Of a stretch of 64,000 bases of DNA, positions 1 to 64,000 are shown in pieces. Made by a program: the position numbers and the translations under genes. The DNA comes from Pseudoclavibacter sp. (lineage in GTDB: Bacteria > Actinomycetota > Actinomycetes > Actinomycetales > Microbacteriaceae), in NCBI GenBank assembly GCA_047722305.1, contig JBDNYM010000006.1, positions 213 to 64,212 on the forward strand, written 5' to 3'. The notes under the pieces are model-generated. The model saw only the letters and a program-made list of their open reading frames with translations, was not told the DNA's origin and searched no databases. How positions within the stretch are numbered: the stretch's first letter is position 1; the number at the start of each line of letters is the position of its first letter.

Positions 1-245
1 GGGGTGATGCGGTCGGTCACCCCCGCGCCGGCGGCTTCGCGGACCTCGACGCGGATGGGGCGGGTGCGGTCGTTGCTGGCCTGGTCGATGATCTGCGGGA
101 ACGACTCGCGCCGCCACGGCGGCGCCCACTGAGGCGGCGTCAAGGGTGCGCCGTCGAGGGTGGCAGTCAGAATGCCGTCCTCGTGCACTGTGAGAACGAC
201 GGTCGGAATGTTGACGGGCGGCTGGTCGGGTTCGCTTCGCTTCAT
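1..245 (-). CDS. Hypothetical protein, N-terminal part only; the gene runs off the left edge.
   Basis: ATG at 245. My translation, MKRSEPDQPPVNIPTVVLTVHEDGILTATLDG..., stays open to base 1. The start is preceded by GCGCACCTGCCGGGC-ATG, the same leader seen at 14532 and 25722. It is absent from the ORF track because there is no stop in the window. Confidence 0.55.
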   Translation of the reverse strand, partial: MKRSEPDQPPVNIPTVVLTVHEDGILTATLDGAPLTPPQWAPPWRRESFPQIIDQASNDRTRPIRVEVREAAGAGVTDRIT

Positions 246-359
246 GCCCGGCAGGTGCGCCCACCGAATCGTGTCTCTAGACCCGCATCTAGCTGAGCCG
301 GTTCTCGGCCCTTCTGGCCCGCTGGGCCCGTGGAAGTCTCAACGACAACCCAGATCGAG

Positions 360-382
360 ATTCGTGACGAAAGTTCACGAAT
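360..382. promoter_or_regulatory. Inverted repeat ATTCGTGA-N7-TCACGAAT upstream of integrase 1.
   Basis: Perfect 8-bp arms read directly from the sequence, about 60 nt upstream of the ATG at 440. Confidence 0.3.
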
Positions 383-439
383 CCCGAAGGTTTCAGCGTA
401 TTCTCGAAGCATGATCGCGATTACTGAAGACGCGAGACG

Positions 440-1519
440 ATGAAGCTCGCCGCGGTTCGGAGCATCGGGACTGCCCGCGGGTGGCAGACCGAGGCCGACG
501 CCGCGGATTTCGAGCAAGAAATCATCGACCAGTTCGCGCTCGCGATGGCCGCTGCCGGGCTCAGCGATGGATACATCTCGCAGTGCCGTTCGGCGGTGTT
601 CGAGTTCCGCCACCACTTCGGGTTACCGCTCTGGCAGGCGAAGCCAGCCGATGCGGATGCCTACCTCGCGGGTCTGCGCCGGGCGGGACTCGCCGCCTCG
701 ACGCGGGCGAATCGGGCTGGTGCAATCGCGCAGTTCTACGACTTCACGATCGCCCGCTTCCAGGCCGACATCAATGCGCTGACAGACTTCGTGATCGAAC
801 AGCCCGTCGACGAGTTCAACCGGCAGTCAGGGTCGTCGCTGGGTAAGATCCGGGTTCCGCCATCTGACGTAGAAGTCGAAAAGCTGTTCACCTCCTGGGG
901 TGCCTCGTTGGAGAGCGAGCGTCGCTACTTGCCGGCGGCCCGGAACTACTTCGCCGCGTCACTGTGGCGCCGTGTCGGGATCCGCATCACCGAGAGCACG
1001 ATGCTCGACTTGCGTGACTGGCGCCCGGACCTCGGTTCGCTGGGAAAGTTGCACGTCCGCTTCGGGAAAGGATCGCGGGGGCGCGGTTCCAAGCAGCGCC
1101 TCGTGCCAGCGATCAACGGGACTGATCGCCTGATCGATTGGTGGCTGGGTGACGTGCGGCATCGATTCGGCGATGACTGGGAGAACCCGGATGCCCCGAT
1201 GATTCCGTCCGAGCGGTTCGATTCCGAACTCGCGCGGTGCTGCCGCGCGAGCGACGATGTCCTGCGCCGCGGCCTTCGGCAGGCAACAATCCGTTTCCTT
1301 CCAGCTTGGGACGGCCGGATGACCCCGCACGTGCTCCGTCACTACTGCGCGTCGTCGCTGTATCTCGCGGGCATGGATCTGAAGGCGTTGCAGGAACTTC
1401 TCGGGCACCAGTGGCTCTCGACCACAACGCAATATATCCACGTCTCGGATGGGCACGTCGAGGAGTCATGGATGAACGCGAACCGGAGACTTGAAGACCG
1501 ATTTGAGGAGATGGGCTGA
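440..1519 (+). CDS. Tyrosine recombinase / phage-type integrase.
   Basis: C-terminal HVLRHYCASSLYLAGMDLKALQELLGHQWLSTTTQYIH matches the HxxR ... GH ... Y catalytic region. There is also an N-terminal SAM-like core-binding region. Confidence 0.9.
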   Translation: MKLAAVRSIGTARGWQTEADAADFEQEIIDQFALAMAAAGLSDGYISQCRSAVFEFRHHFGLPLWQAKPADADAYLAGLRRAGLAASTRANRAGAIAQFYDFTIARFQADINALTDFVIEQPVDEFNRQSGSSLGKIRVPPSDVEVEKLFTSWGASLESERRYLPAARNYFAASLWRRVGIRITESTMLDLRDWRPDLGSLGKLHVRFGKGSRGRGSKQRLVPAINGTDRLIDWWLGDVRHRFGDDWENPDAPMIPSERFDSELARCCRASDDVLRRGLRQATIRFLPAWDGRMTPHVLRHYCASSLYLAGMDLKALQELLGHQWLSTTTQYIHVSDGHVEESWMNANRRLEDRFEEMG

Positions 1520-1523
1520 CGCG

Positions 1524-1850
1524 ATGAAATGGAACCTCCGAGTGCAGGCCGCTGAACGCGGGATCTGGAAGTCCGCCGAGCTGCGACGGATGCTCGCGGA
1601 CGCGGGACTCGAGATCAGTCTGGGGAAGATGTCGGCCCTCTGGACCGGTACCCCGACCACGATCCGGTTGGACGATCTCGATGTCTTCTGCCACGTTCTC
1701 GGCTGCCAACCCACCGACCTCCTCGTGCCCGAACCTGACAAAGTCGCTGCGCGGAAACAGCAGCCCACCGATAAGGGCGCGGTGAACGACGCACCGGGCG
1801 TGGTGAAGCCTCGTTTCGGGCCGAACGACCGGCCAGCGCCACCGGTATGA
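1524..1850 (+). CDS. XRE (Cro/C1-type) helix-turn-helix protein.
   Basis: MKWNLRVQAAERGIWKSAELRRMLADAGLEISLGKMSALWTG...LDDLDVFCHVLGCQPTDLL. The ATG at 1524 is 5 nt after the integrase stop, and its own stop overlaps the next start (ATGA). Confidence 0.8.
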   Translation: MKWNLRVQAAERGIWKSAELRRMLADAGLEISLGKMSALWTGTPTTIRLDDLDVFCHVLGCQPTDLLVPEPDKVAARKQQPTDKGAVNDAPGVVKPRFGPNDRPAPPV

Positions 1851-3595
1851 GTCCCGCCCGCGGCCGGGGCGGGCCGCTCAGCCCGCCCTTGGCCTGCACC
1901 GCGTGCGGGGTCAATCCGGCCGCGTGGCTCACGCCCCGAGTCGACTACTGCTACGACTGCCTCCCTGGCGGCCCATTCACGCCACCGCCCTGCCGGAAGT
2001 GCGGGTCAGCGAGCTACTACAGCCAGGGGCTCTGCGCGCACTGCCATCCCGGCAGCCCGGGTTTCGTCGGCTCCTGCCGAGACTGCCTCGCCTACGGCGT
2101 CTATCGGCAGCACAACTGGCGTTGCTGGAAGTGCCGATGGTGGTTCCAGCACTACCCCCAAGGTGAATGCTCATCCTGTCACCGCACGGTCACGATCGGC
2201 GAGCAGGACTACTGCCGGCTCTGCCTGGAGACCGCCCGCTACCACCAACAGCCCGGCGAACCACTCGATCTCGGCGCTGCACAGAAGTGGGGACAGCAGT
2301 TGTTCTTCGCATCGATGAACGACCCTCGCCGGCCTGCCGCGCTCCGCACGCGGCCAGCGATGGGCGTGGCGGAGGCGCTACTCCTCATCAACGCGCCGCC
2401 ACCGCCCGAGAGCACCCAGCAGGTCCTCTTCCACGTCGACCCTGACCCCGAGCTGCTGCGGCAGCGAGCGAACGAGCTTGCCCGCCGCGACATCACCTCC
2501 CGAACCGAGCACTTCCTCACCGCCCGCGCCAGCGAGTACGCCTGGAGCAAACGGCAAACGAATCAGGTTCGGCGCACCCTCAAGGTCCTGCAACTCGTGT
2601 TCCCCGAAGCCAACCTCCAGTTCCGAGCGTCCGACATCCTCGCGCTACGCAGCTACAACGACCACAACGTCCGCTCCACGATCGAAATCCTCGAAGACGC
2701 CGGCCTCCTCATCGATGACCGCGTACCCACCTTCGACCGGCTCTTCGCGCGCAAGACGGTGGATATCCCCGACCCGATGCGCACCCAACTCGAACTCTGG
2801 CGCACCACCATGGTGAACGGGTCACCGACGCCACCGCGCAGGCAACCCCGCGAAGCATCAACAGTCAAGGCCCAGATGTACGGCATCCTCCCGGCCGTGA
2901 CGACTTGGGTCGAGAACGGGCACACGAGCTTCGCCGAGATCAGCACCGATGACATTCTCGCCGTGCTGCCCGACGAGCCATCGCCACGGCACCTCATGCT
3001 GCTCGGCCTACGCACCCTGTTCAGCATCCTGCACGGGCAGAAGCAGATCTTCCACGACCCCACGAAGCGAATCCCGCTGCGACCGGCGAAGCGCAACGCA
3101 CCGCTCCCGATGCACCCGAACGCGATCCGCGACGCCCTCACGAGTCCCGACCCGGCAGTCGCGTTCGCCGTCTCCCTCGTCGCGTTCCATGCGCTCACGA
3201 CCCGGCAAGTCCAGCATCTGCTCCTGACCGACGTCGCCGACGGGCGCCTCACCATGCCCGACGGCCGCATCATCCCGCTCGCGAAACCCGTGCTCGTGCG
3301 CCTGACGGCGTGGCTCGACCACCGCACCCGAAGATGGCCCGAGACGCAGAATCCGTATCTGCTGGTCACCCAGCAGACCGGACCCAGGCTCACCCCGCCC
3401 GGCCGCAACTTCCCCTGGAAGAAGGCCGGAATCTCCGCCCAGGCGCTCCGTACCGACCGCATCCTCTATGAGGTTGAGCAGACCGGCGGAGACGTCCGTC
3501 GGGTCTGCGACCTATTCGGCATCACCATCGACACCGCCCTCCACTACGCCCGCACCGTCACAGACCCGGCCAACACCAAGGTCGACAGCGTGTAG
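1847..3595 (+). CDS. Large Cys-rich (multi CxxC Zn-ribbon) protein with a degenerate tyrosine-recombinase-like C-terminal domain.
   Basis: The N-terminal 130 aa carry at least 8 CxxC pairs. The C-terminus ([15 protein letters not shown] ... [10 protein letters not shown] ... [12 protein letters not shown]) resembles the R...xxLR...Y layout. Confidence 0.7.
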
Positions 3596-3672
3596 CCGCC
3601 GCTGAAGGTGAACCTTCGGCAAACACCGGCCCAGGTGCAGCCCATCGACTTGCCGACTGCTTTGATAGGCGT

Positions 3673-3684
3673 CAATATAGATGC
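3673..3684 (+). promoter_or_regulatory. -10-like box (GTCAATAT) placed for a leaderless trxB transcript.
   Basis: CAATAT lies at 3673-3678 and 6 nt separate it from the ATG at 3685. There is no Shine-Dalgarno. The same GTCAATAT box is seen at 11631. Confidence 0.4.
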
Positions 3685-4659
3685 ATGTCTATTCAAGAGG
3701 TCGAGTTGGTCATCGTCGGGTCTGGTCCCGCGGGGTACACCGCGGCGGTCTATGCCGCCCGTGCGGGTCTCGCTCCGGTCGTGATCGCGGGCTCGGTGAC
3801 CGCGGGCGGTGCGCTGATGACGACGACCGAGGTGGAGAACTTCCCGGGCTTCGTCGACGGCGTGCAGGGGCCAGAGCTGATGGAGTCGATGCGGGCACAG
3901 GCGGAGCGGTTCGGCGCCGAGATCGTCACCGACGACGCGACCCGACTTGATCTGGACGGCGACGTGAAGATCATCGAGACCGGCGCCGGGGTGACGTACC
4001 GGGCGCGGGCGGTGATCCTGACGATGGGTTCCGCGTACCGCAAGCTCGGCCTTCCCGAGGAGGAGCGTCTGTCCGGGCACGGAGTGTCCTGGTGCGCGAC
4101 CTGCGACGGCTTCTTCTTCCGCGAGCAGGAGATCGTCGTGGTCGGCGGCGGGGACTCCGCGATGGAGGAGGCCCTGTTCCTCACCCGGTTCGCATCGAAA
4201 GTGACCGTGGTGCACCGCCGGGACGAGTTCCGGGCGTCGAGGATCATGGCACAGCGCGTGCTGGACGATCCGAAGATCGAGGTCGCCTGGAACAGCGAGG
4301 TCGCCGCGATCCTCGGCGACGAGCAGGTCACCGGGCTCACGTTGCGCGACACGATCACCGGGGCTGAGCGAACGCTCGACGCGACGGGGGTGTTCGTCGC
4401 GATCGGGCACGACCCGCGCTCCGAGCTCGTGACCGGGCAGGCCGACACCGATGCGGACGGGTACGTGCGGGTCGCGCACCCGTCGACGCGGACAAACCTG
4501 GCTGGGGTGTTCGCAGCCGGGGACCTCGTCGACCACACATACCGGCAGGCGATCACCGCCGCAGGCACCGGTTGCGCGGCCGCGCAGGACGCCCAGCACT
4601 ACCTGTCGAACCTCGCACCCGCCGCCGTTTCCGCACTGGTTCTGGAGGTCTCCGCATGA
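3685..4659 (+). CDS. trxB: Thioredoxin reductase (ars-linked, arsT-like).
   Basis: [20 protein letters not shown] motif, redox-active CATCDG, and [17 protein letters not shown] motif. Confidence 0.93.
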
Positions 4660-4982
4660 GCACCGTCACCCCTGTCACCGATGCCACCTTCCAGGCGGAG
4701 GTGCTCGAGTCCGAGCTACCCGTCGTGGTCGACATCTGGGCGACCTGGTGCGGCCCGTGCAGGGCGATCGCCCCGATCCTGGACCAGCTCGCCAGCGAGT
4801 ACGCGGGCCGGGTAAAGTTCGTGAAGGTCGACGCCGACCAGAACCCCGAGACTGTGACCGCGGCCGGCGTGACCTCGATCCCGACCCTCGGCTTCTACCG
4901 GAACGGGGAACGGGTAGACGTGCTGATCGGCGCGCACCCGAAACCCGTCTACACCGCGAAGATCGAGGAACTGCTCGCATGA
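4656..4982 (+). CDS. trxA: Thioredoxin (ars-linked, arsX-like).
   Basis: WCGPC active site in [44 protein letters not shown] overlap with trxB. Confidence 0.93.
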
Positions 4983-6067
4983 CCGACACCCTGACCCGCA
5001 CCGCCCCGAAACGGCTCTCCACACTCGACAAGTGGCTGCCGCTCTGGATCGGCCTCGCCATGGTCGCAGGCCTCCTGCTCGGCCGTTTCGTGCCCGCACT
5101 CTCAGACGCGCTCTCTGCGATGGAGGTCGGCGGGATCTCGATCCCGATCGGCCTGGGCCTGCTGGTGATGATGTACCCGGTGCTCGCGAAGGTCCGCTAC
5201 GACAAGGTCGCCGCCGTCACGGGTGACAAGAAGCTCCTCGTCTCCTCGCTCGTGCTGAACTGGCTGGTAGGACCTGCGGTGATGTTCGCGCTCGCGTGGA
5301 TCTTCCTGCCGGATCTGCCCGAGTACCGGACCGGGCTGATCATCGTGGGGCTGGCCCGATGCATCGCGATGGTCGTGATCTGGAACGATCTCGCGTGCGG
5401 CGACCGGGAGGCGACCGCGGTGCTGGTCGCGATCAACTCCGTGTTCCAGGTTGTCATGTTCTCGGTGCTGGGCTGGTTCTACCTGACCGTACTGCCGGAC
5501 TGGCTCGGCTTGGACGTGCAGGGGCTGGAGATCTCGGTCTGGCAGATTGCCTTGAACGTGCTCGTGTTCCTCGGGATCCCGCTCGTCGCGGGCTTCGCGT
5601 CCCGGTTCATCGGCGAGAAGCGCAAGGGGCGCGACTGGTACGAGGAGAAGTTCCTCCCGAAGATCGGACCGTGGGCGCTCTACGGGCTGCTGTTCACGAT
5701 CGTGCTGCTGTTCGCCCTGCAGGGCAAGCAGGTCACGTCGCATCCGCTCGACGTCGCCAGGATCGCGCTGCCGCTGCTGGTCTACTTCGCGCTGATGTGG
5801 TTCGCCGGCATCCTACTCGGCAAGACCCTCAGCCTGGGCTACGCGCGGTCCACGACGCTCGCATTCACCGCAGCGGGCAACAACTTCGAGCTCGCCATCG
5901 CGGTCGCGATCGGCACCTTCGGCGCGGCATCCGGCCAGGCCTTGGCCGGGGTCGTCGGCCCGCTCATCGAGGTCCCCGTGCTCGTGGGCCTGGTCTACGT
6001 CTCGCTCTGGGCCGCGAAGGCCTGGTTCCACACCGACCCCTACACCACCGAATCGAGGACGTCATGA
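4979..6067 (+). CDS. acr3: ACR3-family arsenite efflux permease.
   Basis: [24 protein letters not shown]... is multi-TM, with the R-C-I-A-M-V motif region (GLARCIAMVVIWN). The ATG at 4979 overlaps the trxA stop. The upstream 176 aa of ORF 4451-6067 are read-through, not coding. Confidence 0.9.
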   Translation: MTDTLTRTAPKRLSTLDKWLPLWIGLAMVAGLLLGRFVPALSDALSAMEVGGISIPIGLGLLVMMYPVLAKVRYDKVAAVTGDKKLLVSSLVLNWLVGPAVMFALAWIFLPDLPEYRTGLIIVGLARCIAMVVIWNDLACGDREATAVLVAINSVFQVVMFSVLGWFYLTVLPDWLGLDVQGLEISVWQIALNVLVFLGIPLVAGFASRFIGEKRKGRDWYEEKFLPKIGPWALYGLLFTIVLLFALQGKQVTSHPLDVARIALPLLVYFALMWFAGILLGKTLSLGYARSTTLAFTAAGNNFELAIAVAIGTFGAASGQALAGVVGPLIEVPVLVGLVYVSLWAAKAWFHTDPYTTESRTS

Positions 6068-7068
6068 CCGATACCGCCGTCATCGCCGACGCCGACGCGT
6101 GCGCGCCGTCCACGGGGCACGCTATCGGGACCGAGGCCGCGACGACCGTGGCCGGGGCGCTGAAGGCGCTCGCTGACCCGCTGCGGCTGCGGATGCTCTC
6201 GGCGATCGCGACCGACCCGCGCGGCGAGTCCTGCGTGTGCGATCTCGCGGACCTCGCCGAGGTGTCCCAGCCGACCGTTTCGCACCACCTGAAGGTGCTG
6301 AAGGAGACCGGGATGCTTCTGTCCGAGCGGCGCGGCACATGGGTGTATTACCGCGTCGCCCCGGGCAAGCAGCGCGCCGTCGCGGCCCTCCTCGACGCGT
6401 TCGCTCCGGCCGCGGCCGCAGCGGACGAGCCCGAAGACACCGCAGCCCGGGCCGAGGCCTTGCAGCAGATGGACGCACGGGTGACCCGTCTCGCGGAGGA
6501 GCTCGCGGACGAGCTGACCGGGCTGAATCGGGACCTCGTGATCGCGATCGTGCGCGAGTCCTACGCCGGGCTGGTGCGTTCGGCGAAGCTGACGGGGCAC
6601 ATGATCCCGCTGACCGAGCGGTTCGCCCGGCAGCGCCTGGCCGATCTGACCCGTGATCGGTCGTCCGGGGTGCCGCAGGTGCTGTTCGTCTGCGTGCAGA
6701 ACGCGGGCCGCTCGCAGCTCGCAGCCGCGATCGTCAACCAGCTCGCCGATGGCCGGGTTATCGCCCGCTCTGCCGGCTCCACTCCTGCGTCGGACGTGCA
6801 CCCGCACGTGCGCTCGCTGCTCACCGAGATCGAGGGCGAGCAGGAGGCCGAGACGGCGTTCCCGAAGCCCCTCACCGACGACGCCGTGCGCGCGGCCGAC
6901 GTGGTGGTCACGATGGGCTGCGGCGACGTCTGCCCGATCATCCCCGGCGTCCGCTACGAAGACTGGGCCGTCGGAGACCCAGCGCTGGCATCGCCCGAGG
7001 GCGTCGCCGCGATCCGCGACGACATCGAGGGCCGCGTCCGCGGCCTCCTCGCCACCCTCACCGACTGA
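6064..7068 (+). CDS. ArsR metalloregulator fused to an LMW-PTP-type arsenate reductase (ArsRC fusion).
   Basis: The N-terminal part has ESCVCDLADLAEVSQPTVSHHLKVLKETGML (ArsR HTH with a CVC site). The C-terminal part has VLFVCVQNAGRSQLAA ... GCGDVCP (LMW-PTP ArsC). Confidence 0.88.
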   Translation: MTDTAVIADADACAPSTGHAIGTEAATTVAGALKALADPLRLRMLSAIATDPRGESCVCDLADLAEVSQPTVSHHLKVLKETGMLLSERRGTWVYYRVAPGKQRAVAALLDAFAPAAAAADEPEDTAARAEALQQMDARVTRLAEELADELTGLNRDLVIAIVRESYAGLVRSAKLTGHMIPLTERFARQRLADLTRDRSSGVPQVLFVCVQNAGRSQLAAAIVNQLADGRVIARSAGSTPASDVHPHVRSLLTEIEGEQEAETAFPKPLTDDAVRAADVVVTMGCGDVCPIIPGVRYEDWAVGDPALASPEGVAAIRDDIEGRVRGLLATLTD

Positions 7069-7083
7069 AAGAAGCGAACAACC

Positions 7084-7488
7084 ATGACCGACCAGAAGCC
7101 TTCCGTCCTCTTCGTCTGCGTCCACAACGCCGGCCGTTCCCAGATGGCCGCCGGCTATCTCCGCGAGTTGGCGGGCGACCGCGTCGAGGTCCGCTCCGCC
7201 GGGTCCATGCCCGCCGACCAGATCAACCCGGTCGCCGTCGAGGCGATGCGCGAGGAGGGCATCGACATCACCGCCGAACAGCCCAAGGTGCTCACCACCG
7301 AGGCCGTGCAGGCCTCCGACGTGGTGATCACGATGGGTTGCGGCGACGCTTGCCCGTTCTTCCCGGGCAAGCGGTACGAGGACTGGAAGCTCGACGACCC
7401 GGCGGGGCAGGGCATCGATGCGGTGCGCCCGATTCGCGACGACATCAAGGCCCGCGTCGAGACCCTCCTCGCCGAACTGCTCGTCTGA
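7084..7488 (+). CDS. arsC: Arsenate reductase, LMW-PTP / thioredoxin-coupled type.
   Basis: VLFVCVHNAGRSQMAAGYL P-loop (CX5R) and the downstream GCGDACP cysteines. Confidence 0.92.
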   Translation: MTDQKPSVLFVCVHNAGRSQMAAGYLRELAGDRVEVRSAGSMPADQINPVAVEAMREEGIDITAEQPKVLTTEAVQASDVVITMGCGDACPFFPGKRYEDWKLDDPAGQGIDAVRPIRDDIKARVETLLAELLV

Positions 7489-7503
7489 GGAGCTGCGAGC
7501 AGC

Positions 7504-7535
7504 GGAGGGGCAGAGGCCAATGGCCCTACCCCTCC
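7504..7535. terminator. Imperfect GC-rich hairpin between convergent operons.
   Basis: GGAGGGG...GGCCAATGGCC...CCCCTCC followed by GGTGTGTTT. It lies between the arsC stop (7488) and the stop of the minus-strand gene at 7624. Confidence 0.45.
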
Positions 7536-7623
7536 GGTGTGTTTCCGGGTCCGCGAACTTTACGGCGAACACCGTTGTGCCGTGAGGTGTGACCCAGTGA
7601 TCGCGTCACCGGTCGTTCTCGCT

Positions 7624-7932
7624 CTACCGGGATGCGCCTCGCATCGCTGCTTCGATCTGCTCCTGCGTGGGCGCTCCGGCGTACCCGCTTTCCGTCGCGT
7701 AGACCCGGCACGCCAGCGAGCGAACCGGGGCCGTCGGGAACAGGTCGACGTCGTCGAGGAGGATCGTGGGCGAGCCTCCGAACTGGGTGCTCGCCGCCTC
7801 GGCCTCGGTTCGGATCGTCACCAGCTCGACAGGAACGGCCCCGAGCCCGAGAGCATCCAGCGCCGCGCGTGCGTTGGCTTCGGCGATTGCCGTGTTCGGG
7901 CAGTCGACGATGTGCAGCAGTTCGACCTTCAT
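7624..7932 (-). CDS. Small thioredoxin-fold protein, last gene of the cmtR operon.
   Basis: 102 aa with MKVELLHIVDCPNT... at the N-terminus, a glutaredoxin/thioredoxin-like beta-alpha start with a DCP motif. 4-nt overlap with the ATPase stop. Confidence 0.65.
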   Translation of the reverse strand: MKVELLHIVDCPNTAIAEANARAALDALGLGAVPVELVTIRTEAEAASTQFGGSPTILLDDVDLFPTAPVRSLACRVYATESGYAGAPTQEQIEAAMRGASR

Positions 7933-9845
7933 GCGGTCGGCTCCTTCCGAGTCCGGGCGGCGCGCAGTCCGTTGAGGATGACGACGACCTCGGCGATCTC
8001 GTGCACCAGGACCACGGCGGCGAGGCCCAGGACGCCGAACAGGGCCAGCGGGAGCAGCGCGGTGATGATCAGCAGCGACAGGATGATGTTCTGGTTGATG
8101 ATGTGCCGCCCCCGACGGGCGTGGTCGAACGCGCGCGGGAGAAGCCGCAGGTCGTGACCGGTGAAGGCCACGTCGGCCGACTCGATCGCGGCGTCGGAGC
8201 CCGTCGCGCCCATCGCGATACCGATGTCCGCGGCGGCCAGCGCAGGGGCGTCGTTGATGCCGTCGCCGATCATCGCGACCGGCCCCTTCGCACCGAACTC
8301 TGCGATCGCGGCGGCCTTGTCTTCGGGGCGCAGCTCGGCGCGGACGTCATCGATCCCTGCTTGCGCAGCGAGGGCGCGGGCGGTGCGGGCGTTGTCGCCG
8401 GTGAGCATGGTCACCCCGATGCCCTGGGTCGCGAGGGTGCGCACGACCTCGGGGACCTCCGGTCGCAGCTCGTCGCGGACGCCGATCGCGGCGACCGGGA
8501 CGCCGTCGCGGTGGACGATCACGACCGTCATGCCTTGCTCCTCCAGCCCCGCGACCCGGTCGCCGAGCGTCCCGGCGTGCAGCCAGCGGGGACTGCCGAC
8601 CGTGATCCGCGCGCCGTCGAGCTCGCCATCGATGCCGTGACCGGCCTGCTCGGTCACGCCCTCCGCCGCAGGGGCATCCGGCACAGCGGCGGTGATCGCG
8701 GCCGCGAGCGGGTGGGTGCTGTGCTGCTCCAACGCGGCCGCCCACGCCAGCGCCTCCGCCTCGCTCACACCGTCTACGGTGAGGACGGCGGCGACGGCGG
8801 GCTCGTTGCGGGTGAGGGTGCCGGTCTTGTCGACGGCGACGTGACGGATCACGCCGAACCGCTCGAACGCGGCACCCGACTTGATGATCACGCCGAACTT
8901 GCTCGCCGAGCCGATCGCGGCCACCACAGTCAGCGGGACCGAGATCGCCAACGCGCACGGCGACGCCGCCACCAGCACCACGAGAGCGCGGGTGATCCAC
9001 AGCTCCGGGTCGCCGAACAGCGACCCGATGATCGCGACCAGGGCGGCGAGGATCAGCACGCCCGGGACGAGGGGGCGGGCGATGCGGTCGGCGAGACGGG
9101 CGCGGTCGCCCTTCTCGGCCTGAGCCTTCTCCACCAGGTCGACGATCGTGGTCAGCGAGTTGTCGGTGCCGGCCGCGGTCGTCTCGACCTCCAGCGCCCC
9201 AGCGGTGTTGATCGCACCCGCAGACACCGCGTCGCCGGGTTCGACCTCGACCGGGATCGATTCCCCGGTGATCGCGGAGGTGTCCAGGCTGGAGCGCCCC
9301 GTGCGGACGATGCCGTCGGTCGCGATCCGCTCACCCGGCCGCACCAGCATCAGCTGGCCGACGGCGAGGTCCTTCGCGGCGACTTCGACCGATGCTCCGT
9401 CGCGGCGGATGGTCGCGGTCTCGGGGACGAGCTTGAGCAGTGCCCGGAGCCCGCCGCGGGCGCGGTCCATGGCTTTGTCTTCCAGTGCCTCGGCGATCGA
9501 GTACAGGAACGCCAGGGCGGCGGCCTCCTCGACGTACCCGAGGATCACTGCGCCGACGGCGCTGATCGTCATCAGCAGGCCGATGCCGAGCTTGCCCTTG
9601 AACAGCTTCCGGATCGCGCCGGGGGTGAACGTCGACGCACCCAGCAGCAGACCGATCCAGAACGCCACCAGTGCCGGGATCTCCATCCCGGACCACTCCA
9701 GGGCCAGGCCGGTGAGGAACGCGATGCCGGAGAAGACCGGGACCATGATCCCGCGGTCCCGCCACCAGGGGCGTTCCGCCGCCTCAGCCTCTTCGCTGAT
9801 GGTGGTCTCGGGCTCGTCGTGCTCGCAGCCGCACGCCGCGCTCAC
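7929..9845 (-). CDS. Heavy-metal P1B-type ATPase with an SPC transmembrane motif and no HMA domain (Cd/Co/Zn-type).
   Basis: DKTGTLT, GDGINDAPAL, TGES, and LVAASPCALAISVP in the TM segment. 638 aa. Confidence 0.92.
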   Translation of the reverse strand: MSAACGCEHDEPETTISEEAEAAERPWWRDRGIMVPVFSGIAFLTGLALEWSGMEIPALVAFWIGLLLGASTFTPGAIRKLFKGKLGIGLLMTISAVGAVILGYVEEAAALAFLYSIAEALEDKAMDRARGGLRALLKLVPETATIRRDGASVEVAAKDLAVGQLMLVRPGERIATDGIVRTGRSSLDTSAITGESIPVEVEPGDAVSAGAINTAGALEVETTAAGTDNSLTTIVDLVEKAQAEKGDRARLADRIARPLVPGVLILAALVAIIGSLFGDPELWITRALVVLVAASPCALAISVPLTVVAAIGSASKFGVIIKSGAAFERFGVIRHVAVDKTGTLTRNEPAVAAVLTVDGVSEAEALAWAAALEQHSTHPLAAAITAAVPDAPAAEGVTEQAGHGIDGELDGARITVGSPRWLHAGTLGDRVAGLEEQGMTVVIVHRDGVPVAAIGVRDELRPEVPEVVRTLATQGIGVTMLTGDNARTARALAAQAGIDDVRAELRPEDKAAAIAEFGAKGPVAMIGDGINDAPALAAADIGIAMGATGSDAAIESADVAFTGHDLRLLPRAFDHARRGRHIINQNIILSLLIITALLPLALFGVLGLAAVVLVHEIAEVVVILNGLRAARTRKEPTA

Positions 9846-10201
9846 TCACCCGCTCCCATCCCGCAGCAGCCCGGCACCGTGCACGAAGAGTCCACGCAGG
9901 GCGCGTGCTCGTCGACCGCGAGCGTTACGTCCACCAACGCGGTCAGTGCCGCCGCCAGGTGCGGGTCCGCGATCTCGTACCGCGTCTGCCGCCCTTCGGG
10001 CTCCGCGACCACGATCCCGCAGTCGCGCAAGCAGGTCAGGTGGTTCGACACGTTTGAACGCGTCAGCTCCAGCTCGCGCGAGAGCACGGCGGGGTAGCTC
10101 GGGCCGCCGAGCAGGGTCATCAGGATGCGGGAGCGCGTCGGGTCCGCCATCGCCCGGCCGAGCCGGTTCATGACGTCGAGGCGTGAAGCAATGGTCAGCA
10201 T
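9842..10201 (-). CDS. cmtR: ArsR/SmtB-family Cd/Pb sensor, CmtR-like.
   Basis: LGRAMADPTRSRILMTLL...LTRSNVSNHLTCLRDCGIVVAEPEGRQTRYEI has the CxxxC of CmtR in the alphaR helix, plus a Cys-rich tail (CVDSSCTVPGCCG). The ATG at 10201 was chosen over the ORF-track start at 10429. Confidence 0.85.
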   Translation of the reverse strand: MLTIASRLDVMNRLGRAMADPTRSRILMTLLGGPSYPAVLSRELELTRSNVSNHLTCLRDCGIVVAEPEGRQTRYEIADPHLAAALTALVDVTLAVDEHAPCVDSSCTVPGCCGMGAGE

Positions 10202-10213
10202 GCACTGATCATA
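10202..10213 (-). promoter_or_regulatory. -10 box TATGAT placed for a leaderless cmtR transcript.
   Basis: The minus strand reads ...CTTTACGTCAGTCGTTGCTGTATGATCAGTGC-ATG. There are 6 nt between the hexamer and the ATG, and no SD. Confidence 0.45.
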
Positions 10214-10250
10214 CAGCAACGACTGACGTAAAGTGTGTGGGCGGCGAGTC

Positions 10251-11570
10251 CTACGACACTGGTCCCACACCGAGCTGGATGAGCTGCGGGACAGGCGCGC
10301 AGCACGATCCCGCACTGGCGGACTCGTCCGGCGCGTCGAAGAGTCCCGAGCCGCCACACACGCCGGTATCGGGCAGCACGAGGTCCACCCGCTCCGCGGC
10401 CTCGCGGTCGCCGGCGATCGCGGCGACAACGCTGCGAACCTGCTCGAACCCGGTCAGAGCCAGGAACGTCGGTGCACGCCCGTACGACTTCGCGCCCACG
10501 ATGTAGAACCCCGGCTCCGGGTGCTCCAGGTCGGCGGCCCCGGTCGCGCGGATCGAGCCGCAGGAGTGCAGGTTCGGGTCCACCTCGACCGCGATCTTCA
10601 CCGGCGCCTGCAGCCGCACGTCGAGGTCGAGACGGATCTCGGACAGGAATGACAGGTCAGGGCGGAACCCGGTCGAAACGAACACCCGGGACGCCGGATC
10701 AAGCCGGCGTCCATCTTCCGCGACGAGAACCGCCTGCCCCTTCTCGAGAATGACCTGGTCGGTGCGGAACCCGGTGACGAGGTCCACGAGCCCGTCTTCG
10801 ACTGCCTTCTTGGCTCGCTGGCCCAGCGCCCCACGCTCGGGGAGTTCGTCTGCGGTCCCGCCGCCGAAGGTGTTGCCGACCGTGCCGCGGCGTAGCACCC
10901 AGCTGATCCGCGTCCCGGGCTCTCGCTTCGCCACCCGTGACAGGATCCCGATCGTCGTCGCGGCGGAGTGCCCGTTGCCGACCACGACCACATGCTGTCC
11001 GGCGAGACCTGTGGCGTCCTCGATCGTGGGCATCCGGTGCTCGACGAGCCCCGCCTCGGCGGCGGCTCGTTCCCCGAGTGCGGGGAGACCGTCGGCACCG
11101 ACCGGACTCGGGGTGCGCCAGGTGCCCGATGCGTCGATCACGGCGCGTGCTTCGATCCGCACCTCCGTGCCATCGGCGCGGCGGACGTGCACGACGAACG
11201 GCTGTCCGGCCCGCCCGGCATCGACCGAGAGATCCCGGCCCTTTCGCCCGACCCCGACGACCCGCGCCCCGTACTGGATGCGATCACCGAGCGTCTCCGC
11301 GAGCGGCGCGAGATACCCCTCGATCCACTGCGCCCCGGTCGGGTACCCCTGGGCCGGCGCCACCCATCCGGCGGGCTCCAGCAAACGACGCGACGCCGCA
11401 TCGGTGAGCTCCGTCCACGGTGAGAACAGACGCACATGCCCCCACTCGGCCACCGCCGCAGCCGGCCCAGCACCGGCTTCCAGAACCAGCGGGTTCAGGC
11501 CGCGCTCGAGCAGGTGCGCGGCCGCCGCGAGTCCCTGCGGGCCCGCACCGATGACGACGACGGAATCCAT
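10251..11570 (-). CDS. FAD/NAD(P)-binding oxidoreductase (ArsO-like flavoprotein?) with a Cys-rich C-terminus.
   Basis: MDSVVVIGAGPQGLAAAAHLLERG dinucleotide fold, a second VVVVGNGHSA fold, and the C-terminus VCGGSG...SCCAP. It is divergent from arsR. Confidence 0.75.
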   Translation of the reverse strand: MDSVVVIGAGPQGLAAAAHLLERGLNPLVLEAGAGPAAAVAEWGHVRLFSPWTELTDAASRRLLEPAGWVAPAQGYPTGAQWIEGYLAPLAETLGDRIQYGARVVGVGRKGRDLSVDAGRAGQPFVVHVRRADGTEVRIEARAVIDASGTWRTPSPVGADGLPALGERAAAEAGLVEHRMPTIEDATGLAGQHVVVVGNGHSAATTIGILSRVAKREPGTRISWVLRRGTVGNTFGGGTADELPERGALGQRAKKAVEDGLVDLVTGFRTDQVILEKGQAVLVAEDGRRLDPASRVFVSTGFRPDLSFLSEIRLDLDVRLQAPVKIAVEVDPNLHSCGSIRATGAADLEHPEPGFYIVGAKSYGRAPTFLALTGFEQVRSVVAAIAGDREAAERVDLVLPDTGVCGGSGLFDAPDESASAGSCCAPVPQLIQLGVGPVS

Positions 11571-11613
11571 ACCAACCTCCACACATTGATGTTCTTCGAT
11601 ATGAAGAGCCTGC

Positions 11614-11638
11614 TCGATGCATCGACATCTGTCAATAT
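11614..11638. promoter_or_regulatory. Perfect 12-bp palindrome TCGATGCATCGA plus a GTCAATAT box in the divergent oxidoreductase/arsR promoter region.
   Basis: Read directly from the sequence: palindrome at 11614-11625, GTCAATAT at 11631-11638. This is a candidate ArsR operator overlapping the promoter. Confidence 0.4.
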
Positions 11639-12010
11639 GTGGGGCAGAATGGGGGCATGGCTGCTCTTCCCGTGACGATCGACGCGACACCTGCGGAGGC
11701 GGCGTGCTGCGCCCCTGCGGCCGACGCGGTGGTCGATGACGCGACCGCGCATCAGCTCGCGAAGGTGTTCAAGGCGCTCGGAGACCCGAACCGGGTCAAA
11801 CTGTTCTCCTTGATCACCGCGAGCGCGAGCGGAGAGATGTGCGTGTGCGATCTCACCGACCCCGTCGGGTTGTCGCAGCCGACCGTGTCGCATCACATGA
11901 AGCTCCTTGTTGAGGCTGGGCTCGTCACCCGCGAGCAGCGCGGCAAGTGGGCGTACTACCAGCCCACGACCGGCACCCTCGCCGACGCAGCACGGGCGTT
12001 CACAGCCTGA
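11639..12010 (+). CDS. arsR: ArsR-family transcriptional repressor.
   Basis: FKALGDPNRVKLFSLI...EMCVCDLTDPVGLSQPTVSHHMKLLVEAGLV. The likely true start is the ATG at 11657 (MAALPV...). Confidence 0.88.
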   Translation: MGQNGGMAALPVTIDATPAEAACCAPAADAVVDDATAHQLAKVFKALGDPNRVKLFSLITASASGEMCVCDLTDPVGLSQPTVSHHMKLLVEAGLVTREQRGKWAYYQPTTGTLADAARAFTA

Positions 12011-12618
12011 TGGAGCCGCTCCGGTTCCGGTCGATGAGAGAGTCCGACTGGGCCGAGGTCGAGAGCATCTACCGGGCCGGGATCGCCACCGGGCACGCCA
12101 CCTTCGAAACCACCCCACCCGCGACCTGGGCCGCGTTCACTGCGGGCAAGCGCCCAGAGCTCAGCCTTGTCGCCGTCGACTCCACCGGCCGAGTCCTCGG
12201 ATGGGCCGCCGCGTCTCCCGTGTCGATACGAGCCGTATACGCGGGCGTTGTCGAGCACTCGATCTACATCCACCCCGACGCGGCAGGTCACGGAGTCGGG
12301 CGTCGCCTTCTCGCAGCGTTCTTGGATCTCACCGACCAGCGCGGGATCTGGACTGTGCAGTCATCGATCTTCCCGGAGAACACCGCGAGCCTGCGCCTGC
12401 ACGAGCGGGCAGGGTTCCGCGCTGTCGGACGACGAGAGCGCATCGCCCGCATGACCTACGGGCCGCACGCCGGCCAATGGCGCGACACGATCCTCGTCGA
12501 ACGCCGCACCGCTGGAGAACGAAGTGAGGGTGCATCTTCCGCGAACATGCACCCTCACACCCAGTCCAGCGCCCCGTCGAACCGCATCTTCACGCCGAAT
12601 CGTCTTCAGGAATCCTGA
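12010..12618 (+). CDS. GNAT N-acetyltransferase of the phosphinothricin-acetyltransferase type (ArsN1-like).
   Basis: MEPLRFRSMRESDWAEVESIYRAGIATGHATFE...HPDAAGHGVGRRLL...NTASLRLHERAGFRAVG. The TGATG junction with arsR implies translational coupling. Confidence 0.75.
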   Translation: MEPLRFRSMRESDWAEVESIYRAGIATGHATFETTPPATWAAFTAGKRPELSLVAVDSTGRVLGWAAASPVSIRAVYAGVVEHSIYIHPDAAGHGVGRRLLAAFLDLTDQRGIWTVQSSIFPENTASLRLHERAGFRAVGRRERIARMTYGPHAGQWRDTILVERRTAGERSEGASSANMHPHTQSSAPSNRIFTPNRLQES

Positions 12619-12631
12619 ACCTGCGGGTTTC

Positions 12632-14110
12632 CTAGATCATCCGGGTCGTGGTGTCGAACAAGGCCAACTCGTCAGTATGCATCTGATGCTGCACGACGAA
12701 GGAACGCTCTTTGATGCGCCACAAGCCTTGCCCGGTGCCGAGGCCGGGCAGGAGGTGCTGTTCGGTGCCGGTCAGGCCGAGGGTCTTGGCGGTCAGGGAG
12801 AGCTGGTCGGACTCTTGCCGGTAGATCACGCGGGTCTCGGCGTTGGCGAGCAGGCTGTTCGCCAGGGAGCGCATGGCCGAGCCTTGATCGCCCACGTTGT
12901 CGAGGTCGCTCAGCTTGTGGAAGACGAGCATGTTGGCCAGTCCGTAGTGGCGGGCGAGCCGCCATTGCGCGTCCATGCGGCGCAGCAGGGCGGGGTGGGC
13001 CATGAGTCGCCAGGCTTCGTCGTAGATCATCCAGCGTTTCCCGCCATTGGGGTCCATCAGCGCGGCTTCCATCCACGCGCTTGCGCAGGTCATCAACACG
13101 CTCAGCAGGGCGGCGTTCTCCGCGACCCGGCTGAGGTCGAGACTCACCATCGGCAACGACGGATCGAATCGCACCGTGGAGGGTCCGTCGAACAGGCCGG
13201 CGAGGTCGCCGCCGACGAGCCGGCGCAGCGCGTGCGCGACGAGTCGGCCGTCTTCGGCCAGCCGCCCATCTTCTTCGGCGGATGGGGTGAGGAGGCGGTC
13301 CACGACCATCGGCAGGATCGGCACCTCCGCGTCCCGCACTGCCGCGGTCAGTGCGGTGTCGATGGCGGTGTGCTCCAACGGTGACAGGTCGCGGCCGAGC
13401 ACGGTTTCCGCGAGAGCGCCCAGCAGCTCACGACGCCGCGACGCCAACGTGGACGCCCATTCCCGGTCCGACAGGCCCGAGGGGCGGTGGCCTTCATCGA
13501 GCGGGTTGAGCCGGGTGCGGAGTCCGTGGCCGAGGACGATGGCCTTCCCGCCGACTGCTTCGGCGACGGCGGTGTGCTCGCCCTTGGGGTCGCACGCGAT
13601 GTAGACGCGGCGACCGAATGGCAACGATCGCGTGTAGAGCGACTTCGCCAGGCTCGACTTTCCCGAGCCCACGATGCCGGCGAGGATCATGTTCGGCGCG
13701 GTGATGATGCCGCGCCGGTACAACTCCCACGGGTCATACACGAAGCTCCCACCGGAGTACATGTCCTGCCCGACGAACACCCCTTGGCTGCCGAGGCCAC
13801 CTTCGGCGAGGAACGGATACTGCGCCGACAGCACCGCGCTGGTGTCTTGATGGCGCGGGAGCCGGAACCGGCCCGGCGTCCGCAGCATCGCCGCTCCGGG
13901 TTCGCCGGCCTTCGGCAGATAGGTCGTTGCCCGCCGTTCCGCCCGCTCTGCCTCCGCTTTGGCTTTGGCGGCTTCGGTCTCGGCACGGCGTTGCTCGGCG
14001 ACGAGCCGGGCGGCGGCCTGCCGGCGTTGCTTGCGGTACTTGCGCCGCTCCGACGCCGGGGCGACGAGCACCGAGGTGTGCAGCTTCTCCCGCTCGCTCA
14101 CAGCGACCAC
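12632..14110 (-). CDS. Conjugative T4SS ATPase, VirB4 C-terminal-domain-like.
   Basis: Walker A GIVGSGKSS and Walker B MIYDEAWRLM (a DEAW box is typical of VirB4/TraE). No TM segments. It lies in an operon with T4SS membrane components. Confidence 0.75.
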   Translation of the reverse strand: MVAVSEREKLHTSVLVAPASERRKYRKQRRQAAARLVAEQRRAETEAAKAKAEAERAERRATTYLPKAGEPGAAMLRTPGRFRLPRHQDTSAVLSAQYPFLAEGGLGSQGVFVGQDMYSGGSFVYDPWELYRRGIITAPNMILAGIVGSGKSSLAKSLYTRSLPFGRRVYIACDPKGEHTAVAEAVGGKAIVLGHGLRTRLNPLDEGHRPSGLSDREWASTLASRRRELLGALAETVLGRDLSPLEHTAIDTALTAAVRDAEVPILPMVVDRLLTPSAEEDGRLAEDGRLVAHALRRLVGGDLAGLFDGPSTVRFDPSLPMVSLDLSRVAENAALLSVLMTCASAWMEAALMDPNGGKRWMIYDEAWRLMAHPALLRRMDAQWRLARHYGLANMLVFHKLSDLDNVGDQGSAMRSLANSLLANAETRVIYRQESDQLSLTAKTLGLTGTEQHLLPGLGTGQGLWRIKERSFVVQHQMHTDELALFDTTTRMI

Positions 14111-14532
14111 CCCCGCGACCGAGCCGCCGCAGAGTCACCGGCGGGCCGGTCGAACCACGACGGCTCCGGTCGTGGCGGTGGCGTCTCGTCCAGGAGGGCG
14201 AGCGCGTCGGCGTTCTGCCGGGCGGCCTCGGCCACCCATGCGGGGAACATGCTCGCGTGTTCGGCGCTGTGGCCGGGGTTGTCGATGGCGTGCTGCCGGG
14301 ACTCACCCGCGGCACTGAGGTATCCGGCGAGGTCGCGCAGCGCCCGCCCGGGCGCGACGGGGGCACCGGCTCCGGTGAACAGGTCGCGGCCTTCGAGGCT
14401 CCGCCCGGTCTCGGTGTCTTCGATGCGGTAGCCGGACCGCTGGTGCTCGCCGACCGGGGTAGCGGGCCAGACGGTCAGGGTGAGCGTGCCGGCCTGCCGG
14501 GAGGTGCGCGGCGTGGGGTCTGTGGTGTTCAT
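14098..14532 (-). CDS. Hypothetical protein of the conjugation backbone.
   Basis: MNTTDPTPRTSRQAGTLTLTVWPATPVGEH.... ATG at 14532 with a GTGCACCTGCCCGGC leader. Overlaps the downstream ATPase start. Confidence 0.55.
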   Translation of the reverse strand: MNTTDPTPRTSRQAGTLTLTVWPATPVGEHQRSGYRIEDTETGRSLEGRDLFTGAGAPVAPGRALRDLAGYLSAAGESRQHAIDNPGHSAEHASMFPAWVAEAARQNADALALLDETPPPRPEPSWFDRPAGDSAAARSRGWSL

Positions 14533-14566
14533 GCCGGGCAGGTGCACCCCCGCCCCCGGCAGGGGT

Positions 14567-15376
14567 TCAGAGCGAGAGCCGGCCGCTCTGCTTGATCGTC
14601 GTGATCGAGGCCGGCTCGAACCACGACTCCTGCGCCTGCCGCGGCGCGACCGTCGGCTTCGGGGCGTTTGGGGACGAGTACGACACAAGCAGTTCCGGCT
14701 CGCCCTGCACCGTCGCGGATGCCTCGGCCTCCTCGGGTTCGGGGGTGGTGGTGTGGCGGCGGAGCAGGGAGACGTAGCCGAGCTGGGCGTTGACGACCAG
14801 GGCGTAGTCGCCTGAGCGCATCACTCGATCGTTGGTCCCTTCTCCGGGCTCGTCGTAGACGTGCCCGTTCTCCATCGCCGCGTCGGTGGTCTCGTCGCCG
14901 TAGTCCCACTGGGCGAGGTAGTCCACCGCGTCGACGTGCCCCAGCTCTCCGAGGATGCGCAGCGGCGGTTCGGCCTCATCGCCCTGCAAGAACACCACGC
15001 TGATCCACCGCTCGATCTCGGCGGCGGGTTGAGGGTGCCAGACGATCTTGCCGGACTGGACGAACGCGGCGCTGAGCTGGTCGTGCGCCTGATCCAGCAG
15101 CACCGCGGCCTGATGGAACCCATCGGCCGCACCGAGCGCCGCGACGGCCCCGGCCATCCGGTCGCCGTCATCGGTGCTCACGCCGTCTTGGTGGCGCAGG
15201 TGGACGCCGGCGAGCTGGTCGAGCACTTGCCCCAAGCACCGGATACCGGCAACGACCTCGCCGATGACACGATAAGTGTCGGCGGGCTCCTCCCAGCTCC
15301 TTGTCGCGTGGGCCAGACCGCGCAACGCTTCGTAGGCTTCGGCGGCGTCGGTGACGGGGTTCTCGTAGGTGGGCAT
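14567..15376 (-). CDS. Hypothetical protein of the conjugation backbone.
   Basis: 269-aa ORF with a GAAGGAGG RBS 6 nt upstream of the ATG at 15376. Acidic, with no recognisable motif. Confidence 0.6.
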   Translation of the reverse strand: MPTYENPVTDAAEAYEALRGLAHATRSWEEPADTYRVIGEVVAGIRCLGQVLDQLAGVHLRHQDGVSTDDGDRMAGAVAALGAADGFHQAAVLLDQAHDQLSAAFVQSGKIVWHPQPAAEIERWISVVFLQGDEAEPPLRILGELGHVDAVDYLAQWDYGDETTDAAMENGHVYDEPGEGTNDRVMRSGDYALVVNAQLGYVSLLRRHTTTPEPEEAEASATVQGEPELLVSYSSPNAPKPTVAPRQAQESWFEPASITTIKQSGRLSL

Positions 15377-15443
15377 GGCGGGCCTCCTTCAACAAGGGTT
15401 CAGACGCCCGATAGGTGCACGACCTGGCCGATAGCGTTGGAGC

Positions 15444-15968
15444 ATGAACACCGAGGCAGTCGCACTTCTGATATCCGCTATCTCTCTTGCGCTTGCTGGT
15501 GTGTCACTCGGATGGCAGATCGCTCAGTGGCTTCTTTCTGCCGGTCGCCCAAAGGCCACGCTGATGCATGGCATGCTCCAAGGCGGCAATGCGCTGGTCG
15601 GTCCCGTCACGAAGACGGGCAAGCCGTTCGGTCTTGAAGGGCTCGTCAAGCAGGGCTTCGGAGGGCAAGAGGTCATCGGCGTTCAGGTCACGAACCACGG
15701 ACGGGCAGCCGTGACCATCGAGAGCGTGTCACTTTGCCCCCGCGGAGGAACGATGAGGTTCGTGCCCGTGGACCAACGGATCGGTCCCGACCTTCCCTAC
15801 TTGCTTGAGCCGGGAACGAACCAGGGCTGGTATGTACCCATTGACGTCGGGATACTTCTTGCTCAGACCTCACGCGAGGCGGCGCGGGAGAGTGTCACCG
15901 GCGTGTATATGGTTGCGAAGCTCGCAACGGGTCGGGAGGTCTCGACCCCGACGACTCTCCGTATGTGA
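15444..15968 (+). CDS. Hypothetical N-terminally membrane-anchored protein, opposite strand, lower GC.
   Basis: MNTEAVALLISAISLALAGVSLGWQIAQWLL TM helix followed by a soluble beta-rich-looking domain. Convergent with the 16023 gene. Confidence 0.6.
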   Translation: MNTEAVALLISAISLALAGVSLGWQIAQWLLSAGRPKATLMHGMLQGGNALVGPVTKTGKPFGLEGLVKQGFGGQEVIGVQVTNHGRAAVTIESVSLCPRGGTMRFVPVDQRIGPDLPYLLEPGTNQGWYVPIDVGILLAQTSREAARESVTGVYMVAKLATGREVSTPTTLRM

Positions 15969-16022
15969 CGCGCATTTTCGAGATGCCCGTGTGGTCTCTG
16001 GCTTTGGGCCAATGGTTTCCAG

Positions 16023-17492
16023 CTACACGGTGCGGCACAGCGGTAGTGCCGCGGCGGTGAATGCGGCGGCTTGCTGGCCGACGAGGCGGCGGGTTTCGCA
16101 GGAGCTTTGGATGGCGGCTTGGGTGATCGCGGCGACGGCGGCTTCGAGGTCGTCGATGCTCGGTGCCGACACCGAGATGAGGCCGGTCACGCGCAAGACG
16201 CCGTGCCCGGCGGTGAGGTCGGCTTCCTGTTGCAGCACGTCTTGGAACTCCGCTGATTGGGAGGCGTCCTCGATCTGCCCGAGCCGGGCACGCTGGGCCG
16301 CGTCGCTGATGTATTCGACCTTCTTGCGGCGGATGTCACGGGCTGCCTGGTCCGAGCGCATCGGCGTGTAGATCAGCGACACGGACCGCTGGATGCCGGT
16401 GGAGAGCAGGATCGGCGCGGCGAAACCCGGATAGACCAGACTCCTCGGCCACTCGGACACCCAGAGCACGGCATGGTGGGCGGAGTCGGTGCGCAGGTTG
16501 CCCCAGGTCTCGGTGACCGCGACCGGGCCGGCGGTGGCGAGGTCGCGGCCGATCCGCCCGTGCCGCTCCAACGCAGACGCGACCGCCGGGTCGTAGGCGG
16601 AGCGGAGGATGACGGCGATCTGGCCGGCGTCGAGCCAGCCGGAGGGGGCGAGGTCGGCCGACCGCAACGCCGATGTGAGCGTGGACATCTCCTGCCGCAG
16701 CACTCCGGCGGCGCCCTTGATGCCGCCGCCGGCGGTCCTGATCTGCCGGGCCGCAGCCTTCATGTCCAGGGACAGGCTGATCGTGGTGGCGTGCCGTTCC
16801 CCGGCGGGGCCGGCGCGCTCGATCAGTTCGGCGTAGGTGTCGGCGGCCCAGGAACCGTCCGGGGTGCCGTGCGCGGTCCACCACTCCGCCAACCCCGTAC
16901 CCGAGTCCGGCAGGGTGCGTTCGAGGACTTGCAGCGTCGCGATCCTCCCCGAGCGGCACACCGTCGCCAGCGCCCGACCCCAAGTGGTCACGCGGCGTTC
17001 CTGCTCGCCCGGGTCCAACAAGACGAACGCCGGATGGGCCACTTCGCACACGACTGTGAGGGTGGCGGCGTGGGGGTCGTGGATCATGCACGCCCCGGTC
17101 TCCGGGTCGATGAACTCGCGCAGCCTCGCCATGTCGCCGGGCAGGGCGAGGGTGCCGGCGGGGCGTGGCTTGACGATGCGGCGGCGGTAGAGCAGTTGCC
17201 CGCCTGTGACGCGCCACAGCCACCAGAAGGTGACCGGCAGCCACTCCACGATTGGGCGCCCGCCGACAGGTATCCAGGTGAGTGCGGCGCAGAGCACCCA
17301 GACGGGGGCGGTGTAGGCGAGCAGCATCCCGCCGCCGGCGTAGAACGCGCCGATCAGGGTGAGGCCGCCGATGCCGAGGGTGACGAGCTGCGCGACCGAC
17401 AACCCCAACAAGACGCCCCGGCGGGTGAGGCGGCTGAACTTCACCGGCACCAACTCGCCCGGCGCGGCGGTCTCTTTCGCATGACTGGCCAT
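16023..17492 (-). CDS. T4SS membrane protein, SCO6880-family-like (VirB4 N-terminal / VirB3-like part).
   Basis: Two N-terminal TM helices (GVLLGLSVAQLVTLGIGGLTLIGAFYAGGGMLLAYTAPVWVLCAAL), then a soluble domain without a Walker A. It sits directly downstream of the VirB6-like gene. Confidence 0.65.
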   Translation of the reverse strand: MASHAKETAAPGELVPVKFSRLTRRGVLLGLSVAQLVTLGIGGLTLIGAFYAGGGMLLAYTAPVWVLCAALTWIPVGGRPIVEWLPVTFWWLWRVTGGQLLYRRRIVKPRPAGTLALPGDMARLREFIDPETGACMIHDPHAATLTVVCEVAHPAFVLLDPGEQERRVTTWGRALATVCRSGRIATLQVLERTLPDSGTGLAEWWTAHGTPDGSWAADTYAELIERAGPAGERHATTISLSLDMKAAARQIRTAGGGIKGAAGVLRQEMSTLTSALRSADLAPSGWLDAGQIAVILRSAYDPAVASALERHGRIGRDLATAGPVAVTETWGNLRTDSAHHAVLWVSEWPRSLVYPGFAAPILLSTGIQRSVSLIYTPMRSDQAARDIRRKKVEYISDAAQRARLGQIEDASQSAEFQDVLQQEADLTAGHGVLRVTGLISVSAPSIDDLEAAVAAITQAAIQSSCETRRLVGQQAAAFTAAALPLCRTV

Positions 17493-17495
17493 CGG

Positions 17496-18869
17496 TCACT
17501 CCTTCGTCGGCTTGGGCGCGGGCGGGGTCGGGGTGGCCGGGCGTGGGCTCGGTGGCGCGGTCGGCGCAGACGTCGAGTGCGGTGGCGGCGCGCTGGCCTG
17601 CCCGGCACCGGCAGCGGCCGTCTCGGCCTCACCCGCCAACGCCGTCCCGGCCTTCGGCCCCGCCGTCGCGGCACCCTTCACCACCTGCGCACCGACCACG
17701 ACCGCAGCCGCCGGACCCGCAGCAGCAGCCCCCGCACCCGCTCCCGCCCCTGCTCCGGCACTGGCACCAGCACCGGCACTCCCGCTCGCACCAGCTCCCG
17801 CGCCGGCAGCACCTGCACCGCCGCTTCCAGCGGTCGAGGTGGGCTTCGGCGGCGCACCCGCACCGCCTCCCGAACCTCCGCCGCCGTCGCCGCTGGTCTG
17901 GCCGTCGAGTACCTTCTTCGGCCCGTCACCGGACGGCTTCGACGGCACCGGGATGGGACGGTTCAGTGCCCGCTTGGCGTCATCCTCCGCACCGGCCTGC
18001 CCGTAGTAGTCGGTGCCGACGAACGCGAGGAACCGATACGTCAGATACGGGGCGAACCCCGCCAACGCCATGAGCACGATCCCTGACAGCGGATCGGACA
18101 CCGAGGCCAGGTCGACGTCGATCGGTGCGGCGACCTGCGTGATCGCGACGAGGAAGATCACGACCAGCACGAGCTTGGACAAGATCAGGGCGCTGACGAA
18201 CATGGCCCACTTGCCGACCCAGCCGCGTGCCGCATCCCACGACGAGCCGGAGAACGCCAGCGGAGCCAGGGCGACCGCGACCAGCAGTAGCGACTTGCGG
18301 ATCAGCAGCGACAGCCACACGATCGCCGCCGAGGCGATCGCCAGGCCGGCCAGGAAGATCATGATGATCGCCCCGACACCGGGCGCGGCGATGGACAGCC
18401 CGGACAGCGCCAGGACGAGGGCGGCGATCTTGTCGCCCATCGTCTCGGTGGTCTCGCCTGCGGCCTGGATAATGCCGACGCAGAGCTGGTCGGTGATTTC
18501 CAGCAGCAACGCGGTCAAGGTGATGACCACGAAGGAACCGAGCACGGATTTCCCCAACCCGAGCGCGGCCCGGGTGAGGGCGGTGGGGTCGCGGCGGATC
18601 ATGCCGGTGATGAGCTGCAAGCAGAAGAACAGCAGCATCACGAACACGGCGATGCCGAACACGAGGTTGAACACCGACACGAATCCGGGCCGCTGCACGT
18701 CCACGAGCGTGGTGGTGTCGAAGACCGTCCAGACGGCCTCGAACAGCCACCCGGCCGCGCCGCCCATCGCGCTGGCCAACCAGTCGAACGGGGCCGACAC
18801 CAGCGTGGCGGCGGCTTCGCCGGCCACGTCGCAGACGGTGGAAATCACCGGGACATCGCAAATGCCCAT
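17496..18869 (-). CDS. VirB6/TrbL-like polytopic membrane protein with a Gly/Ala/Pro low-complexity tail.
   Basis: At least 6 predicted TM helices by eye. The C-terminal 130 aa are G/A/P/S repeats. Confidence 0.7.
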   Translation of the reverse strand: MGICDVPVISTVCDVAGEAAATLVSAPFDWLASAMGGAAGWLFEAVWTVFDTTTLVDVQRPGFVSVFNLVFGIAVFVMLLFFCLQLITGMIRRDPTALTRAALGLGKSVLGSFVVITLTALLLEITDQLCVGIIQAAGETTETMGDKIAALVLALSGLSIAAPGVGAIIMIFLAGLAIASAAIVWLSLLIRKSLLLVAVALAPLAFSGSSWDAARGWVGKWAMFVSALILSKLVLVVIFLVAITQVAAPIDVDLASVSDPLSGIVLMALAGFAPYLTYRFLAFVGTDYYGQAGAEDDAKRALNRPIPVPSKPSGDGPKKVLDGQTSGDGGGGSGGGAGAPPKPTSTAGSGGAGAAGAGAGASGSAGAGASAGAGAGAGAGAAAAGPAAAVVVGAQVVKGAATAGPKAGTALAGEAETAAAGAGQASAPPPHSTSAPTAPPSPRPATPTPPAPKPTKE

Positions 18870-18899
18870 GACAAGACCTGCCTTCCTTGCGGACTGCGC

Positions 18900-19169
18900 T
18901 CAGACGGCTTGGCCGACGCCCCAGAAGAAGTTGATGAGCGCGACGCTCGCGCCGCAGATGATCGCCGCGCCGCAGGAGACGAGGACGCCGATCTTTCCCC
19001 TCCCCGCCAAGTGCGGGTTGGAGCTGTTCGCGCCGTAGGCCCACACGATCGCCGAGACGATCAGGGCGAGGACGGCCAGGATCAGGCCCACCGTCATCAC
19101 GGCACCGACGATGGTGCGGAGCTGTTCGATACCGGGAAGGCCGGTGCCATTGGGGTTGATGTCGATCAC
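18900..19169 (-). CDS. Small two-TM protein, pilin-like (VirB2/TrbC-like).
   Basis: GTG at 19169 with GGAGAA 6 nt upstream. 89 aa: VIDINPNGTGLPGIEQLRTIVGAVMTVGLILAVLALIVSAIVWAYG.... The ORF-track start at 19232 was rejected. Confidence 0.6.
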   Translation of the reverse strand: MIDINPNGTGLPGIEQLRTIVGAVMTVGLILAVLALIVSAIVWAYGANSSNPHLAGRGKIGVLVSCGAAIICGASVALINFFWGVGQAV

Positions 19170-19290
19170 GACGGTTCTCCATTCACGCTGAGGGTTGCTT
19201 CTGTCCACAGGTGCACCCCGTCCGCCCGGCATCGTCTTCGTGTTGACATGCGAAAGGCCCGCCCCGGAGGGCGGGCCAGGCGGTGGAGGG

Positions 19291-19560
19291 TCAGAGTCGT
19301 TGGCCGAGTGCGATGAGCCAGTTCATCCATGCCACCCCGCCGCCGGCGAGCACGGCGGCTCCGAGGGCGACGAGCACTCCGACCCTTCCCTTGGCGGCGG
19401 CGGAGTAGTTGCCGTGTGCGGCGGCGACGGCCCAGCAGATCGCGGAGACGATCAGCATGAGCACGGCGATGATGAGCACGAACATGAACAGCGCACCGAC
19501 GACCTGTTTCAGATCACCGATCCCTGCCAGGCCGTCGAAGTCCGGGAACACGTCCATCAC
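19291..19560 (-). CDS. Small two-TM protein, paralogue of 18900-19169.
   Basis: Also 89 aa with the same layout (DFDGLAGIGDLKQVVGALFMFVLIIAVLMLIVSAICWAVAAAHG...). Confidence 0.6.
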   Translation of the reverse strand: MMDVFPDFDGLAGIGDLKQVVGALFMFVLIIAVLMLIVSAICWAVAAAHGNYSAAAKGRVGVLVALGAAVLAGGGVAWMNWLIALGQRL

Positions 19561-19654
19561 GCACCAACCGGGGATCGCAAGTATTCGAAGCGTTCGAGAT
19601 CCATGCTGGCGAGGTGCGCAGGCAGGACCGCCGCCGTCGGGCTAGCGTTGAAGT

Positions 19655-20101
19655 GTGGACGCATGGACTGACGAGCCGGGTGTGGTGGTGTTGCCCGACG
19701 GGCGACGCATCCGCGGCGTCGGCGTGCGCCGGCCGCGCGGCGATGTGCCTGCCCCCGATTTCGCGGTCTATCTACTTGGCCGTGACCCGGCGCCTGGTCC
19801 TTGGCCTCATCGCTGGGTGCGGTGGCGAGACTTCCGGCTGCCGGACTCGACCGCCGACGCGACGACGGCGCTGCGTGAGGCGTGGGAACGTGCCGGTGAG
19901 GAGCGAGTCGAGATCGGGTGTGGCGGCGGCATCGGGCGGACCGGGACGGCTTTGGCGCTGCTGGCAACGATGAGCGGTGTCGCGCAAGAAGACGCGGTGG
20001 CGTGGGTCCGTTCCCACTATCACCGGCGAGCTGTCGAGACGGGCAGGCAACGACGCTGGGTAGAGCAGACCGCGACCTTGCTTCAGACGGAGCGGGAGTG
20101 A
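19655..20101 (+). CDS. Cys-based protein phosphatase-like protein (CX5R).
   Basis: VEIGCGGGIGRTGTALALL fits the C-x5-R-(S/T) P-loop of PTP/DSP enzymes. 148 aa. Confidence 0.55.
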   Translation: MDAWTDEPGVVVLPDGRRIRGVGVRRPRGDVPAPDFAVYLLGRDPAPGPWPHRWVRWRDFRLPDSTADATTALREAWERAGEERVEIGCGGGIGRTGTALALLATMSGVAQEDAVAWVRSHYHRRAVETGRQRRWVEQTATLLQTERE

Positions 20102-20110
20102 CCTTGGTCG

Positions 20111-21768
20111 TCAGCGCGGGGTGGCGGCGTAGGTGTTCCAGGCTGAGCCGGTGAGTTCGGCCCAGCGGGTCGCGGTGGTGATGTGGATGCCGATGAGCGA
20201 GGCGAACACGGCGGGCGGGGTCGTTGAGGCCAGGTGCAGCAGCGCGGTGCTCCGGCTGGCGCGGGTGAAGATGCCGAGCTGGTTCATTCGCCGCATGAGT
20301 GAAGCGGGATGAAGGTGGGTGCCCGCGTTCTTGCCGGTGAACAGCCACCGGGCATCAGCCAGGATGCTCGCAGTGCCGAACGGCTTGACGACCGGTAGCG
20401 CGGTGACCAGCCCGTCCAGAGGCGGGATCAGCAGCACCGGCTCGGGCCCGAGGGCCAGGTAGGTGCCGGTGTCGCGGACCTTGATGTCGTTGGTGGTGAG
20501 GGCGGCGATCTTCGCGATGAGTTGGGCGTAGAGCAGGATCAGGCAGGCGGCGGCGCGATCCTCAATGCTGGCGCTGTCGGGGTAGTGCAGGAGTTGACGG
20601 GCGAGCGCAAGCTGGTCCTCGGGGTCGATGTCGTGGCGAGGGTCTTTCTGGCGGGTGGGCTCGGGCAGTCGGTGAGGTGTCCGCCGCGAGAGAGCCAGCG
20701 CAGGAAAGCCAAGCGGCGGCTCCGGTCGGTGCTGAGCCAGGCACCTACCTGGTCCTGCGGGCAGTCATCGAGAGTGTGGCCGTGGACGACGATGTGGTCG
20801 AGGAAGGCGTGAGCAGTCTGGATCTCGCTGCGGCAGCGTGCGGCGACATGAGCGGTGAGATGTCCGTGGCGGTTGGTCTTGGCGCGGCCGACGACGTGCC
20901 AGCGGGCGTAGCGGGACAGCACGCCGCGTAGCTCGGGGTCGGTGATGTCGGCGCCGGCTTCGGCGGCGTGGCGGTGTAGCCGGGCGGCGTTCTCGTCCCG
21001 GGGCGGCAACGCGCCGGAGGCGACGAGCATCGCGCGCAGGTAGGTCACCGAGAACACTTGCGGGCGGGCATCGAGAGCGTCATGTGACAGGTCGAGTCGG
21101 CCTTGAGCGATGTCGGTGAGCAGGTGCAGGCTCGGCAAGTCGTGCCAGTTGTTCAGCAGCGAGCGGGGTTGGCGTAGCTCGGTCAGTGCATCGCGGACGG
21201 GTTTCAGCTCGGGTCGGATCGTGCTGTCCGGGCCGGTGAGCGCGGCGTCGATCTGCTGGGTGGCTTGGCAGGCGAAGCAACGGGGCCGGCCGTGGTTGGT
21301 GGTTCGTCGGCCGAGTGACCGCTGGCCGCAGATGGAGCAGTCGATGACCGGCGCTTGGTAGCAGGTCGGGCAGACGTCCGGGCTCGTGGCGGTCGCTTTC
21401 AACGCGACTCGCTTGAGCCGGCCGCAGACGCCGCAGGGCCGACGCGGGTGCCGGTAGCAGCGAACGCAGAGATTCCGCGATCCATCGGACTTACCGCCAG
21501 CTCGGGTGGCGAGTGGGCCGATAGTTCCGCATCCATCGCAAGCATCCTCGCTGGCGCGGTTTCGGGCGTAGCAGGTGGTGCAGATAGCGCCGCCGTCGCT
21601 GGTGCGGGCGTTGACTCGCCGCTGCCTGCCGCAGCCGGTGCAGGTCTCCTGGGGTGAGCGGCGGGCGCGGCAAGCCCGACACTCGCCCCGGTTGAGTGCG
21701 TGGTTCCAGCGCAGGTTCCTCATCCGTCCGCAGCGGAAACACTCACCGTGGACGATCGTGCTCGCCAT
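20111..21768 (-). pseudogene. Zn-ribbon / recombinase-like large protein, homologue of 1847-3595, disrupted by a 1-nt frameshift near 20640-20660.
   Basis: The N-terminal 409 aa are in ORF 20539-22173, starting from MASTIVHGECFRCGRM at 21768. My translation shows the homologous continuation ...RHDIDPEDQLALARQLLHYPDSASIEDRAAACLILLYAQLIAKIAALTTNDIKV... in another frame, joining ORF 20111-20437. Confidence 0.7.
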
Positions 21769-21776
21769 GCAGCCGG

Positions 21777-22124
21777 TCAGTCCCCAGCAGGCTTGATGAC
21801 TGCGCGAGTTGGACGGTTCCGGCTGGGCTTGGACGGCGTGCTGGTGCCGGTGGTGCCGGTCTTGCGTCCGCGCCGCGAGCTGGTGGCGACGTAGGGCTCG
21901 ATCAGGTCGTTGGGGGTGACGTCGAAGATGTCGCAGAGCGCGGCGAGCAGCCGCATGTTCAACCGCTCCGGCTCGCCGACCACGATCCGGTAGACCTGGG
22001 TCGAGGTCATCACCACGCCCCGGTCGGCCAGCAGCGGCACCAGTTCGGTGGTGGCGAACATGGCGTGCTCGTTCATGATCTTGCGCAGGTGCCAGTGGTA
22101 GGCGACGGTCTTGCTCATCGGCAT
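21777..22124 (-). CDS. XRE-family helix-turn-helix protein.
   Basis: MPMSKTVAYHWHLRKIMNEHAMFATTELVPLLADRGVVMTSTQVYRIVVGEPERLNMRLLAALCDIFDVTPNDLI. The start at 22124 overlaps the integrase stop. Confidence 0.8.
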   Translation of the reverse strand: MPMSKTVAYHWHLRKIMNEHAMFATTELVPLLADRGVVMTSTQVYRIVVGEPERLNMRLLAALCDIFDVTPNDLIEPYVATSSRRGRKTGTTGTSTPSKPSRNRPTRAVIKPAGD

Positions 22125-23281
22125 GATCCTTCCTCGGTTGCGGTCGGTGGGGTGAACGCGGCGTCCAGGGCACGGCGCAGGGTGCGGTTGCGGTAGTCGC
22201 CGGAGACGCCGGTGTAGAGGGCTGTGGTCGATCCCCACCGGTGCCCGACCTGCTGCTGCACGAACAGCGGGTCGAAGCCGTCCTCGATCAGATGGGTCAC
22301 ATAGGAGTGCCGCAGGCAGTGCGGGTGCAGCGCCGGGTCGAAGCCGAGGTCGTCGCGGTACTCGGCGAACCGCATCCTGATGTAGCTGCCCGTGATCCTG
22401 GATTGTCGTTCGGTCGGCCACAGCATCCCGGCGCCTGCCGTGTCGAACAGCGGCAGCACGTCGGTGACGTATTCCTCGATCACTGGGCGGGTCCAGTCGA
22501 ACACCGCCAGCACCGCCCGCCGACGGGGCGGGGAGCCTTTGCTGGCCTTGCCCCAGCGGACGTTGCAGACCCCGTACCGGCCGAACTCGGTCGCGGTCGG
22601 GTTGCGGGTGAAGTCATGCACGTCGAGCATCCCGACCTCGCGGCGGCGCAGCCCGAAGGCGTAGATCATCTTGAACAGGGTCGCGTCGCGGAACACCGAC
22701 TTCCAGCCCTTCTTCCCGCGCGTGCGAGCATGGTCGACGCGATCGTCGGCGTAGTCGAAGAACGTCTGTACCTCGTCCCGCGACAGCGGCCGGACCGCCG
22801 GGCGTGCCTCGTGATCGCTGGTGTGGATCGCGGTGTTCCACTCATGGCAGACCTGCACCGGATACGTCCCGAACAGGTCCTCGCATCGCTCGATCCAGCC
22901 GTAGCGGCGGTCGGTCAGGTAGTCGCAGAACAACGCGACCGCGTTCTGATACGAGCGGATCGTGCCGTGCGAGCACGGCTTGTCGCCAGAGACCAGCTCG
23001 GTCGTCCACTCCTCGACGTCGGCGGGCGACCACTCCCACGGCAAGCTCCCGCAGAACCCCGCGAACCGGCGCACCTGCGACAAGCGCGCCCCGATCGTCT
23101 TCGCGTTCAGCATCCGCGAGGACTGCTGCGCCGACCAGCCCGTGAGCATGTCATCGAAGACCTGCTCCGCCGGACGCAACAACGCCACGTTGCCCGCCCG
23201 CAACGCCGTCACCGATCCGGGCCAGTTCCCGTCCTCGAAGTCCACCCCAACAGTCTTACATCTAATGTATGAAAAGTACAT
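22115..23281 (-). CDS. Tyrosine recombinase / integrase.
   Basis: HPHCLRHSYVTHLIEDGFDPLFVQQQVGHRWGSTTALYTGV (HxLRH ... GH ... Y). The true start may be the GVDFEDG codon near 23245, because the first 12 codons lie in AT-rich repeats. Confidence 0.9.
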   Translation of the reverse strand: MYFSYIRCKTVGVDFEDGNWPGSVTALRAGNVALLRPAEQVFDDMLTGWSAQQSSRMLNAKTIGARLSQVRRFAGFCGSLPWEWSPADVEEWTTELVSGDKPCSHGTIRSYQNAVALFCDYLTDRRYGWIERCEDLFGTYPVQVCHEWNTAIHTSDHEARPAVRPLSRDEVQTFFDYADDRVDHARTRGKKGWKSVFRDATLFKMIYAFGLRRREVGMLDVHDFTRNPTATEFGRYGVCNVRWGKASKGSPPRRRAVLAVFDWTRPVIEEYVTDVLPLFDTAGAGMLWPTERQSRITGSYIRMRFAEYRDDLGFDPALHPHCLRHSYVTHLIEDGFDPLFVQQQVGHRWGSTTALYTGVSGDYRNRTLRRALDAAFTPPTATEEGSCR

Positions 23282-23412
23282 CTAACGTAAGACTTGGTGC
23301 GTTTCCCCTGGTCAAGAGCCGGGTTCAAGACTCAGATCAGTGACCCCTGGTACCCTTGCCTGACCAGCGAATACGCACGATTCCAGCCGTCGCGGATTAC
23401 ATCTAACGTAAT
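23255..23412 (-). repeat. Three direct copies of an AT-rich 12-14-mer, (T)TACGTTAGATGTA or ACATTAGATGTA on the minus strand, at the integrase-proximal end of element 2.
   Basis: Plus-strand copies are cttacatctaatgta (about 23255-23269), gtacatctaacgtaa (about 23277-23291) and ttacatctaacgtaa (about 23398-23412). The sequence is strikingly AT-rich for this replicon. Confidence 0.6.
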
Positions 23413-23417
23413 AATTG

Positions 23418-25028
23418 CTAGTTTGCTTTCACGGTGACGTGCAGGTGGTCGTAGTGGCCGCCGGTGACGTTGCCGGGGTCGTGCATTCCGCCGCCGTTGT
23501 AGGGCCGCCACCCCTGATCGTCGCGGGCGAGGGACCAGATTTTGCCTTGCCAGATCAGGTATTCGATCCCGAGCACTTCGGCGTTGTCCTTCATCCAGTT
23601 GGTGACCTTCCAGCCGGCCTCCAACTGGCCCGGTGTCGGATAGTGGCCGATGGCGTTGCCGAAGGTGATGTCGCACGCCCGCCCGAGCGGGTGCTCCGAC
23701 TTCGTGCCGGGGCGCGGTGAGTAACAGCCCCACCCGGTGTCGGGGAACGCAGCCTTGGTCTGGGCCATGAGGTGCGCGAGCCGCGCGGTGATCTTCCCTG
23801 AGCTGGTGGGGTCGTCCACCATCTGATCCGGGTCACCCGTCAACGGTGTGGGCGCGCCAGCCGTACCGGACTGGCAACCCGCGGCTGGACCGGTGGCTGC
23901 TTCGGGGAGGTTCGCGGCGCCGTGGTCGTTGAGCCACTTGGCGGGGTCGATGGCTTCGGCGTTGGTGCCGCCGAGGCGGACCTCGAAGTGCAAGTGGTTG
24001 CCGGTGGACATGCCGGAGGTGCCGACGTCGCCGATGTGCTGCCCGGCGGCCACGCGGTCGCCGACGTGGACGAGGATGCCGGCCTGCCACATATGCGCGT
24101 ACGCGGTCGCGACGGTCTTCCCGTCTATGGTGTGCTCGACGACGATAAGACCGCCATAGCCACCGCTGAACTCGGCGACCGTCACGGTGCCGTCCGCGGC
24201 GGCGAGGATCGGGGTGCCGGCCGGAGCGGCCAGGTCCAGGCCTGTGTGGAAGGAGTGCTCGCCGGTGATCGGGTGGATGCGCGGCCCGAACCCGTCGGTC
24301 TTGACCCACGTCCCTTCCGGCAGCGGGAACACCACGCGCGACGACTCGGCCACGCCGACGACGGGGCCGCCGCGCCCGCCGGCGCGGGTGAGGGCGTCGA
24401 GGATCGCATCAGCCACGGGCGCGTAGTTGCGGTACCTGTCGGGAAACGCGCTGACCTCGACCGACTGTGCAGCTTCGCCGGGGTCCATCTGTTCCCAGCC
24501 GGGAATGTCCAGAAGTCCGCGCGGGCTCGGGTAGTTGGGGCCGGCCGGGCCGCCGAAAAACGCGGCGGCTTGGTAGTTCGGGTCCATCAGCTCGGCGACG
24601 GTGCCCCACCCTGATTGGGGGCGCATCTGGAACAGGCCGAGGGAGTCGTGGTCGCCGCCGTTGCCGTCGTTGGGGTAGTTCGCGGACTCGGGGTAGGTAC
24701 CGGTGTTGCTGAGCATCCGCAGCGTGGACTCGGTGAGCGCCGCCATCAGCGCGACCTTCACCCCGGGCCGGCCCACGCCGTCGATCCGGCCGCCGACCGT
24801 GATGATCGTCGCGGCGTGGGTGAGCTGTCGCTTGTTCAGGGTGAAGGTGTAGCCGTCCGCGGTGGTCACTTGGAGGCTGTCGGGGACGTTGCCGACCGAG
24901 AGCGCCCCGCCGGTGGTGGTGCAGGCGGCGATGGCGGCGGGGTTCATCAGTACCCCGATCGCCAGCAGCAGCATCGCCGGGCCGAAGAACAGCGCGGCGA
25001 GCGCGAGGACAGCGAACTTCTTGAACAC
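23418..25028 (-). CDS. Three-domain cell-wall hydrolase: SLT-like, M23 peptidase and LAS (M15/VanY-like) domains.
   Basis: DSLGLFQMRPQSGWG (transglycosylase-like), HTGLDLAAP...GNHLHFEV (M23), and SEHPLGRACD...GGHYDHLHV (Hx6D...HxH). GTG start at 25028 (MFKKFAVLALAALFF signal/TM) after GAGGACGG. Confidence 0.8.
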   Translation of the reverse strand: MFKKFAVLALAALFFGPAMLLLAIGVLMNPAAIAACTTTGGALSVGNVPDSLQVTTADGYTFTLNKRQLTHAATIITVGGRIDGVGRPGVKVALMAALTESTLRMLSNTGTYPESANYPNDGNGGDHDSLGLFQMRPQSGWGTVAELMDPNYQAAAFFGGPAGPNYPSPRGLLDIPGWEQMDPGEAAQSVEVSAFPDRYRNYAPVADAILDALTRAGGRGGPVVGVAESSRVVFPLPEGTWVKTDGFGPRIHPITGEHSFHTGLDLAAPAGTPILAAADGTVTVAEFSGGYGGLIVVEHTIDGKTVATAYAHMWQAGILVHVGDRVAAGQHIGDVGTSGMSTGNHLHFEVRLGGTNAEAIDPAKWLNDHGAANLPEAATGPAAGCQSGTAGAPTPLTGDPDQMVDDPTSSGKITARLAHLMAQTKAAFPDTGWGCYSPRPGTKSEHPLGRACDITFGNAIGHYPTPGQLEAGWKVTNWMKDNAEVLGIEYLIWQGKIWSLARDDQGWRPYNGGGMHDPGNVTGGHYDHLHVTVKAN

Positions 25029-25041
25029 GAGACGCCCGTCC

Positions 25042-25722
25042 TCATCGCAGCGGGTTGTCGAGCTGGGACAGCCGCAACAGGTGACAGGTCGGATAGGTCG
25101 GGGCGCAGACGATGAACACGGTGAACGACACCGCGTGCTCGCTCGTGACGGGTTCGCCGTTCCAGAGGCCGTCGCGGTGCCGGGTGCCCTCGATCGTGTA
25201 CGCGGTCGTGCCGGGTGCGATCTGGCCGGGTTGTGCCTGCGCCACGGCGTCATCCCATGCTTCCGGGATCACCGCGCGGTCGATGGTGAGGTGTTGGCGG
25301 GTCTCGTGCTTGCGCAGCTCGATCCACGCCTCCCGCGTCGGCAGATAGCTCGCGAGGTCGGAGGCGAGGCCGGCTTGTTCGGTGCCGGACGGGTCACCAA
25401 CATCGAGCACCGCGGCCGTGTAGTCCAGAGGCATGAGGCCGCTGGTGGTGTCCCACGCGAAGATCGCCTCCGCGACGTTGCGAGCGAACGTCTCCGGGTC
25501 CGCCGAGCGCGGCACGACCGGCAGCCGCGGCGAGGACGGTCCCGGCGTCGTCGGTCTGTGAGACGGCGACGGTGCGGGTTCCGGTGCCGGGTTGTTGGTG
25601 GTGCGGGGGCCGAGGATGAGGCCGTAGATGCCGACCCCGACGAGGATCAGCAGCACCAGGCCGGCGGCGATGAGCGCGATCAGACGGCCACGCGGAAACG
25701 ACGGAGAGGGAGAAGTCTTCAT
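25042..25722 (-). CDS. Hypothetical membrane-anchored protein of the backbone.
   Basis: MKTSPSPSFPRGRLIALIAAGLVLLILVGVGIYGLIL TM helix followed by a Pro-rich linker. GTGCACCTGACGGGC leader before the ATG at 25722. Confidence 0.6.
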   Translation of the reverse strand: MKTSPSPSFPRGRLIALIAAGLVLLILVGVGIYGLILGPRTTNNPAPEPAPSPSHRPTTPGPSSPRLPVVPRSADPETFARNVAEAIFAWDTTSGLMPLDYTAAVLDVGDPSGTEQAGLASDLASYLPTREAWIELRKHETRQHLTIDRAVIPEAWDDAVAQAQPGQIAPGTTAYTIEGTRHRDGLWNGEPVTSEHAVSFTVFIVCAPTYPTCHLLRLSQLDNPLR

Positions 25723-25773
25723 GCCCGTCAGGTGCACCCCGACCGCCAGCCGGGAACAGCCGAGGATCGTGAA

Positions 25774-26763
25774 TCAGAGTGCGCGCAGGCGTGGGGTCGC
25801 GGGTTCTTGTTCGCGGGCGGCGTGGAGGTCGGTGGCGAACTGGCGGGTGCCTTCGGCGGTCGCGTAGAACGCTTCGGCCTGCTCATCGGTGAGCTGGGCG
25901 GCGAGCTCGTCCAGGTCGTAGTGCAGCCACCACGAGTCGAGTTCGGTCCAGGTCAGCACGAACGCCCGCACCGCATACCGGGCGTCCGGCACCACGGGCG
26001 CGGCGGGCTGGGGCTTCTTCGCCTTCTTCTTGCCCTTCTTCGTCTCGGCGTCCACGCGAGCCAGTGCCTGTTCGGCCAGGTCGTGCAGGTGCGCGTCGTC
26101 GGCGGCTTGGTGGATGTCGCGGATGCGCTGATACACCGGATCGACCGGCCCGCCGGCCTCGATCTGCACCAACCCCGCCTGAGCCTCGGCGCGCAGCGGT
26201 TCGGGTACGTCGGGGTTGGTGGCGAGGTGTTGCAGGTAGCCGATCTTGTCCATCGTCTTGTAGGAGGGTGCGCCGGGGATCATCGCGGCGGCCTGCTCGC
26301 GGACCTTGCCCGGCGGGGTCAACGGGGGTGGAAAGTTTCCACCCCCGTTCCACCGCGGCTGATTCTCGGCCGAGAACTGCGTCGCAGCGTCCCGCCGGGC
26401 GGCGTCTTCGGCCATGAGTTCCTTGATTTCGCGGTAGAGGCCGGCGGCTTCTAGCGGGGAGAGGGTCTTGTGGAGCTGGTTGTCGTCCTGCTCGGCCAGC
26501 AGGTGTCCCAACCTGTCCGAGATGGATGAGCGCACCCAGACGTTGACGGTGCGCCAGCCGAGCTGTCGGATCGCCGCGAGCCGGCGCACCCCGCACACCA
26601 GCAGCCCGTCAGGGGTGATGGTGATGGGTTGCAGCAGCCCGTCCCGCTCGATCGACGCCGCGAGCGCGTCGAGGTCACCGAGGTCTCGGCGGTGGCGGCG
26701 GCCGACCTGGATCGACTCGACGGTCCGGTCGAGTTCGATGTGCCCCATCGCGACGGTCATCAC
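25774..26763 (-). CDS. ParB-like nuclease-domain protein.
   Basis: DLGDLDALAASIERDGLLQPITITPDGLLVCGVRRLAAIRQLGW (ParB N-terminal box with GxRR). Confidence 0.8.
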   Translation of the reverse strand: MMTVAMGHIELDRTVESIQVGRRHRRDLGDLDALAASIERDGLLQPITITPDGLLVCGVRRLAAIRQLGWRTVNVWVRSSISDRLGHLLAEQDDNQLHKTLSPLEAAGLYREIKELMAEDAARRDAATQFSAENQPRWNGGGNFPPPLTPPGKVREQAAAMIPGAPSYKTMDKIGYLQHLATNPDVPEPLRAEAQAGLVQIEAGGPVDPVYQRIRDIHQAADDAHLHDLAEQALARVDAETKKGKKKAKKPQPAAPVVPDARYAVRAFVLTWTELDSWWLHYDLDELAAQLTDEQAEAFYATAEGTRQFATDLHAAREQEPATPRLRAL

Positions 26764-27623
26764 GCACCCCTACGTCGGGTGTGGGGTGCGGCGTGGCTGA
26801 TGGTCGCCACGAGCCCGTCATCGCCCAGCAGCACGGGCAGGCCCTCGCCGATCAGCAGCCGCAGCAAGATGCCGCGTCCTTCACCGGTCGCCCCATAGCC
26901 GGGAGTGGTACGGCCCAGCAGCACCCGCAACAGCACCGTCCACGACGCGGCGGGAACATCGAGCAGGGCGCGGGCGTGCCGGTCGCGGCGCAGCGCCTCA
27001 TAGGCGCCGGTGCGTGACCCGATCCGGGCGAGGGCTTCGCAGACGTGCTCGATCGCCGGGCGGGCGGTGCCCTCGGGCCAGCCCAGCAGCATGAACAACA
27101 AGATCGCGTCCTCCACCGCGCCGGTCACCGACGCCGGCTCACCCACATCCGCATCCACCTCGTCGTCGTGGTGGTGAGGGTCGGTGACGTGGAACGCCGG
27201 GTGGTAGTCCGACAGGGTGTTCTCGCGTTCGGAGAGCCGTTCGGGGTCGTGGAAGCAGGAGATGTGCGGACGCCGCGCTTGATGCACCGAGCACAGCAGC
27301 CCTTGGCCGCGCTCTTCGGCGATGCAAGTGATCCGCACCGCATGCGTGACCACGCCCCAGGGGTCGTCGGCCTCACGGGCGGCGCGGGTACGCATCACGT
27401 CGAACGCCGCCGACGCGGCCTCCCACGGGTCCAGGCCGTGCTTGCGCGCCAACGGCGTGTACTTGTCCGCGGCGTAGGTCATCAGCTCGGCGGCTACCGG
27501 GTCGTGCTCCCACGCTCCGGGGCCGGCGTCGTGGAGCCGGTGCAGCAGGGCGCGCAGGCCCTCACCGCTGGTGTAGTCCTCACCCGCAGGATCGGTCGCC
27601 GTCGTCGTGGTGGTTGTGGTCAT
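26760..27623 (-). CDS. Hypothetical protein.
   Basis: ATG at 27623 (MTTTTTTTATDPAGEDY...) preceded by AGGAGGTG. Its stop overlaps the ParB-like start. Confidence 0.55.
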   Translation of the reverse strand: MTTTTTTTATDPAGEDYTSGEGLRALLHRLHDAGPGAWEHDPVAAELMTYAADKYTPLARKHGLDPWEAASAAFDVMRTRAAREADDPWGVVTHAVRITCIAEERGQGLLCSVHQARRPHISCFHDPERLSERENTLSDYHPAFHVTDPHHHDDEVDADVGEPASVTGAVEDAILLFMLLGWPEGTARPAIEHVCEALARIGSRTGAYEALRRDRHARALLDVPAASWTVLLRVLLGRTTPGYGATGEGRGILLRLLIGEGLPVLLGDDGLVATISHAAPHTRRRGA

Positions 27624-27715
27624 GGTCGAGGCACCTCCTGGCAGGCAGGTGCGCCGGTCGCTCCTGGCGACCGTCACCCCGCCGTGCTGGGTGTCCATGA
27701 CTCATCACCACCCCG

Positions 27716-28123
27716 CTACCTCATCCCGACCCCGGACCGTGCCGGACCCTCGACGTGCTGGCCGCGACGACCAAACGCCGACAACGGCGGCAACCGCCTC
27801 GCCCGCTCCGACACCGACCGCGCCCCCGCCGCCAGCGACGAGCGGAAACGGCGGCCCTGCTCGCTGTTGAACTCGATCCCACGCCCCGCCAGAGTCCCGC
27901 CGGAACGCACGATCAGATCGGTCGGGCGCACCCACTCCACGCCCCGGCCGCGCACCTGATCCATGCGCTCCCGCACCGCATCGCGGCGGGCCGCCTGCTG
28001 CTTGACCGCATCCGGCGTCCCCGCCCCCTCGACCGCCTCGGCGGCTCCGGGGTCGGGCTTCTTGGCCTGATCGGGTTCGATGCGGCGGGGTGGTTGCTCG
28101 CGCATCAGGTCGTCGGTGCTCAT
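27716..28123 (-). CDS. Hypothetical protein.
   Basis: 135-aa ORF whose ATG overlaps the upstream stop (ATGA at 28120-28123). Confidence 0.5.
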   Translation of the reverse strand: MSTDDLMREQPPRRIEPDQAKKPDPGAAEAVEGAGTPDAVKQQAARRDAVRERMDQVRGRGVEWVRPTDLIVRSGGTLAGRGIEFNSEQGRRFRSSLAAGARSVSERARRLPPLSAFGRRGQHVEGPARSGVGMR

Positions 28124-28815
28124 GGTGTCGCTCCCTCCAAGACAGCCCGTGGTTGCTCGGGCTCATCGGGGTGGTGCGCGCCGGCGAACCAGCGGCCCAC
28201 CGTCGAGGGATGCACATCCAGCGTCCGGGCGATCTTCTTGTTCGACCACCCCGACTCCCGCAGCTCGGCCGCTCGTGCCCGACGATCCGGCACGTCGGTA
28301 GGAACGAGGCGCGCCAGCTCGGGGATTGGCGACGCCACGGAAGGCAGTTCGTTCGGCGCGACTTCGAGCGCGACCGGCTCACGAACTTCGGCGGCTTCGG
28401 CAGCGGGTTGGGTGGTGGTGCGGATGAGGACGACGGTCAGATGGGTCGAGGCGAGCAGCACCACGGGCGGGACGGCCGCGACCGCCGCCGCCAGCCCCGC
28501 GGGTACGTCGGCGTCCGCGGCGACGATCGCGTGCAGCGCGTTCGCGGTCACCGACACCGCGGCACCACCGATCAGCAGCGTCCACGGATACCAAGCCGCA
28601 CCTTCGCCCGCGAGCGCGACCACCGCGACCGTAGAGACGACGATCACGCCATCGACGATCAACGGCCACGCCCACGCCTGCCCGTCCCCGATACCGGCCC
28701 GGCGGGCCAGATCAGCCAGGGCAGTGAAGGACAGCCAGAACGCGCCAGCCGCGATGAACACCGTCCCAACGACCGACGTGATGACCGCCCACCTCCGGCC
28801 CCGCCACCCATTCAC
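28120..28815 (-). CDS. DUF2637-like membrane protein with a C-terminal HTH.
   Basis: Four TM helices (WAVITSVVGTVFIAAGAFWLSF ... AWPLIVDGVIVVSTVAVVAL ...). The C-terminus RESGWSNKKIARTLDVHPSTVGRWF is an HTH. Confidence 0.7.
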   Translation of the reverse strand: MNGWRGRRWAVITSVVGTVFIAAGAFWLSFTALADLARRAGIGDGQAWAWPLIVDGVIVVSTVAVVALAGEGAAWYPWTLLIGGAAVSVTANALHAIVAADADVPAGLAAAVAAVPPVVLLASTHLTVVLIRTTTQPAAEAAEVREPVALEVAPNELPSVASPIPELARLVPTDVPDRRARAAELRESGWSNKKIARTLDVHPSTVGRWFAGAHHPDEPEQPRAVLEGATP

Positions 28816-29747
28816 GACAACCCCCGCGACGCGGACTCTGGCGCTGCCCGATCACAGCGAGCAAACCCATCGGCAGGCAAGCCAGGCGCGTCAGCGGGCT
28901 CGCGCTGGCGGGCACCAGCGCCGACGCTTCGGTAGGCGCTGTGGACGGTGCGGGTGATTTCCCGCTCACCGAAGTCCGACTGCGCCGCGCTCACCATCGC
29001 ATCCACCGCATCGGAGACGGGCACGCCGCCTTCGGCAAGACGGCACGAGGCCCAGAACAGTTTCAGATTCCGGTCGGTCGCCTGCCGACCCAGCCACGCC
29101 GCCAACCGATCCGCATCCGCCCCATCACGATCCCGAGCAGGTACGACGGGATGGGTGGGCTTGGGGCGCGGGTCGAGGAAGTCACGCAGCCGGTCCGAGT
29201 CCACGGGCAACGGCTGCCCGAGGTATTCGCCGCCCCCGACCTTGTACCGGCTGGCAATGCCGTCGATGATGCGGATCGAAGGCGGGGCGATGATGTAGCC
29301 GCCGTCACCACGGAAGTCGATCCCCGCGCTCCCGGCCTGCCAGGACCGCTGCTCCACCCCCGGGAGGGCCGGAAAGTAGGCGTGCTGACCGCCAGTTGGA
29401 GTGCTCACCAGCAGACCCCACCCCTTGACCAGACCCGCGTCGCCGGCACGGACGAACGCCTGCAGGCCATCGACCGGGCCATGCACGTCGACGTCGACCA
29501 CGACCAGGCCCGACGCGGCACCGGTCGGGATGCCGATGTTCGCCCACGGATGCAGGCGCCACCACGACCGCACCTGCCGTCGATCCGTCGTGGCATCCAT
29601 GTGGCCGTGGCGAGTGATCGGTGTCTTGCCGCCCGGCACGCACGGGAACACGGGCACGCCGCCCTCAGCGAGCAGCATCGCGGCATGACTTAGCCGCCAG
29701 CCACGCCCCGCCTTGGCGAGCACGTCCAGCGCCTCCAGGCCAGCCAT
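28812..29747 (-). CDS. Bifunctional primase-polymerase (Prim-Pol) domain protein.
   Basis: GGVPVFPCVPGGKTPITRHG ... GLVVVDVDVH ... GGQHAYF ... GIDFRGDGGYIIAPPS, the typical bifunctional DNA primase/polymerase N-terminal motifs. The ATG at 29747 shares 1 nt with the upstream stop. Confidence 0.8.
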   Translation of the reverse strand: MAGLEALDVLAKAGRGWRLSHAAMLLAEGGVPVFPCVPGGKTPITRHGHMDATTDRRQVRSWWRLHPWANIGIPTGAASGLVVVDVDVHGPVDGLQAFVRAGDAGLVKGWGLLVSTPTGGQHAYFPALPGVEQRSWQAGSAGIDFRGDGGYIIAPPSIRIIDGIASRYKVGGGEYLGQPLPVDSDRLRDFLDPRPKPTHPVVPARDRDGADADRLAAWLGRQATDRNLKLFWASCRLAEGGVPVSDAVDAMVSAAQSDFGEREITRTVHSAYRSVGAGARQREPADAPGLPADGFARCDRAAPESASRGLS

Positions 29748-30820
29748 CACAGCCCCCGTCCCGCCAGCGCCGGCGCGCTCGCTGGCTGGCGCTCGGGCAA
29801 CGGCGCCGCCGACCGAGACGACGCCTCCGAAACGGGAGCGTCGCGGGTGAGGCCGGGTGGGGTGCCGTTGGAGACTTGAAAGGTGTCGAGCTGGTCGAGG
29901 ATGCCCAACGCGGTCTTGCGCACCCGCTCCCCAGTGGCCTTGATGACCTCCGCCGGTTCGGTGTCCTTCACCGACGACGCCCACCCCGCCACATACGGGA
30001 TCGTGTAGCCGCTGGTGTCCAGGCCGTGCGCGGCACCGATCATCAACGCGACCGACTCGGCCTCCACCTCGGAGATGCCACGGTGCTGACGAGCTTCCTC
30101 ATCCTTCGGGTCGTGCATCAGCACATGCGCCAGCTCATGCACCAACGTGGCGACCTGATTGACCTCCGTCACATCGGTGCGCACCGACACCTGCCGCGTC
30201 GCGTAGTCCGTCAGTCCATCCGCGCCGCCGATCTGCCCGGCATCCGCTACCCGCACCACCTCGAACCCCAACGCCTCGACCTGCGCCGCCAGGCCGTCCC
30301 ACAACCCCACCGGGGCTTCGCCGTCCAGCAACTTTGGTGCGGGAGCCTCCGGGATCGGATCACCCTCGGTCTGCGTCACATCCCACACGTAGGCGGGCCG
30401 AGCGCCCACCATCCGGGTACGCACCGTCTCGTTGACCTTGTGCTTCTCCCGTGGCCCCAACCGGCGCCACGACGACGGATCAGCCGGGTTCGATGAGGCG
30501 AACCGGCCGGTCACCGGGGCGAAGATCATGTAGCCCTGCTGGCCCTTCTGCACCTGACGGCCGAGCTGCTGCCACTGCCGATACCCAGCCACATGCGACG
30601 GCACCGGGTTCGGCACCCGGCCGGCCTCGAACGCAGCCTCGTGCTGGACCCAGATCAGCAGCGTGTTGTTGAACGAGCGCGACCGGAACCGAGCCGCGAA
30701 CTCCAACGCCCGCGCCCAGTCCTCACCGGACACCAGCATCTCCACCGCGCCAGTCAGCCGCTCATGCAGCTCATCGAGCTTCGCGTCCCGCGCAGCCCGC
30801 GCTTCCTCCGTCACAGCCAT
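29747..30820 (-). CDS. ardC: ArdC-like antirestriction protein (ssDNA-binding N-domain plus HExxH metalloprotease domain).
   Basis: FAARFRSRSFNNTLLIWVQ ... GYRQWQQLGRQVQKGQQGYMIFAP (DUF1738-like) and ATLVHELAHVLMH. ATG at 30820. Confidence 0.7.
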   Translation of the reverse strand: MAVTEEARAARDAKLDELHERLTGAVEMLVSGEDWARALEFAARFRSRSFNNTLLIWVQHEAAFEAGRVPNPVPSHVAGYRQWQQLGRQVQKGQQGYMIFAPVTGRFASSNPADPSSWRRLGPREKHKVNETVRTRMVGARPAYVWDVTQTEGDPIPEAPAPKLLDGEAPVGLWDGLAAQVEALGFEVVRVADAGQIGGADGLTDYATRQVSVRTDVTEVNQVATLVHELAHVLMHDPKDEEARQHRGISEVEAESVALMIGAAHGLDTSGYTIPYVAGWASSVKDTEPAEVIKATGERVRKTALGILDQLDTFQVSNGTPPGLTRDAPVSEASSRSAAPLPERQPASAPALAGRGL

Positions 30821-31032
30821 CGTTGACCTCCCTTCGCCAAGACCGCCGAAGGGCGGCCGTGCGACTGTGAGGTACGCCGGGAAGATCAAGGAGACGAGAC
30901 GAGCCAGGGGACGACCGAGACTGTCAGGTCGCATGAGGAACCCAACGAGTCCCTACCGGACTACACGCCCAGACCCGCCCACAGAGGAGAGGGCAGCCGA
31001 TCCGGCGGTTATCACTCGGAATCGTGCGCGCT

Positions 31033-31974
31033 TCACCCGGAAGCGTCGGCTGCGCGGCGCTGGCTCATCGCCCGGTACCGGCGGGGAGTCATCCCCACGC
31101 TACGGCGGAACTGACGGGCCGCGAAATCAGGATCACCCCATCCCACCTCACGAGCAATCACCGCGATCGGCGCGTCCGTCGTGCGCAGAAGACCCGCCAT
31201 CCGCTCCGTCCGCAACATCGTCAAATACGCAATCGGCGACTTCCCGAACGCATCGACAAAGATGCGCCCCACCTGCGACTTCGACACATGCAACTCGTTC
31301 GCCAAGTCAGTCACCGACCAGTGACGTACGGGGTCGGCGCGCAGCAGCTCCGCGCCCCGGCGCGCTTCCTGCCGTAGCGGAGCGAAGCGGCGGTGTCGCG
31401 GCTGAGTCGGCCATCCCGTCGCCCGTTGCGTCGGGGAGATACGGACTGGAGAGGTTCTGATGAATGGCGCGATGACGTGACTGATCGAGAACCAGAGCGC
31501 CTGCATCCGATAGAAGTTCTCCACGGGCCGGGCCTCAATGCTCAAGGCAACCAGCTCGTCCAGCCACGGCATCAGCAACCCCGTTCGGTCCTCACCGAGA
31601 TGGAGAATCTGCGCCGGTTCTGTGTAAATGGTCGCCGCGAAGTCTTGGGCGTCGAGCCGATCGTGCAAAATGCCGACATGCTGCCAGAACACCTGGTCGA
31701 TCACGTAGTCGGTGTCGGCGTAGATCGTGGTCACGGTGATGTGGCCTTCGGGCTCGCTTCCGCAGAGCGTGTTCGCGCCGAGCAAGATCACATCGCCGAT
31801 GGTAACTGGCTGCTGTCCGAACTCGCTGAACAAGATTGCGGAGCCGTCACGGACCACGATCACCTTCACGCAGTCATACGCCACCGGCCCCACCGGCCGA
31901 TGAATGGTGCGGGTTCGAGCCAACAAGGGCGCGTAGGGCGTCATGCCTGGCCCTGGTGTTGATCCGTTCACCAT
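31033..31974 (-). CDS. AraC-family transcriptional regulator.
   Basis: C-terminal WSVTDLANELHVSKSQVGRIFVDAFGKSPIAYLTMLRTERMAGLL...IAREVGWGDPDFAARQFRRSVGMTPRRYR (two HTH units). The start may be the second Met. Confidence 0.88.
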   Translation of the reverse strand: MVNGSTPGPGMTPYAPLLARTRTIHRPVGPVAYDCVKVIVVRDGSAILFSEFGQQPVTIGDVILLGANTLCGSEPEGHITVTTIYADTDYVIDQVFWQHVGILHDRLDAQDFAATIYTEPAQILHLGEDRTGLLMPWLDELVALSIEARPVENFYRMQALWFSISHVIAPFIRTSPVRISPTQRATGWPTQPRHRRFAPLRQEARRGAELLRADPVRHWSVTDLANELHVSKSQVGRIFVDAFGKSPIAYLTMLRTERMAGLLRTTDAPIAVIAREVGWGDPDFAARQFRRSVGMTPRRYRAMSQRRAADASG

Positions 31975-32048
31975 GACCGTGCCATCGCGCGTTCAATATC
32001 AACCAGTGGAGACTGTCGCCCGTGCCGACGATTCGTATGACCCGCGCG

Positions 32049-33593
32049 TCAGGTCTGGTAGCCGATGACGGTCATCATGCCGGTTTCGGCGTGGTAGATG
32101 TTGTGGCAGTGTGCGGCCCATTGGCCGGGATTGTCGGCGTCGAAGTCGATGGTCAGGGTCTGCTTTGGCAGGATGATCGAGGTGTCCTTGCGCGGCCCAC
32201 CGTCTGAGTGCTGGTAGGTGTGGCCGTGTAGGTGGAAGGGATGCCACATCTCGGTCTCGTTGACCAGACGGAGGCGCACTCGCTCACCGGCCCGGACCGC
32301 CTGCGCGTCGCGCAGCGGCTGGGTCGGGTCGAACCGCTGGCCGTTGATGCCCCAGTCGTAGTCGGCCATCGAGCCGGTGAGCGTCAGGGTGATCTCCCGG
32401 TCGGCAGCCTTGGCGTCGAGAGCCACGCCGGTAGTAGCGGTGAGGATCGCGGCGGTGCCGACCTGATCGCTGTCCAACTCAGTGACCTTGACATCCGATG
32501 CTGGTGCTCCGCCGCCGCCGGTGCGCACTACGGCGAAGGCGCGTTCGCGTTTGCCTTCGGCCTGTGCCACGAGTGGGAACGCGCCGTCGCCGAGGGTGAC
32601 GAGGAGGTCGTAGCGTTCGCCCATGCCGAGCAGAACACTGTCCACTTCAACAGGTTCGACGGGGAATCCGTCAGTGTGGGTCACGGTGAGGCGGTGCCCG
32701 CCGATCGCGAATCGGAAGGCGGTGTCACCGCCGGCGTTGATGAGTCGTATCCGTACTCTGCTGCCGGGTGTGCCGGTGAACTGGGCCGGGTCGGCGGTAG
32801 GTTTTCCGTTGATGAGGTAGTGCGGGTAGTAGACGTCTCCGGCATCGCCGCCGAGCAGGTCGGAGCTGGCGCCCATGAGGGTGTTGGCCATCCGCATGAG
32901 CATGCCGTCCATCCCGCCCATGTCGCCCATCCCGCGTGACAGCTCGGCGAGGACCTGCTCGGGGGTGGCTGTGACGCCATCGAGCCAGTCGTCCAGGACG
33001 ATGACCCACTCGTCGTCGTAGGTCAGGGACTCGTTCGGGTCCTCGATGATGAGCGCTCCGTACAGTCCGCTGTCGAGCTGCGCGCCGACGTGGGGGTGGA
33101 ACCAGTAGGTGCCCGGATCGGGCGTGATGAACTCGTAGTCGAACGTGCCGCCGGCAGCGATGGGTTGCTGGGTGAGCGGCGGCACGCCGTCCATGTCGTT
33201 GCGCAGTGCGAGCCCGTGCCAGTGCACGGAGGTCTCGACCGGGAGCTGGTTGCGGACGGTCGCTTTGAGGGTGTCACCGGCTCCGAGGCGGATGACCGGG
33301 GCGGGTACGGCACCGTAGGCGAAAGTTTGCGCCGTGGTGCCTGCGAGGTCCAGGCTGGCCGATGCGGCTGTGAGCGTGACTGCGGTGATCTTTCCGGTGC
33401 CGCCGCGTTGCCGTTCGCGGTCTCGCACGGCGGCGCTGTCCGGGTTCACCCAGGTGGCGGACGAGGTGCAGCCGGCGAGAGCGAGAGTCGCCGCCGCACC
33501 CACGCCGAGGCCGAGGAACGCGCGCCTGCTCCACAGCCGCTCTACGCCGAGGCCGGAATCACGACGGATCGGGAGCCGGCTGGCCGGGCTCAT
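32049..33593 (-). CDS. Multicopper oxidase, Tat-exported lipoprotein.
   Basis: [21 protein letters not shown] Tat/lipobox. Copper sites HWHG, WFHPH, and [13 protein letters not shown]. Confidence 0.92.
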
Positions 33594-36109
33594 CGGATTT
33601 GCCCGTTCGGGGAAGGCTCAACCGGCCCGGCCGGCTCGCTCGTGGCGGTGCTGCCTGGTGCGGGTGCCTGGTCGGGCAGGCGGAGTCGTTTGAGGAGCAG
33701 GGCGTTGATCGCGACGATGACGCTGGAGCCGGACATGCTGATGGCCGCGATTTCGGGGGTGAGCATGATCCCGAACGCCGGGTAGAACACACCGGCGGCG
33801 ATGGGCAGCGCGATGGTGTTGTAGCCGATGGCCCAGCCGAGGTTCTGCCGCATCTTGCGCAGGGTGCCTTTCCCGATCCGCAGCGCGATAGGGACGTCGA
33901 GCGGGTCGGAGCGCATGAGAACGACGTCGGCGGTTTCGATCGCGACGTCGGTGCCGGCGCCGATCGCGATGCCGAGGTCAGCCTGTGCGAGAGCGGGTGC
34001 GTCGTTGACGCCATCGCCGACCATCGCGACCTTCTTTCCGGCTGCCTGGAGCTTGGCGATCTTGGCGGACTTGTCTTCGGGCAGCACGTCGGCGATCACG
34101 GTGTCGATGCCCAGCAGGGAGGCGATCCGTTGCGCGGTGGGCTGGTTGTCGCCGGTGAGCATGACGGCCTCGATACCGGCGTCGTGGAGGGCGTCGATCG
34201 CGGCTTTGGCGGTCTCGCGGGGTGCGTCGGCCAGTGCGATCACGCCGCCGATGGTGCCGTCGACGGCGAACATGATCGCGGTGCGCCCGTCTGCCGCGAG
34301 CGACTGTTGAGCGGTATCGACGGGGCTGGTGTCGATGCCCTCGGCTGCCATGAGCCTGGTGTTGCCGAGAACGACCCGGTGCCCGTCGACGGTGGCGGTC
34401 GCGCCCTGCCCGGTGATGTTGCGGAACGCGGTCGCGGTGCGGCGTGGGATGTCGCGGGCGTCGGCGTAGGCGACGATCGCTTTCGCCAGTGGGTGCTCCG
34501 ATTCTCGTTCCGCGGCCACGACGAAGGACAGCAGATCCAGGTCGTTGGTGCCGACCGCGAGGTAGTCGGTGACTTCGGGCTCGCCCTTGGTGAGGGTGCC
34601 GGTCTTGTCGAGCACCACGGTGTCGATCCGGGCGGCGGTCTCGATGCCGGTGGCGTTCTTGAACAGCACGCCGCGTTTGGCGCCCAGGCCGGTGCCGACC
34701 ATGATCGCGGTCGGGGTGGCGAGCCCGAGCGCGTCGGGGCAGGTGATGACGACCACGGTGATCGCGAACAGAATCGCCATCGGCACATCCGCTCCGGCGA
34801 GGAGCCAGACCAGGAACGTGAGTGTGCCGCCGATCAGGGCGACCAGCACGAGCCAGAACGCGGCCCGGTCCGCGAGCCGCTGACCGGGAGCCTTGGAGTT
34901 CTGTGCCTCCTGCACCAGTTTCACGATCTGCGCCAGCGCGGTATCGGCGCCGACCTTCGTCGCCTTCACTCGGAGGCTGCCGACGGTGTTCACGGTCGCG
35001 CCGATCACAGCCGAGCCGGGGGACTTCTCGACCGGCATCGACTCGCCGGTGACCATCGACTCGTCGACCTCCGACGTGCCGTCCACGACCTCCCCGTCGG
35101 TCGGGACTTTCGCGCCGGGCCGCACCAGCAGCAGATCGCCGGGAACGACCTCGGCGGTGGGGATTTCGATCTCGTTGCCGTCGCGGATCACGACTGCGCG
35201 TGCCGGGGCGAGTTCCAGCAGCCGGCGGATGGCGTCGTTCGCGCCGCCGCGGGCGCGCATCTCGACCCAGTGGCCGAGAAGTACGAAGGTGGCGAGCACG
35301 CTGGCGGCTTCGTAGAACACTTCCCCGCCGCCGGTCAGGGTGATGGCGAGGCTGTAGAGCCAGCCCGCGCCGACACCGACCGCGACCAGCACCATCATGT
35401 CCAGCGTCTTCGCGCGCAGCGCCCGGTAGGCGCCGTCGAAGAAGATCCAGGCCGCGTAGAAGATCACCGGCAGCGACAAGATCAGGGAGAACACGTCATC
35501 GCGGAGCCCGAACGGTGCCGGGACGGTGAACCCGATGACCTCCCGGCCGATCGGAGACCACAAGGTGATCGGGATGGACAGGATCAGCGCGACCAGGAAA
35601 CGGTTGCGCATGTCACGGATCATCGCGTCCATCGACATGCCGCCGTGGTGGCCGCCGTGCCCCATCACATCCTGCGCGGTCGCCGGTGCCGAGTCGCCAT
35701 GCGCGTGAGCCGGCTCCGGCGAGGCCAGCGCCATGTCGTGGCCGGCGTGGGCGGAGTGATCGTGCCCCGTGTCGCCGGTTGCTCCGTGGTGGTGATGTTG
35801 CGGCGCGCTGTCGTGGTGGGAGGGAGGGGCCGTCGAGCGCGAGGCGTGCGGCTCGTCGCTGGGGTGGCAGATGTGCTGCGGCACGGACTGTCCGGCACAA
35901 TGGAATCCGCACTCGGTGACCCAGGCGCGGAGCTGCTGGACAGATGTCAGCTCGGGGTCGTAGGTGACATTCGCGGTCTGCGCGACCGGGTTCACCTCGA
36001 CGGTGACCACTCCGGGCAGTCGCCCCAGGGTCTTCTCGGCGAGTTGTGAAGAGGAGGCCCAGTGCAGACCGGCCACCTCTAGGACGACGGTGTTCATCTT
36101 CTTGTTCAT
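33590..36109 (-). CDS. Copper-type P1B ATPase with a His/Met-rich N-terminus, a degenerate HMA domain and a CPD transmembrane motif.
   Basis: [21 protein letters not shown]; [14 protein letters not shown] (codons TGC CCC GAC); N-terminal [28 protein letters not shown]; an HMA-like fold lacking CxxC (AGLHWASS). Confidence 0.9.
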
Positions 36110-36141
36110 GGCGTTTCCTATGACTGTTGTTCAGCCCAGCC

Positions 36142-37008
36142 CTACAGGGCGGGCAGGATGGTGGTGGCCTGGTCGCCGTCGAGGGCGACGATGCCGCGGT
36201 CGTCCACGAGATGGACGACACCTGACGGGGCAAGACCGAGGGCTGCGACGGTCCCCTGCGCGGTACCGATCGGTGTCCACGCCGCCTGGCCGCTGCGCCG
36301 CCAGAGCTGCCCATCGGTATCGACACGGACCAGTTCGTTTCCGGCCGCATCGAGCAGATACAGCGTGGGTGCATCAGCAACCAGTCCGAAGGCGGCAGCG
36401 TTGTCGTCGCTGGCGAACAGCCCGCTTTGGGTGGCCGCATAGATCACGCCGTCTGCGGTGACCGCAAGATCAGCGGCGGTTATCTCGCTGCCAGCCATCC
36501 AGGTGCTGCCGGAGTCGCCGCTGATCTGTACCACGGGACTGCTCGACCCGATCCCGTACACCTGCCCATCGGGACCGGCGGTCAGGACGTGGAAGTCCTC
36601 CTCGCCCGTGAACGCGACCGGCTCCCAGCTCTGCCCGCCGTCCTCGCTGCGGATGATGCCGAGATTCGGTGACCCCAACTCCGAAGGCGTGTCCATGCCG
36701 GGATGCCCGGAAGCGATCAGCACGCCGTCCGTGACGGTCAGGCCCATCACGTCGAAGTCGTAGCCACCCAACGGACCTTCCACAGAGCCTTCGGCATCGA
36801 CCCGGTACAGGCCCATATGGGTAGCGACCAGGATCGTGGCACCGGCCTCGGGCACCACCGCATGGATGTGCCCGAACTCGACCGGAGTCTGCGCCGCCGG
36901 AGACGGCGTGGAGAAGGTGCCACAACCAGCAAGCACAGTGACAGCAGCTACGGCGGCAGCGAGCGCGACGAGCGCGCGGCGAGGTGAGGAACGAAGACGA
37001 GAGAACAT
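36142..37008 (-). CDS. Lipoprotein with beta-propeller (BNR/sialidase-like) repeats, copper-cluster associated.
   Basis: MFSRLRSSPRRALVALAAAVAAVTVLAGC lipobox and repeated S-x-D-x-G-x-(S/T)-W motifs (SEDGGQSW, SGDSGSTW). ATG at 37008. Confidence 0.7.
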   Translation of the reverse strand: MFSRLRSSPRRALVALAAAVAAVTVLAGCGTFSTPSPAAQTPVEFGHIHAVVPEAGATILVATHMGLYRVDAEGSVEGPLGGYDFDVMGLTVTDGVLIASGHPGMDTPSELGSPNLGIIRSEDGGQSWEPVAFTGEEDFHVLTAGPDGQVYGIGSSSPVVQISGDSGSTWMAGSEITAADLAVTADGVIYAATQSGLFASDDNAAAFGLVADAPTLYLLDAAGNELVRVDTDGQLWRRSGQAAWTPIGTAQGTVAALGLAPSGVVHLVDDRGIVALDGDQATTILPAL

Positions 37009-37171
37009 CAAAAGGGGGCCTTCCGGGAGAGCAGGACGACGACAGACACGGCCGATGGGTAGGCGAAGGGAGCCGGCCGCGAAGCGCACCGGTGTCAAGA
37101 GCAGCGGCAGGACGGTGGGGAGCCCGCACCACGGGTGGTCGGGCTCCCACGCCCGCTCCTGTCGAGGACGG

Positions 37172-37792
37172 CTAGAGGCTGTCCAGAATCTCTTGCATCG
37201 TGGTGACCTCGGCCTTCTGGCCGTCGATGACCTGCTGCGCCAGTTCCAGCACATCCGGGTTCTGCCCGTTGGACAGCTCCATCTCGGCCATCATGATCGC
37301 GCCGTTGTGGTGCTCGATCATTCCTTGCAGGAACAGTCGGGTCGCCTCGACGCCGGTCGCAGACTCCAACGCGGTCATGTCCTCCTCGGACATCATGCCG
37401 CCGCCGTGGTCCATGCCGTCCATGCCGCCCATGGACGGGTCGGGTGAGGGCAGACCCCACTCCTGCAGCCAGCCCTGCATGGTCTCGATCTCGGGCCCCT
37501 GGGCGTCCTTGATCTGCTGAGCCAGCGTCACCACCCGCTCATCGATCCCGTCTTTGCCGAGGATCAGATCAGCCATCTCGATGGCCTGCTGATGGTGCGG
37601 GATCATCATCGCCACAAACATCTCGTCCGCTCCGTTGAAGTCCGCGCTGGACTCCGACGAGGAGGGGCTGGAACTTGACGAGCCATGATCCATCCCGGGC
37701 ATCCCGCCGGGGTCGTTATTCTGCCCGCAACCGGCGAGCACCAGAGTCGTAATGAGCGCGCTCGAAGCCAGCGCAAGCATGCGCATACGCAT
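37172..37792 (-). CDS. DUF305-family lipoprotein.
   Basis: Lipobox LVLAGC and duplicated MIPHHQQAIEMA / MIEHHNGAIMMA motifs. Confidence 0.85.
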   Translation of the reverse strand: MRMRMLALASSALITTLVLAGCGQNNDPGGMPGMDHGSSSSSPSSSESSADFNGADEMFVAMMIPHHQQAIEMADLILGKDGIDERVVTLAQQIKDAQGPEIETMQGWLQEWGLPSPDPSMGGMDGMDHGGGMMSEEDMTALESATGVEATRLFLQGMIEHHNGAIMMAEMELSNGQNPDVLELAQQVIDGQKAEVTTMQEILDSL

Positions 37793-37909
37793 GATGAAGT
37801 TGTCCTTTCGTCAGTCGAATGAAGAGTCGCGGTCCATCCACACCCCGGTCGGGGCATGACAGACAGGCATCACCCGAACCCGATGGTCCGTGGGACGCCA
37901 CAGCGCAAC

Positions 37910-38446
37910 TCAGGTACGACTGATCGAAAGAACGATGAGAGAAGGCGGACGCGCGCGTGGCAGCACCGCGCCCAGCAGCGGCAACGCGCGAACAGCAAGC
38001 AGCCGCGTCAGCCACCCGCGGCCCAGTAGCCTGGGAGCGAGCAGGAGGACCAAGCCGATTAGGAGCGCGATCACGCACCCCAGCATCAGCATCGAATGGC
38101 TCGGTGCCGGTTCCCCGCACCCATCACAGTGCGTCTCACCGGCTGCGGCGGCATCGCTCGTGTTGGAGCCGGCCATCTGATCCGCTAAAGGGGCCGACAT
38201 GGCCTCGTCCGGACCCGCCTTGGCAGCGATGTGTTCGGTCTCGATCGTCAGGGTCGGGGAGGTATGCCCCATCGGGCCGGACATGCTCAGAACGTGCATC
38301 GCGAACAGCCCAGCGATCACCATCATCAGCAGGCCGAACACGAGCAGGCCAGGACGACAAGGCGACCCGCCGGTCATCACCGAGCGAAGAGCACCCATCG
38401 CCGTCCTCCTTTCGACCTCCGAGTCCATAAGCCTCACGGTTTGCAT
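37910..38446 (-). CDS. Small membrane protein of the copper cluster (DUF6153-like).
   Basis: LLVFGLLMMVIAGLFAMHVL TM helix, a central CDGC, and a second TM helix. The start is uncertain (38446 or 38398). Confidence 0.55.
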   Translation of the reverse strand: MQTVRLMDSEVERRTAMGALRSVMTGGSPCRPGLLVFGLLMMVIAGLFAMHVLSMSGPMGHTSPTLTIETEHIAAKAGPDEAMSAPLADQMAGSNTSDAAAAGETHCDGCGEPAPSHSMLMLGCVIALLIGLVLLLAPRLLGRGWLTRLLAVRALPLLGAVLPRARPPSLIVLSISRT

Positions 38447-38519
38447 GATCGTTGCTCACTACGGTAAAGCATCGCGCCACGAAGCCACCTGAGCGCCCGT
38501 GGCGGCGATGCTCAACCGG

Positions 38520-38765
38520 TCAGGCGGCGTGCGCGTATCGCGCGGGGTCGGCGTCCCACAGCGGGCCGCATCCGGCGCAGCAGAACCAGTACCGCTTGCC
38601 CTCGTAATCCCGGTACAGGCCCTGCTGCTCAGCCTGCGCCGGGTCCACCAGATTGTTCGGCATCACCGGACACCGCACCAAGTTCTCCGCGTCCGGTGCC
38701 GGGTGATGGTGATGAGGGTGAGACTGCGCCTCGTGCCCATCGTGATGATGATCGTGACTCGACAT
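38520..38765 (-). CDS. YHS/TRASH-domain metal-binding protein with a His-rich N-terminus.
   Basis: MSSHDHHHDGHEAQSHPHHHHP... then CPV...YEGKRYWFCCAGCGPLWDADPARY. ATG at 38765. Confidence 0.8.
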   Translation of the reverse strand: MSSHDHHHDGHEAQSHPHHHHPAPDAENLVRCPVMPNNLVDPAQAEQQGLYRDYEGKRYWFCCAGCGPLWDADPARYAHAA

Positions 38766-38847
38766 GCTCCACGTCCTCTCTAACGATGTTCCGCTGCCGT
38801 GATTCTGCGCCGACGTCGTAGCTGACGTTGCGCGACTACCTCCAACA

Positions 38848-38864
38848 ATACCCCATAGGGGTAT
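38848..38864. promoter_or_regulatory. CsoR-type operator palindrome ATACCCCATAGGGGTAT.
   Basis: Perfect 7-bp arms (ATACCCC / GGGGTAT) about 85 nt upstream of the YHS gene. It matches the GC-tract palindromes known for CsoR-family copper repressors. Confidence 0.55.
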
Positions 38865-39000
38865 ACTGACATCGACTGCACCCCCATCCCATCGATTGAT
38901 CCGATGCCGACACGCACATCGTCGAGCAATGCTGCTCAAAGGCCCGCTCCGATGCAGCCATGTCGCGGCTGGGCCGGTGCTCATCGCCCGCCGTCGTTCA

Positions 39001-40101
39001 TCAAGTCATCGACAGCGCCAGGGCAGCCGAGGCTTGAAGCGGAACGACCCCGTTGCCGAGGGCGGTGATCTGCTGGTTCTGCGTCAGTCCGTGGTCGGGG
39101 TCAGTGACCCATCTGGCCGGGAGCCCCATGATCCATTCCACGAACTCGGGTGCTGGTCGTGGCCCTTCGCCTTCGTTCAGGAGGTTCAAGAGTGCGGGGG
39201 CTGGTGCTTCCCGTCCGGTGATGTGTTCCCATCGGGCGATGGCTCCGGCGTAGCGTCCCCAGCGGTGAAGATGCCGTCGATCAGGTGCCACAGCGTCTCC
39301 GGCTCGGCTTGCTTGCTCGGCGAGCCATCCGGTCCGTGAAGCGCAAAGTCGATGAGCTGATGGCTCAACGTGATAGTGCCCCGCCGAGCCCGAACTTGAT
39401 CGACCGTCTCCCCTCCGCGCTTGGCATCCGTCGCTACCGGTGTCCGGAAGAATGCGGTGGGCGAGGATGAAGACTCGGAAGCGGGGATGTGGTGCGCCGA
39501 TGGCGGAAGCGGGTAGCCCGATCCATCGTGCATCCATCCCGAGGTCGGCCAGGTCTCCGAGAACGGCGCCGGCCGCCCGGAGAGGTCGAGCTGCGTTGTC
39601 TCCCAAACCCCACGGGTCGAGTTCCAGGTTGCGAAGGGTTGCAGGATTGGGGGTTGCATCGTCGGGGTCGCGGTGCTCATCGTCGTCTCCTTCCAGGGGT
39701 GTGCGGACGGCCATCGTGGAGAGCAGGCCGCGCACGTTCTCGATGACAACCAGCTCGGGTTGTAGCGCGTCGATCGCTCCGGCCATGTGTGCCCAGAGGC
39801 CGGATCGTGTGCCGGGCGCGAGGCCGGCACGTCGGCCGGCGACCGATACGTCTTGACAGGGGAATCCACCACAGAGCACATCGACGGGTTCGACGTCGCG
39901 CCAGTCGATGGTGGTGATGTCGCCGAGGTTCGGGGCGTCAGGCCAGTGGTGGGAGAAGATGCGGGCGACGTGCTTGTTGATTTCGGAGAACCAGATCGTC
40001 TCCGCCCCGAGGGCGTGTTCGATAGCGAGGTCGAGCCCGCCGTACCCAGAGAAGAGCGATCCGACTCTGAGTGGGCGGTCGTGCTGAGTGGGGTCGTGCA
40101 T
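39001..40101 (-). CDS. DNA (cytosine-5)-methyltransferase, orphan.
   Basis: Motif I LFSGYGGLDLA, motif IV GGFPCQDVS, motif VI ENVRGL, and C-terminal motif X GNGVVP. No adjacent endonuclease gene. Confidence 0.92.
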   Translation of the reverse strand: MHDPTQHDRPLRVGSLFSGYGGLDLAIEHALGAETIWFSEINKHVARIFSHHWPDAPNLGDITTIDWRDVEPVDVLCGGFPCQDVSVAGRRAGLAPGTRSGLWAHMAGAIDALQPELVVIENVRGLLSTMAVRTPLEGDDDEHRDPDDATPNPATLRNLELDPWGLGDNAARPLRAAGAVLGDLADLGMDARWIGLPASAIGAPHPRFRVFILAHRILPDTGSDGCQARRGDGRSSSGSAGHYHVEPSAHRLCASRTGWLAEQASRAGDAVAPDRRHLHRWGRYAGAIARWEHITGREAPAPALLNLLNEGEGPRPAPEFVEWIMGLPARWVTDPDHGLTQNQQITALGNGVVPLQASAALALSMT

Positions 40102-40404
40102 GAGGGCTCCGGCCGATGGGTGATCCCCGACCGGACTCTGTAAGGGAAGTCGTCGCCGGGCTGGTCATCCGGCAGGTGCACCACCGTCCCGAACTGCCAT
40201 CCGTCGATCAGCGGCACGCCGCGACGATCCCCGCCCCGCGCACCTTCGAGAACCGCGACGTTGGCTCCGCGCCAACTCGCTCCCCGCCGGAGTCGCCCGG
40301 CCCCACCTGAGCCACCACACGTCTTTCTGTAGAGGCGCGAGCGGGCATTATCGCGGCCGAGTGCGGCGGCTTCCGGCTCACCTTGCGGGCACGGAAGGGA
40401 GGCC
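40102..40404. promoter_or_regulatory. Divergent intergenic region, candidate oriT / relaxase promoter.
   Basis: This is positional inference only: it lies immediately upstream of the MOBF relaxase. It contains one copy of the CAGGTGCACC motif at 40173-40182. Confidence 0.3.
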
Positions 40405-43400
40405 GTGGTGACGGTTTCGATGCGCGTGATGACGGCGGGCGATGGTTACAAGTACCTGCTCCGCTCGGTCGCGGCCGGGGATGGTGACCGTTCCCTCTCG
40501 ACGCCGTTGACGCGCTACTACGCCGAAGCGGGAAACCCGCCCGGGTTCTGGATCGGCCAGGGCCTCGCCGCCCTCGGGCACGGCGAACTGACCCCCGGCT
40601 CGGAAGTGTCGGAAGCGCAACTCGAGCTGCTGATCGGGTCGGGTCGTGATCCGATCACCGGCGACCCACTCGGCAAGGCGTACCCGACGTTCGCGCCTCT
40701 GGCCGAGCGGATCGAACGCCGCATCAACACCCTCGACGCAGAACTGGGGCCAGCCGCGCGGGCGGTCGAGACGGCACGGATCGAGGCCGAGGAAACCGAG
40801 CGCGGAACCCGGCGCGCGGTGGCCGGGTTCGACTTCACCTTCTCAGTCCCCAAGAGTGTGTCGGCGCTATGGGCGGTCGCCGATGCCGGCACTCAGGCGT
40901 TGATCGCGGACGCGCATCATGCGGCGGTTGCAGAGCTGGTTGCGTTCCTCGAACGCGAGGTTGCAGTCACCCGCACCGGAGCGGACGGCCCCGAGGGCAC
41001 GGTTGCGCACGTCGATGTCCTCGGTGTCGCTGCAACCGCGTTCGACCACTACGACTCCCGGGCGGGCGATCCGCAGTTGCACACTCATGTCGTCATCAGC
41101 AACAAGGTCAAGACCGCCCAAGACGGCAAGTGGCGCGCCCTCGCCGGGCGTCCGATGCACGCCGCGGTCGTCGCGGTCTCCGAGCTCTACAACGCCGCCC
41201 TGGCCGACCAGCTCACCCGCACCCTCGGCATCGACTGGGAGAGCCGCGACCGGGGACGGGACCGCAACCCCGCCTGGGAACTCGTCGGCGTCACCGAAGA
41301 ACTGATCGGTGAGTTCTCCACCCGGTCACATCACATCGAGGCCGAGAAAGACCGCCTCATCGTCGAGTACGTCGCAACGCACGGCAGGCAGCCCTCCGCC
41401 CGGGTCGTGTTGAAGCTCCGCGCCCAAGCCACCCTTGCCACGAGGCCCGAGAAGCACATCCACTCGCTCGCAGACCTCACCCGCCAATGGCGGGAACGCG
41501 CCGGCCGGGTGCTCGGGCAGGACCCGACCGGCTGGGCACGCACCCTCACCCACCAGGCAGCGGACGCACCGGCTCGGGTGTTGCGGGCCGACGACGTGCC
41601 CCTGGATGTCGTGCGCGAGGTCGGCCTGTCGGTGATGGCGGTCGTGAGTGAGAAGCGGTCGACGTGGACGCGCTGGAACCTGCACGCCGAAGCATCCCGG
41701 CAGTTGATGGGCTGGCGGTTCGCCTCGATGCTGGATCGGGAGGCGATCACCGGGCTCGTGGTCGATGCCGCCGAGCAAGCCTCGCTCCGCCTGACTCCGC
41801 CCGAACTCGCCTCCAGCCCGGTGCAGTTCCGCCGAGCCGATGGCACCTCACGGTTCCGGCCATACGCTTCTGTGCTGTTCTCGTCCGAAGCTCTGCTCGC
41901 CGCCGAAGACCGGCTCCTTGCCCGCGCCGACTCTCTCGCTGGGCCGGTGGTGTCGTTGGAGACGGTCGAGCAGATCACCAGCCGCCCCGACCCAAGGGGC
42001 CGGATGCTCGGCGAGGATCAAGCCGCAGCCCTGGCCGCGATCGCCGTCTCCGGCCGCACCCTCGACGTGCTGGTCGGCCCCGCCGGCGCAGGCAAGACCA
42101 CCGCCATGAACGCGCTCCGCCGCGCATGGGAGAAGGAGCATGGCAGCGGCTCGGTCGTCGGCCTCGCACCATCCGCCGTCGCCGCCCAGGTGCTGGCGGA
42201 CGATCTGGGGATCACGACCGAGAACACGGCGAAGTGGTGGCAGAACCACCTCATGCGCGGCACCACGTTCGAGGTGGGCCAGCTCGTCATCATCGACGAG
42301 GCATCCCTGGCCGGCACCGCCTCCCTCGACCGCATCACCGCCGAAGCCGAACAAGCCGGCGCGAAGACGCTGCTGGTCGGTGACTGGGGGCAACTCCAAT
42401 CGGTCGACGCCGGCGGTGCGTTCTCGATGCTCGTCCACGCCCGCGACGACACCCCCGAGCTACTCGACATCCACCGCTTCACCCACGAGTGGGAGAAGAC
42501 CACCTCCCTCCAACTCCGCCACGGCCGTCCCGAGGCGATCGACACCCTCGCAGGCCACGACCGCATCATCGGCGGCGAACAAGAAGCCATGATCGACGCC
42601 GCCTATGGCGCATGGCGACAAGACCTCGCCACCGGGCGAGCGTCGATCCTCGTCGCCGAAACCCACGAAACCGTCACCGCCCTCAACGCCCGAGCGCGGG
42701 CGGACCGGATCATCGACGGCACCGTGCACGGCACCCGTGAAGTCGGCCTGCATGACGGAACGGCCGTGTCCGAGGGCGATCTGGTCATCACCCGTCACAA
42801 CGACCGCCGCCTACGCAACGGCCGATCCTGGGTCCGCAACGGCGACAGCTGGACCGTCACCGGCGTTCACGCGGACGGGTCGGTCAGCATCCGCCCGGTC
42901 GGCCGCCGGCTCCGTGGCGGAATCGTCCTGCCCGCCGACTACGTGGCCGAACACCTCGACCTCGGCTACGCCATCACCGCCCATAGAGCCCAGGGAGTGA
43001 CGACCGACACGGCGCACGTCATCGCGACCGCGACCACGACGCGGGAGAACTTCTACGTCGCCATGACCCGCGGCGCGGCCGGGAACTATACCTACGTTGT
43101 CCTCGATCGGCCCGACGACAGCCACGGGGTGCCGCACCCCAGCGACAACCCTGACGCCACCGCCCGGTCGGTGCTCTACGGCGTGATCCAGCACATCGGC
43201 GCCGAACTGTCCGCGCACGAGGCGATCACCGCCGAGCAGGAACGGTGGAGCAACATCGGCCAGCTCGCCGCCGAGTACGAAACCATCGCCCAAGCCGCCC
43301 AACACGACCGCTGGGGCACCCTCCTTGCCGCCGCCGGACTCGCGAGTGCGCAGGTCGATGCCGTGCTCGACTCTGACGCCTACCCGGCCCTGTCGGCCGA

Positions 43401-43968
43401 GCTTCGGCATGCCGAAGCCAACCACCACGACCTCGACACCCTGCTGCCGCGTCTCATAGCCGCGCGGGGGCTGGGCGATGCGGACGACATCGCTTCGGTG
43501 ATCCACGCCCGCGTCGCCCGCGCCACCGCCCGGCCAGCCGGATCCGGCCGTACCCGCAAACCGCCTCGGTTCATCGCCGGCCTCATCCCGTACGCGGACG
43601 GGTCGATGGCCGACGATATGCGCCAAGCCCTGGACGAACGCCACGAGCTGATCGAAGCCCGCGCCGACTCCGTACTCACGGGCGCGCTCACCGACAAGGC
43701 ACTGTGGACAACCCAACTCGGCCCGGTACCGAAGGACACGAAGCAGCGGACGGCCTGGCGACGTGCCGCCGTCATCGTCGCCGCGTACCGGGACCGCTAC
43801 CAGATCACCGACGACCGAACCCCGCTCGGCCCCGCACCCCAGAGCACCCGGCAGAAGATCGACCGCGCCCGGGCCGAAGCCGCGCTCAGGGAAGTCAATG
43901 CCGGTACGTCCGCACCCGAGGCCGGGCGCCCGGTGACGCAGGCCGTGACTCGCGGTCCTCGTCTCTGA
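40405..43968 (+). CDS. MOBF-family relaxase-helicase (TrwC/TraA-like).
   Basis: N-terminal MRVMTAGDGYKYLLRSVA... with YYAE...PGFW and HxDxxxxHxH-type HTHVVISN. Central GPAGAGKTT Walker A with LVIIDEASL, and a RecD-like C-terminus (AITAHRAQGVT). Confidence 0.9.
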   Translation: MVTVSMRVMTAGDGYKYLLRSVAAGDGDRSLSTPLTRYYAEAGNPPGFWIGQGLAALGHGELTPGSEVSEAQLELLIGSGRDPITGDPLGKAYPTFAPLAERIERRINTLDAELGPAARAVETARIEAEETERGTRRAVAGFDFTFSVPKSVSALWAVADAGTQALIADAHHAAVAELVAFLEREVAVTRTGADGPEGTVAHVDVLGVAATAFDHYDSRAGDPQLHTHVVISNKVKTAQDGKWRALAGRPMHAAVVAVSELYNAALADQLTRTLGIDWESRDRGRDRNPAWELVGVTEELIGEFSTRSHHIEAEKDRLIVEYVATHGRQPSARVVLKLRAQATLATRPEKHIHSLADLTRQWRERAGRVLGQDPTGWARTLTHQAADAPARVLRADDVPLDVVREVGLSVMAVVSEKRSTWTRWNLHAEASRQLMGWRFASMLDREAITGLVVDAAEQASLRLTPPELASSPVQFRRADGTSRFRPYASVLFSSEALLAAEDRLLARADSLAGPVVSLETVEQITSRPDPRGRMLGEDQAAALAAIAVSGRTLDVLVGPAGAGKTTAMNALRRAWEKEHGSGSVVGLAPSAVAAQVLADDLGITTENTAKWWQNHLMRGTTFEVGQLVIIDEASLAGTASLDRITAEAEQAGAKTLLVGDWGQLQSVDAGGAFSMLVHARDDTPELLDIHRFTHEWEKTTSLQLRHGRPEAIDTLAGHDRIIGGEQEAMIDAAYGAWRQDLATGRASILVAETHETVTALNARARADRIIDGTVHGTREVGLHDGTAVSEGDLVITRHNDRRLRNGRSWVRNGDSWTVTGVHADGSVSIRPVGRRLRGGIVLPADYVAEHLDLGYAITAHRAQGVTTDTAHVIATATTTRENFYVAMTRGAAGNYTYVVLDRPDDSHGVPHPSDNPDATARSVLYGVIQHIGAELSAHEAITAEQERWSNIGQLAAEYETIAQAAQHDRWGTLLAAAGLASAQVDAVLDSDAYPALSAELRHAEANHHDLDTLLPRLIAARGLGDADDIASVIHARVARATARPAGSGRTRKPPRFIAGLIPYADGSMADDMRQALDERHELIEARADSVLTGALTDKALWTTQLGPVPKDTKQRTAWRRAAVIVAAYRDRYQITDDRTPLGPAPQSTRQKIDRARAEAALREVNAGTSAPEAGRPVTQAVTRGPRL

Positions 43969-43980
43969 GCGCTGTCGGTC

Positions 43981-45165
43981 GTGTCTGCGATCCTTGACGT
44001 AGAGCATTCGGTCGATGAGAGACGAGGTGGGAAGGTGGCGCAGTCGGAGCAAGCGCGCGAGATCGCGCGACGCCTCGGCGTGGTCAGTCATCCCACCCTC
44101 GACCAACTGGCCGAAGCTGTAGCGCTCTTTGCTCCGTTGGGTTGGGCCATGTGCGGACGCTGGCATATGGAAGGCACCTTGCGCGTCCTCCGACAAGCCG
44201 GGAACGGTGCCACGGACGACGAGCTGGACGAAGCGATCACCGAGGTGTGGAACAACGAGAACGCGACCTTGCTGAAACACGCCGCCGCGCCGATGCGCCG
44301 ATGGTCGAACTCTCACTACCCGTTCAAGCAACTTGTCTGGGATCGCGTCAGTCTCATCGAGAAGGCCATCGAGCATCACTTCGCAGGCGCCTACGAGGCA
44401 TCGACCCCGATCATCCTGGCTCAGATCGACGGCATGAGTCGGGACCTCACCGGCCAGTCCTTCTTCTCCAAAGGAAGCAACGACCCATACCTGGACGACG
44501 AGACGATCGCCGGCATGGAAACCAACCTCCCGGTGGTACGCGCCCTCTTCTCCGAAGACGTAAGGCCAACCGGCGACTACGGCAAGGTCTCTCGACACGA
44601 CGTGCTCCACGGCCGCGACCTCGGCTACGCGACCCGGGTGAACTCCACCAAGACCATCGTCCTCGTCGCCGCCCTTGCCGAATACCTCCCCAAGATCGCC
44701 GACGACGCTGGCGCCCAGCGCCGACGACAACACGAGGACGAAGTTGCCGGCTCCACTGAACTCGATGAACTCGGGCGCCTTGTGGACGACCGCCATGTAC
44801 CCGAACTGCTGAACTTCGCCTACGACTTCGACACCGAATACCTCAACGCCGTTCTGCTGAACCCGGCCCCGTTCAACGCGCGGCGGCAACTGGCTGCGGT
44901 CGCCCGCAAGCACGGCCTTGACCCGGAAGCGTTCACGCTTGACGAGGATCAGGCCGGTTGGCGCTGGTACTACACGATTCCAGCCGGCCAGACCCTCGGC
45001 TATGCAGCACGTCCAAGCACCAGCAGCGAGCGGCGCCATCCCGACGTGTGGCGATGGGACGACCCCACCACGCCACACACGTTCCCGTGGAACGACTCAA
45101 CGGGTTGGCGCTACGACGATGACTTCCCACGATCCCCGAACTGGGAACCCAAACTCGTCATGTAG
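43981..45165 (+). CDS. Hypothetical protein with an Rx4H (HEPN-like) motif.
   Basis: 394-aa ORF. The only recognisable element is GKVSRHDVLHGRDLGY in a helical context. The start codon is uncertain. Confidence 0.5.
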   Translation: MSAILDVEHSVDERRGGKVAQSEQAREIARRLGVVSHPTLDQLAEAVALFAPLGWAMCGRWHMEGTLRVLRQAGNGATDDELDEAITEVWNNENATLLKHAAAPMRRWSNSHYPFKQLVWDRVSLIEKAIEHHFAGAYEASTPIILAQIDGMSRDLTGQSFFSKGSNDPYLDDETIAGMETNLPVVRALFSEDVRPTGDYGKVSRHDVLHGRDLGYATRVNSTKTIVLVAALAEYLPKIADDAGAQRRRQHEDEVAGSTELDELGRLVDDRHVPELLNFAYDFDTEYLNAVLLNPAPFNARRQLAAVARKHGLDPEAFTLDEDQAGWRWYYTIPAGQTLGYAARPSTSSERRHPDVWRWDDPTTPHTFPWNDSTGWRYDDDFPRSPNWEPKLVM

Positions 45166-45179
45166 CTATCGTCAGCTCG

Positions 45180-46187
45180 CTAGATCGAGCGCCCAGACCC
45201 GCCCGGCGCAGAGCGATAGCCGCCGAACTCGTGTCCAGCAGCGGATCGCGTCAGGTTCTTGCCGGTTGGCTCAGCGCCGTCGAGCAGCGCGATGACATCG
45301 CTGGCCCGAGTGACGACGGACGCGGCCCCTTGCTTGATGAGTTCGTTCGGGCCGTTGCTGACGGCACTGGTCACGGGGCCAGGCACCGCTCCGACACCCC
45401 GGCCGAGGCCAAGCGCGTTGAACACAGTCGTGAGCGACCCCGACCGTACGCCTGCCTCCGGGATCACGACACCACCGGAGAGTGCCGCCATCAGCCGGTA
45501 TCGCGCGATGAACCTGTCCCGGCTGGGCACAGCACCTGCCGGGAGTTCACTCACGAGCAGGCCGGTGTCACCGATCCGATCCAGCAGGTCGGTGTGCGCG
45601 GCCGGATAGCGGCGATCCAAGCCAGTTGCCAACACGACGATCGTCTGACCGGCGGCGGCGAGCACGCTCCGGTGCGCCGCACTGTCGATGCCGTAAGCGC
45701 CTCCGGCGATGACCACCCGTTCCTCATCGGCCAGCCCCGTCGCAAGTTCGTTGGTGACGTGTTCGCCGTAGTGGGTAGACGCGCGAGCGCCCGTGATCGT
45801 GACCCGATCGCTCAGCGCCGTCGCCAAGAACGACGATGCGCCCTGCGTCCACAGCACATACGGGGCGCGGTCGCCCAGCTCGTCCAGTCCGGCGGGCCAC
45901 TCCCGATCCGCCGGGATCAGCGTGCCGAACCCGTGCTGCTCAGCCTCGGCCACGCGCTCCATCAGGTCGGGCACGATCCGTGCTCGCAGGCGCTCGCGCC
46001 ACAACAGAACGTCGGCACGGCCCAGCCCCGTCACGTCATGATCGGACTCGACCAGGCTCAGCGTCGCCACGCCTCCGTGGCGACCCAGGATGTATCCGGT
46101 CGTCAGATCGTCCGGCTCAGCGATCATCGACAGCACGATTCGCGCCATCCGTTCGCCCCGCACCTGCTCCGCCAACGCGCCAGCCAT
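45180..46187 (-). CDS. dprA: DprA/Smf DNA-processing protein.
   Basis: Rossmann-like core VVIAGGAYGIDSAAHRSVLAAAGQTIVVLATGLDRRYPAAHTDLLDRIGDTGLLVSELPAG. Confidence 0.85.
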   Translation of the reverse strand: MAGALAEQVRGERMARIVLSMIAEPDDLTTGYILGRHGGVATLSLVESDHDVTGLGRADVLLWRERLRARIVPDLMERVAEAEQHGFGTLIPADREWPAGLDELGDRAPYVLWTQGASSFLATALSDRVTITGARASTHYGEHVTNELATGLADEERVVIAGGAYGIDSAAHRSVLAAAGQTIVVLATGLDRRYPAAHTDLLDRIGDTGLLVSELPAGAVPSRDRFIARYRLMAALSGGVVIPEAGVRSGSLTTVFNALGLGRGVGAVPGPVTSAVSNGPNELIKQGAASVVTRASDVIALLDGAEPTGKNLTRSAAGHEFGGYRSAPGGSGRSI

Positions 46188-46320
46188 GATCGGTGTCCTT
46201 CCACTCCAAGGTCACCGACGAGGTGCGCCATCGTCTGCCACCACCAACGTGGAGCAGCCCGCGACCCGCTGGGCGGCGATCGCCTCGGTGAAGGCCGTTG
46301 TCTCATAGGATTGGGGCCAT

Positions 46321-47460
46321 GTGACACTCGAACGAGGAGGTACCTGCGTGTCCGTCGCCGCCCAGCCGAGCGCGAAGAGCAGCGCTCCTCAGCTCGACGA
46401 CATGCCTGTCCCGGTGACCTCGGTGGCACCCGCGCCTTCTCTTCCTGGTTCGCCCGTGCCTCCCGCCCATCGCATCTACTTCTACTCGCCCGATGAATGG
46501 GAAGTCTTCATCGCAGAATGGGCTACCGGCCTCGCCGTCTCGTACCGGCAGATCAAGCGGCTCGGTGGACCTAGCGATCGTGGTGTAGATGTGGCCGCGT
46601 TCAAGACTGAGCGAGGGCTTGAAGACTCGTGGGACTGCTTTCAGGCGAAGCACTACGCGGACTCACTCAATCTGTCGGACGCGATCCCGGAGATGCTGAA
46701 GCTTTTCCGAGGGGTCGTGGACGCCTACTACGTGCTCCCGGACCAGTATGTTTTTGTCGCTCCTCGTGGCTGTGGCAGTTCCCTCAACCGTCTTCTGAGC
46801 AAGCCGACCGAGTTGCGGAAGAAGTTCCTCGAAGTGGTCGATTCCCGTGGTGCAGCAACCAAGGGGCTCGATGAGGTGACGTTGCAGTCAATCCGTGATC
46901 TTGCAGCAGCCTCAGACTTCTCGATTTTTCGATCCCTTGAACTCAACGAGATGCTGGATGTCCACCGCACAACTCCGTACTACGCAGCTCGGTTTGGTAC
47001 GGCATTGCCCGCGAGACCTCCGGTTGGTCAGACGCCAACCGCCCCGGCCCCTGTCGAGGCGGTCTATGTCAAGAAGCTCGTTGACGTCTACAACGAGCAA
47101 GACCCCGTGGCCTGTTCGGATACTGAGTCAGTCACCACCCACGCGAAGTACGGCGCGCATCTTCAGCGCCAGCGGGAGGCCTTTTACTCGGCGGAGGCGC
47201 TACGTCTCTATGCCAGGGACTCGGTGCCGGACGGCACGTTTGAGTTACTGCAAGGCGATGTCTACACGGGCGTCATTGACACAGCGGAAGCGGACCATGC
47301 CAGTGGTCTACATCGACTCCGCGCGGTCCTCTCGCAATCAGGCCAGCTGGACCTCGGTGCCCATGCCCTTATCTCCGTGTCGAGAATCGAGGATCGCCAA
47401 GGCATCTGCCATCAACTTGCCAATGCGGACCGACTGACCTGGGTGGCGAACGATGAGTAG
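46321..47460 (+). CDS. Candidate ABC-3C effector: Mrr-like restriction-endonuclease-fold N-domain plus a helical C-domain.
   Basis: GGPSDRGVDVAAFKTERGLEDSWDCFQAKHY fits the D...D...QxK nuclease core. The likely start is the GTG at 46348, after GAGGAGG. Lower GC than the flanks. Confidence 0.6.
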   Translation: MTLERGGTCVSVAAQPSAKSSAPQLDDMPVPVTSVAPAPSLPGSPVPPAHRIYFYSPDEWEVFIAEWATGLAVSYRQIKRLGGPSDRGVDVAAFKTERGLEDSWDCFQAKHYADSLNLSDAIPEMLKLFRGVVDAYYVLPDQYVFVAPRGCGSSLNRLLSKPTELRKKFLEVVDSRGAATKGLDEVTLQSIRDLAAASDFSIFRSLELNEMLDVHRTTPYYAARFGTALPARPPVGQTPTAPAPVEAVYVKKLVDVYNEQDPVACSDTESVTTHAKYGAHLQRQREAFYSAEALRLYARDSVPDGTFELLQGDVYTGVIDTAEADHASGLHRLRAVLSQSGQLDLGAHALISVSRIEDRQGICHQLANADRLTWVANDE

Positions 47461-47932
47461 CCCTCTCAACAGCCCCCTCGAAGTGGGATTGCGTGTCCTC
47501 ATGATCCTTGTCGAGGCTTTTCCAGCACATCTAGACATCAACCGCCTGGTGCTGCTCGATCACGGGCTCCTACACAGCGCGGACCTTGATGGTCCAGAGA
47601 GCTTGCACCCGCCGATTCCTGTCCGAGTGGGCGAACTCGGAGTCAAAAGACAGCACATCGAAGATGGCCTCCAAGTCATGATCCGTGCCGGCCTCGCAGA
47701 GATGTCTGCCGAGGACAGCGGCATCGAGTTTTGGGCCAGCGAGAGCACCGAAGGCTTCCTAGGGCTACTTGAGAGCGACTATGCGCGCGCCCTGCATGAT
47801 CGTGCGCAGTGGGTCGTCGGGGAACTTGGGGCCGTTGACGATAGCCGTCTGCGAGAGCGCATGCGAGAGGTTTCGTCACACTGGTCCGAGGAGTTCGAGG
47901 TTGTGCTGGCGGAGAGCGGAGGCGACTTCTGA
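47453..47932 (+). CDS. Candidate ABC-3C middle component (small helical protein).
   Basis: 159 aa. It has an 8-nt overlap with the upstream gene and a 1-nt overlap with the downstream ATPase. No catalytic motif. Confidence 0.55.
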   Translation: MSSPLNSPLEVGLRVLMILVEAFPAHLDINRLVLLDHGLLHSADLDGPESLHPPIPVRVGELGVKRQHIEDGLQVMIRAGLAEMSAEDSGIEFWASESTEGFLGLLESDYARALHDRAQWVVGELGAVDDSRLRERMREVSSHWSEEFEVVLAESGGDF

Positions 47933-49806
47933 TGGGACGACTGACGCTTTCTCACCTGACCTTCACCGGTACGAATGTTGCTGCGGCGTCGGTTGACTTC
48001 AGCCCACATGTGACAGTGATTCACGGCCCGTCGGACACCGGCAAGTCCGTCATCGTTGACGCGATCGACTTCGTGCTCGGCGCAAAGGAACTCAAGGAGA
48101 TACCGGAGCGAAACGGCTACAGTCGAGTCCTGTTGGGAATCCAGCTTCCTAGTGGCGACCGCATCACGCTCGCGCGGGCGGTGGATGGCGGCGGAGTCGC
48201 CCTTTATCGAAGCGATGTCCGTGTTGAACCGTCGAGTCCTCCCGACGAGACCCTCGCCGCGAAGCACAGCTCGGCAACCACCGCGAACGTCTCCCGTTTC
48301 CTTCTTGAGCAAGTCGGTCTCGATGAGCAGCAGGTGCGTAAGAACTCACGAAACGACACCAACATGCTCAGCTTCCGCGATCTGACGCGACTGTGCCTCA
48401 TCGGTGAGACCGAGATGCAGGCGGAGATAGCGCCTGGACTCAGCGGGAACCCAGTCAACAAGACCAAGGAAGTCTCGGTTCTGAAGCTCCTCCTCACCGG
48501 GGAAGACGACTCGGCGCTGGTCGCCGTGGCATCACCACAGGAGCAGAAGCGTCTGCGTGGTGCTCGGCAAGAGGTTGTCGAGAGGATGCTCGGGCAACTT
48601 GAAGCACAGCTCCAAGACGTCGCAGAGCCAGCCGAACTCATGGCGCAACTGGGCAAACTGAACCGAACAATCGATGAGCACAGCGCGACAATCGGAGGCC
48701 TCGCGGAGAAGCGAGGGCAGCTTCTCGCGGAACGCAGCCGACTGCAAGAGATCGAGAGAACCGAGCGCGTCGAGTACTCAGACGCAGCAGCGCTCCGCCA
48801 GCGATTCAACCTCTTGCTGAAGCAGTATGAGAGTGACCTCGCACGGCTCGAAATGATCGCCGAAGCGGGGAACCTTCTCGGGTACTTCCGACGCGGCACG
48901 TGCGTCTTCTGCGGTGCGGAACCGGATAGCCAGCACCTCAACATGAGCTGCGAAGGCGACATCACAAGTTTTGGCATGTCCGTCGAGTCCGAGACCCGCA
49001 AGACTCAAGGTCTTCACGAAGACCTGCTTGTGACCATCGACAGCCTCAACGCTCGATCGGAGAGCCTGAAAGTCTCGATCAGAGCAGCGCATCGTGAGTC
49101 AATCAGCCTTCAGAAGAAGATCGACAAGCTCGACGGCGAGATGAGCCCGCACCAAGGCGACCTTCGCGACCTCCTTACGAAGCGCAGTGAGGTCGAGAAG
49201 CACCTCGGACTCTATGAACAAGTGAAGTCTCTCGAAGCCATGATCCGCAAGATCATTGACGAGACCGACGTGGAAGTGGCGACTGCAGTCGCGGGCCTGA
49301 GCCTCACCGCAGTGCGCGAGTTCTCGACCGAGATTTCCAAGCGCCTCACGGAGTGGGACTATCCAGACGCAGATTCCGTTCGTTACGACCGGAATGAACT
49401 AGACATCATCGCCGGAGATCAACAACGATCGGCGCACGGCAAGGGTGTCCGAGCGATTCTCCACGCTGCTTTCACGCTCTCTCTTGCGCAATACTGCTTC
49501 AACCGAGAGTTGCCGCACCCCGGCTTCGTCGTTCTCGACTCTCCACTCGTCACGTACCGTCCGCCAGATCAATCCACAGACACTGATGAAGAGCCCCCCG
49601 AAGGCGTCGTTCGTGCCTTCTACCGTGACATCCAGGAGAACTTCGACGGTCAAATCATCATCATGGAAAACACTGACCCACTCGAACCGCTTGGATCGAA
49701 CGCACTCGATGTACCGTTCACGAAGCGCGTTGATGTCGGGCGGTATGGGTTCTTGCCCGCCGTGGCCACTGAGACCCAGCCCGACGCTCTCCCGCTAGAT
49801 GAGTAG
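47932..49806 (+). CDS. SMC/ABC-type coiled-coil ATPase (candidate ABC-3C ATPase).
   Basis: N-terminal Walker A VIHGPSDTGKSV, a long heptad-like middle with a central CVFCG...C cluster, and C-terminal Walker B GFVVLDSPLVTY. Confidence 0.75.
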   Translation: MGRLTLSHLTFTGTNVAAASVDFSPHVTVIHGPSDTGKSVIVDAIDFVLGAKELKEIPERNGYSRVLLGIQLPSGDRITLARAVDGGGVALYRSDVRVEPSSPPDETLAAKHSSATTANVSRFLLEQVGLDEQQVRKNSRNDTNMLSFRDLTRLCLIGETEMQAEIAPGLSGNPVNKTKEVSVLKLLLTGEDDSALVAVASPQEQKRLRGARQEVVERMLGQLEAQLQDVAEPAELMAQLGKLNRTIDEHSATIGGLAEKRGQLLAERSRLQEIERTERVEYSDAAALRQRFNLLLKQYESDLARLEMIAEAGNLLGYFRRGTCVFCGAEPDSQHLNMSCEGDITSFGMSVESETRKTQGLHEDLLVTIDSLNARSESLKVSIRAAHRESISLQKKIDKLDGEMSPHQGDLRDLLTKRSEVEKHLGLYEQVKSLEAMIRKIIDETDVEVATAVAGLSLTAVREFSTEISKRLTEWDYPDADSVRYDRNELDIIAGDQQRSAHGKGVRAILHAAFTLSLAQYCFNRELPHPGFVVLDSPLVTYRPPDQSTDTDEEPPEGVVRAFYRDIQENFDGQIIIMENTDPLEPLGSNALDVPFTKRVDVGRYGFLPAVATETQPDALPLDE

Positions 49807-50003
49807 GCCCGCAGCCTGCCCAAGCTGATCGGATCGGCTCGTCCAAGGCTCAGAAGCGAACGGTTCCTTCCCCGAAGCGCCGAGCGTACACTGAACGGTG
49901 AGGCGGCTTTCTCCTTCACAGTGGGCCGTTCGCGGCAGGCCTTCGGGCCACTCTTCAACGCACCGTCTCGCAGAGACACCCCTGCGTAGAAGAGGAGCAT
50001 CCG

Positions 50004-50366
50004 ATGATCCGCCTACTGATGATCGCCAGCATCCATATCCGCGACTTCATGCGTCGCTACATGCCGAGCAACATCCTGCTCGACCTCATCCGCACCCGCC
50101 GCGGCCTCAAGTGGGGCGTCCCAGCCATGCTGCTGGCGATCCCGTACTTCGGCGTCGCCTACTGGTGCACCACGATCATCGGCAACGGCGGCCCCGGCTG
50201 GCTCAACCTCGTCGTCCTGATCTGCGTGTGGAGCGGCTTGAAGATGCTGTGGATCGGCCCCGTCAGCCTGATCCACCTACTCCGAGCCAGGACCAGCGAA
50301 CGCCGTGCCCGCCGCGACCACATCCGCCGCAACCACGACGAGCCCGTGCAGACCGGAGTCATGTGA
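50004..50366 (+). CDS. Small membrane protein.
   Basis: AGAGGAG RBS and two or three TM helices (WGVPAMLLAIPYFGVAYWCTTII, WLNLVVLICVWSGLKMLWIGPV). Confidence 0.55.
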   Translation: MIRLLMIASIHIRDFMRRYMPSNILLDLIRTRRGLKWGVPAMLLAIPYFGVAYWCTTIIGNGGPGWLNLVVLICVWSGLKMLWIGPVSLIHLLRARTSERRARRDHIRRNHDEPVQTGVM

Positions 50367-50578
50367 TGGGACGGTACGTGAAGAAGACCACGCGGCGCCG
50401 CCGGGAGGATCGGAACCTCACCGTCCGAGCTGAGCACCGCGACCCGCCAGATGTGGACAAGCTCTGCCAACTGCTCATCAGGTTCACGCTGCAAGACATG
50501 GGGGAATCACGAGCCCAGCAGCGCCGCGAAGAGATTGCCGGGACTCGCAAGGTTCAGTCCGGCGCCAAGGGCGCGTAG
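50366..50578 (+). CDS. Small basic protein (70 aa).
   Basis: The ATG overlaps the upstream stop (TGATG). MGRYVKKTTRRRREDRNLTVRAEHRDPPDVDKLCQLLIRF.... It is the in-frame C-terminal part of ORF 49898-50578. Confidence 0.4.
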   Translation: MGRYVKKTTRRRREDRNLTVRAEHRDPPDVDKLCQLLIRFTLQDMGESRAQQRREEIAGTRKVQSGAKGA

Positions 50579-50605
50579 GCGCGAGTGGTCGGGAGCCACC
50601 GACTC

Positions 50606-51076
50606 CTACTTCCGAGTTGGCTGGCGACCGGATGGCCGGATCGTGTCACCACAGGCAACGATGCCCGCACGGGCGCCGTCCTTGCTGATCCCGAGCTGGG
50701 CGGCGACCTGCGGCAAGGTCAGCCCTTCCTCGTACAGCCGCGCCGCCTCGCGACGGATGCGCTCGGGAAGACCCGGCCGCCTCACCGGCACGCCCGCCCG
50801 GCGCACCAGCTCGCTGACCGTTCCACGATGCACCCCGAAGGTGGCGGCCAGCTCCCGCACCGGCACGCCCTCAGCGTAGGAGTCGAGCAGGGCCGCACGA
50901 TTCGAGGCATTCAAACGAGTTTGAGACTGACGCGATTTTTCGACCACCGGACCCCTGACGTCGGCCCGCCGAGTAGGCTGGGGACGTGCTCCACGACGCC
51001 GGGATGCCTTGTGGACACGGGAAATCAGAGTCGTGAGTGGCCTCCTGGGGTTTGAGAAGCACCTACGGAGGACCAC
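50606..51076 (-). CDS. Protein with two resolvase-type HTH units, paralogue of 55957-56424.
   Basis: YAEGVPVRELAATFGVHRGTVSELVRRAGV and YEEGLTLPQVAAQLGISKDGARAGI. No serine-recombinase catalytic domain. The true start is uncertain (GTG near VVEKSRQSQ is possible). Confidence 0.65.
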   Translation of the reverse strand: MVLRRCFSNPRRPLTTLISRVHKASRRRGARPQPTRRADVRGPVVEKSRQSQTRLNASNRAALLDSYAEGVPVRELAATFGVHRGTVSELVRRAGVPVRRPGLPERIRREAARLYEEGLTLPQVAAQLGISKDGARAGIVACGDTIRPSGRQPTRK

Positions 51077-51093
51077 CTATGAAGTAGCTCGAA

Positions 51094-51114
51094 ACCCCCG
51101 GGAATCCCGGGGGT
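51094..51114. terminator. Perfect hairpin ACCCCCGGGA-A-TCCCGGGGGT.
   Basis: 10-bp arms read directly from the sequence. On the minus strand it is followed by TTTCG. It lies about 165 nt downstream of the 956-aa gene stop. Confidence 0.45.
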
Positions 51115-51278
51115 CTTCGCGTTTCGGCGGCTGATGAGCGTCACCGGTCATCAGCGAGAGCCGCTCGGGAGCTGTGGCCAAGTTGTGGGCAGGCGTCGAT
51201 CTCTCCGCCCGCTGCCGCTGCAGAGCGACTCCCTCATCTACCTCTCCGTCGCTGCCGAGAGCGAACGGCGGCCCAACA

Positions 51279-54149
51279 CTACTCATCGACGTCATCCACG
51301 CTGACTTTGCCGTCGAGCACGGCCTGAACTTGATCTTCGAGGGCGAGATTCCCCTGCGCCCCGAGTTCGTTCATGTATGCCTCGGCTTGGCCTTTCAGGT
51401 CGCCATCTGACGACAGCATGGCGTTCGCGATGACGACAGGAATCGCGTGCCGGCTCAGGTCGAACGCGACCCGTCCGCCTTCGCTGCGCCCGCCTAGAAG
51501 AAGCTTTAGCACCGCGAGCGCAGCGGCAGGGTCTGTGGTTGATGCCTGCGCCAGCTCCTTCCCGATCATGTACCGCTCGGTAGCGATGGTGGGATCGAGT
51601 TCGAGTGCATCTCTCAGCCGGGGAAGCCACCACTCCGAGGTGAACGAGCTACTCTTCGCCAGCCAGTAGATGCCCTCGAGCTCTTTGCTGTCTCCGGGAT
51701 TCTCGCGAACGTGGTCAATGCGGTCGTCCCAGAGAGCCGCGAAGCGATCGCGAATTGACTCTTCCACCGAAGAGGCATGGAAGAAGGACCATGCAACCTT
51801 CCCAAGAGCGTCACCGCGAACCTCAGGACTGGCCTCGGAAAAGAAGGCCTCGAAAACGTGGTCTTCCGCGTCGATGTGCCCATACACGAACGCGTCTATG
51901 ACCCACTCGCCGATGCGCGGCAGTGGGTCGGACTCCCCTTTCCAACCGGCAGCGAGGGAGTCGCCGATGTCGATGGCCGAGAGCATTGCCGGAGTCAGGA
52001 GCTCATACATCAGTCGGTTGTAGCGGTGTGTCGCCATCGCTGTCGTGAGGACGATCTGCTGCTCGATCGAAATGCCTTCGCGAGTACCCACCAGCTCGTC
52101 CAGGTGGGCGTTGATCCAGGCAGGGGCAGAACTCAGAAGTCGACCAAGACCTTCGCCAAGAGCGGCCCGGCCGGCGCCATGTTGATCGACGCGCGCCGCC
52201 TCGGCCTCGATCGCCTTGAGTGCGTCGTCTCGCCACGGCGCGTCCTCCGAACCGGTCGCGGCGACGATGAGCGCCCGGACCCGGCTTGGCCACTGCCAAT
52301 TGAGCGACATGCTAAGTGGATCCCACCCTGAACCTTCGTGCCGGTAGGTATCGTAGTTGACCCAGGCGTCTTCGTCATCCGAGCGATAAATTAGGAGCCG
52401 TGCGAACCGTTCCTCGTACTCGGCAGGCACGACCACCTTGCCACGCTTCTTGAGTAGCTCCTCGAGCAACCCGATGGCGGCGTCCTTGGCACCGCCGTAG
52501 TCCTTGTCGTCGTCGAAGTCACTGCCTTCAACCGGGTACGGGGAAGCAAGCGGGTGGTCAAGCACGTGCTCCACCAACTCTGCAACCTGCGGCCACTCGA
52601 GTTCAAGATCTGCTTTGGTGGCTGCTTCCCATCCCTGCAGGATCGCGCGCAGGTAAGTCGGGCGGAGCTGGCTGCCCAATTGGTGGACTCCTCCGAGCGC
52701 AAGTGGGTTAGTCGTCAAGAGAGCCGAAAGCGCTCTACCTTGGCCTTCATGCGAAGGCTCGGGGCCCCATCCGTCGCCCTTGTCGTGCCAGCTCGCAAGG
52801 TGGACGACGAGTTCCGCAGGCGCCATTGCCACCATTGCATCCTGGCCGGTATGAGGGTTGGGACCGGTCCAGCTTGTAATTCGCCCCATGGGCTTCAGGG
52901 GATCGTCGATTGCGCCGAGTGCTTCATCAAGCTTCGCGAGGTCTTTGCCTAGCTCAGCGGGCAGGGCTTCGGGTCCGATCGCAGAGAGCCAGCTATGCCG
53001 GTATCGCTGTGCCCTCGCTTGAATGCTCTCCTCCCACTCCGGATCAGTGAGACCTTCGGGACGCGGAAGTCTCTCACGCATCCAGTTGAGATCGACCTCA
53101 AATGCCTTCGCGAGGAATGGCGCTATGACCGATGTCGCAGAAGCGTCTGCCCGAGCAACAGCCCTCGCCAGCTGCGCGTACTCAACGCGAAGATGCTCCT
53201 CGTCCGATTGCGGGTCGCCAAGTAGATCCCGCGCCACGAGCACCAGGGCGCCCGTGTCTACTCCCCGGTCGAGGGCCTGACGAAGAGCCTCGGCGATAAC
53301 GAAGATGGCGATCTTCCTCAACAGCTTCACACCGTCACGTAGCAGAACAGCGACCGTGTCAGCCGGCTCCCTGAGTGCCGCCTGGATCGCAACATCTCGA
53401 ACCGCATCAATGAGCGCGTCCTCCGGCCGATCCGAATGGTCATCGCGCGAGTCAATCGACGACCGATCCCTGGCGCTGAAGTCGTACTTGTCTGAAGTAT
53501 GCCCGGACGACTTGACGTATGCCGTCAGCCAACCAACGAGTGCCTTGAGCGCGTTGTCGCCTAGCGCGGGAACCATTCGCGGCAGTTCCGCTTCGTACCA
53601 GTACTCCTCAAGGAGAAGCTCCGGCTTTCGAATCGACCTGGTCTCGTCGCCCGGTCGAGGTTCGAACAGAGCGTTCGCGAGCCAACGACCGAGGCGAGTT
53701 TGACCATCTTCGAGCAACTTGATCGCAACGGAGACAAGGGAACGAGGGTCAGTTCTCCAGCCGAATCCCGACTGCACCCAGGCCTTGATGAGCGGTTCGA
53801 GTCGAGCGCTTGATTCGGCCGGAATCTGAGATCCGATCTCAAACACGGCGCGACGAACCCAGGCGTTGTTGCTCTCCTTTAACTGGAGCAGCACGTCGAC
53901 TACCTCGTCGGGCGCTTGTGGCGCTATCCGAGTTAGGTAGGCAATCTCGGGCCAGTACGTGTCGCGGATGTATCCGTCGCCGGTGGGTTCCGGCTCCGGT
54001 GGGTTCGTGAAGGCCCCCGCCTCCAGGAGGGGACGCACCCAAAGAGGATTCTCGAGACCCTCGTAGAACACTCGTCGAAGCTGGAACGTCGGAATCTTGA
54101 GCAAGGCGGCGCGCACCTGCTCTGCCGTTGGAGCACGGAAGCTAGGCAT
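51279..54149 (-). CDS. Large (956 aa) all-helical, repeat-like protein of unknown function.
   Basis: Uninterrupted ORF with no Walker, nuclease, protease or TM motifs that I can see. Leu/Ala/Glu-rich and HEAT/ARM-like by eye. 8-nt overlap with the upstream gene. Lower GC. Confidence 0.7.
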   Translation of the reverse strand: MPSFRAPTAEQVRAALLKIPTFQLRRVFYEGLENPLWVRPLLEAGAFTNPPEPEPTGDGYIRDTYWPEIAYLTRIAPQAPDEVVDVLLQLKESNNAWVRRAVFEIGSQIPAESSARLEPLIKAWVQSGFGWRTDPRSLVSVAIKLLEDGQTRLGRWLANALFEPRPGDETRSIRKPELLLEEYWYEAELPRMVPALGDNALKALVGWLTAYVKSSGHTSDKYDFSARDRSSIDSRDDHSDRPEDALIDAVRDVAIQAALREPADTVAVLLRDGVKLLRKIAIFVIAEALRQALDRGVDTGALVLVARDLLGDPQSDEEHLRVEYAQLARAVARADASATSVIAPFLAKAFEVDLNWMRERLPRPEGLTDPEWEESIQARAQRYRHSWLSAIGPEALPAELGKDLAKLDEALGAIDDPLKPMGRITSWTGPNPHTGQDAMVAMAPAELVVHLASWHDKGDGWGPEPSHEGQGRALSALLTTNPLALGGVHQLGSQLRPTYLRAILQGWEAATKADLELEWPQVAELVEHVLDHPLASPYPVEGSDFDDDKDYGGAKDAAIGLLEELLKKRGKVVVPAEYEERFARLLIYRSDDEDAWVNYDTYRHEGSGWDPLSMSLNWQWPSRVRALIVAATGSEDAPWRDDALKAIEAEAARVDQHGAGRAALGEGLGRLLSSAPAWINAHLDELVGTREGISIEQQIVLTTAMATHRYNRLMYELLTPAMLSAIDIGDSLAAGWKGESDPLPRIGEWVIDAFVYGHIDAEDHVFEAFFSEASPEVRGDALGKVAWSFFHASSVEESIRDRFAALWDDRIDHVRENPGDSKELEGIYWLAKSSSFTSEWWLPRLRDALELDPTIATERYMIGKELAQASTTDPAAALAVLKLLLGGRSEGGRVAFDLSRHAIPVVIANAMLSSDGDLKGQAEAYMNELGAQGNLALEDQVQAVLDGKVSVDDVDE

Positions 54150-54810
54150 CTGTCCCCTCCTCTGTTGCGTTTATCTCCGCAAGCAGGTCGTCGATGGAGT
54201 GCCGCGTGGCGAAAAAGGCGGTGACGACGCCGTCTAGCAATGCTTCGAATACACCGATGTGCTCTCTGAGTTCGTCGTCGGTCGGCAAGTCAGCGTCCGC
54301 AACATCGCGCTCGTGGAGGTGCGCCCACTTCACGAAGTAGTCACGTGACTCGATCCAACGAGACACGGCCACGTGGCTCGCATTGGCATCGTCCGTGATC
54401 AGCGCAGCGACATCGTCCCTTACCCGCCGCCTCTCGTGGATGGCGGCCTTGAACAGTTTGTCTATTGCCGTGGCCACTTCTTGAGGCACTGGGATGGAAT
54501 CGCCCTCTCGGTAAAGGTCGAGCTCTGGGAATCTCGCGAGAAGCTCCGGGAGCGCTTTCACCTGTTGGCCAGAGGACGGCTTGAACCGAGGGGCAGTCGG
54601 GCGGCCAAGTGCGCCAAGTACCCGATTCATTACCTCTCGCATGCAGTGCGCGATGAGCGCCACTCGCGTGCGAGGATCAAAGACTTCCAAGTCACCACTC
54701 AATAGCGCCAAGGCCGTTCGATAGGAGTTCGCAAGCTCCGTTCGCTTGTCCTGCAACGCGGCCAGAATCCGTTGCTGCCTCTCGTTCATGAATGCGTCCG
54801 ACCCGGCCAT
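54142..54810 (-). CDS. Hypothetical helical protein (222 aa), partner of the 956-aa protein.
   Basis: The ATG at 54810 is 6 nt after the stop of the 46-aa ORF. MAGSDAFMNERQQRILAALQDKRTELANSY...; contains RVALIAHCMREVMNRVLG. Confidence 0.65.
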   Translation of the reverse strand: MAGSDAFMNERQQRILAALQDKRTELANSYRTALALLSGDLEVFDPRTRVALIAHCMREVMNRVLGALGRPTAPRFKPSSGQQVKALPELLARFPELDLYREGDSIPVPQEVATAIDKLFKAAIHERRRVRDDVAALITDDANASHVAVSRWIESRDYFVKWAHLHERDVADADLPTDDELREHIGVFEALLDGVVTAFFATRHSIDDLLAEINATEEGTDA

Positions 54811-54816
54811 TGCGAT

Positions 54817-54957
54817 CTACTCGTTGACCGCGCCGCTTGCGAAAAGTTCGGCCTGCTCGAGTACGAGTTCGACGGCCTTCTCTTCCGCGTCGGTCGGGTA
54901 GTCGTTCTTCGCGAGGAGACGCCGCACCTTCGATCGCATTGCGGCGGGTCGTGCCAT
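54817..54957 (-). CDS. 46-aa ORF resembling the extreme C-terminus of type I restriction HsdR subunits.
   Basis: My translation: MARPAAMRSKVRRLLAKNDYPTDAEEKAVELVLEQAELFASGAVNE. GGAGGAG lies 8 nt upstream of the ATG, and an in-frame stop lies 20 codons upstream. It is below the ORF-track size cutoff. Confidence 0.45.
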   Translation of the reverse strand: MARPAAMRSKVRRLLAKNDYPTDAEEKAVELVLEQAELFASGAVNE

Positions 54958-55275
54958 ACCTGGGTCTCCTCCACACGAGATGGTTACGTCTACTTGTCCA
55001 CAAGGATCCCACTCAGGCTAGCGGCGTTGTCCGACATGACCACGGCTCAACTGCGGCGAACAGATTACGAGAACGAACTCGAATCGGGCTCTGCGCACTC
55101 TGGGTGGGGGTGGGTGAGTAGCTCGGGCGTGGCGTGACGGGGTGAGGCGGGTCCAGGTCTGGAGGATCGGTAGCGACCAAGCAACCTGTCCGTCCGGAGA
55201 CCTCGACCCGTGCCCAATGTTACGTGCTGCGCTGACGCGTGACCATGTTCTGCTGTCTACTGCGATCGCTGTGAA

Positions 55276-55890
55276 CTGCTCCTCGGACTCGATGAGCTCC
55301 GGGTGACCGGGATAGAGCATCGCGGCGATGGTGTGCTCGTGGTCGATGCGGAGTCGCCGCCGAGTCCGGTCGGCTGCCCGGGGTGCGGGGTGGTCGCGGA
55401 GTCTGCGGGGCGGAAAGCATTGGTCCTGACGGACGCGCCGATGGGCGGGCGCCCGGTGGCGGGTCCGGTGGCGCAAACGTCGCTGGCGGTGTCGCCAGGA
55501 CGGGTGCGGGGTGCGCTCATTCACGGAGCAGAACCCGGCCGTCGCCGCGGCGAACTTGACCGCCCGGGCTGTGACATCGGCGGTGGGACGATGCGCCGCG
55601 AGAACGCGCCGGTGCGCGGGATCGCCCGACAGTTACGTGTCGCCTGACGCACCGTCTGGAGCCACGTCGAAGCGGCCGCACCCTGAAGCAGTGGCGTGAC
55701 GCGTTCCTGGCCTACTGGACGACGGACCGCTCATCCAACGGCGGCACCGAGGCCGTGAACGGACTGATCGAACTCGCCCGCCGCGTCGCCCGCGGCTTCA
55801 CCAACTACGACAACTACCAACTCCGCATGCTCCTCATAGCCGGCGACCTCCACCCTGCCACCCCACCTAAAATACGCAGAGACCCTAATC
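55276..55890 (+). mobile_element. ISL3-family transposase remnant (frameshifted, internally deleted).
   Basis: The N-terminal fragment is LDELRVTGIEHRGDGVLVVDAESPPSPVGCPGCG...LTDAPMGGRPV. The C-terminal fragment is WRDAFLAYWTTDRSSNGGTEAVNGLIELARRVARGFTNYDNYQLRMLLIAG. An IR-like AAAATACGCAGAGACC lies near 55869-55884. Confidence 0.65.
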
Positions 55891-55956
55891 CGAGGCAGAA
55901 CAGCCGGCATTGATACTCAACGATGTGCAAGTCCGCTCCACATCCCCGCGAAACGT

Positions 55957-56424
55957 CTAGCGACGAGGACGGCGACCCTTCGGGCGAATCTGCCCGCCGT
56001 GATCGAGCACCGCTTGGCGCAGCGCCTCGTCGCTGATTCCCACTTGCCGAGCGACCTGCACAAGTATCATCCCGCTCTCGTAGAGGGATGACACTTGTGC
56101 TCCTTCGTCTGCAACCAAGCGCGCTGCTCGAACGGCGACGCCCGTGCGACGAACGAGCGCCGGGATCGTGCCACGATGCACCCCGTACTTCACACTGATC
56201 GCCTTGACAGGCACCCCGGCTTCGTAGTCAGCGACCAGCTCAGCCCGCTTCGACGGGCGCAGTCTTGTTTGAGACTGAACCCGGTTTTTTACTACCTGAC
56301 CTCGCGTATCGTGTCTCTCAGACGCCCGCGACCGAGGATGTCGACCCTCGGAGTCCGTGAGAACACGACGAATCAAGGTTTTCAGCCCAGGACGAGTGTT
56401 TGAGAATCGCCTGGGAAGGACCAC
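55957..56424 (-). CDS. Protein with two resolvase-type HTH units, paralogue of 50606-51076.
   Basis: MVLPRRFSNTRPG... versus MVLRRCFSNPRRP...; YEAGVPVKAISVKYGVHRGTIPALVRRTGV; YESGMILVQVARQVGISDEALRQAV. Confidence 0.65.
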   Translation of the reverse strand: MVLPRRFSNTRPGLKTLIRRVLTDSEGRHPRSRASERHDTRGQVVKNRVQSQTRLRPSKRAELVADYEAGVPVKAISVKYGVHRGTIPALVRRTGVAVRAARLVADEGAQVSSLYESGMILVQVARQVGISDEALRQAVLDHGGQIRPKGRRPRR

Positions 56425-56542
56425 CAGCGGCCTGGGAATCGGACCGGATGCAGGACAGCCGTCTCGAATCGCGTGAGCTGCAGAGTGCGGGGCGCCGGCG
56501 GGCGACGGGATGCCCTGAGTCCGGCGGCGAATGCTGCTGCGG

Positions 56543-57760
56543 TCAGTCGTCCCAGGCGGGCACCTGCGTGGACCCCGCCGGGCGCGCGGCCTGGCGGGCC
56601 AGGAGGTCCGCCCGCGACTCCGGGTCGATTGCGGCGGTGGCCGCGGCCCACGCGAGTCCCTTCGCGCCGACGATCAGGGTCCCATCCCCGTCGAGGGAGG
56701 CGGCCGCGGCGGCGAATGCGGCGGTGTGGGGCGGCGCGGTGGTGGTGCGCACGGCGATCATGGGGTGGATCGCGGGCACCACCTGAGAGACGTTCCCCAT
56801 GTCGGTGGATCCGCCGCCGACGCCGGTCACGGGCTCGAGTGTGCGGCCGAGCTCCACCAGAGCGTCGTCCCAGGGCTTCGCGAGCAGCGGCTCCTGGATG
56901 ACGCAGGCGTAGCGCGGCTCCATCCGGGCGCGCTCCCAGGTGCAGCCGGTGGCGATCGCGCTGCCCTCGAAGCAGTTCATGACCCGGGCCTTGACGTCGG
57001 CGAGCTCGTCCATGTCGAATGAGCGGATCTCGACCTCGATGATGGCGCGCTCGGGGATGACGTTGGTCACGGTGCCGCCCTCGGTGAGGATGGCCGCGAC
57101 CCGGGTCGTGCTGTACAGGTGCTGGCGCAGCAGGCCGATCGCGGTGAGGGACAGCGTGGCGGCGGACAGGGCGCTGATGCCGGCTTCGGGGGCGGCGGCC
57201 GCGTGCGCTCCCTGGCCGGTGAACGTGATCCGGTACCGGTCGACGGCCTGGCAGGAGAAGTCGGCCGCCCGGGCGTCGGCGGCCGGCCCGCCGTGAACCA
57301 TGAGGGAGACCGTGGCGTCTTCCCACGCGCCGGCCTCGAGCATGATGGCCTTGCCGCCGCCGTGCTCCTCGGCGGGGGTGCCGAGCAGCTTGACGCGGAT
57401 GCCCGCCCGGTCCGCGATCTCGGCCAGGCCGAGGGCGGCCCCCAGACCGGCGGTCGCGATGATGTTGTGCCCGCATCCATGGCCGATGACCGGCAGGGCG
57501 TCGTACTCGGCGCACACCGCGACGACGAAGTCGCCGCTGCCGTAGGTCGCCTCGATCGCCGTGTCGAGGCCGTACGCGCCGACCTTCGTATCGAATCCGG
57601 CGTCGCGCAGGGCGTCGGCGACGCGGGCGGCGGCACGGTGCTCCTGGAACGAGAGCTCCGGGTCGTCGTGGATCGCGTGGCTCAGGGCGACGAGGCGAGG
57701 GGCTTCGGCGTCGATGCGGCGCGCGATGAGAGCCTTCGCGCCCTCCAATGCAATGGTCAT
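56543..57760 (-). CDS. M20-family amidohydrolase/peptidase.
   Basis: CAEYDALPVIGHGCGHNIIA, GTPAEEHGGGK, and the C-terminal GGSTDMGNVS. ATG at 57760 (MTIALEGAK...). Confidence 0.85.
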   Translation of the reverse strand: MTIALEGAKALIARRIDAEAPRLVALSHAIHDDPELSFQEHRAAARVADALRDAGFDTKVGAYGLDTAIEATYGSGDFVVAVCAEYDALPVIGHGCGHNIIATAGLGAALGLAEIADRAGIRVKLLGTPAEEHGGGKAIMLEAGAWEDATVSLMVHGGPAADARAADFSCQAVDRYRITFTGQGAHAAAAPEAGISALSAATLSLTAIGLLRQHLYSTTRVAAILTEGGTVTNVIPERAIIEVEIRSFDMDELADVKARVMNCFEGSAIATGCTWERARMEPRYACVIQEPLLAKPWDDALVELGRTLEPVTGVGGGSTDMGNVSQVVPAIHPMIAVRTTTAPPHTAAFAAAAASLDGDGTLIVGAKGLAWAAATAAIDPESRADLLARQAARPAGSTQVPAWDD

Positions 57761-57861
57761 GCGGGTTCCTCTCTCACGGTCGATTCGGGACGGATGTCCT
57801 GGGTTGTGCGAAGGATGGCGGGCCCCTGCCGGCGGCCGGCCGCCTCGGCAGCGGCTGTCGC

Positions 57862-58257
57862 TCAGGAGCGCTTGGAGCCTTTGCTCTGGCTCAGGTAGCG
57901 CTTGAACACCGCGCCCATGAGGATCCACCCGCCCAGTGCGGTGACGATCCAGACCACCAGCGGGGCGAGCACCCACCCGAGACCGGTGATGCTCAGCCCG
58001 TCCGAGATGAGGGTCGCGACCCAGAGGGCGAGGAGGGTGGAGATCAGCCCGATGCCGCCCAGGACGGCGGGGGCGTGTTTCCGGGCCAGGTTGAAGACGA
58101 AGGGCGTCAGCACGCTCTGGGCGAGGGCGAAGACGACCACGGCGACGATGAACCCGGACACCTGCAGGGTGACCTGCGGCAGCACCCAGGCGGCGATCAG
58201 CAGCGCCACGGCCGACGTGATCAGGTTCGTCGCGATACTCAGGAAGAAGCGGGCCAC
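57862..58257 (-). CDS. Four-TM small membrane protein (phage-holin-4-like family).
   Basis: GTG at 58257 after AAAGGAA. MARFFLSIATNLITSAVALLIAAWVLPQV.... Confidence 0.6.
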   Translation of the reverse strand: MARFFLSIATNLITSAVALLIAAWVLPQVTLQVSGFIVAVVVFALAQSVLTPFVFNLARKHAPAVLGGIGLISTLLALWVATLISDGLSITGLGWVLAPLVVWIVTALGGWILMGAVFKRYLSQSKGSKRS

Positions 58258-58551
58258 GGCGGTTCCTTTCGAATGCCGACCGGTCGAGCCCCAGCTGGGC
58301 GGTGCCCGGCTGAGGCTCGTGGTCGTCGTTCCACGGCGACCCCGCACCTGTGCAGACCAGCGCTGCCCGGCGAGCAGGGTCAATGCCACCCTACTGCCAG
58401 GCCGGGGCGCCCTTCCGAGGCGATCCAGGAGCCGACGTCGCCGAACTCAGGACATTCGTCTCGAGACGCCCGAACTTAGGACGCGGGGGCCCAGATTCGG
58501 ACCCGATGTCCTGAATCCGGTCCGGTCGGGTCGGGGCGGCCGCTCGTCTCC

Positions 58552-60309
58552 CTACGGCCGCAGGAACCGCCCCGCGGCTGCATCCTCGGCCGCGATATCG
58601 CGCATCTGGTAGTGCACCTTCTTGCCGGTGGCGTTGTAGGGGACCTCGTCGGCGGCGATGAACCGGTAGAGCCGCGGGCGCTTGTAGCGGGCCAGCAGCG
58701 GATTCGAGGCGGCGTAGGCGTCGAGCAGCTGAGCCGCGGTGCGGTCGTCGGCCGGCAGCGCGTCGGTGCCGTCGCGCACGATGTACACGGCGACGAGCTG
58801 GCCCCAGCGGTCGTCCGGAACCGCGACGACGATGGCGTCGGCGACCCCGTCCAGATCGGAGAAGATGCCTTCGACCTGCACCGGATAGACGTTCTCGCCG
58901 CCGGAGATGATCATGTCGTCCTTGCGGCCGACGATGGTGACGATCTCGTTCTCGTCCCAGGTGGCGAGGTCGCCCGGGTAGAACCAGCCGTCGTGGAACT
59001 TCTCGCTCTCGGCCTTCTCGTTGCCGAGGTAGGAGTAGCCGCTCTTGACGGTGCGGGTGGCGAACTCGCCGACGGTGGTGCCGTCCTTGGGCACCTGGTC
59101 GGCGGGGTCGGCCAGGTGGTCGTCGTACACCGACACCACGGCGACGTCGTCGTCGGTCGAGGCGCGACCGGCCGCACCGGCGCCCTCGGGGAGGTCCTCC
59201 GGGCGCAGGAACGTGTTCCAGAAGCTCTCGCTGGTGCCGTAGCCGTTGAAGATGCGCGGGGTGAGGGTCGCCTGGAAGCGCAGGGCAGCGGTCCGGTCCA
59301 ACGGCGAGCCCATGGTGACGATGCCGTGCAGGCTGGAGAGGTCGCGCGGGTGGGCCTCCTGGGCGTCGGCGAGCTCGAACAGCGTGGCCGGGGCCCCGAT
59401 CAGATAGGTCAGCCGGCGCTGCTCGACCAGGTCGAGCACGGTGTCGGCGTCGAAGTGGCGCAGGGTGACGGACTCGGCCCCCACGTAGAACACCGGATTG
59501 GGGCCGCCTGAGTACAGGCCGCCGCGGTGGAACAGGGGCGTCATGTTGAGCGTGCTGTCGTAGGGGCTCAGCGGGAAGTGCATGATCACGTCGTGGGCGG
59601 AGAACACGTCCACCAGCGACGGCAGGCCGATGGCCTTCGGCATCCCGGTGGTCCCGGAGGTGTAGATGCGGGTCGCCTCGTCGAAGGTGCTCACCGGCGG
59701 GAGCCCGGCGCTGTTGCGCTCCAGCTCGGCGGCGGTGATCGGTTCGGCGGCCAGCAGCTCGTCGAAGCCCACGGACTCGGGTACCCGGGGGCCGTCGCCC
59801 ACGGCGACCAGCAGCAGGGGCTGGTGCTTCGCGATGGCGAGGGCCTCGGTGATCTCCTCGGTGCGCTGGGTGTCGTAGACGAGCACCGTGGGGCGGGAGT
59901 CGTCGATGATGTAGGCCACCTCGCCGGGCGCCAGGCGGAAGTTGCTGGGTGCGAAGATGTCGCGCAGCCGGTGCGCAGTGGGATACAGGATGGCGAACTC
60001 GGGGCCGTTGAACAGCTCGACCATGATGAGCTCGTCGGCCCGGACGCCGTGCCGGAACAGGCCTCCGGCGACGCGACGGGTGGCGTCGCCCAGCTGCCGA
60101 TACGTCCAGGAGCGCCCGGTGGCGGGCTCGGAGAGGGCGGGGCGATCGGCGAAGCGGTGGACGTTGCGGTCGAACCCGGCGAGGTAGGTGAAGTCGTGCT
60201 CGAGCACGGCCCGGAACCGGGTCGAGTCGTAGCGTCCGCGCTGGGAGTACTGCGCGGGGGCGAGGTCGGCGGTCGGCTGGGGCTCAGCAGCTGGTGTTTG
60301 CGTCGTCAC
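58552..60309 (-). CDS. AMP-dependent acyl-CoA synthetase/ligase.
   Basis: YTSGTTGMPKA AMP-binding motif, GYGTSE, YPGDLA, and the C-terminal GKK. Confidence 0.9.
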   Translation of the reverse strand: MTTQTPAAEPQPTADLAPAQYSQRGRYDSTRFRAVLEHDFTYLAGFDRNVHRFADRPALSEPATGRSWTYRQLGDATRRVAGGLFRHGVRADELIMVELFNGPEFAILYPTAHRLRDIFAPSNFRLAPGEVAYIIDDSRPTVLVYDTQRTEEITEALAIAKHQPLLLVAVGDGPRVPESVGFDELLAAEPITAAELERNSAGLPPVSTFDEATRIYTSGTTGMPKAIGLPSLVDVFSAHDVIMHFPLSPYDSTLNMTPLFHRGGLYSGGPNPVFYVGAESVTLRHFDADTVLDLVEQRRLTYLIGAPATLFELADAQEAHPRDLSSLHGIVTMGSPLDRTAALRFQATLTPRIFNGYGTSESFWNTFLRPEDLPEGAGAAGRASTDDDVAVVSVYDDHLADPADQVPKDGTTVGEFATRTVKSGYSYLGNEKAESEKFHDGWFYPGDLATWDENEIVTIVGRKDDMIISGGENVYPVQVEGIFSDLDGVADAIVVAVPDDRWGQLVAVYIVRDGTDALPADDRTAAQLLDAYAASNPLLARYKRPRLYRFIAADEVPYNATGKKVHYQMRDIAAEDAAAGRFLRP

Positions 60310-60385
60310 TGGTGTCCTTTCGATCAGGATGTTGTTGACACAAGCAGCGGTCTACCACCGGGGCTGAGGGCCCTGGCACTGCGAT

Positions 60386-61090
60386 CTACGCCAACTGCTG
60401 GCCCGCAGATTCATCGATGCGCACACACATCGCGTGCCGTCCGTCGGTGACCTGCCGCCCGGCCAGGTACTCGGAGTGCGAGAAGAAGTCGGGGTCGCGG
60501 TCGGTCTCGATGCCGCTGGGGACGATGTGGGCGGCATCCAGCCCGGCGGTGGCGAGCTGCTCGGCGACGACGTCGGGGAAGGCGCGGTCACCGCGGTCGT
60601 GGATCGGGTAGGCGTCTCCGCTGGGGGAGGGGCCGAGCCAGGCGTGCAGGTTCCGCGCCTCGACGCCGAACTCGTGCTCCAGGTACTCGACGGAGTGCCG
60701 GCCGCCGTCCTGCACCACGCTGTGGCGGCCGAGGTGCGTGAGCATGAGCACCTCCGTGACCGGGTCCCACAGCACGGTGCCCATGCAGTCGGCCAGGGGG
60801 AGGAACAGCCACAGCCCGGGGATGCGGGTGGCCAGCCCGTCGGCGACCACAACCGGCCGGGTGATGCCGGCCCCGCCGTCCGCGGCGGTGACGGTCTGAT
60901 AGCGGCAGTAGTCGCTGCGGTCATAGGAGACGTGCACGCGTGCGGTGCGATCGGGTGCTGCGCCGATGGCGAGCAGGAACGGTGCCCGCCCGGCCGGGGC
61001 CCCTGGGTGCTGATCGGCGCTCTTCATGGTGCCGTCCTTGGCCTCGGAGACCCAGAGCGAGAGACGGGGGGAGAACTCGATGCGGCGCAT
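60386..61090 (-). CDS. YfiH/PgeF-like (DUF152, Cu-oxidase_4) family protein.
   Basis: LPLADCMGTVLWDP...LMLTHLGRHS resembles the ADC...H(A)GW core. 234 aa. Confidence 0.55.
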   Translation of the reverse strand: MRRIEFSPRLSLWVSEAKDGTMKSADQHPGAPAGRAPFLLAIGAAPDRTARVHVSYDRSDYCRYQTVTAADGGAGITRPVVVADGLATRIPGLWLFLPLADCMGTVLWDPVTEVLMLTHLGRHSVVQDGGRHSVEYLEHEFGVEARNLHAWLGPSPSGDAYPIHDRGDRAFPDVVAEQLATAGLDAAHIVPSGIETDRDPDFFSHSEYLAGRQVTDGRHAMCVRIDESAGQQLA

Positions 61091-61178
61091 GGGCCCATGC
61101 TAGAGCCCGGCCTCCACAGGAGCGGCAGGTACGGTGGTCTTCGGAAACTGGCGATACACCGGGACGAAGAGGAGCAAC

Positions 61179-62153
61179 GTGAAATTCAGGAAGACGCGCG
61201 CGGCTGCGGCGGCGCTGGCAGTGGCAGCGGTGCTCGCGGGAGGGGCGCTCAGCGGCTGCTCATCCTCCTCGACGGCGACGGTATCCGGTTGCAGCACCCC
61301 TCCCGCCGGGGACTCTTCGACCTCGATCAAGGTGTCGGGCGCCTTCGGCAAGGCCGTGAAGATCGACCACGTCGGCCACGCACCCACCTCGGTGTTCCAG
61401 CGCACCGTGGTGAAGGCGGGGACCGGGCCGGCCGTGAAGAAGAACGCGGCGGCCACCATCCACTTCGCCTTCTTCGACAAGAGCGGGACCGCGCTCGAAC
61501 AGAGCGATCAGTCGTTCTCGCAGGGCGTCTCCATCGCGTCCGGCCAGGCCGAGTCGAAACTGTGGAATTCCATCGCCTGCACCAAGACCGGCAGCCGGCT
61601 GGTGCTGACGGGTCCGATGAGCGACTTCGTGCCCTCCTCATCCCTGCCGACCGCGATCACGGCCAACGACAAGGTGATCTGGGTGGTCGACGTCGCGCCG
61701 ACGGCGTCGGTGTCGCCGGCGCCGAGCGCCGCGGCATCCGACCTGCCGTCCGTGACCGATCAGAACGGCGTCCCCACCATCGGCGACCTGTCGGGGGACC
61801 AGCCCACTGAGACCAGGGCCGCCGTCCTGAAAGCCGGCTCCGGATCGAAGGTGAAGGCCGACTCCACCATCAGCGTGCGCTACGTCGGCAAGCAGTGGAG
61901 CAACAACACCGTGTTCGACTCCACCTGGAAGGACGGCGAGGCGTCACCTTCGCCGGTGTCGTTCCAGATGTCGCAGGTCATCACCGGCTTCCAGCGCGGG
62001 TTGGTCGGCCAGCGCGAGGGCTCCCGGGTGCTGATCGTGATGTCGGCCGACGATGCCTACGGGGCGCCGAGCTCCGACGGCGCCACCACGACCTCGGGCG
62101 GGGCGCCGGCGGGCGCTCTGGTATTCGTGGTCGACATCATCGGCGTGTCATGA
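61179..62153 (+). CDS. FKBP-type peptidyl-prolyl isomerase lipoprotein.
   Basis: VKFRKTRAAAAALAVAAVLAGGALSGC lipobox. C-terminal VRYVGKQWSNNTVFDSTW...VITGFQRGLVGQREGSRVLIV. Confidence 0.8.
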   Translation: MKFRKTRAAAAALAVAAVLAGGALSGCSSSSTATVSGCSTPPAGDSSTSIKVSGAFGKAVKIDHVGHAPTSVFQRTVVKAGTGPAVKKNAAATIHFAFFDKSGTALEQSDQSFSQGVSIASGQAESKLWNSIACTKTGSRLVLTGPMSDFVPSSSLPTAITANDKVIWVVDVAPTASVSPAPSAAASDLPSVTDQNGVPTIGDLSGDQPTETRAAVLKAGSGSKVKADSTISVRYVGKQWSNNTVFDSTWKDGEASPSPVSFQMSQVITGFQRGLVGQREGSRVLIVMSADDAYGAPSSDGATTTSGGAPAGALVFVVDIIGVS

Positions 62154-62992
62154 GCGATCCCGGCGGGGTCAGGCTCGGTGACCTGATCGCCGCCGCCGAC
62201 GAGCTCTGGCCGCCGGTCCTGGCCGAGCCCTGGGACAATCCCGGCCTGGCCGTCGGCGACCCGCAGGCGCCGGTGCGGCGCGTGCTCGTGACCGTGGATG
62301 CGGTGCCGGCGGTGCTGGATGAGGCGGAGGCGCTCGGTTGCGAGGCGATCGTGAGCCACCATCCGACGCTGTTCGCATCCCCGCGGACCCTGCGCGCCGA
62401 TACCTGGCCTGGGGCGCTGCTCGCGCGGGCGGCCGGAGCGGGGGTGGCGCTCTTCTCCGCGCACACCAACGCGGATGCTGCCCCGGGCGGCGTCAATGAC
62501 GCGCTGGCGGACGCCCTGGGGATGTCCGTCCGGCGGGAGCCGATCGAGCCGGGCGCGCTGCCCGGCAGCGGGATCGGCCGGGTCGGCGAACTCACCGGGC
62601 CCCTGCCGCTGCGGGCGTTCGCCGCCCGCGTGGCCGAGCGGTTGCCGGACACCGCCGGCGGCGTGCTCGTCCAGGGGCGTCCCGAAGCCACGATCACGAC
62701 GGTGGCGATCTGCAGCGGCTCCGGTGCCGACTTCCTGGAGCATCCGGCCGTGCAGGCCGCCGACTGCTATGTGACCGCCGACCTCAAGCACCATCAGGCG
62801 CTGGATGTGGCCAGCGCTCGCGCGGCGGGGCTGCGGCGTCCCGCGCTGGTCGGCATGTCGCACTGGGCGGGGGAGTCGCTGTGGGTGCGGGGCGCGGTGG
62901 CGGCGCTCACGGCGGCCCTGCCGGTGCAGGCGGTCGCGAGTCGGGTGCCGACGGACCCGTGGACGTTCCGCGTCGCCGGACAAAGCGAGTAG
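62150..62992 (+). CDS. NIF3-family (GTP cyclohydrolase I type 2-like) metal-binding protein.
   Basis: WDNPGLAVGDP...VTVDAVPAVLDEAEALGCEAIVSHHPTLF...SAHTNADAA. The ATG at 62150 overlaps the FKBP stop. Confidence 0.85.
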   Translation: MSDPGGVRLGDLIAAADELWPPVLAEPWDNPGLAVGDPQAPVRRVLVTVDAVPAVLDEAEALGCEAIVSHHPTLFASPRTLRADTWPGALLARAAGAGVALFSAHTNADAAPGGVNDALADALGMSVRREPIEPGALPGSGIGRVGELTGPLPLRAFAARVAERLPDTAGGVLVQGRPEATITTVAICSGSGADFLEHPAVQAADCYVTADLKHHQALDVASARAAGLRRPALVGMSHWAGESLWVRGAVAALTAALPVQAVASRVPTDPWTFRVAGQSE

Positions 62993-62997
62993 ACTTC

Positions 62998-63374
62998 CGG
63001 CCCGGACGGGTCGTCCAGACGGTCGCGTCGCCTTCGGGCGCCGAGGAACGTCCGGGCTCCATAGGGCACGATGGTGGGTAACGCCCACCCGGAGCAATCC
63101 GAGAGAGAGTGCAACAGAGAGTAGACCGCCCGCGGTCGTGCTGATCACGACTGCGGGTAAGGGTGAAACGGCGGTGTAAGAGACCACCAGCGATCCGGGT
63201 GACCGGGTCGGCTCGGTAAACCTCATCGGGAGCAAGGCCAAGCAGAAGGTTGAGCTGCCCGCTCAAGACCTTCGGGTAGGCCGCTAGAGGGTGTCGGCAA
63301 CGGCGCCCCGAGAGAGATGACCGTCTCGCCGCTTGCGGCGAACAGAACCCGGCGTACCGGGCGGCCCGTCCATA
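62998..63374 (+). ncRNA. rnpB: RNase P RNA, bacterial type A.
   Basis: GAGGAACGTCCGGGCTCCATAGGGCA, GTGCAACAGAGAG, GGGTAAGGGTGAAACGG, GTAAGAG, GGAGCAAGGCCAAG and ACAGAACCCGGCGTACCGG are all in the canonical order. The ends were set by the P1 pairing CCGGACGGG/CCCGTCC and are accurate to about +/-10 nt. Confidence 0.93.
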
Positions 63375-63469
63375 CTTGCTTCTTCGTCGTTGTCCCGGCC
63401 CTGGCCATGGCAGCACCAGGGGTGCCCGCGACAGCCGGCAGGGATGCCCTGGGACGCAGCGTCCCGGGC

Positions 63470-64000
63470 TCAGTGCGCCCGGGTCGGATTGCCGGCCGCT
63501 GTGGTGGTGGGAGAGTCTGCCGCGAACGCCGCGGCCCCGAGGATCCCCGCCGTGTTCAGGTACATCGCGGGGACGATCTTCGCGTGCAGGTCCAGCAGCG
63601 GCAGAAAGTCTTCGTGCTGGCGCGAGATGCCGCCTCCCACCACGATGAGGTCGGGCCAGAACAGCGCCTCGACGTGGCTGTAGAACTGCTGCAGCCGCTT
63701 GGCCCACACCCGCATGGTGAGGTGCTCGCGTTCCCGCGCCGAGTTGGCTGCGTAGGTCTCGATGTTGGGATGCTTGCCGATGTCGAGGTGCCCGAGTTCG
63801 GTGTTGGGGACGAGCTTGCCGTCGACGATGATGGCGCTGCCGATGCCCGTGCCGAGCGTGGTCAGCAGTACGCAGCCGGGAACCCCGCGGGCGGCCCCGA
63901 ACATGATCTCGGCGTAGCCGGCGGCGTCCGCGTCGTTGAGCACCTGGACGGGGGTTCCCAGGGCGTCCGAGAACCGCTGCTGCGCATCCAGGCCGATCCA
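63470..64000 (-). CDS. ppgK: ROK-family polyphosphate glucokinase, C-terminal part; the N-terminus lies beyond the right edge.
   Basis: VLNDADAAGYAE...LTTLGTGIGSAIIVDGKLVPNTELGHL...LIVVGGGIS. The frame is open to base 64000. Confidence 0.8.
   Translation of the reverse strand, partial: WIGLDAQQRFSDALGTPVQVLNDADAAGYAEIMFGAARGVPGCVLLTTLGTGIGSAIIVDGKLVPNTELGHLDIGKHPNIETYAANSAREREHLTMRVWAKRLQQFYSHVEALFWPDLIVVGGGISRQHEDFLPLLDLHAKIVPAMYLNTAGILGAAAFAADSPTTTAAGNPTRAH

Follow-up and report, generated by a model that had tools for sequence, protein, structure and literature searches.

The pair of 222-aa and 956-aa genes described here is probably the relic of an hsdM-hsdS-hsdR-222-956 operon, and the survivors would encode one split immune protein, composed of a Dsr1/Avs7-type sensor and an N-terminal domain in effector position. 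The locus lies in a 64,000-nt stretch of Pseudoclavibacter DNA (the window). ORF calling re-found the three minus-strand ORFs of the preliminary description at the sizes given there, with the 6-nt gap between the 46-aa and 222-aa ORFs and the 8-nt overlap between the 222-aa and 956-aa genes. The features are as follows.

40405-43968: TrwC relaxase.
46321-47460, strand opposite to the 222/956 pair: CTD6 protein of an ABC-3C/Lamassu system.
47932-49806, strand opposite to the pair: LmuB (PADLOC, E 1.8e-171).
50606-51076, minus strand: HTH gene 3' of the pair (Pfam HTH_23/HTH_38), given as context without implying membership in the system.
51094-51114: inverted repeat with perfect 10-bp arms, ACCCCCGGGA-T-TCCCGGGGGT, in the spacer that separates sensor gene and HTH gene (repeat search).
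51279-54149, minus strand: predicted alpha-solenoid sensor subunit, 956 aa, a Dsr1/Avs7-type sensor as a gene of its own (AlphaFold2, PADLOC Dsr1, hhalign).
54142-54810, minus strand: all-helical N-terminal (effector-position) subunit, 222 aa, overlapping the sensor gene by 8 nt.
54817-54957, minus strand: hsdR 3' stub of 46 aa, a pseudogene remnant (Pfam T1RH-like_C, identity to the HsdR of locus L049).
54944-55036, no strand: deletion/insertion junction common to the window and Agromyces bauzanensis (L008), holding GGAGGAG...ATG.
55264-55856, plus strand: internally deleted ISL3-family transposase remnant (tblastn, DNA identity, weak Pfam DDE_Tnp_ISL3).
55957-56424, minus strand: second HTH gene, paralogue of the first, on the far side of the ISL3 remnant (Pfam HTH_28/HTH_23), also context.

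The 46-aa ORF is what a deletion has left of hsdR, a pseudogene stub. Its likeness to the C-terminal tail of HsdR, noted earlier, is borne out by Pfam T1RH-like_C (model positions 292-327 of 329, E 4.5e-11) and by 85% identity to the C-terminal end of the HsdR of L049, which is intact at 1045 aa. Only 54823-54945 derives from hsdR (HsdR residues 1004-1044 of 1045). The layout in the closest relative (94% identical), L049/L050, L058 and L060 is hsdM-hsdS-hsdR (1045 aa, T1RH-like_C), 6 nt, 222-956, and the window is colinear with L049 from 54945 to 51278. The junction aligns with 9226-9134 of L008 (blastn, 83% over 94 nt) and supplies both the first codons of the ORF and the GGAGGAG located 8 nt before the ATG; what had been taken for the small ORF's own ribosome binding site is foreign DNA common to L008. 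The stub of L008 has the same breakpoint, a 21-nt deletion (7 codons gone) and a frameshift, and that of L005 has no start codon. Elsewhere the hsdR stubs range from 33 to 116 aa and belong to two unrelated HsdR C-terminal types; at about 30-38 other loci of the 222/956 family no stub was found. Searches by tblastn with HsdR, HsdM and HsdS detected no other hsd sequence in the 64-kb window, where the type I restriction-modification (R-M) system is incomplete, lacking hsdM, hsdS and a full HsdR (HSDR_N nuclease, SF2 motor). The three-gene operon of the preliminary description is therefore replaced by hsdM-hsdS-hsdR-222-956, as seen in intact loci. Decayed in L008 and L005 and absent from about 30 other loci, the small ORF shows the very lack of conservation which that description had named as speaking against it; its proper annotation is that of an hsdR pseudogene remnant. 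The ISL3 remnant reported upstream of the genes was recovered on the plus strand as two segments (about 55264-55835). The ISL3 transposase of L004 matches with residues 10-74 at 55264-55458 (E 2e-6) and with residues 387-421 at 55731-55835 (E 1.6e-4), the middle being deleted, and 55674-55856 shows 78% DNA identity to ISL3 copies of L047. An ISL3-associated deletion would have taken hsdM, hsdS and all of hsdR but the last 41 codons.

The GC content is 0.60-0.63 at the 222/956 locus and about 0.68-0.75 in the backbone; a low-GC pocket had been described correctly, but with values of 55% and 72%. The pocket extends over about 46.3-56.3 kb and includes the Lamassu genes. The neighbouring ABC-3C-like system is indeed a Lamassu (CTD6 protein and LmuB) and the window also holds the TrwC relaxase, which bears out the mobile, defence-rich setting first proposed. 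The pair does not belong to this Lamassu, whose two genes are on the opposite strand; Lamassu or LmuB annotation was not seen among the annotated neighbours of the other 222/956 loci examined. The two HTH genes, said to bracket the operon, are paralogues (48% identity across 155 aa) but do not mark the boundary of the unit, the intact cassette being the five-gene one. The 10-bp repeat is likewise perfect but does not directly close the operon. It lies about 165 nt past the stop of the sensor gene, just upstream of the HTH start (51076); its spacer is 1 nt, a T-run is lacking, and terminator prediction did not call it, so that an operator seems likelier than a terminator. Promoter prediction at the window locus found no promoter-like site for the pair. 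The hsdR promoter region is gone from this locus, and expression of the pair here is only presumed.

At every locus with upstream sequence, the sensor gene is immediately preceded by the 222-aa gene, and the pair is conserved and syntenic as anticipated. In-frame 222-956 fusions occur in three lineages (P0048, P0023, P0055), and 47 of the 52 long representatives from the exhaustive search carry the 222 domain as an N-terminal fusion. The fused relatives are one protein of about 1,170 aa and occur as stand-alone genes. On these comparative grounds the two genes are two halves of one protein, fused in many relatives and present in the window as the two ORFs of the preliminary description. Both genes are under purifying selection (dN/dS 0.08-0.10, about 0.09, at dS 0.9-1.9), which is still strong with loci lacking an R-M system included in the comparison. 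The distribution is patchy: scanning 185,579 species genomes by motif recovered 44 loci; the exhaustive search gave 3,915 family clusters at 50% identity. The sub-family is common in Actinomycetota and is found in low-GC organisms too. The family is absent from Pfam, NCBIfam, PHROGs and, apart from the Dsr1 matches, PADLOC. Neighbours at other loci include type I R-M, Abi_C, GmrSD, Fic, integrases, relaxases and transposases.

The AlphaFold2 model of the 956-aa protein is an all-helical solenoid (pLDDT 87.6, pTM 0.55) with a low-confidence hinge at residues 423-428. The composition is strongly acidic (155 D+E versus 98 K+R). The 222-aa protein had been called helical, and the 956-aa protein all-helical and free of ATPase, nuclease, protease and membrane motifs. 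This stands: both are all-helical in the models (pLDDT 82 and 87.6), neither has a Walker A, and for neither did Pfam or NCBIfam give an ATPase, nuclease, protease or membrane domain. Foldseek and PADLOC, both suggested in the preliminary description, were run. For the 956-aa model, Foldseek retrieved only generic HEAT/ARM solenoids (CAND1, MMS19, FANCI, karyopherins; E ~3e-4, TM-scores 0.15-0.3) and no Dsr or Avs structure, the PDB set searched apparently being without Dsr1 or Avs7 entries. PADLOC on the window detected LmuB and, for the 956-aa protein, a weak Dsr1 match (E 3.8e-4). Across the family the Dsr1 model is matched by 48 of 55 members (24/28 and 24/27, best E 7.5e-13 and 2.5e-18) at positions ~716-985 of 1227, outside SIR2, the match covering only about 100-280 residues per member. 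Dsr1 is the sole recurrent PADLOC family match; OloA is weakly matched by one member. With hhalign, residues 24-825 align with 568-1373 of an Avs7-like STAND ATPase of 1,493 aa from the archaeon Halocatena (97.6%, E 4.4e-12, 735 columns), which has a Walker A (GPGGVGKS) at residue 200 and whose sensor region agrees with the SeAvs7 layout (sensor 561-1523). Judged by these profile comparisons, the solenoid is homologous to the Dsr1 C-terminal/Avs7 sensor domain. Avs7 and Dsr1 have a common sensor, of a class with a bilobed and sharply bent solenoid, that binds phage major capsid protein; a census counts 9,097 proteins with this type of sensor, and capsid recognition and anti-phage activity are known only for SeAvs7 and EcDsr1 (PMC13581612, Nature 2026). 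The sensor is also found in non-STAND proteins with other N-terminal effectors, one of them actinobacterial and HEPN-like, and split versions exist (PMC13581612). The earlier view that no described system fits is thus superseded: given the homology to the Dsr1/Avs7 capsid sensor, the pair would be a variant of a recently described kind and not a new system. Its specificity may have diverged from the capsid protein.

The 222-aa domain is modelled by AlphaFold2 as a seven-helix bundle (pLDDT 82), for which no fold match was found in the PDB or BFVD. H55, R58, E59, N62 and H164 are invariant. R49-x5-H55 fits the HEPN Rx4-6H spacing and is present in 29 of 30 close relatives; the arginine is not conserved in distant fused forms, and no HEPN match was obtained in Pfam or to HEPN structures in Foldseek. 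HEPN RNases carry this motif in a four-helix bundle; the model here has seven helices. The pP_pnuc_1 matches are all sub-threshold (7 of 58 members), and the domain has no significant match to a nuclease, HEPN or other effector. SIR2 was not detected in the 222-aa and 956-aa proteins, in 58 split or fused relatives (E<=5) or in 9 other long forms. Neither protein has a Walker A or an NTPase Pfam match that would indicate a STAND NTPase. The domain holds the effector position and is predicted to be a hydrolase, possibly a HEPN-like RNase.

From the sensor homology and the mobile/defence-island context we infer a role in defence, which keeps the reading of defence or conflict given earlier as the best one. 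The pair is most likely an abortive-infection or immune sensor of the single-protein kind, split in this genome. The two genes would give one immune protein made as two translationally coupled pieces, with the 956-aa solenoid as a complete Dsr1/Avs7-type sensor domain. During infection, the acidic solenoid would bind a phage structural protein; by homology, the likeliest ligand would be newly made HK97-fold major capsid protein. Binding would alter the complex in its conformation or oligomeric state and so turn on the N-terminal domain, a putative hydrolase and possibly a HEPN-like RNase built around H55/R58/E59/N62/H164, whose activity would halt the infected cell or the replication of the phage. 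That the pair so often comes right after hsdR would be a sign of co-transcription within a layered cassette of defence genes, with the pair itself independent of the R-M system.

About a third of the relatives' loci adjoin type I R-M genes, an adjacency far above chance. A complete hsdM-hsdS-hsdR is located immediately upstream at 8 loci, with a spacing from hsdR to the pair of -4 to +6 nt (save L015, ~1.3 kb), and the HsdR proteins fall into three lineages: an EcoR124_C type (L004, L015, L018), a T1RH type (L042) and another T1RH type (L049, L058, L060, P0001 contig). At L030, hsdM-hsdS is directly upstream; at L075, a fused form lies directly upstream of hsdM-hsdS-Mrr-hsdR. Seven loci carry hsdR 3' stubs (window, L005, L008, L033, L044-L046). 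It is possible, though doubtful, that the 222-aa domain is a new effector fold (not SIR2, HEPN or a known nuclease) and that the recurrent placement in operons behind three hsdR lineages marks a true functional coupling. If so, the operon would be a layered cassette in which a capsid-sensing abortive module is co-expressed with, and perhaps tuned by, type I restriction, and the module would catch phages that escape restriction. We regard it as unlikely that the pair is a dedicated type I R-M accessory acting through HsdR/HsdM/HsdS, which could sense phage anti-restriction proteins or regulate restriction in the manner of PrrC with EcoprrI, and that the window copy is an orphan without its partner. 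At some 30 of about 50 loci, neither a type I gene nor a stub adjoins the pair, although R-M elsewhere in those genomes is possible; the single-gene fused forms stand alone, and the strong purifying selection on the pair persists after R-M loss. Type I loci are well-known hosts of unrelated defence genes. The homologous Dsr1 and Avs7 proteins act alone (PMC13581612; 10.1101/2021.12.14.472415).

That the pair is a cellular helical scaffold or adaptor (protein or Fe-S trafficking, DNA repair clamp) and not a defence protein is very improbable. The top Foldseek matches are eukaryotic HEAT/ARM scaffolds, and some loci lie amid housekeeping genes (L003) or beside nrdEF (L001, L021, L028, L046, L075); however, the TM-scores reflect generic solenoid resemblance only, and the housekeeping neighbours flank small inserted islets. 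The patchy distribution, the variable and mobile neighbours and the specific homology to a defence sensor also speak against this role, and the acidity of the 956-aa protein argues against a DNA clamp. We give almost no credence to a novel three-component conflict cassette with the HsdR-tail peptide as a functional third subunit: the ORF is intact in the window, with an apparent ribosome binding site, the next gene 6 nt away and a low dN/dS of the tail region against intact hsdR (0.15), but the low value is owed mostly to its past within functional hsdR, the stop codon and 6-nt gap are those of hsdR in intact operons, and the shared junction, the broken or startless stubs, their two unrelated types and the roughly 30 loci without one refute the peptide as a subunit.

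With the preferred reading, a split Dsr1/Avs7-type immune protein left by a type I R-M operon, a set of 'hypothetical proteins' becomes a testable candidate immune sensor, and the capsid-sensor class would be widened by a sub-family whose helical effector is uncharacterised. The natural split between sensor and effector makes it a convenient system for following how a solenoid passes the ligand signal on to an effector when no STAND NTPase is involved. Recognition of the 222/956 pair should be built into defence-finder tools. Across the loci compared, type I R-M cassettes erode while their passenger defence gene is retained.

Among known systems, the non-STAND proteins with an Avs7/Dsr1-type sensor (PMC13581612) resemble the pair in the large alpha-solenoid homologous to the Dsr1 C-terminal domain, the N-terminal non-NTPase domain in effector position (the activity of that of the pair being presumed), the actinobacterial hosts, the split versions and the lack of need for partner genes. 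The pair is placed in this class by sensor homology and layout, not by census listing. It differs in that the protein of the window clade is split into two overlapping genes, often closing a type I R-M operon as its last cistron, and the 222-aa domain gives no HEPN signal in Pfam or Foldseek. Dsr1, a single-gene defence system, has a homologous C-terminal sensor (best PADLOC E 2.5e-18) and the same order of an N-terminal module of ~220-300 aa followed by a solenoid of ~950 aa; its N-terminal domain is a SIR2 NADase, to which the all-helical domain of the pair is unrelated, and one would not expect depletion of NAD+. With Avs7 (e.g., SeAvs7), the pair has in common a sensor homologous over about 800 residues to that of the Avs7-like archaeal STAND ATPase, and phage major capsid protein would be the expected ligand class; in Avs7 an effector and a STAND NTPase precede the sensor. 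The pair has no STAND NTPase and thus no ATP-dependent tetramerisation module, and its activation must differ. PrrC-EcoprrI, like other defence genes embedded in type I R-M loci, is a parallel for a second-line defence gene that shares its transcription with hsdR/M/S and is kept as a separable module. PrrC, however, is an ATPase-HEPN anticodon nuclease encoded between hsd genes and restrained by the R-M complex; the pair follows hsdR, has no homology to PrrC, and in most of its relatives stands without adjacent R-M.

Three minus-strand ORFs make up the unit at 51279-54957, as the preliminary description had it, with a 6-nt gap after the 46-aa ORF and an 8-nt overlap of the 222-aa and 956-aa genes. 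They lie in a low-GC pocket (about 46.3 to 56.3 kb) that also holds the Lamassu genes. The GC content is 0.60-0.63 in the pocket and about 0.68-0.75 in the backbone around it; the contrast exists, but it is smaller than a spot count had claimed. The ORFs of the unit (from ORF analysis) and their neighbours are as follows.

40405-43968, TrwC relaxase
45180-46187, minus strand, DprA/SLOG-like gene, downstream of the TrwC relaxase, adjoining and divergent to the Lamassu/ABC-3C system
46321-47460, ABC-3C CTD6 protein, part of the Lamassu/ABC-3C system in the same low-GC pocket
47932-49806, LmuB (PADLOC, E 1.8e-171)
50606-51076, HTH gene flanking the unit
51279-54149, minus strand, 956-aa gene
54142-54810, minus strand, 222-aa gene
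54817-54957, minus strand, 46-aa ORF
55957-56424, HTH gene flanking the unit

At 50004-50366 (plus strand), past LmuB and before the HTH gene, a 120-aa ORF contains two hydrophobic stretches and has no match in Pfam; it may encode a small membrane protein.

The 46-aa peptide, thought to resemble the C-terminal tail of HsdR, does match T1RH-like_C (Pfam, E 4.5e-11) at positions 292-327 of 329, which puts it at the very end of HsdR. P0001, the nearest relative of the 956-aa protein (94% identical), is encoded on a contig with the order hsdM (522 aa), hsdS (371 aa), hsdR (1045 aa), a 6-nt gap, the 222-aa gene and the 956-aa gene, and the hsdR product ends in T1RH-like_C. The same arrangement and gap are found in the relatives' loci L049/L050 (77% identical), L058 and L060. 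From 54945 to 51278 the window is colinear with the DNA of L049 (74% identity, 3,676 nt); the DNA lying upstream of 54945 is foreign. The sole HsdR similarity within the 64-kb window covers residues 1004-1044 of 1045, and no trace of hsdM or hsdS is found anywhere in it. The junction DNA (54944-55036, 94 nt, including "GGAGGAG...ATG") is 83% identical to that of L008 from Agromyces bauzanensis, with the same breakpoint. Beyond it, on the plus strand, is the ISL3 transposase remnant already reported, of which residues 10-74 and 387-421 can be recognised, its middle having been deleted. The L008 stub has since undergone a 21-nt deletion and a frameshift; that in L005 has a different breakpoint and no start codon. 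The foreign junction and the decay in L008 and L005 show the 46-aa ORF to be a pseudogene fragment of hsdR. Its start codon and Shine-Dalgarno-like string came from the junction, so that the GGAGGAG, located in DNA common to L008, is not a ribosome binding site of its own, and the three-gene operon is refuted. In L047 (Micropruina, 5768-12248), the pair itself is disrupted by ISL3 insertions (copies at about 6222-7465 and 17151-18395); the 222/956 family is therefore open to pseudogenisation by the IS family that accompanies the deletion in the window.

The 222-aa homologue is located immediately upstream of the 956-aa homologue in all loci having upstream sequence (drawn from 44 species genomes, other assemblies and metagenomic contigs), which bears out the claim that the pair is conserved. 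Both genes are under strong purifying selection (dN/dS 0.08-0.10 at dS 0.9-1.9, comparisons with R-M-less loci included). In P0048, P0023 and P0055, relatives of the 956-aa protein, a 222-like domain is followed in frame by the solenoid, and the fused forms are single stand-alone genes. The window therefore encodes the split form of one protein of about 1,170 aa. Relatives in NCBI include Microbacterium barkeri GCM10017576_32160, Pseudarthrobacter psychrotolerans GU243_08915 and, in fused form, Micromonospora sp. MED01 MED01_005088. When 1.84 billion representatives were searched exhaustively with a profile, 3,915 clusters emerged at E≤1e-3 (1,304 of them at E≤1e-30); among the matches listed of at least 1,100 aa, 47 of 52 carry an N-terminal 222-like domain. 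Some members show a low-GC amino acid composition, and the GC content of one locus is 43%, so the family extends beyond Actinomycetota. Nine long relatives, with no detectable 222-like domain or with an atypical sensor match, contain no Pfam domain. No relatives were found among viral contigs, and a tblastn search of plasmids gave only one distant match, a 1,493-aa "ATP-binding protein" of a Halocatena salina plasmid.

The model of the 956-aa protein is an all-helical solenoid (pLDDT 87.6) with a hinge at residues 423-428. Foldseek matches it only to generic HEAT/ARM solenoids (TM 0.15-0.3). Neither the 222-aa nor the 956-aa protein has a match in Pfam, NCBIfam or PHROGs, and PDB sequence-profile searches with three alignments found nothing. 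A CAND1/MMS19/FANCI-like scaffold or DNA clamp was rejected because the structural matches are generic and the protein is very acidic (155 D+E vs 98 K+R).

PADLOC gave a single weak match for the window protein, to Dsr1 (defence-associated sirtuin 1; E 3.8e-4, residues 425-531 against 727-831 of 1227 in the model). The Dsr1 model is matched by 24 of the 28 split-family members (best E 7.5e-13) and by 24 of the 27 distant fused members (best E 2.5e-18; for example, at model positions 716-985), always outside the SIR2 part, and no other of the 5,027 PADLOC models recurs. With hhalign, the family profile aligns to the Halocatena protein (97.6% probability, E 4.4e-12, 735 columns), residues 24-825 of the solenoid pairing with 568-1373. 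The Halocatena protein has a Walker A motif at residue 200, and its layout mirrors that of SeAvs7, an antiviral STAND family 7 protein (1,523 aa, sensor 561-1523). The Dsr1 matches and this alignment together indicate that the 956-aa protein corresponds to a complete sensor domain of the Avs7/Dsr1 type; the pair, once held not to be placeable in any described system, is placed by this reproducible homology. On the Halocatena plasmid (NZ_CP096023.1, locus L076), the archaeal Avs7-like ATPase gene (4285-8766, plus strand) has as its opposite-strand upstream neighbour an annotated HEPN-domain protein (1975-3288, minus strand), with transposases downstream.

The 222-aa model is a seven-helix bundle (pLDDT 82) with no significant Foldseek match in PDB or BFVD. 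R58 and H164 are invariant over split and distant fused members, and H55, E59 and N62 are nearly so. Of 30 close relatives, 29 share an R49-x5-H55 string with HEPN-like spacing, the arginine of which is lost in distant forms. Sub-threshold matches to pP_pnuc_1, a predicted all-alpha pPIWI-associated nuclease, occur in 7 of 58 members (best E 0.02). In position, the domain matches the effectors of Dsr1 and Avs7, and we infer a hydrolytic, possibly RNase-like, effector.

Linkage to type I R-M was counted over roughly 50 non-redundant loci. A complete hsdM-hsdS-hsdR is directly upstream of the pair in eight, with three HsdR lineages: the EcoR124_C type (L004, L015 and L018) and two T1RH types (one in L042; the other in L049, L058, L060 and the P0001 contig). 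One locus (L030) has hsdM-hsdS directly upstream, seven (the window, L005, L008, L033, L044, L045 and L046) retain only a 3' stub of hsdR (33-116 aa), and one fused form (L075) is directly upstream of hsdM-hsdS-Mrr-hsdR. Diverged hsdR stubs hidden beside the stand-alone pairs were rejected, as no further HsdR stub came up when 123 stop-free segments upstream of 38 other loci were scanned with Pfam; the scan returned one HsdM_N fragment, together with fragments of antitoxin, integrase, transposase and PIN-like genes. The linkage far exceeds chance expectation but is not obligatory. In our reading, the pair is a passenger: a defence gene transcribed together with type I operons, at whose end it lies, and retained while the R-M part was repeatedly eroded. 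In the literature, nothing relevant came up on HEAT-repeat or accessory genes located after hsdR.

Other neighbours of the relatives are Abi_C, GmrSD, patatin, Fic, SocA, integrases and relaxases. Such defence and mobile neighbours and the Dsr1/Avs7 sensor homology support the defence reading of the pair; the preliminary observation is otherwise confirmed in part, and its three-gene interpretation is not retained. HTH or Abi_C-like genes downstream were rejected as extra components, each being confined to subsets of loci. An Abi_C-domain gene directly follows the pair in two loci with the intact five-gene cassette (L058, 13348-14085; P0001 contig, 12924-13661). In L004, this position is taken by a 276-aa gene (12881-13711) with no match in PHROGs, nor in Pfam for the called 264-aa product. 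The gene at this position may be one more defence gene carried by the cassette as a passenger.

The pair, or a defence islet holding it, directly follows nrdF, a class Ib ribonucleotide reductase gene, in Microbacterium, Agromyces, Arthrobacter and a metagenomic actinobacterium; in L021 (Mycobacterium), it lies between nrdE (7100-9271) and nrdF (17604-18575). In Actinomycetota, the nrdEF region appears to be a hotspot at which defence islets integrate. The nrdF genes beside the pair or islet are located at

L001, 7467-8441
L028, 8155-9174
L046, 7685-8659
L075, 3-446

The two HTH genes flanking the unit in the window are co-directional, one beside the ISL3 remnant, and at 48% identity they are paralogous, as described. 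A perfect 10-bp inverted repeat (ACCCCCGGGA/TCCCGGGGGT, 1-nt spacer) at 51094-51114 is about 165 nt past the stop of the 956-aa gene and precedes the start of the HTH gene by 18 nt. The hairpin assigned to the end of the operon is thus present, but it has no T-run and is therefore not convincing as a terminator; the HTH protein might instead use the repeat as an operator. A small multi-HTH gene is found convergent, just past the pair, in nearly all loci retaining the hsdM-hsdS(-hsdR) operon, and could be a cassette regulator or part of a mobile element. Its positions are

L004, 13725-14000 and 15409-15618, interrupted by an ISL3 insertion
L015, 12904-13190
L030, 6823-7107
L042, 12906-13121
L049, 12916-13254

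The C-terminal domain of Dsr1 is homologous to the Avs7 sensor (PMC13581612, Nature 2026). The phage major capsid protein triggers both SeAvs7 and EcDsr1, and their bilobed sensor envelops the HK97 fold (PMC13581612). The most likely mechanism is that the acidic solenoid would capture a structural protein of the phage, for which homology points to the major capsid protein, capture would activate the associated N-terminal helical domain, and the activated domain would halt infection. Dsr1 has SIR2, which was not found in the 222-aa and 956-aa proteins, 58 split or fused relatives or the nine long forms, so the window protein is not Dsr1. Nor is it Avs7, since Avs7 has an NTPase domain and the 222-aa and 956-aa proteins have none. 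Other non-STAND defence proteins also carry the Avs7/Dsr1 sensor, behind N-terminal domains of various kinds, among them a HEPN-like one in a Streptomyces protein (Streptomyces sp. NBC_00271), and split proteins exist among its carriers (PMC13581612). The window protein belongs to this wider class, which reuses the sensor of Dsr1 and Avs7.
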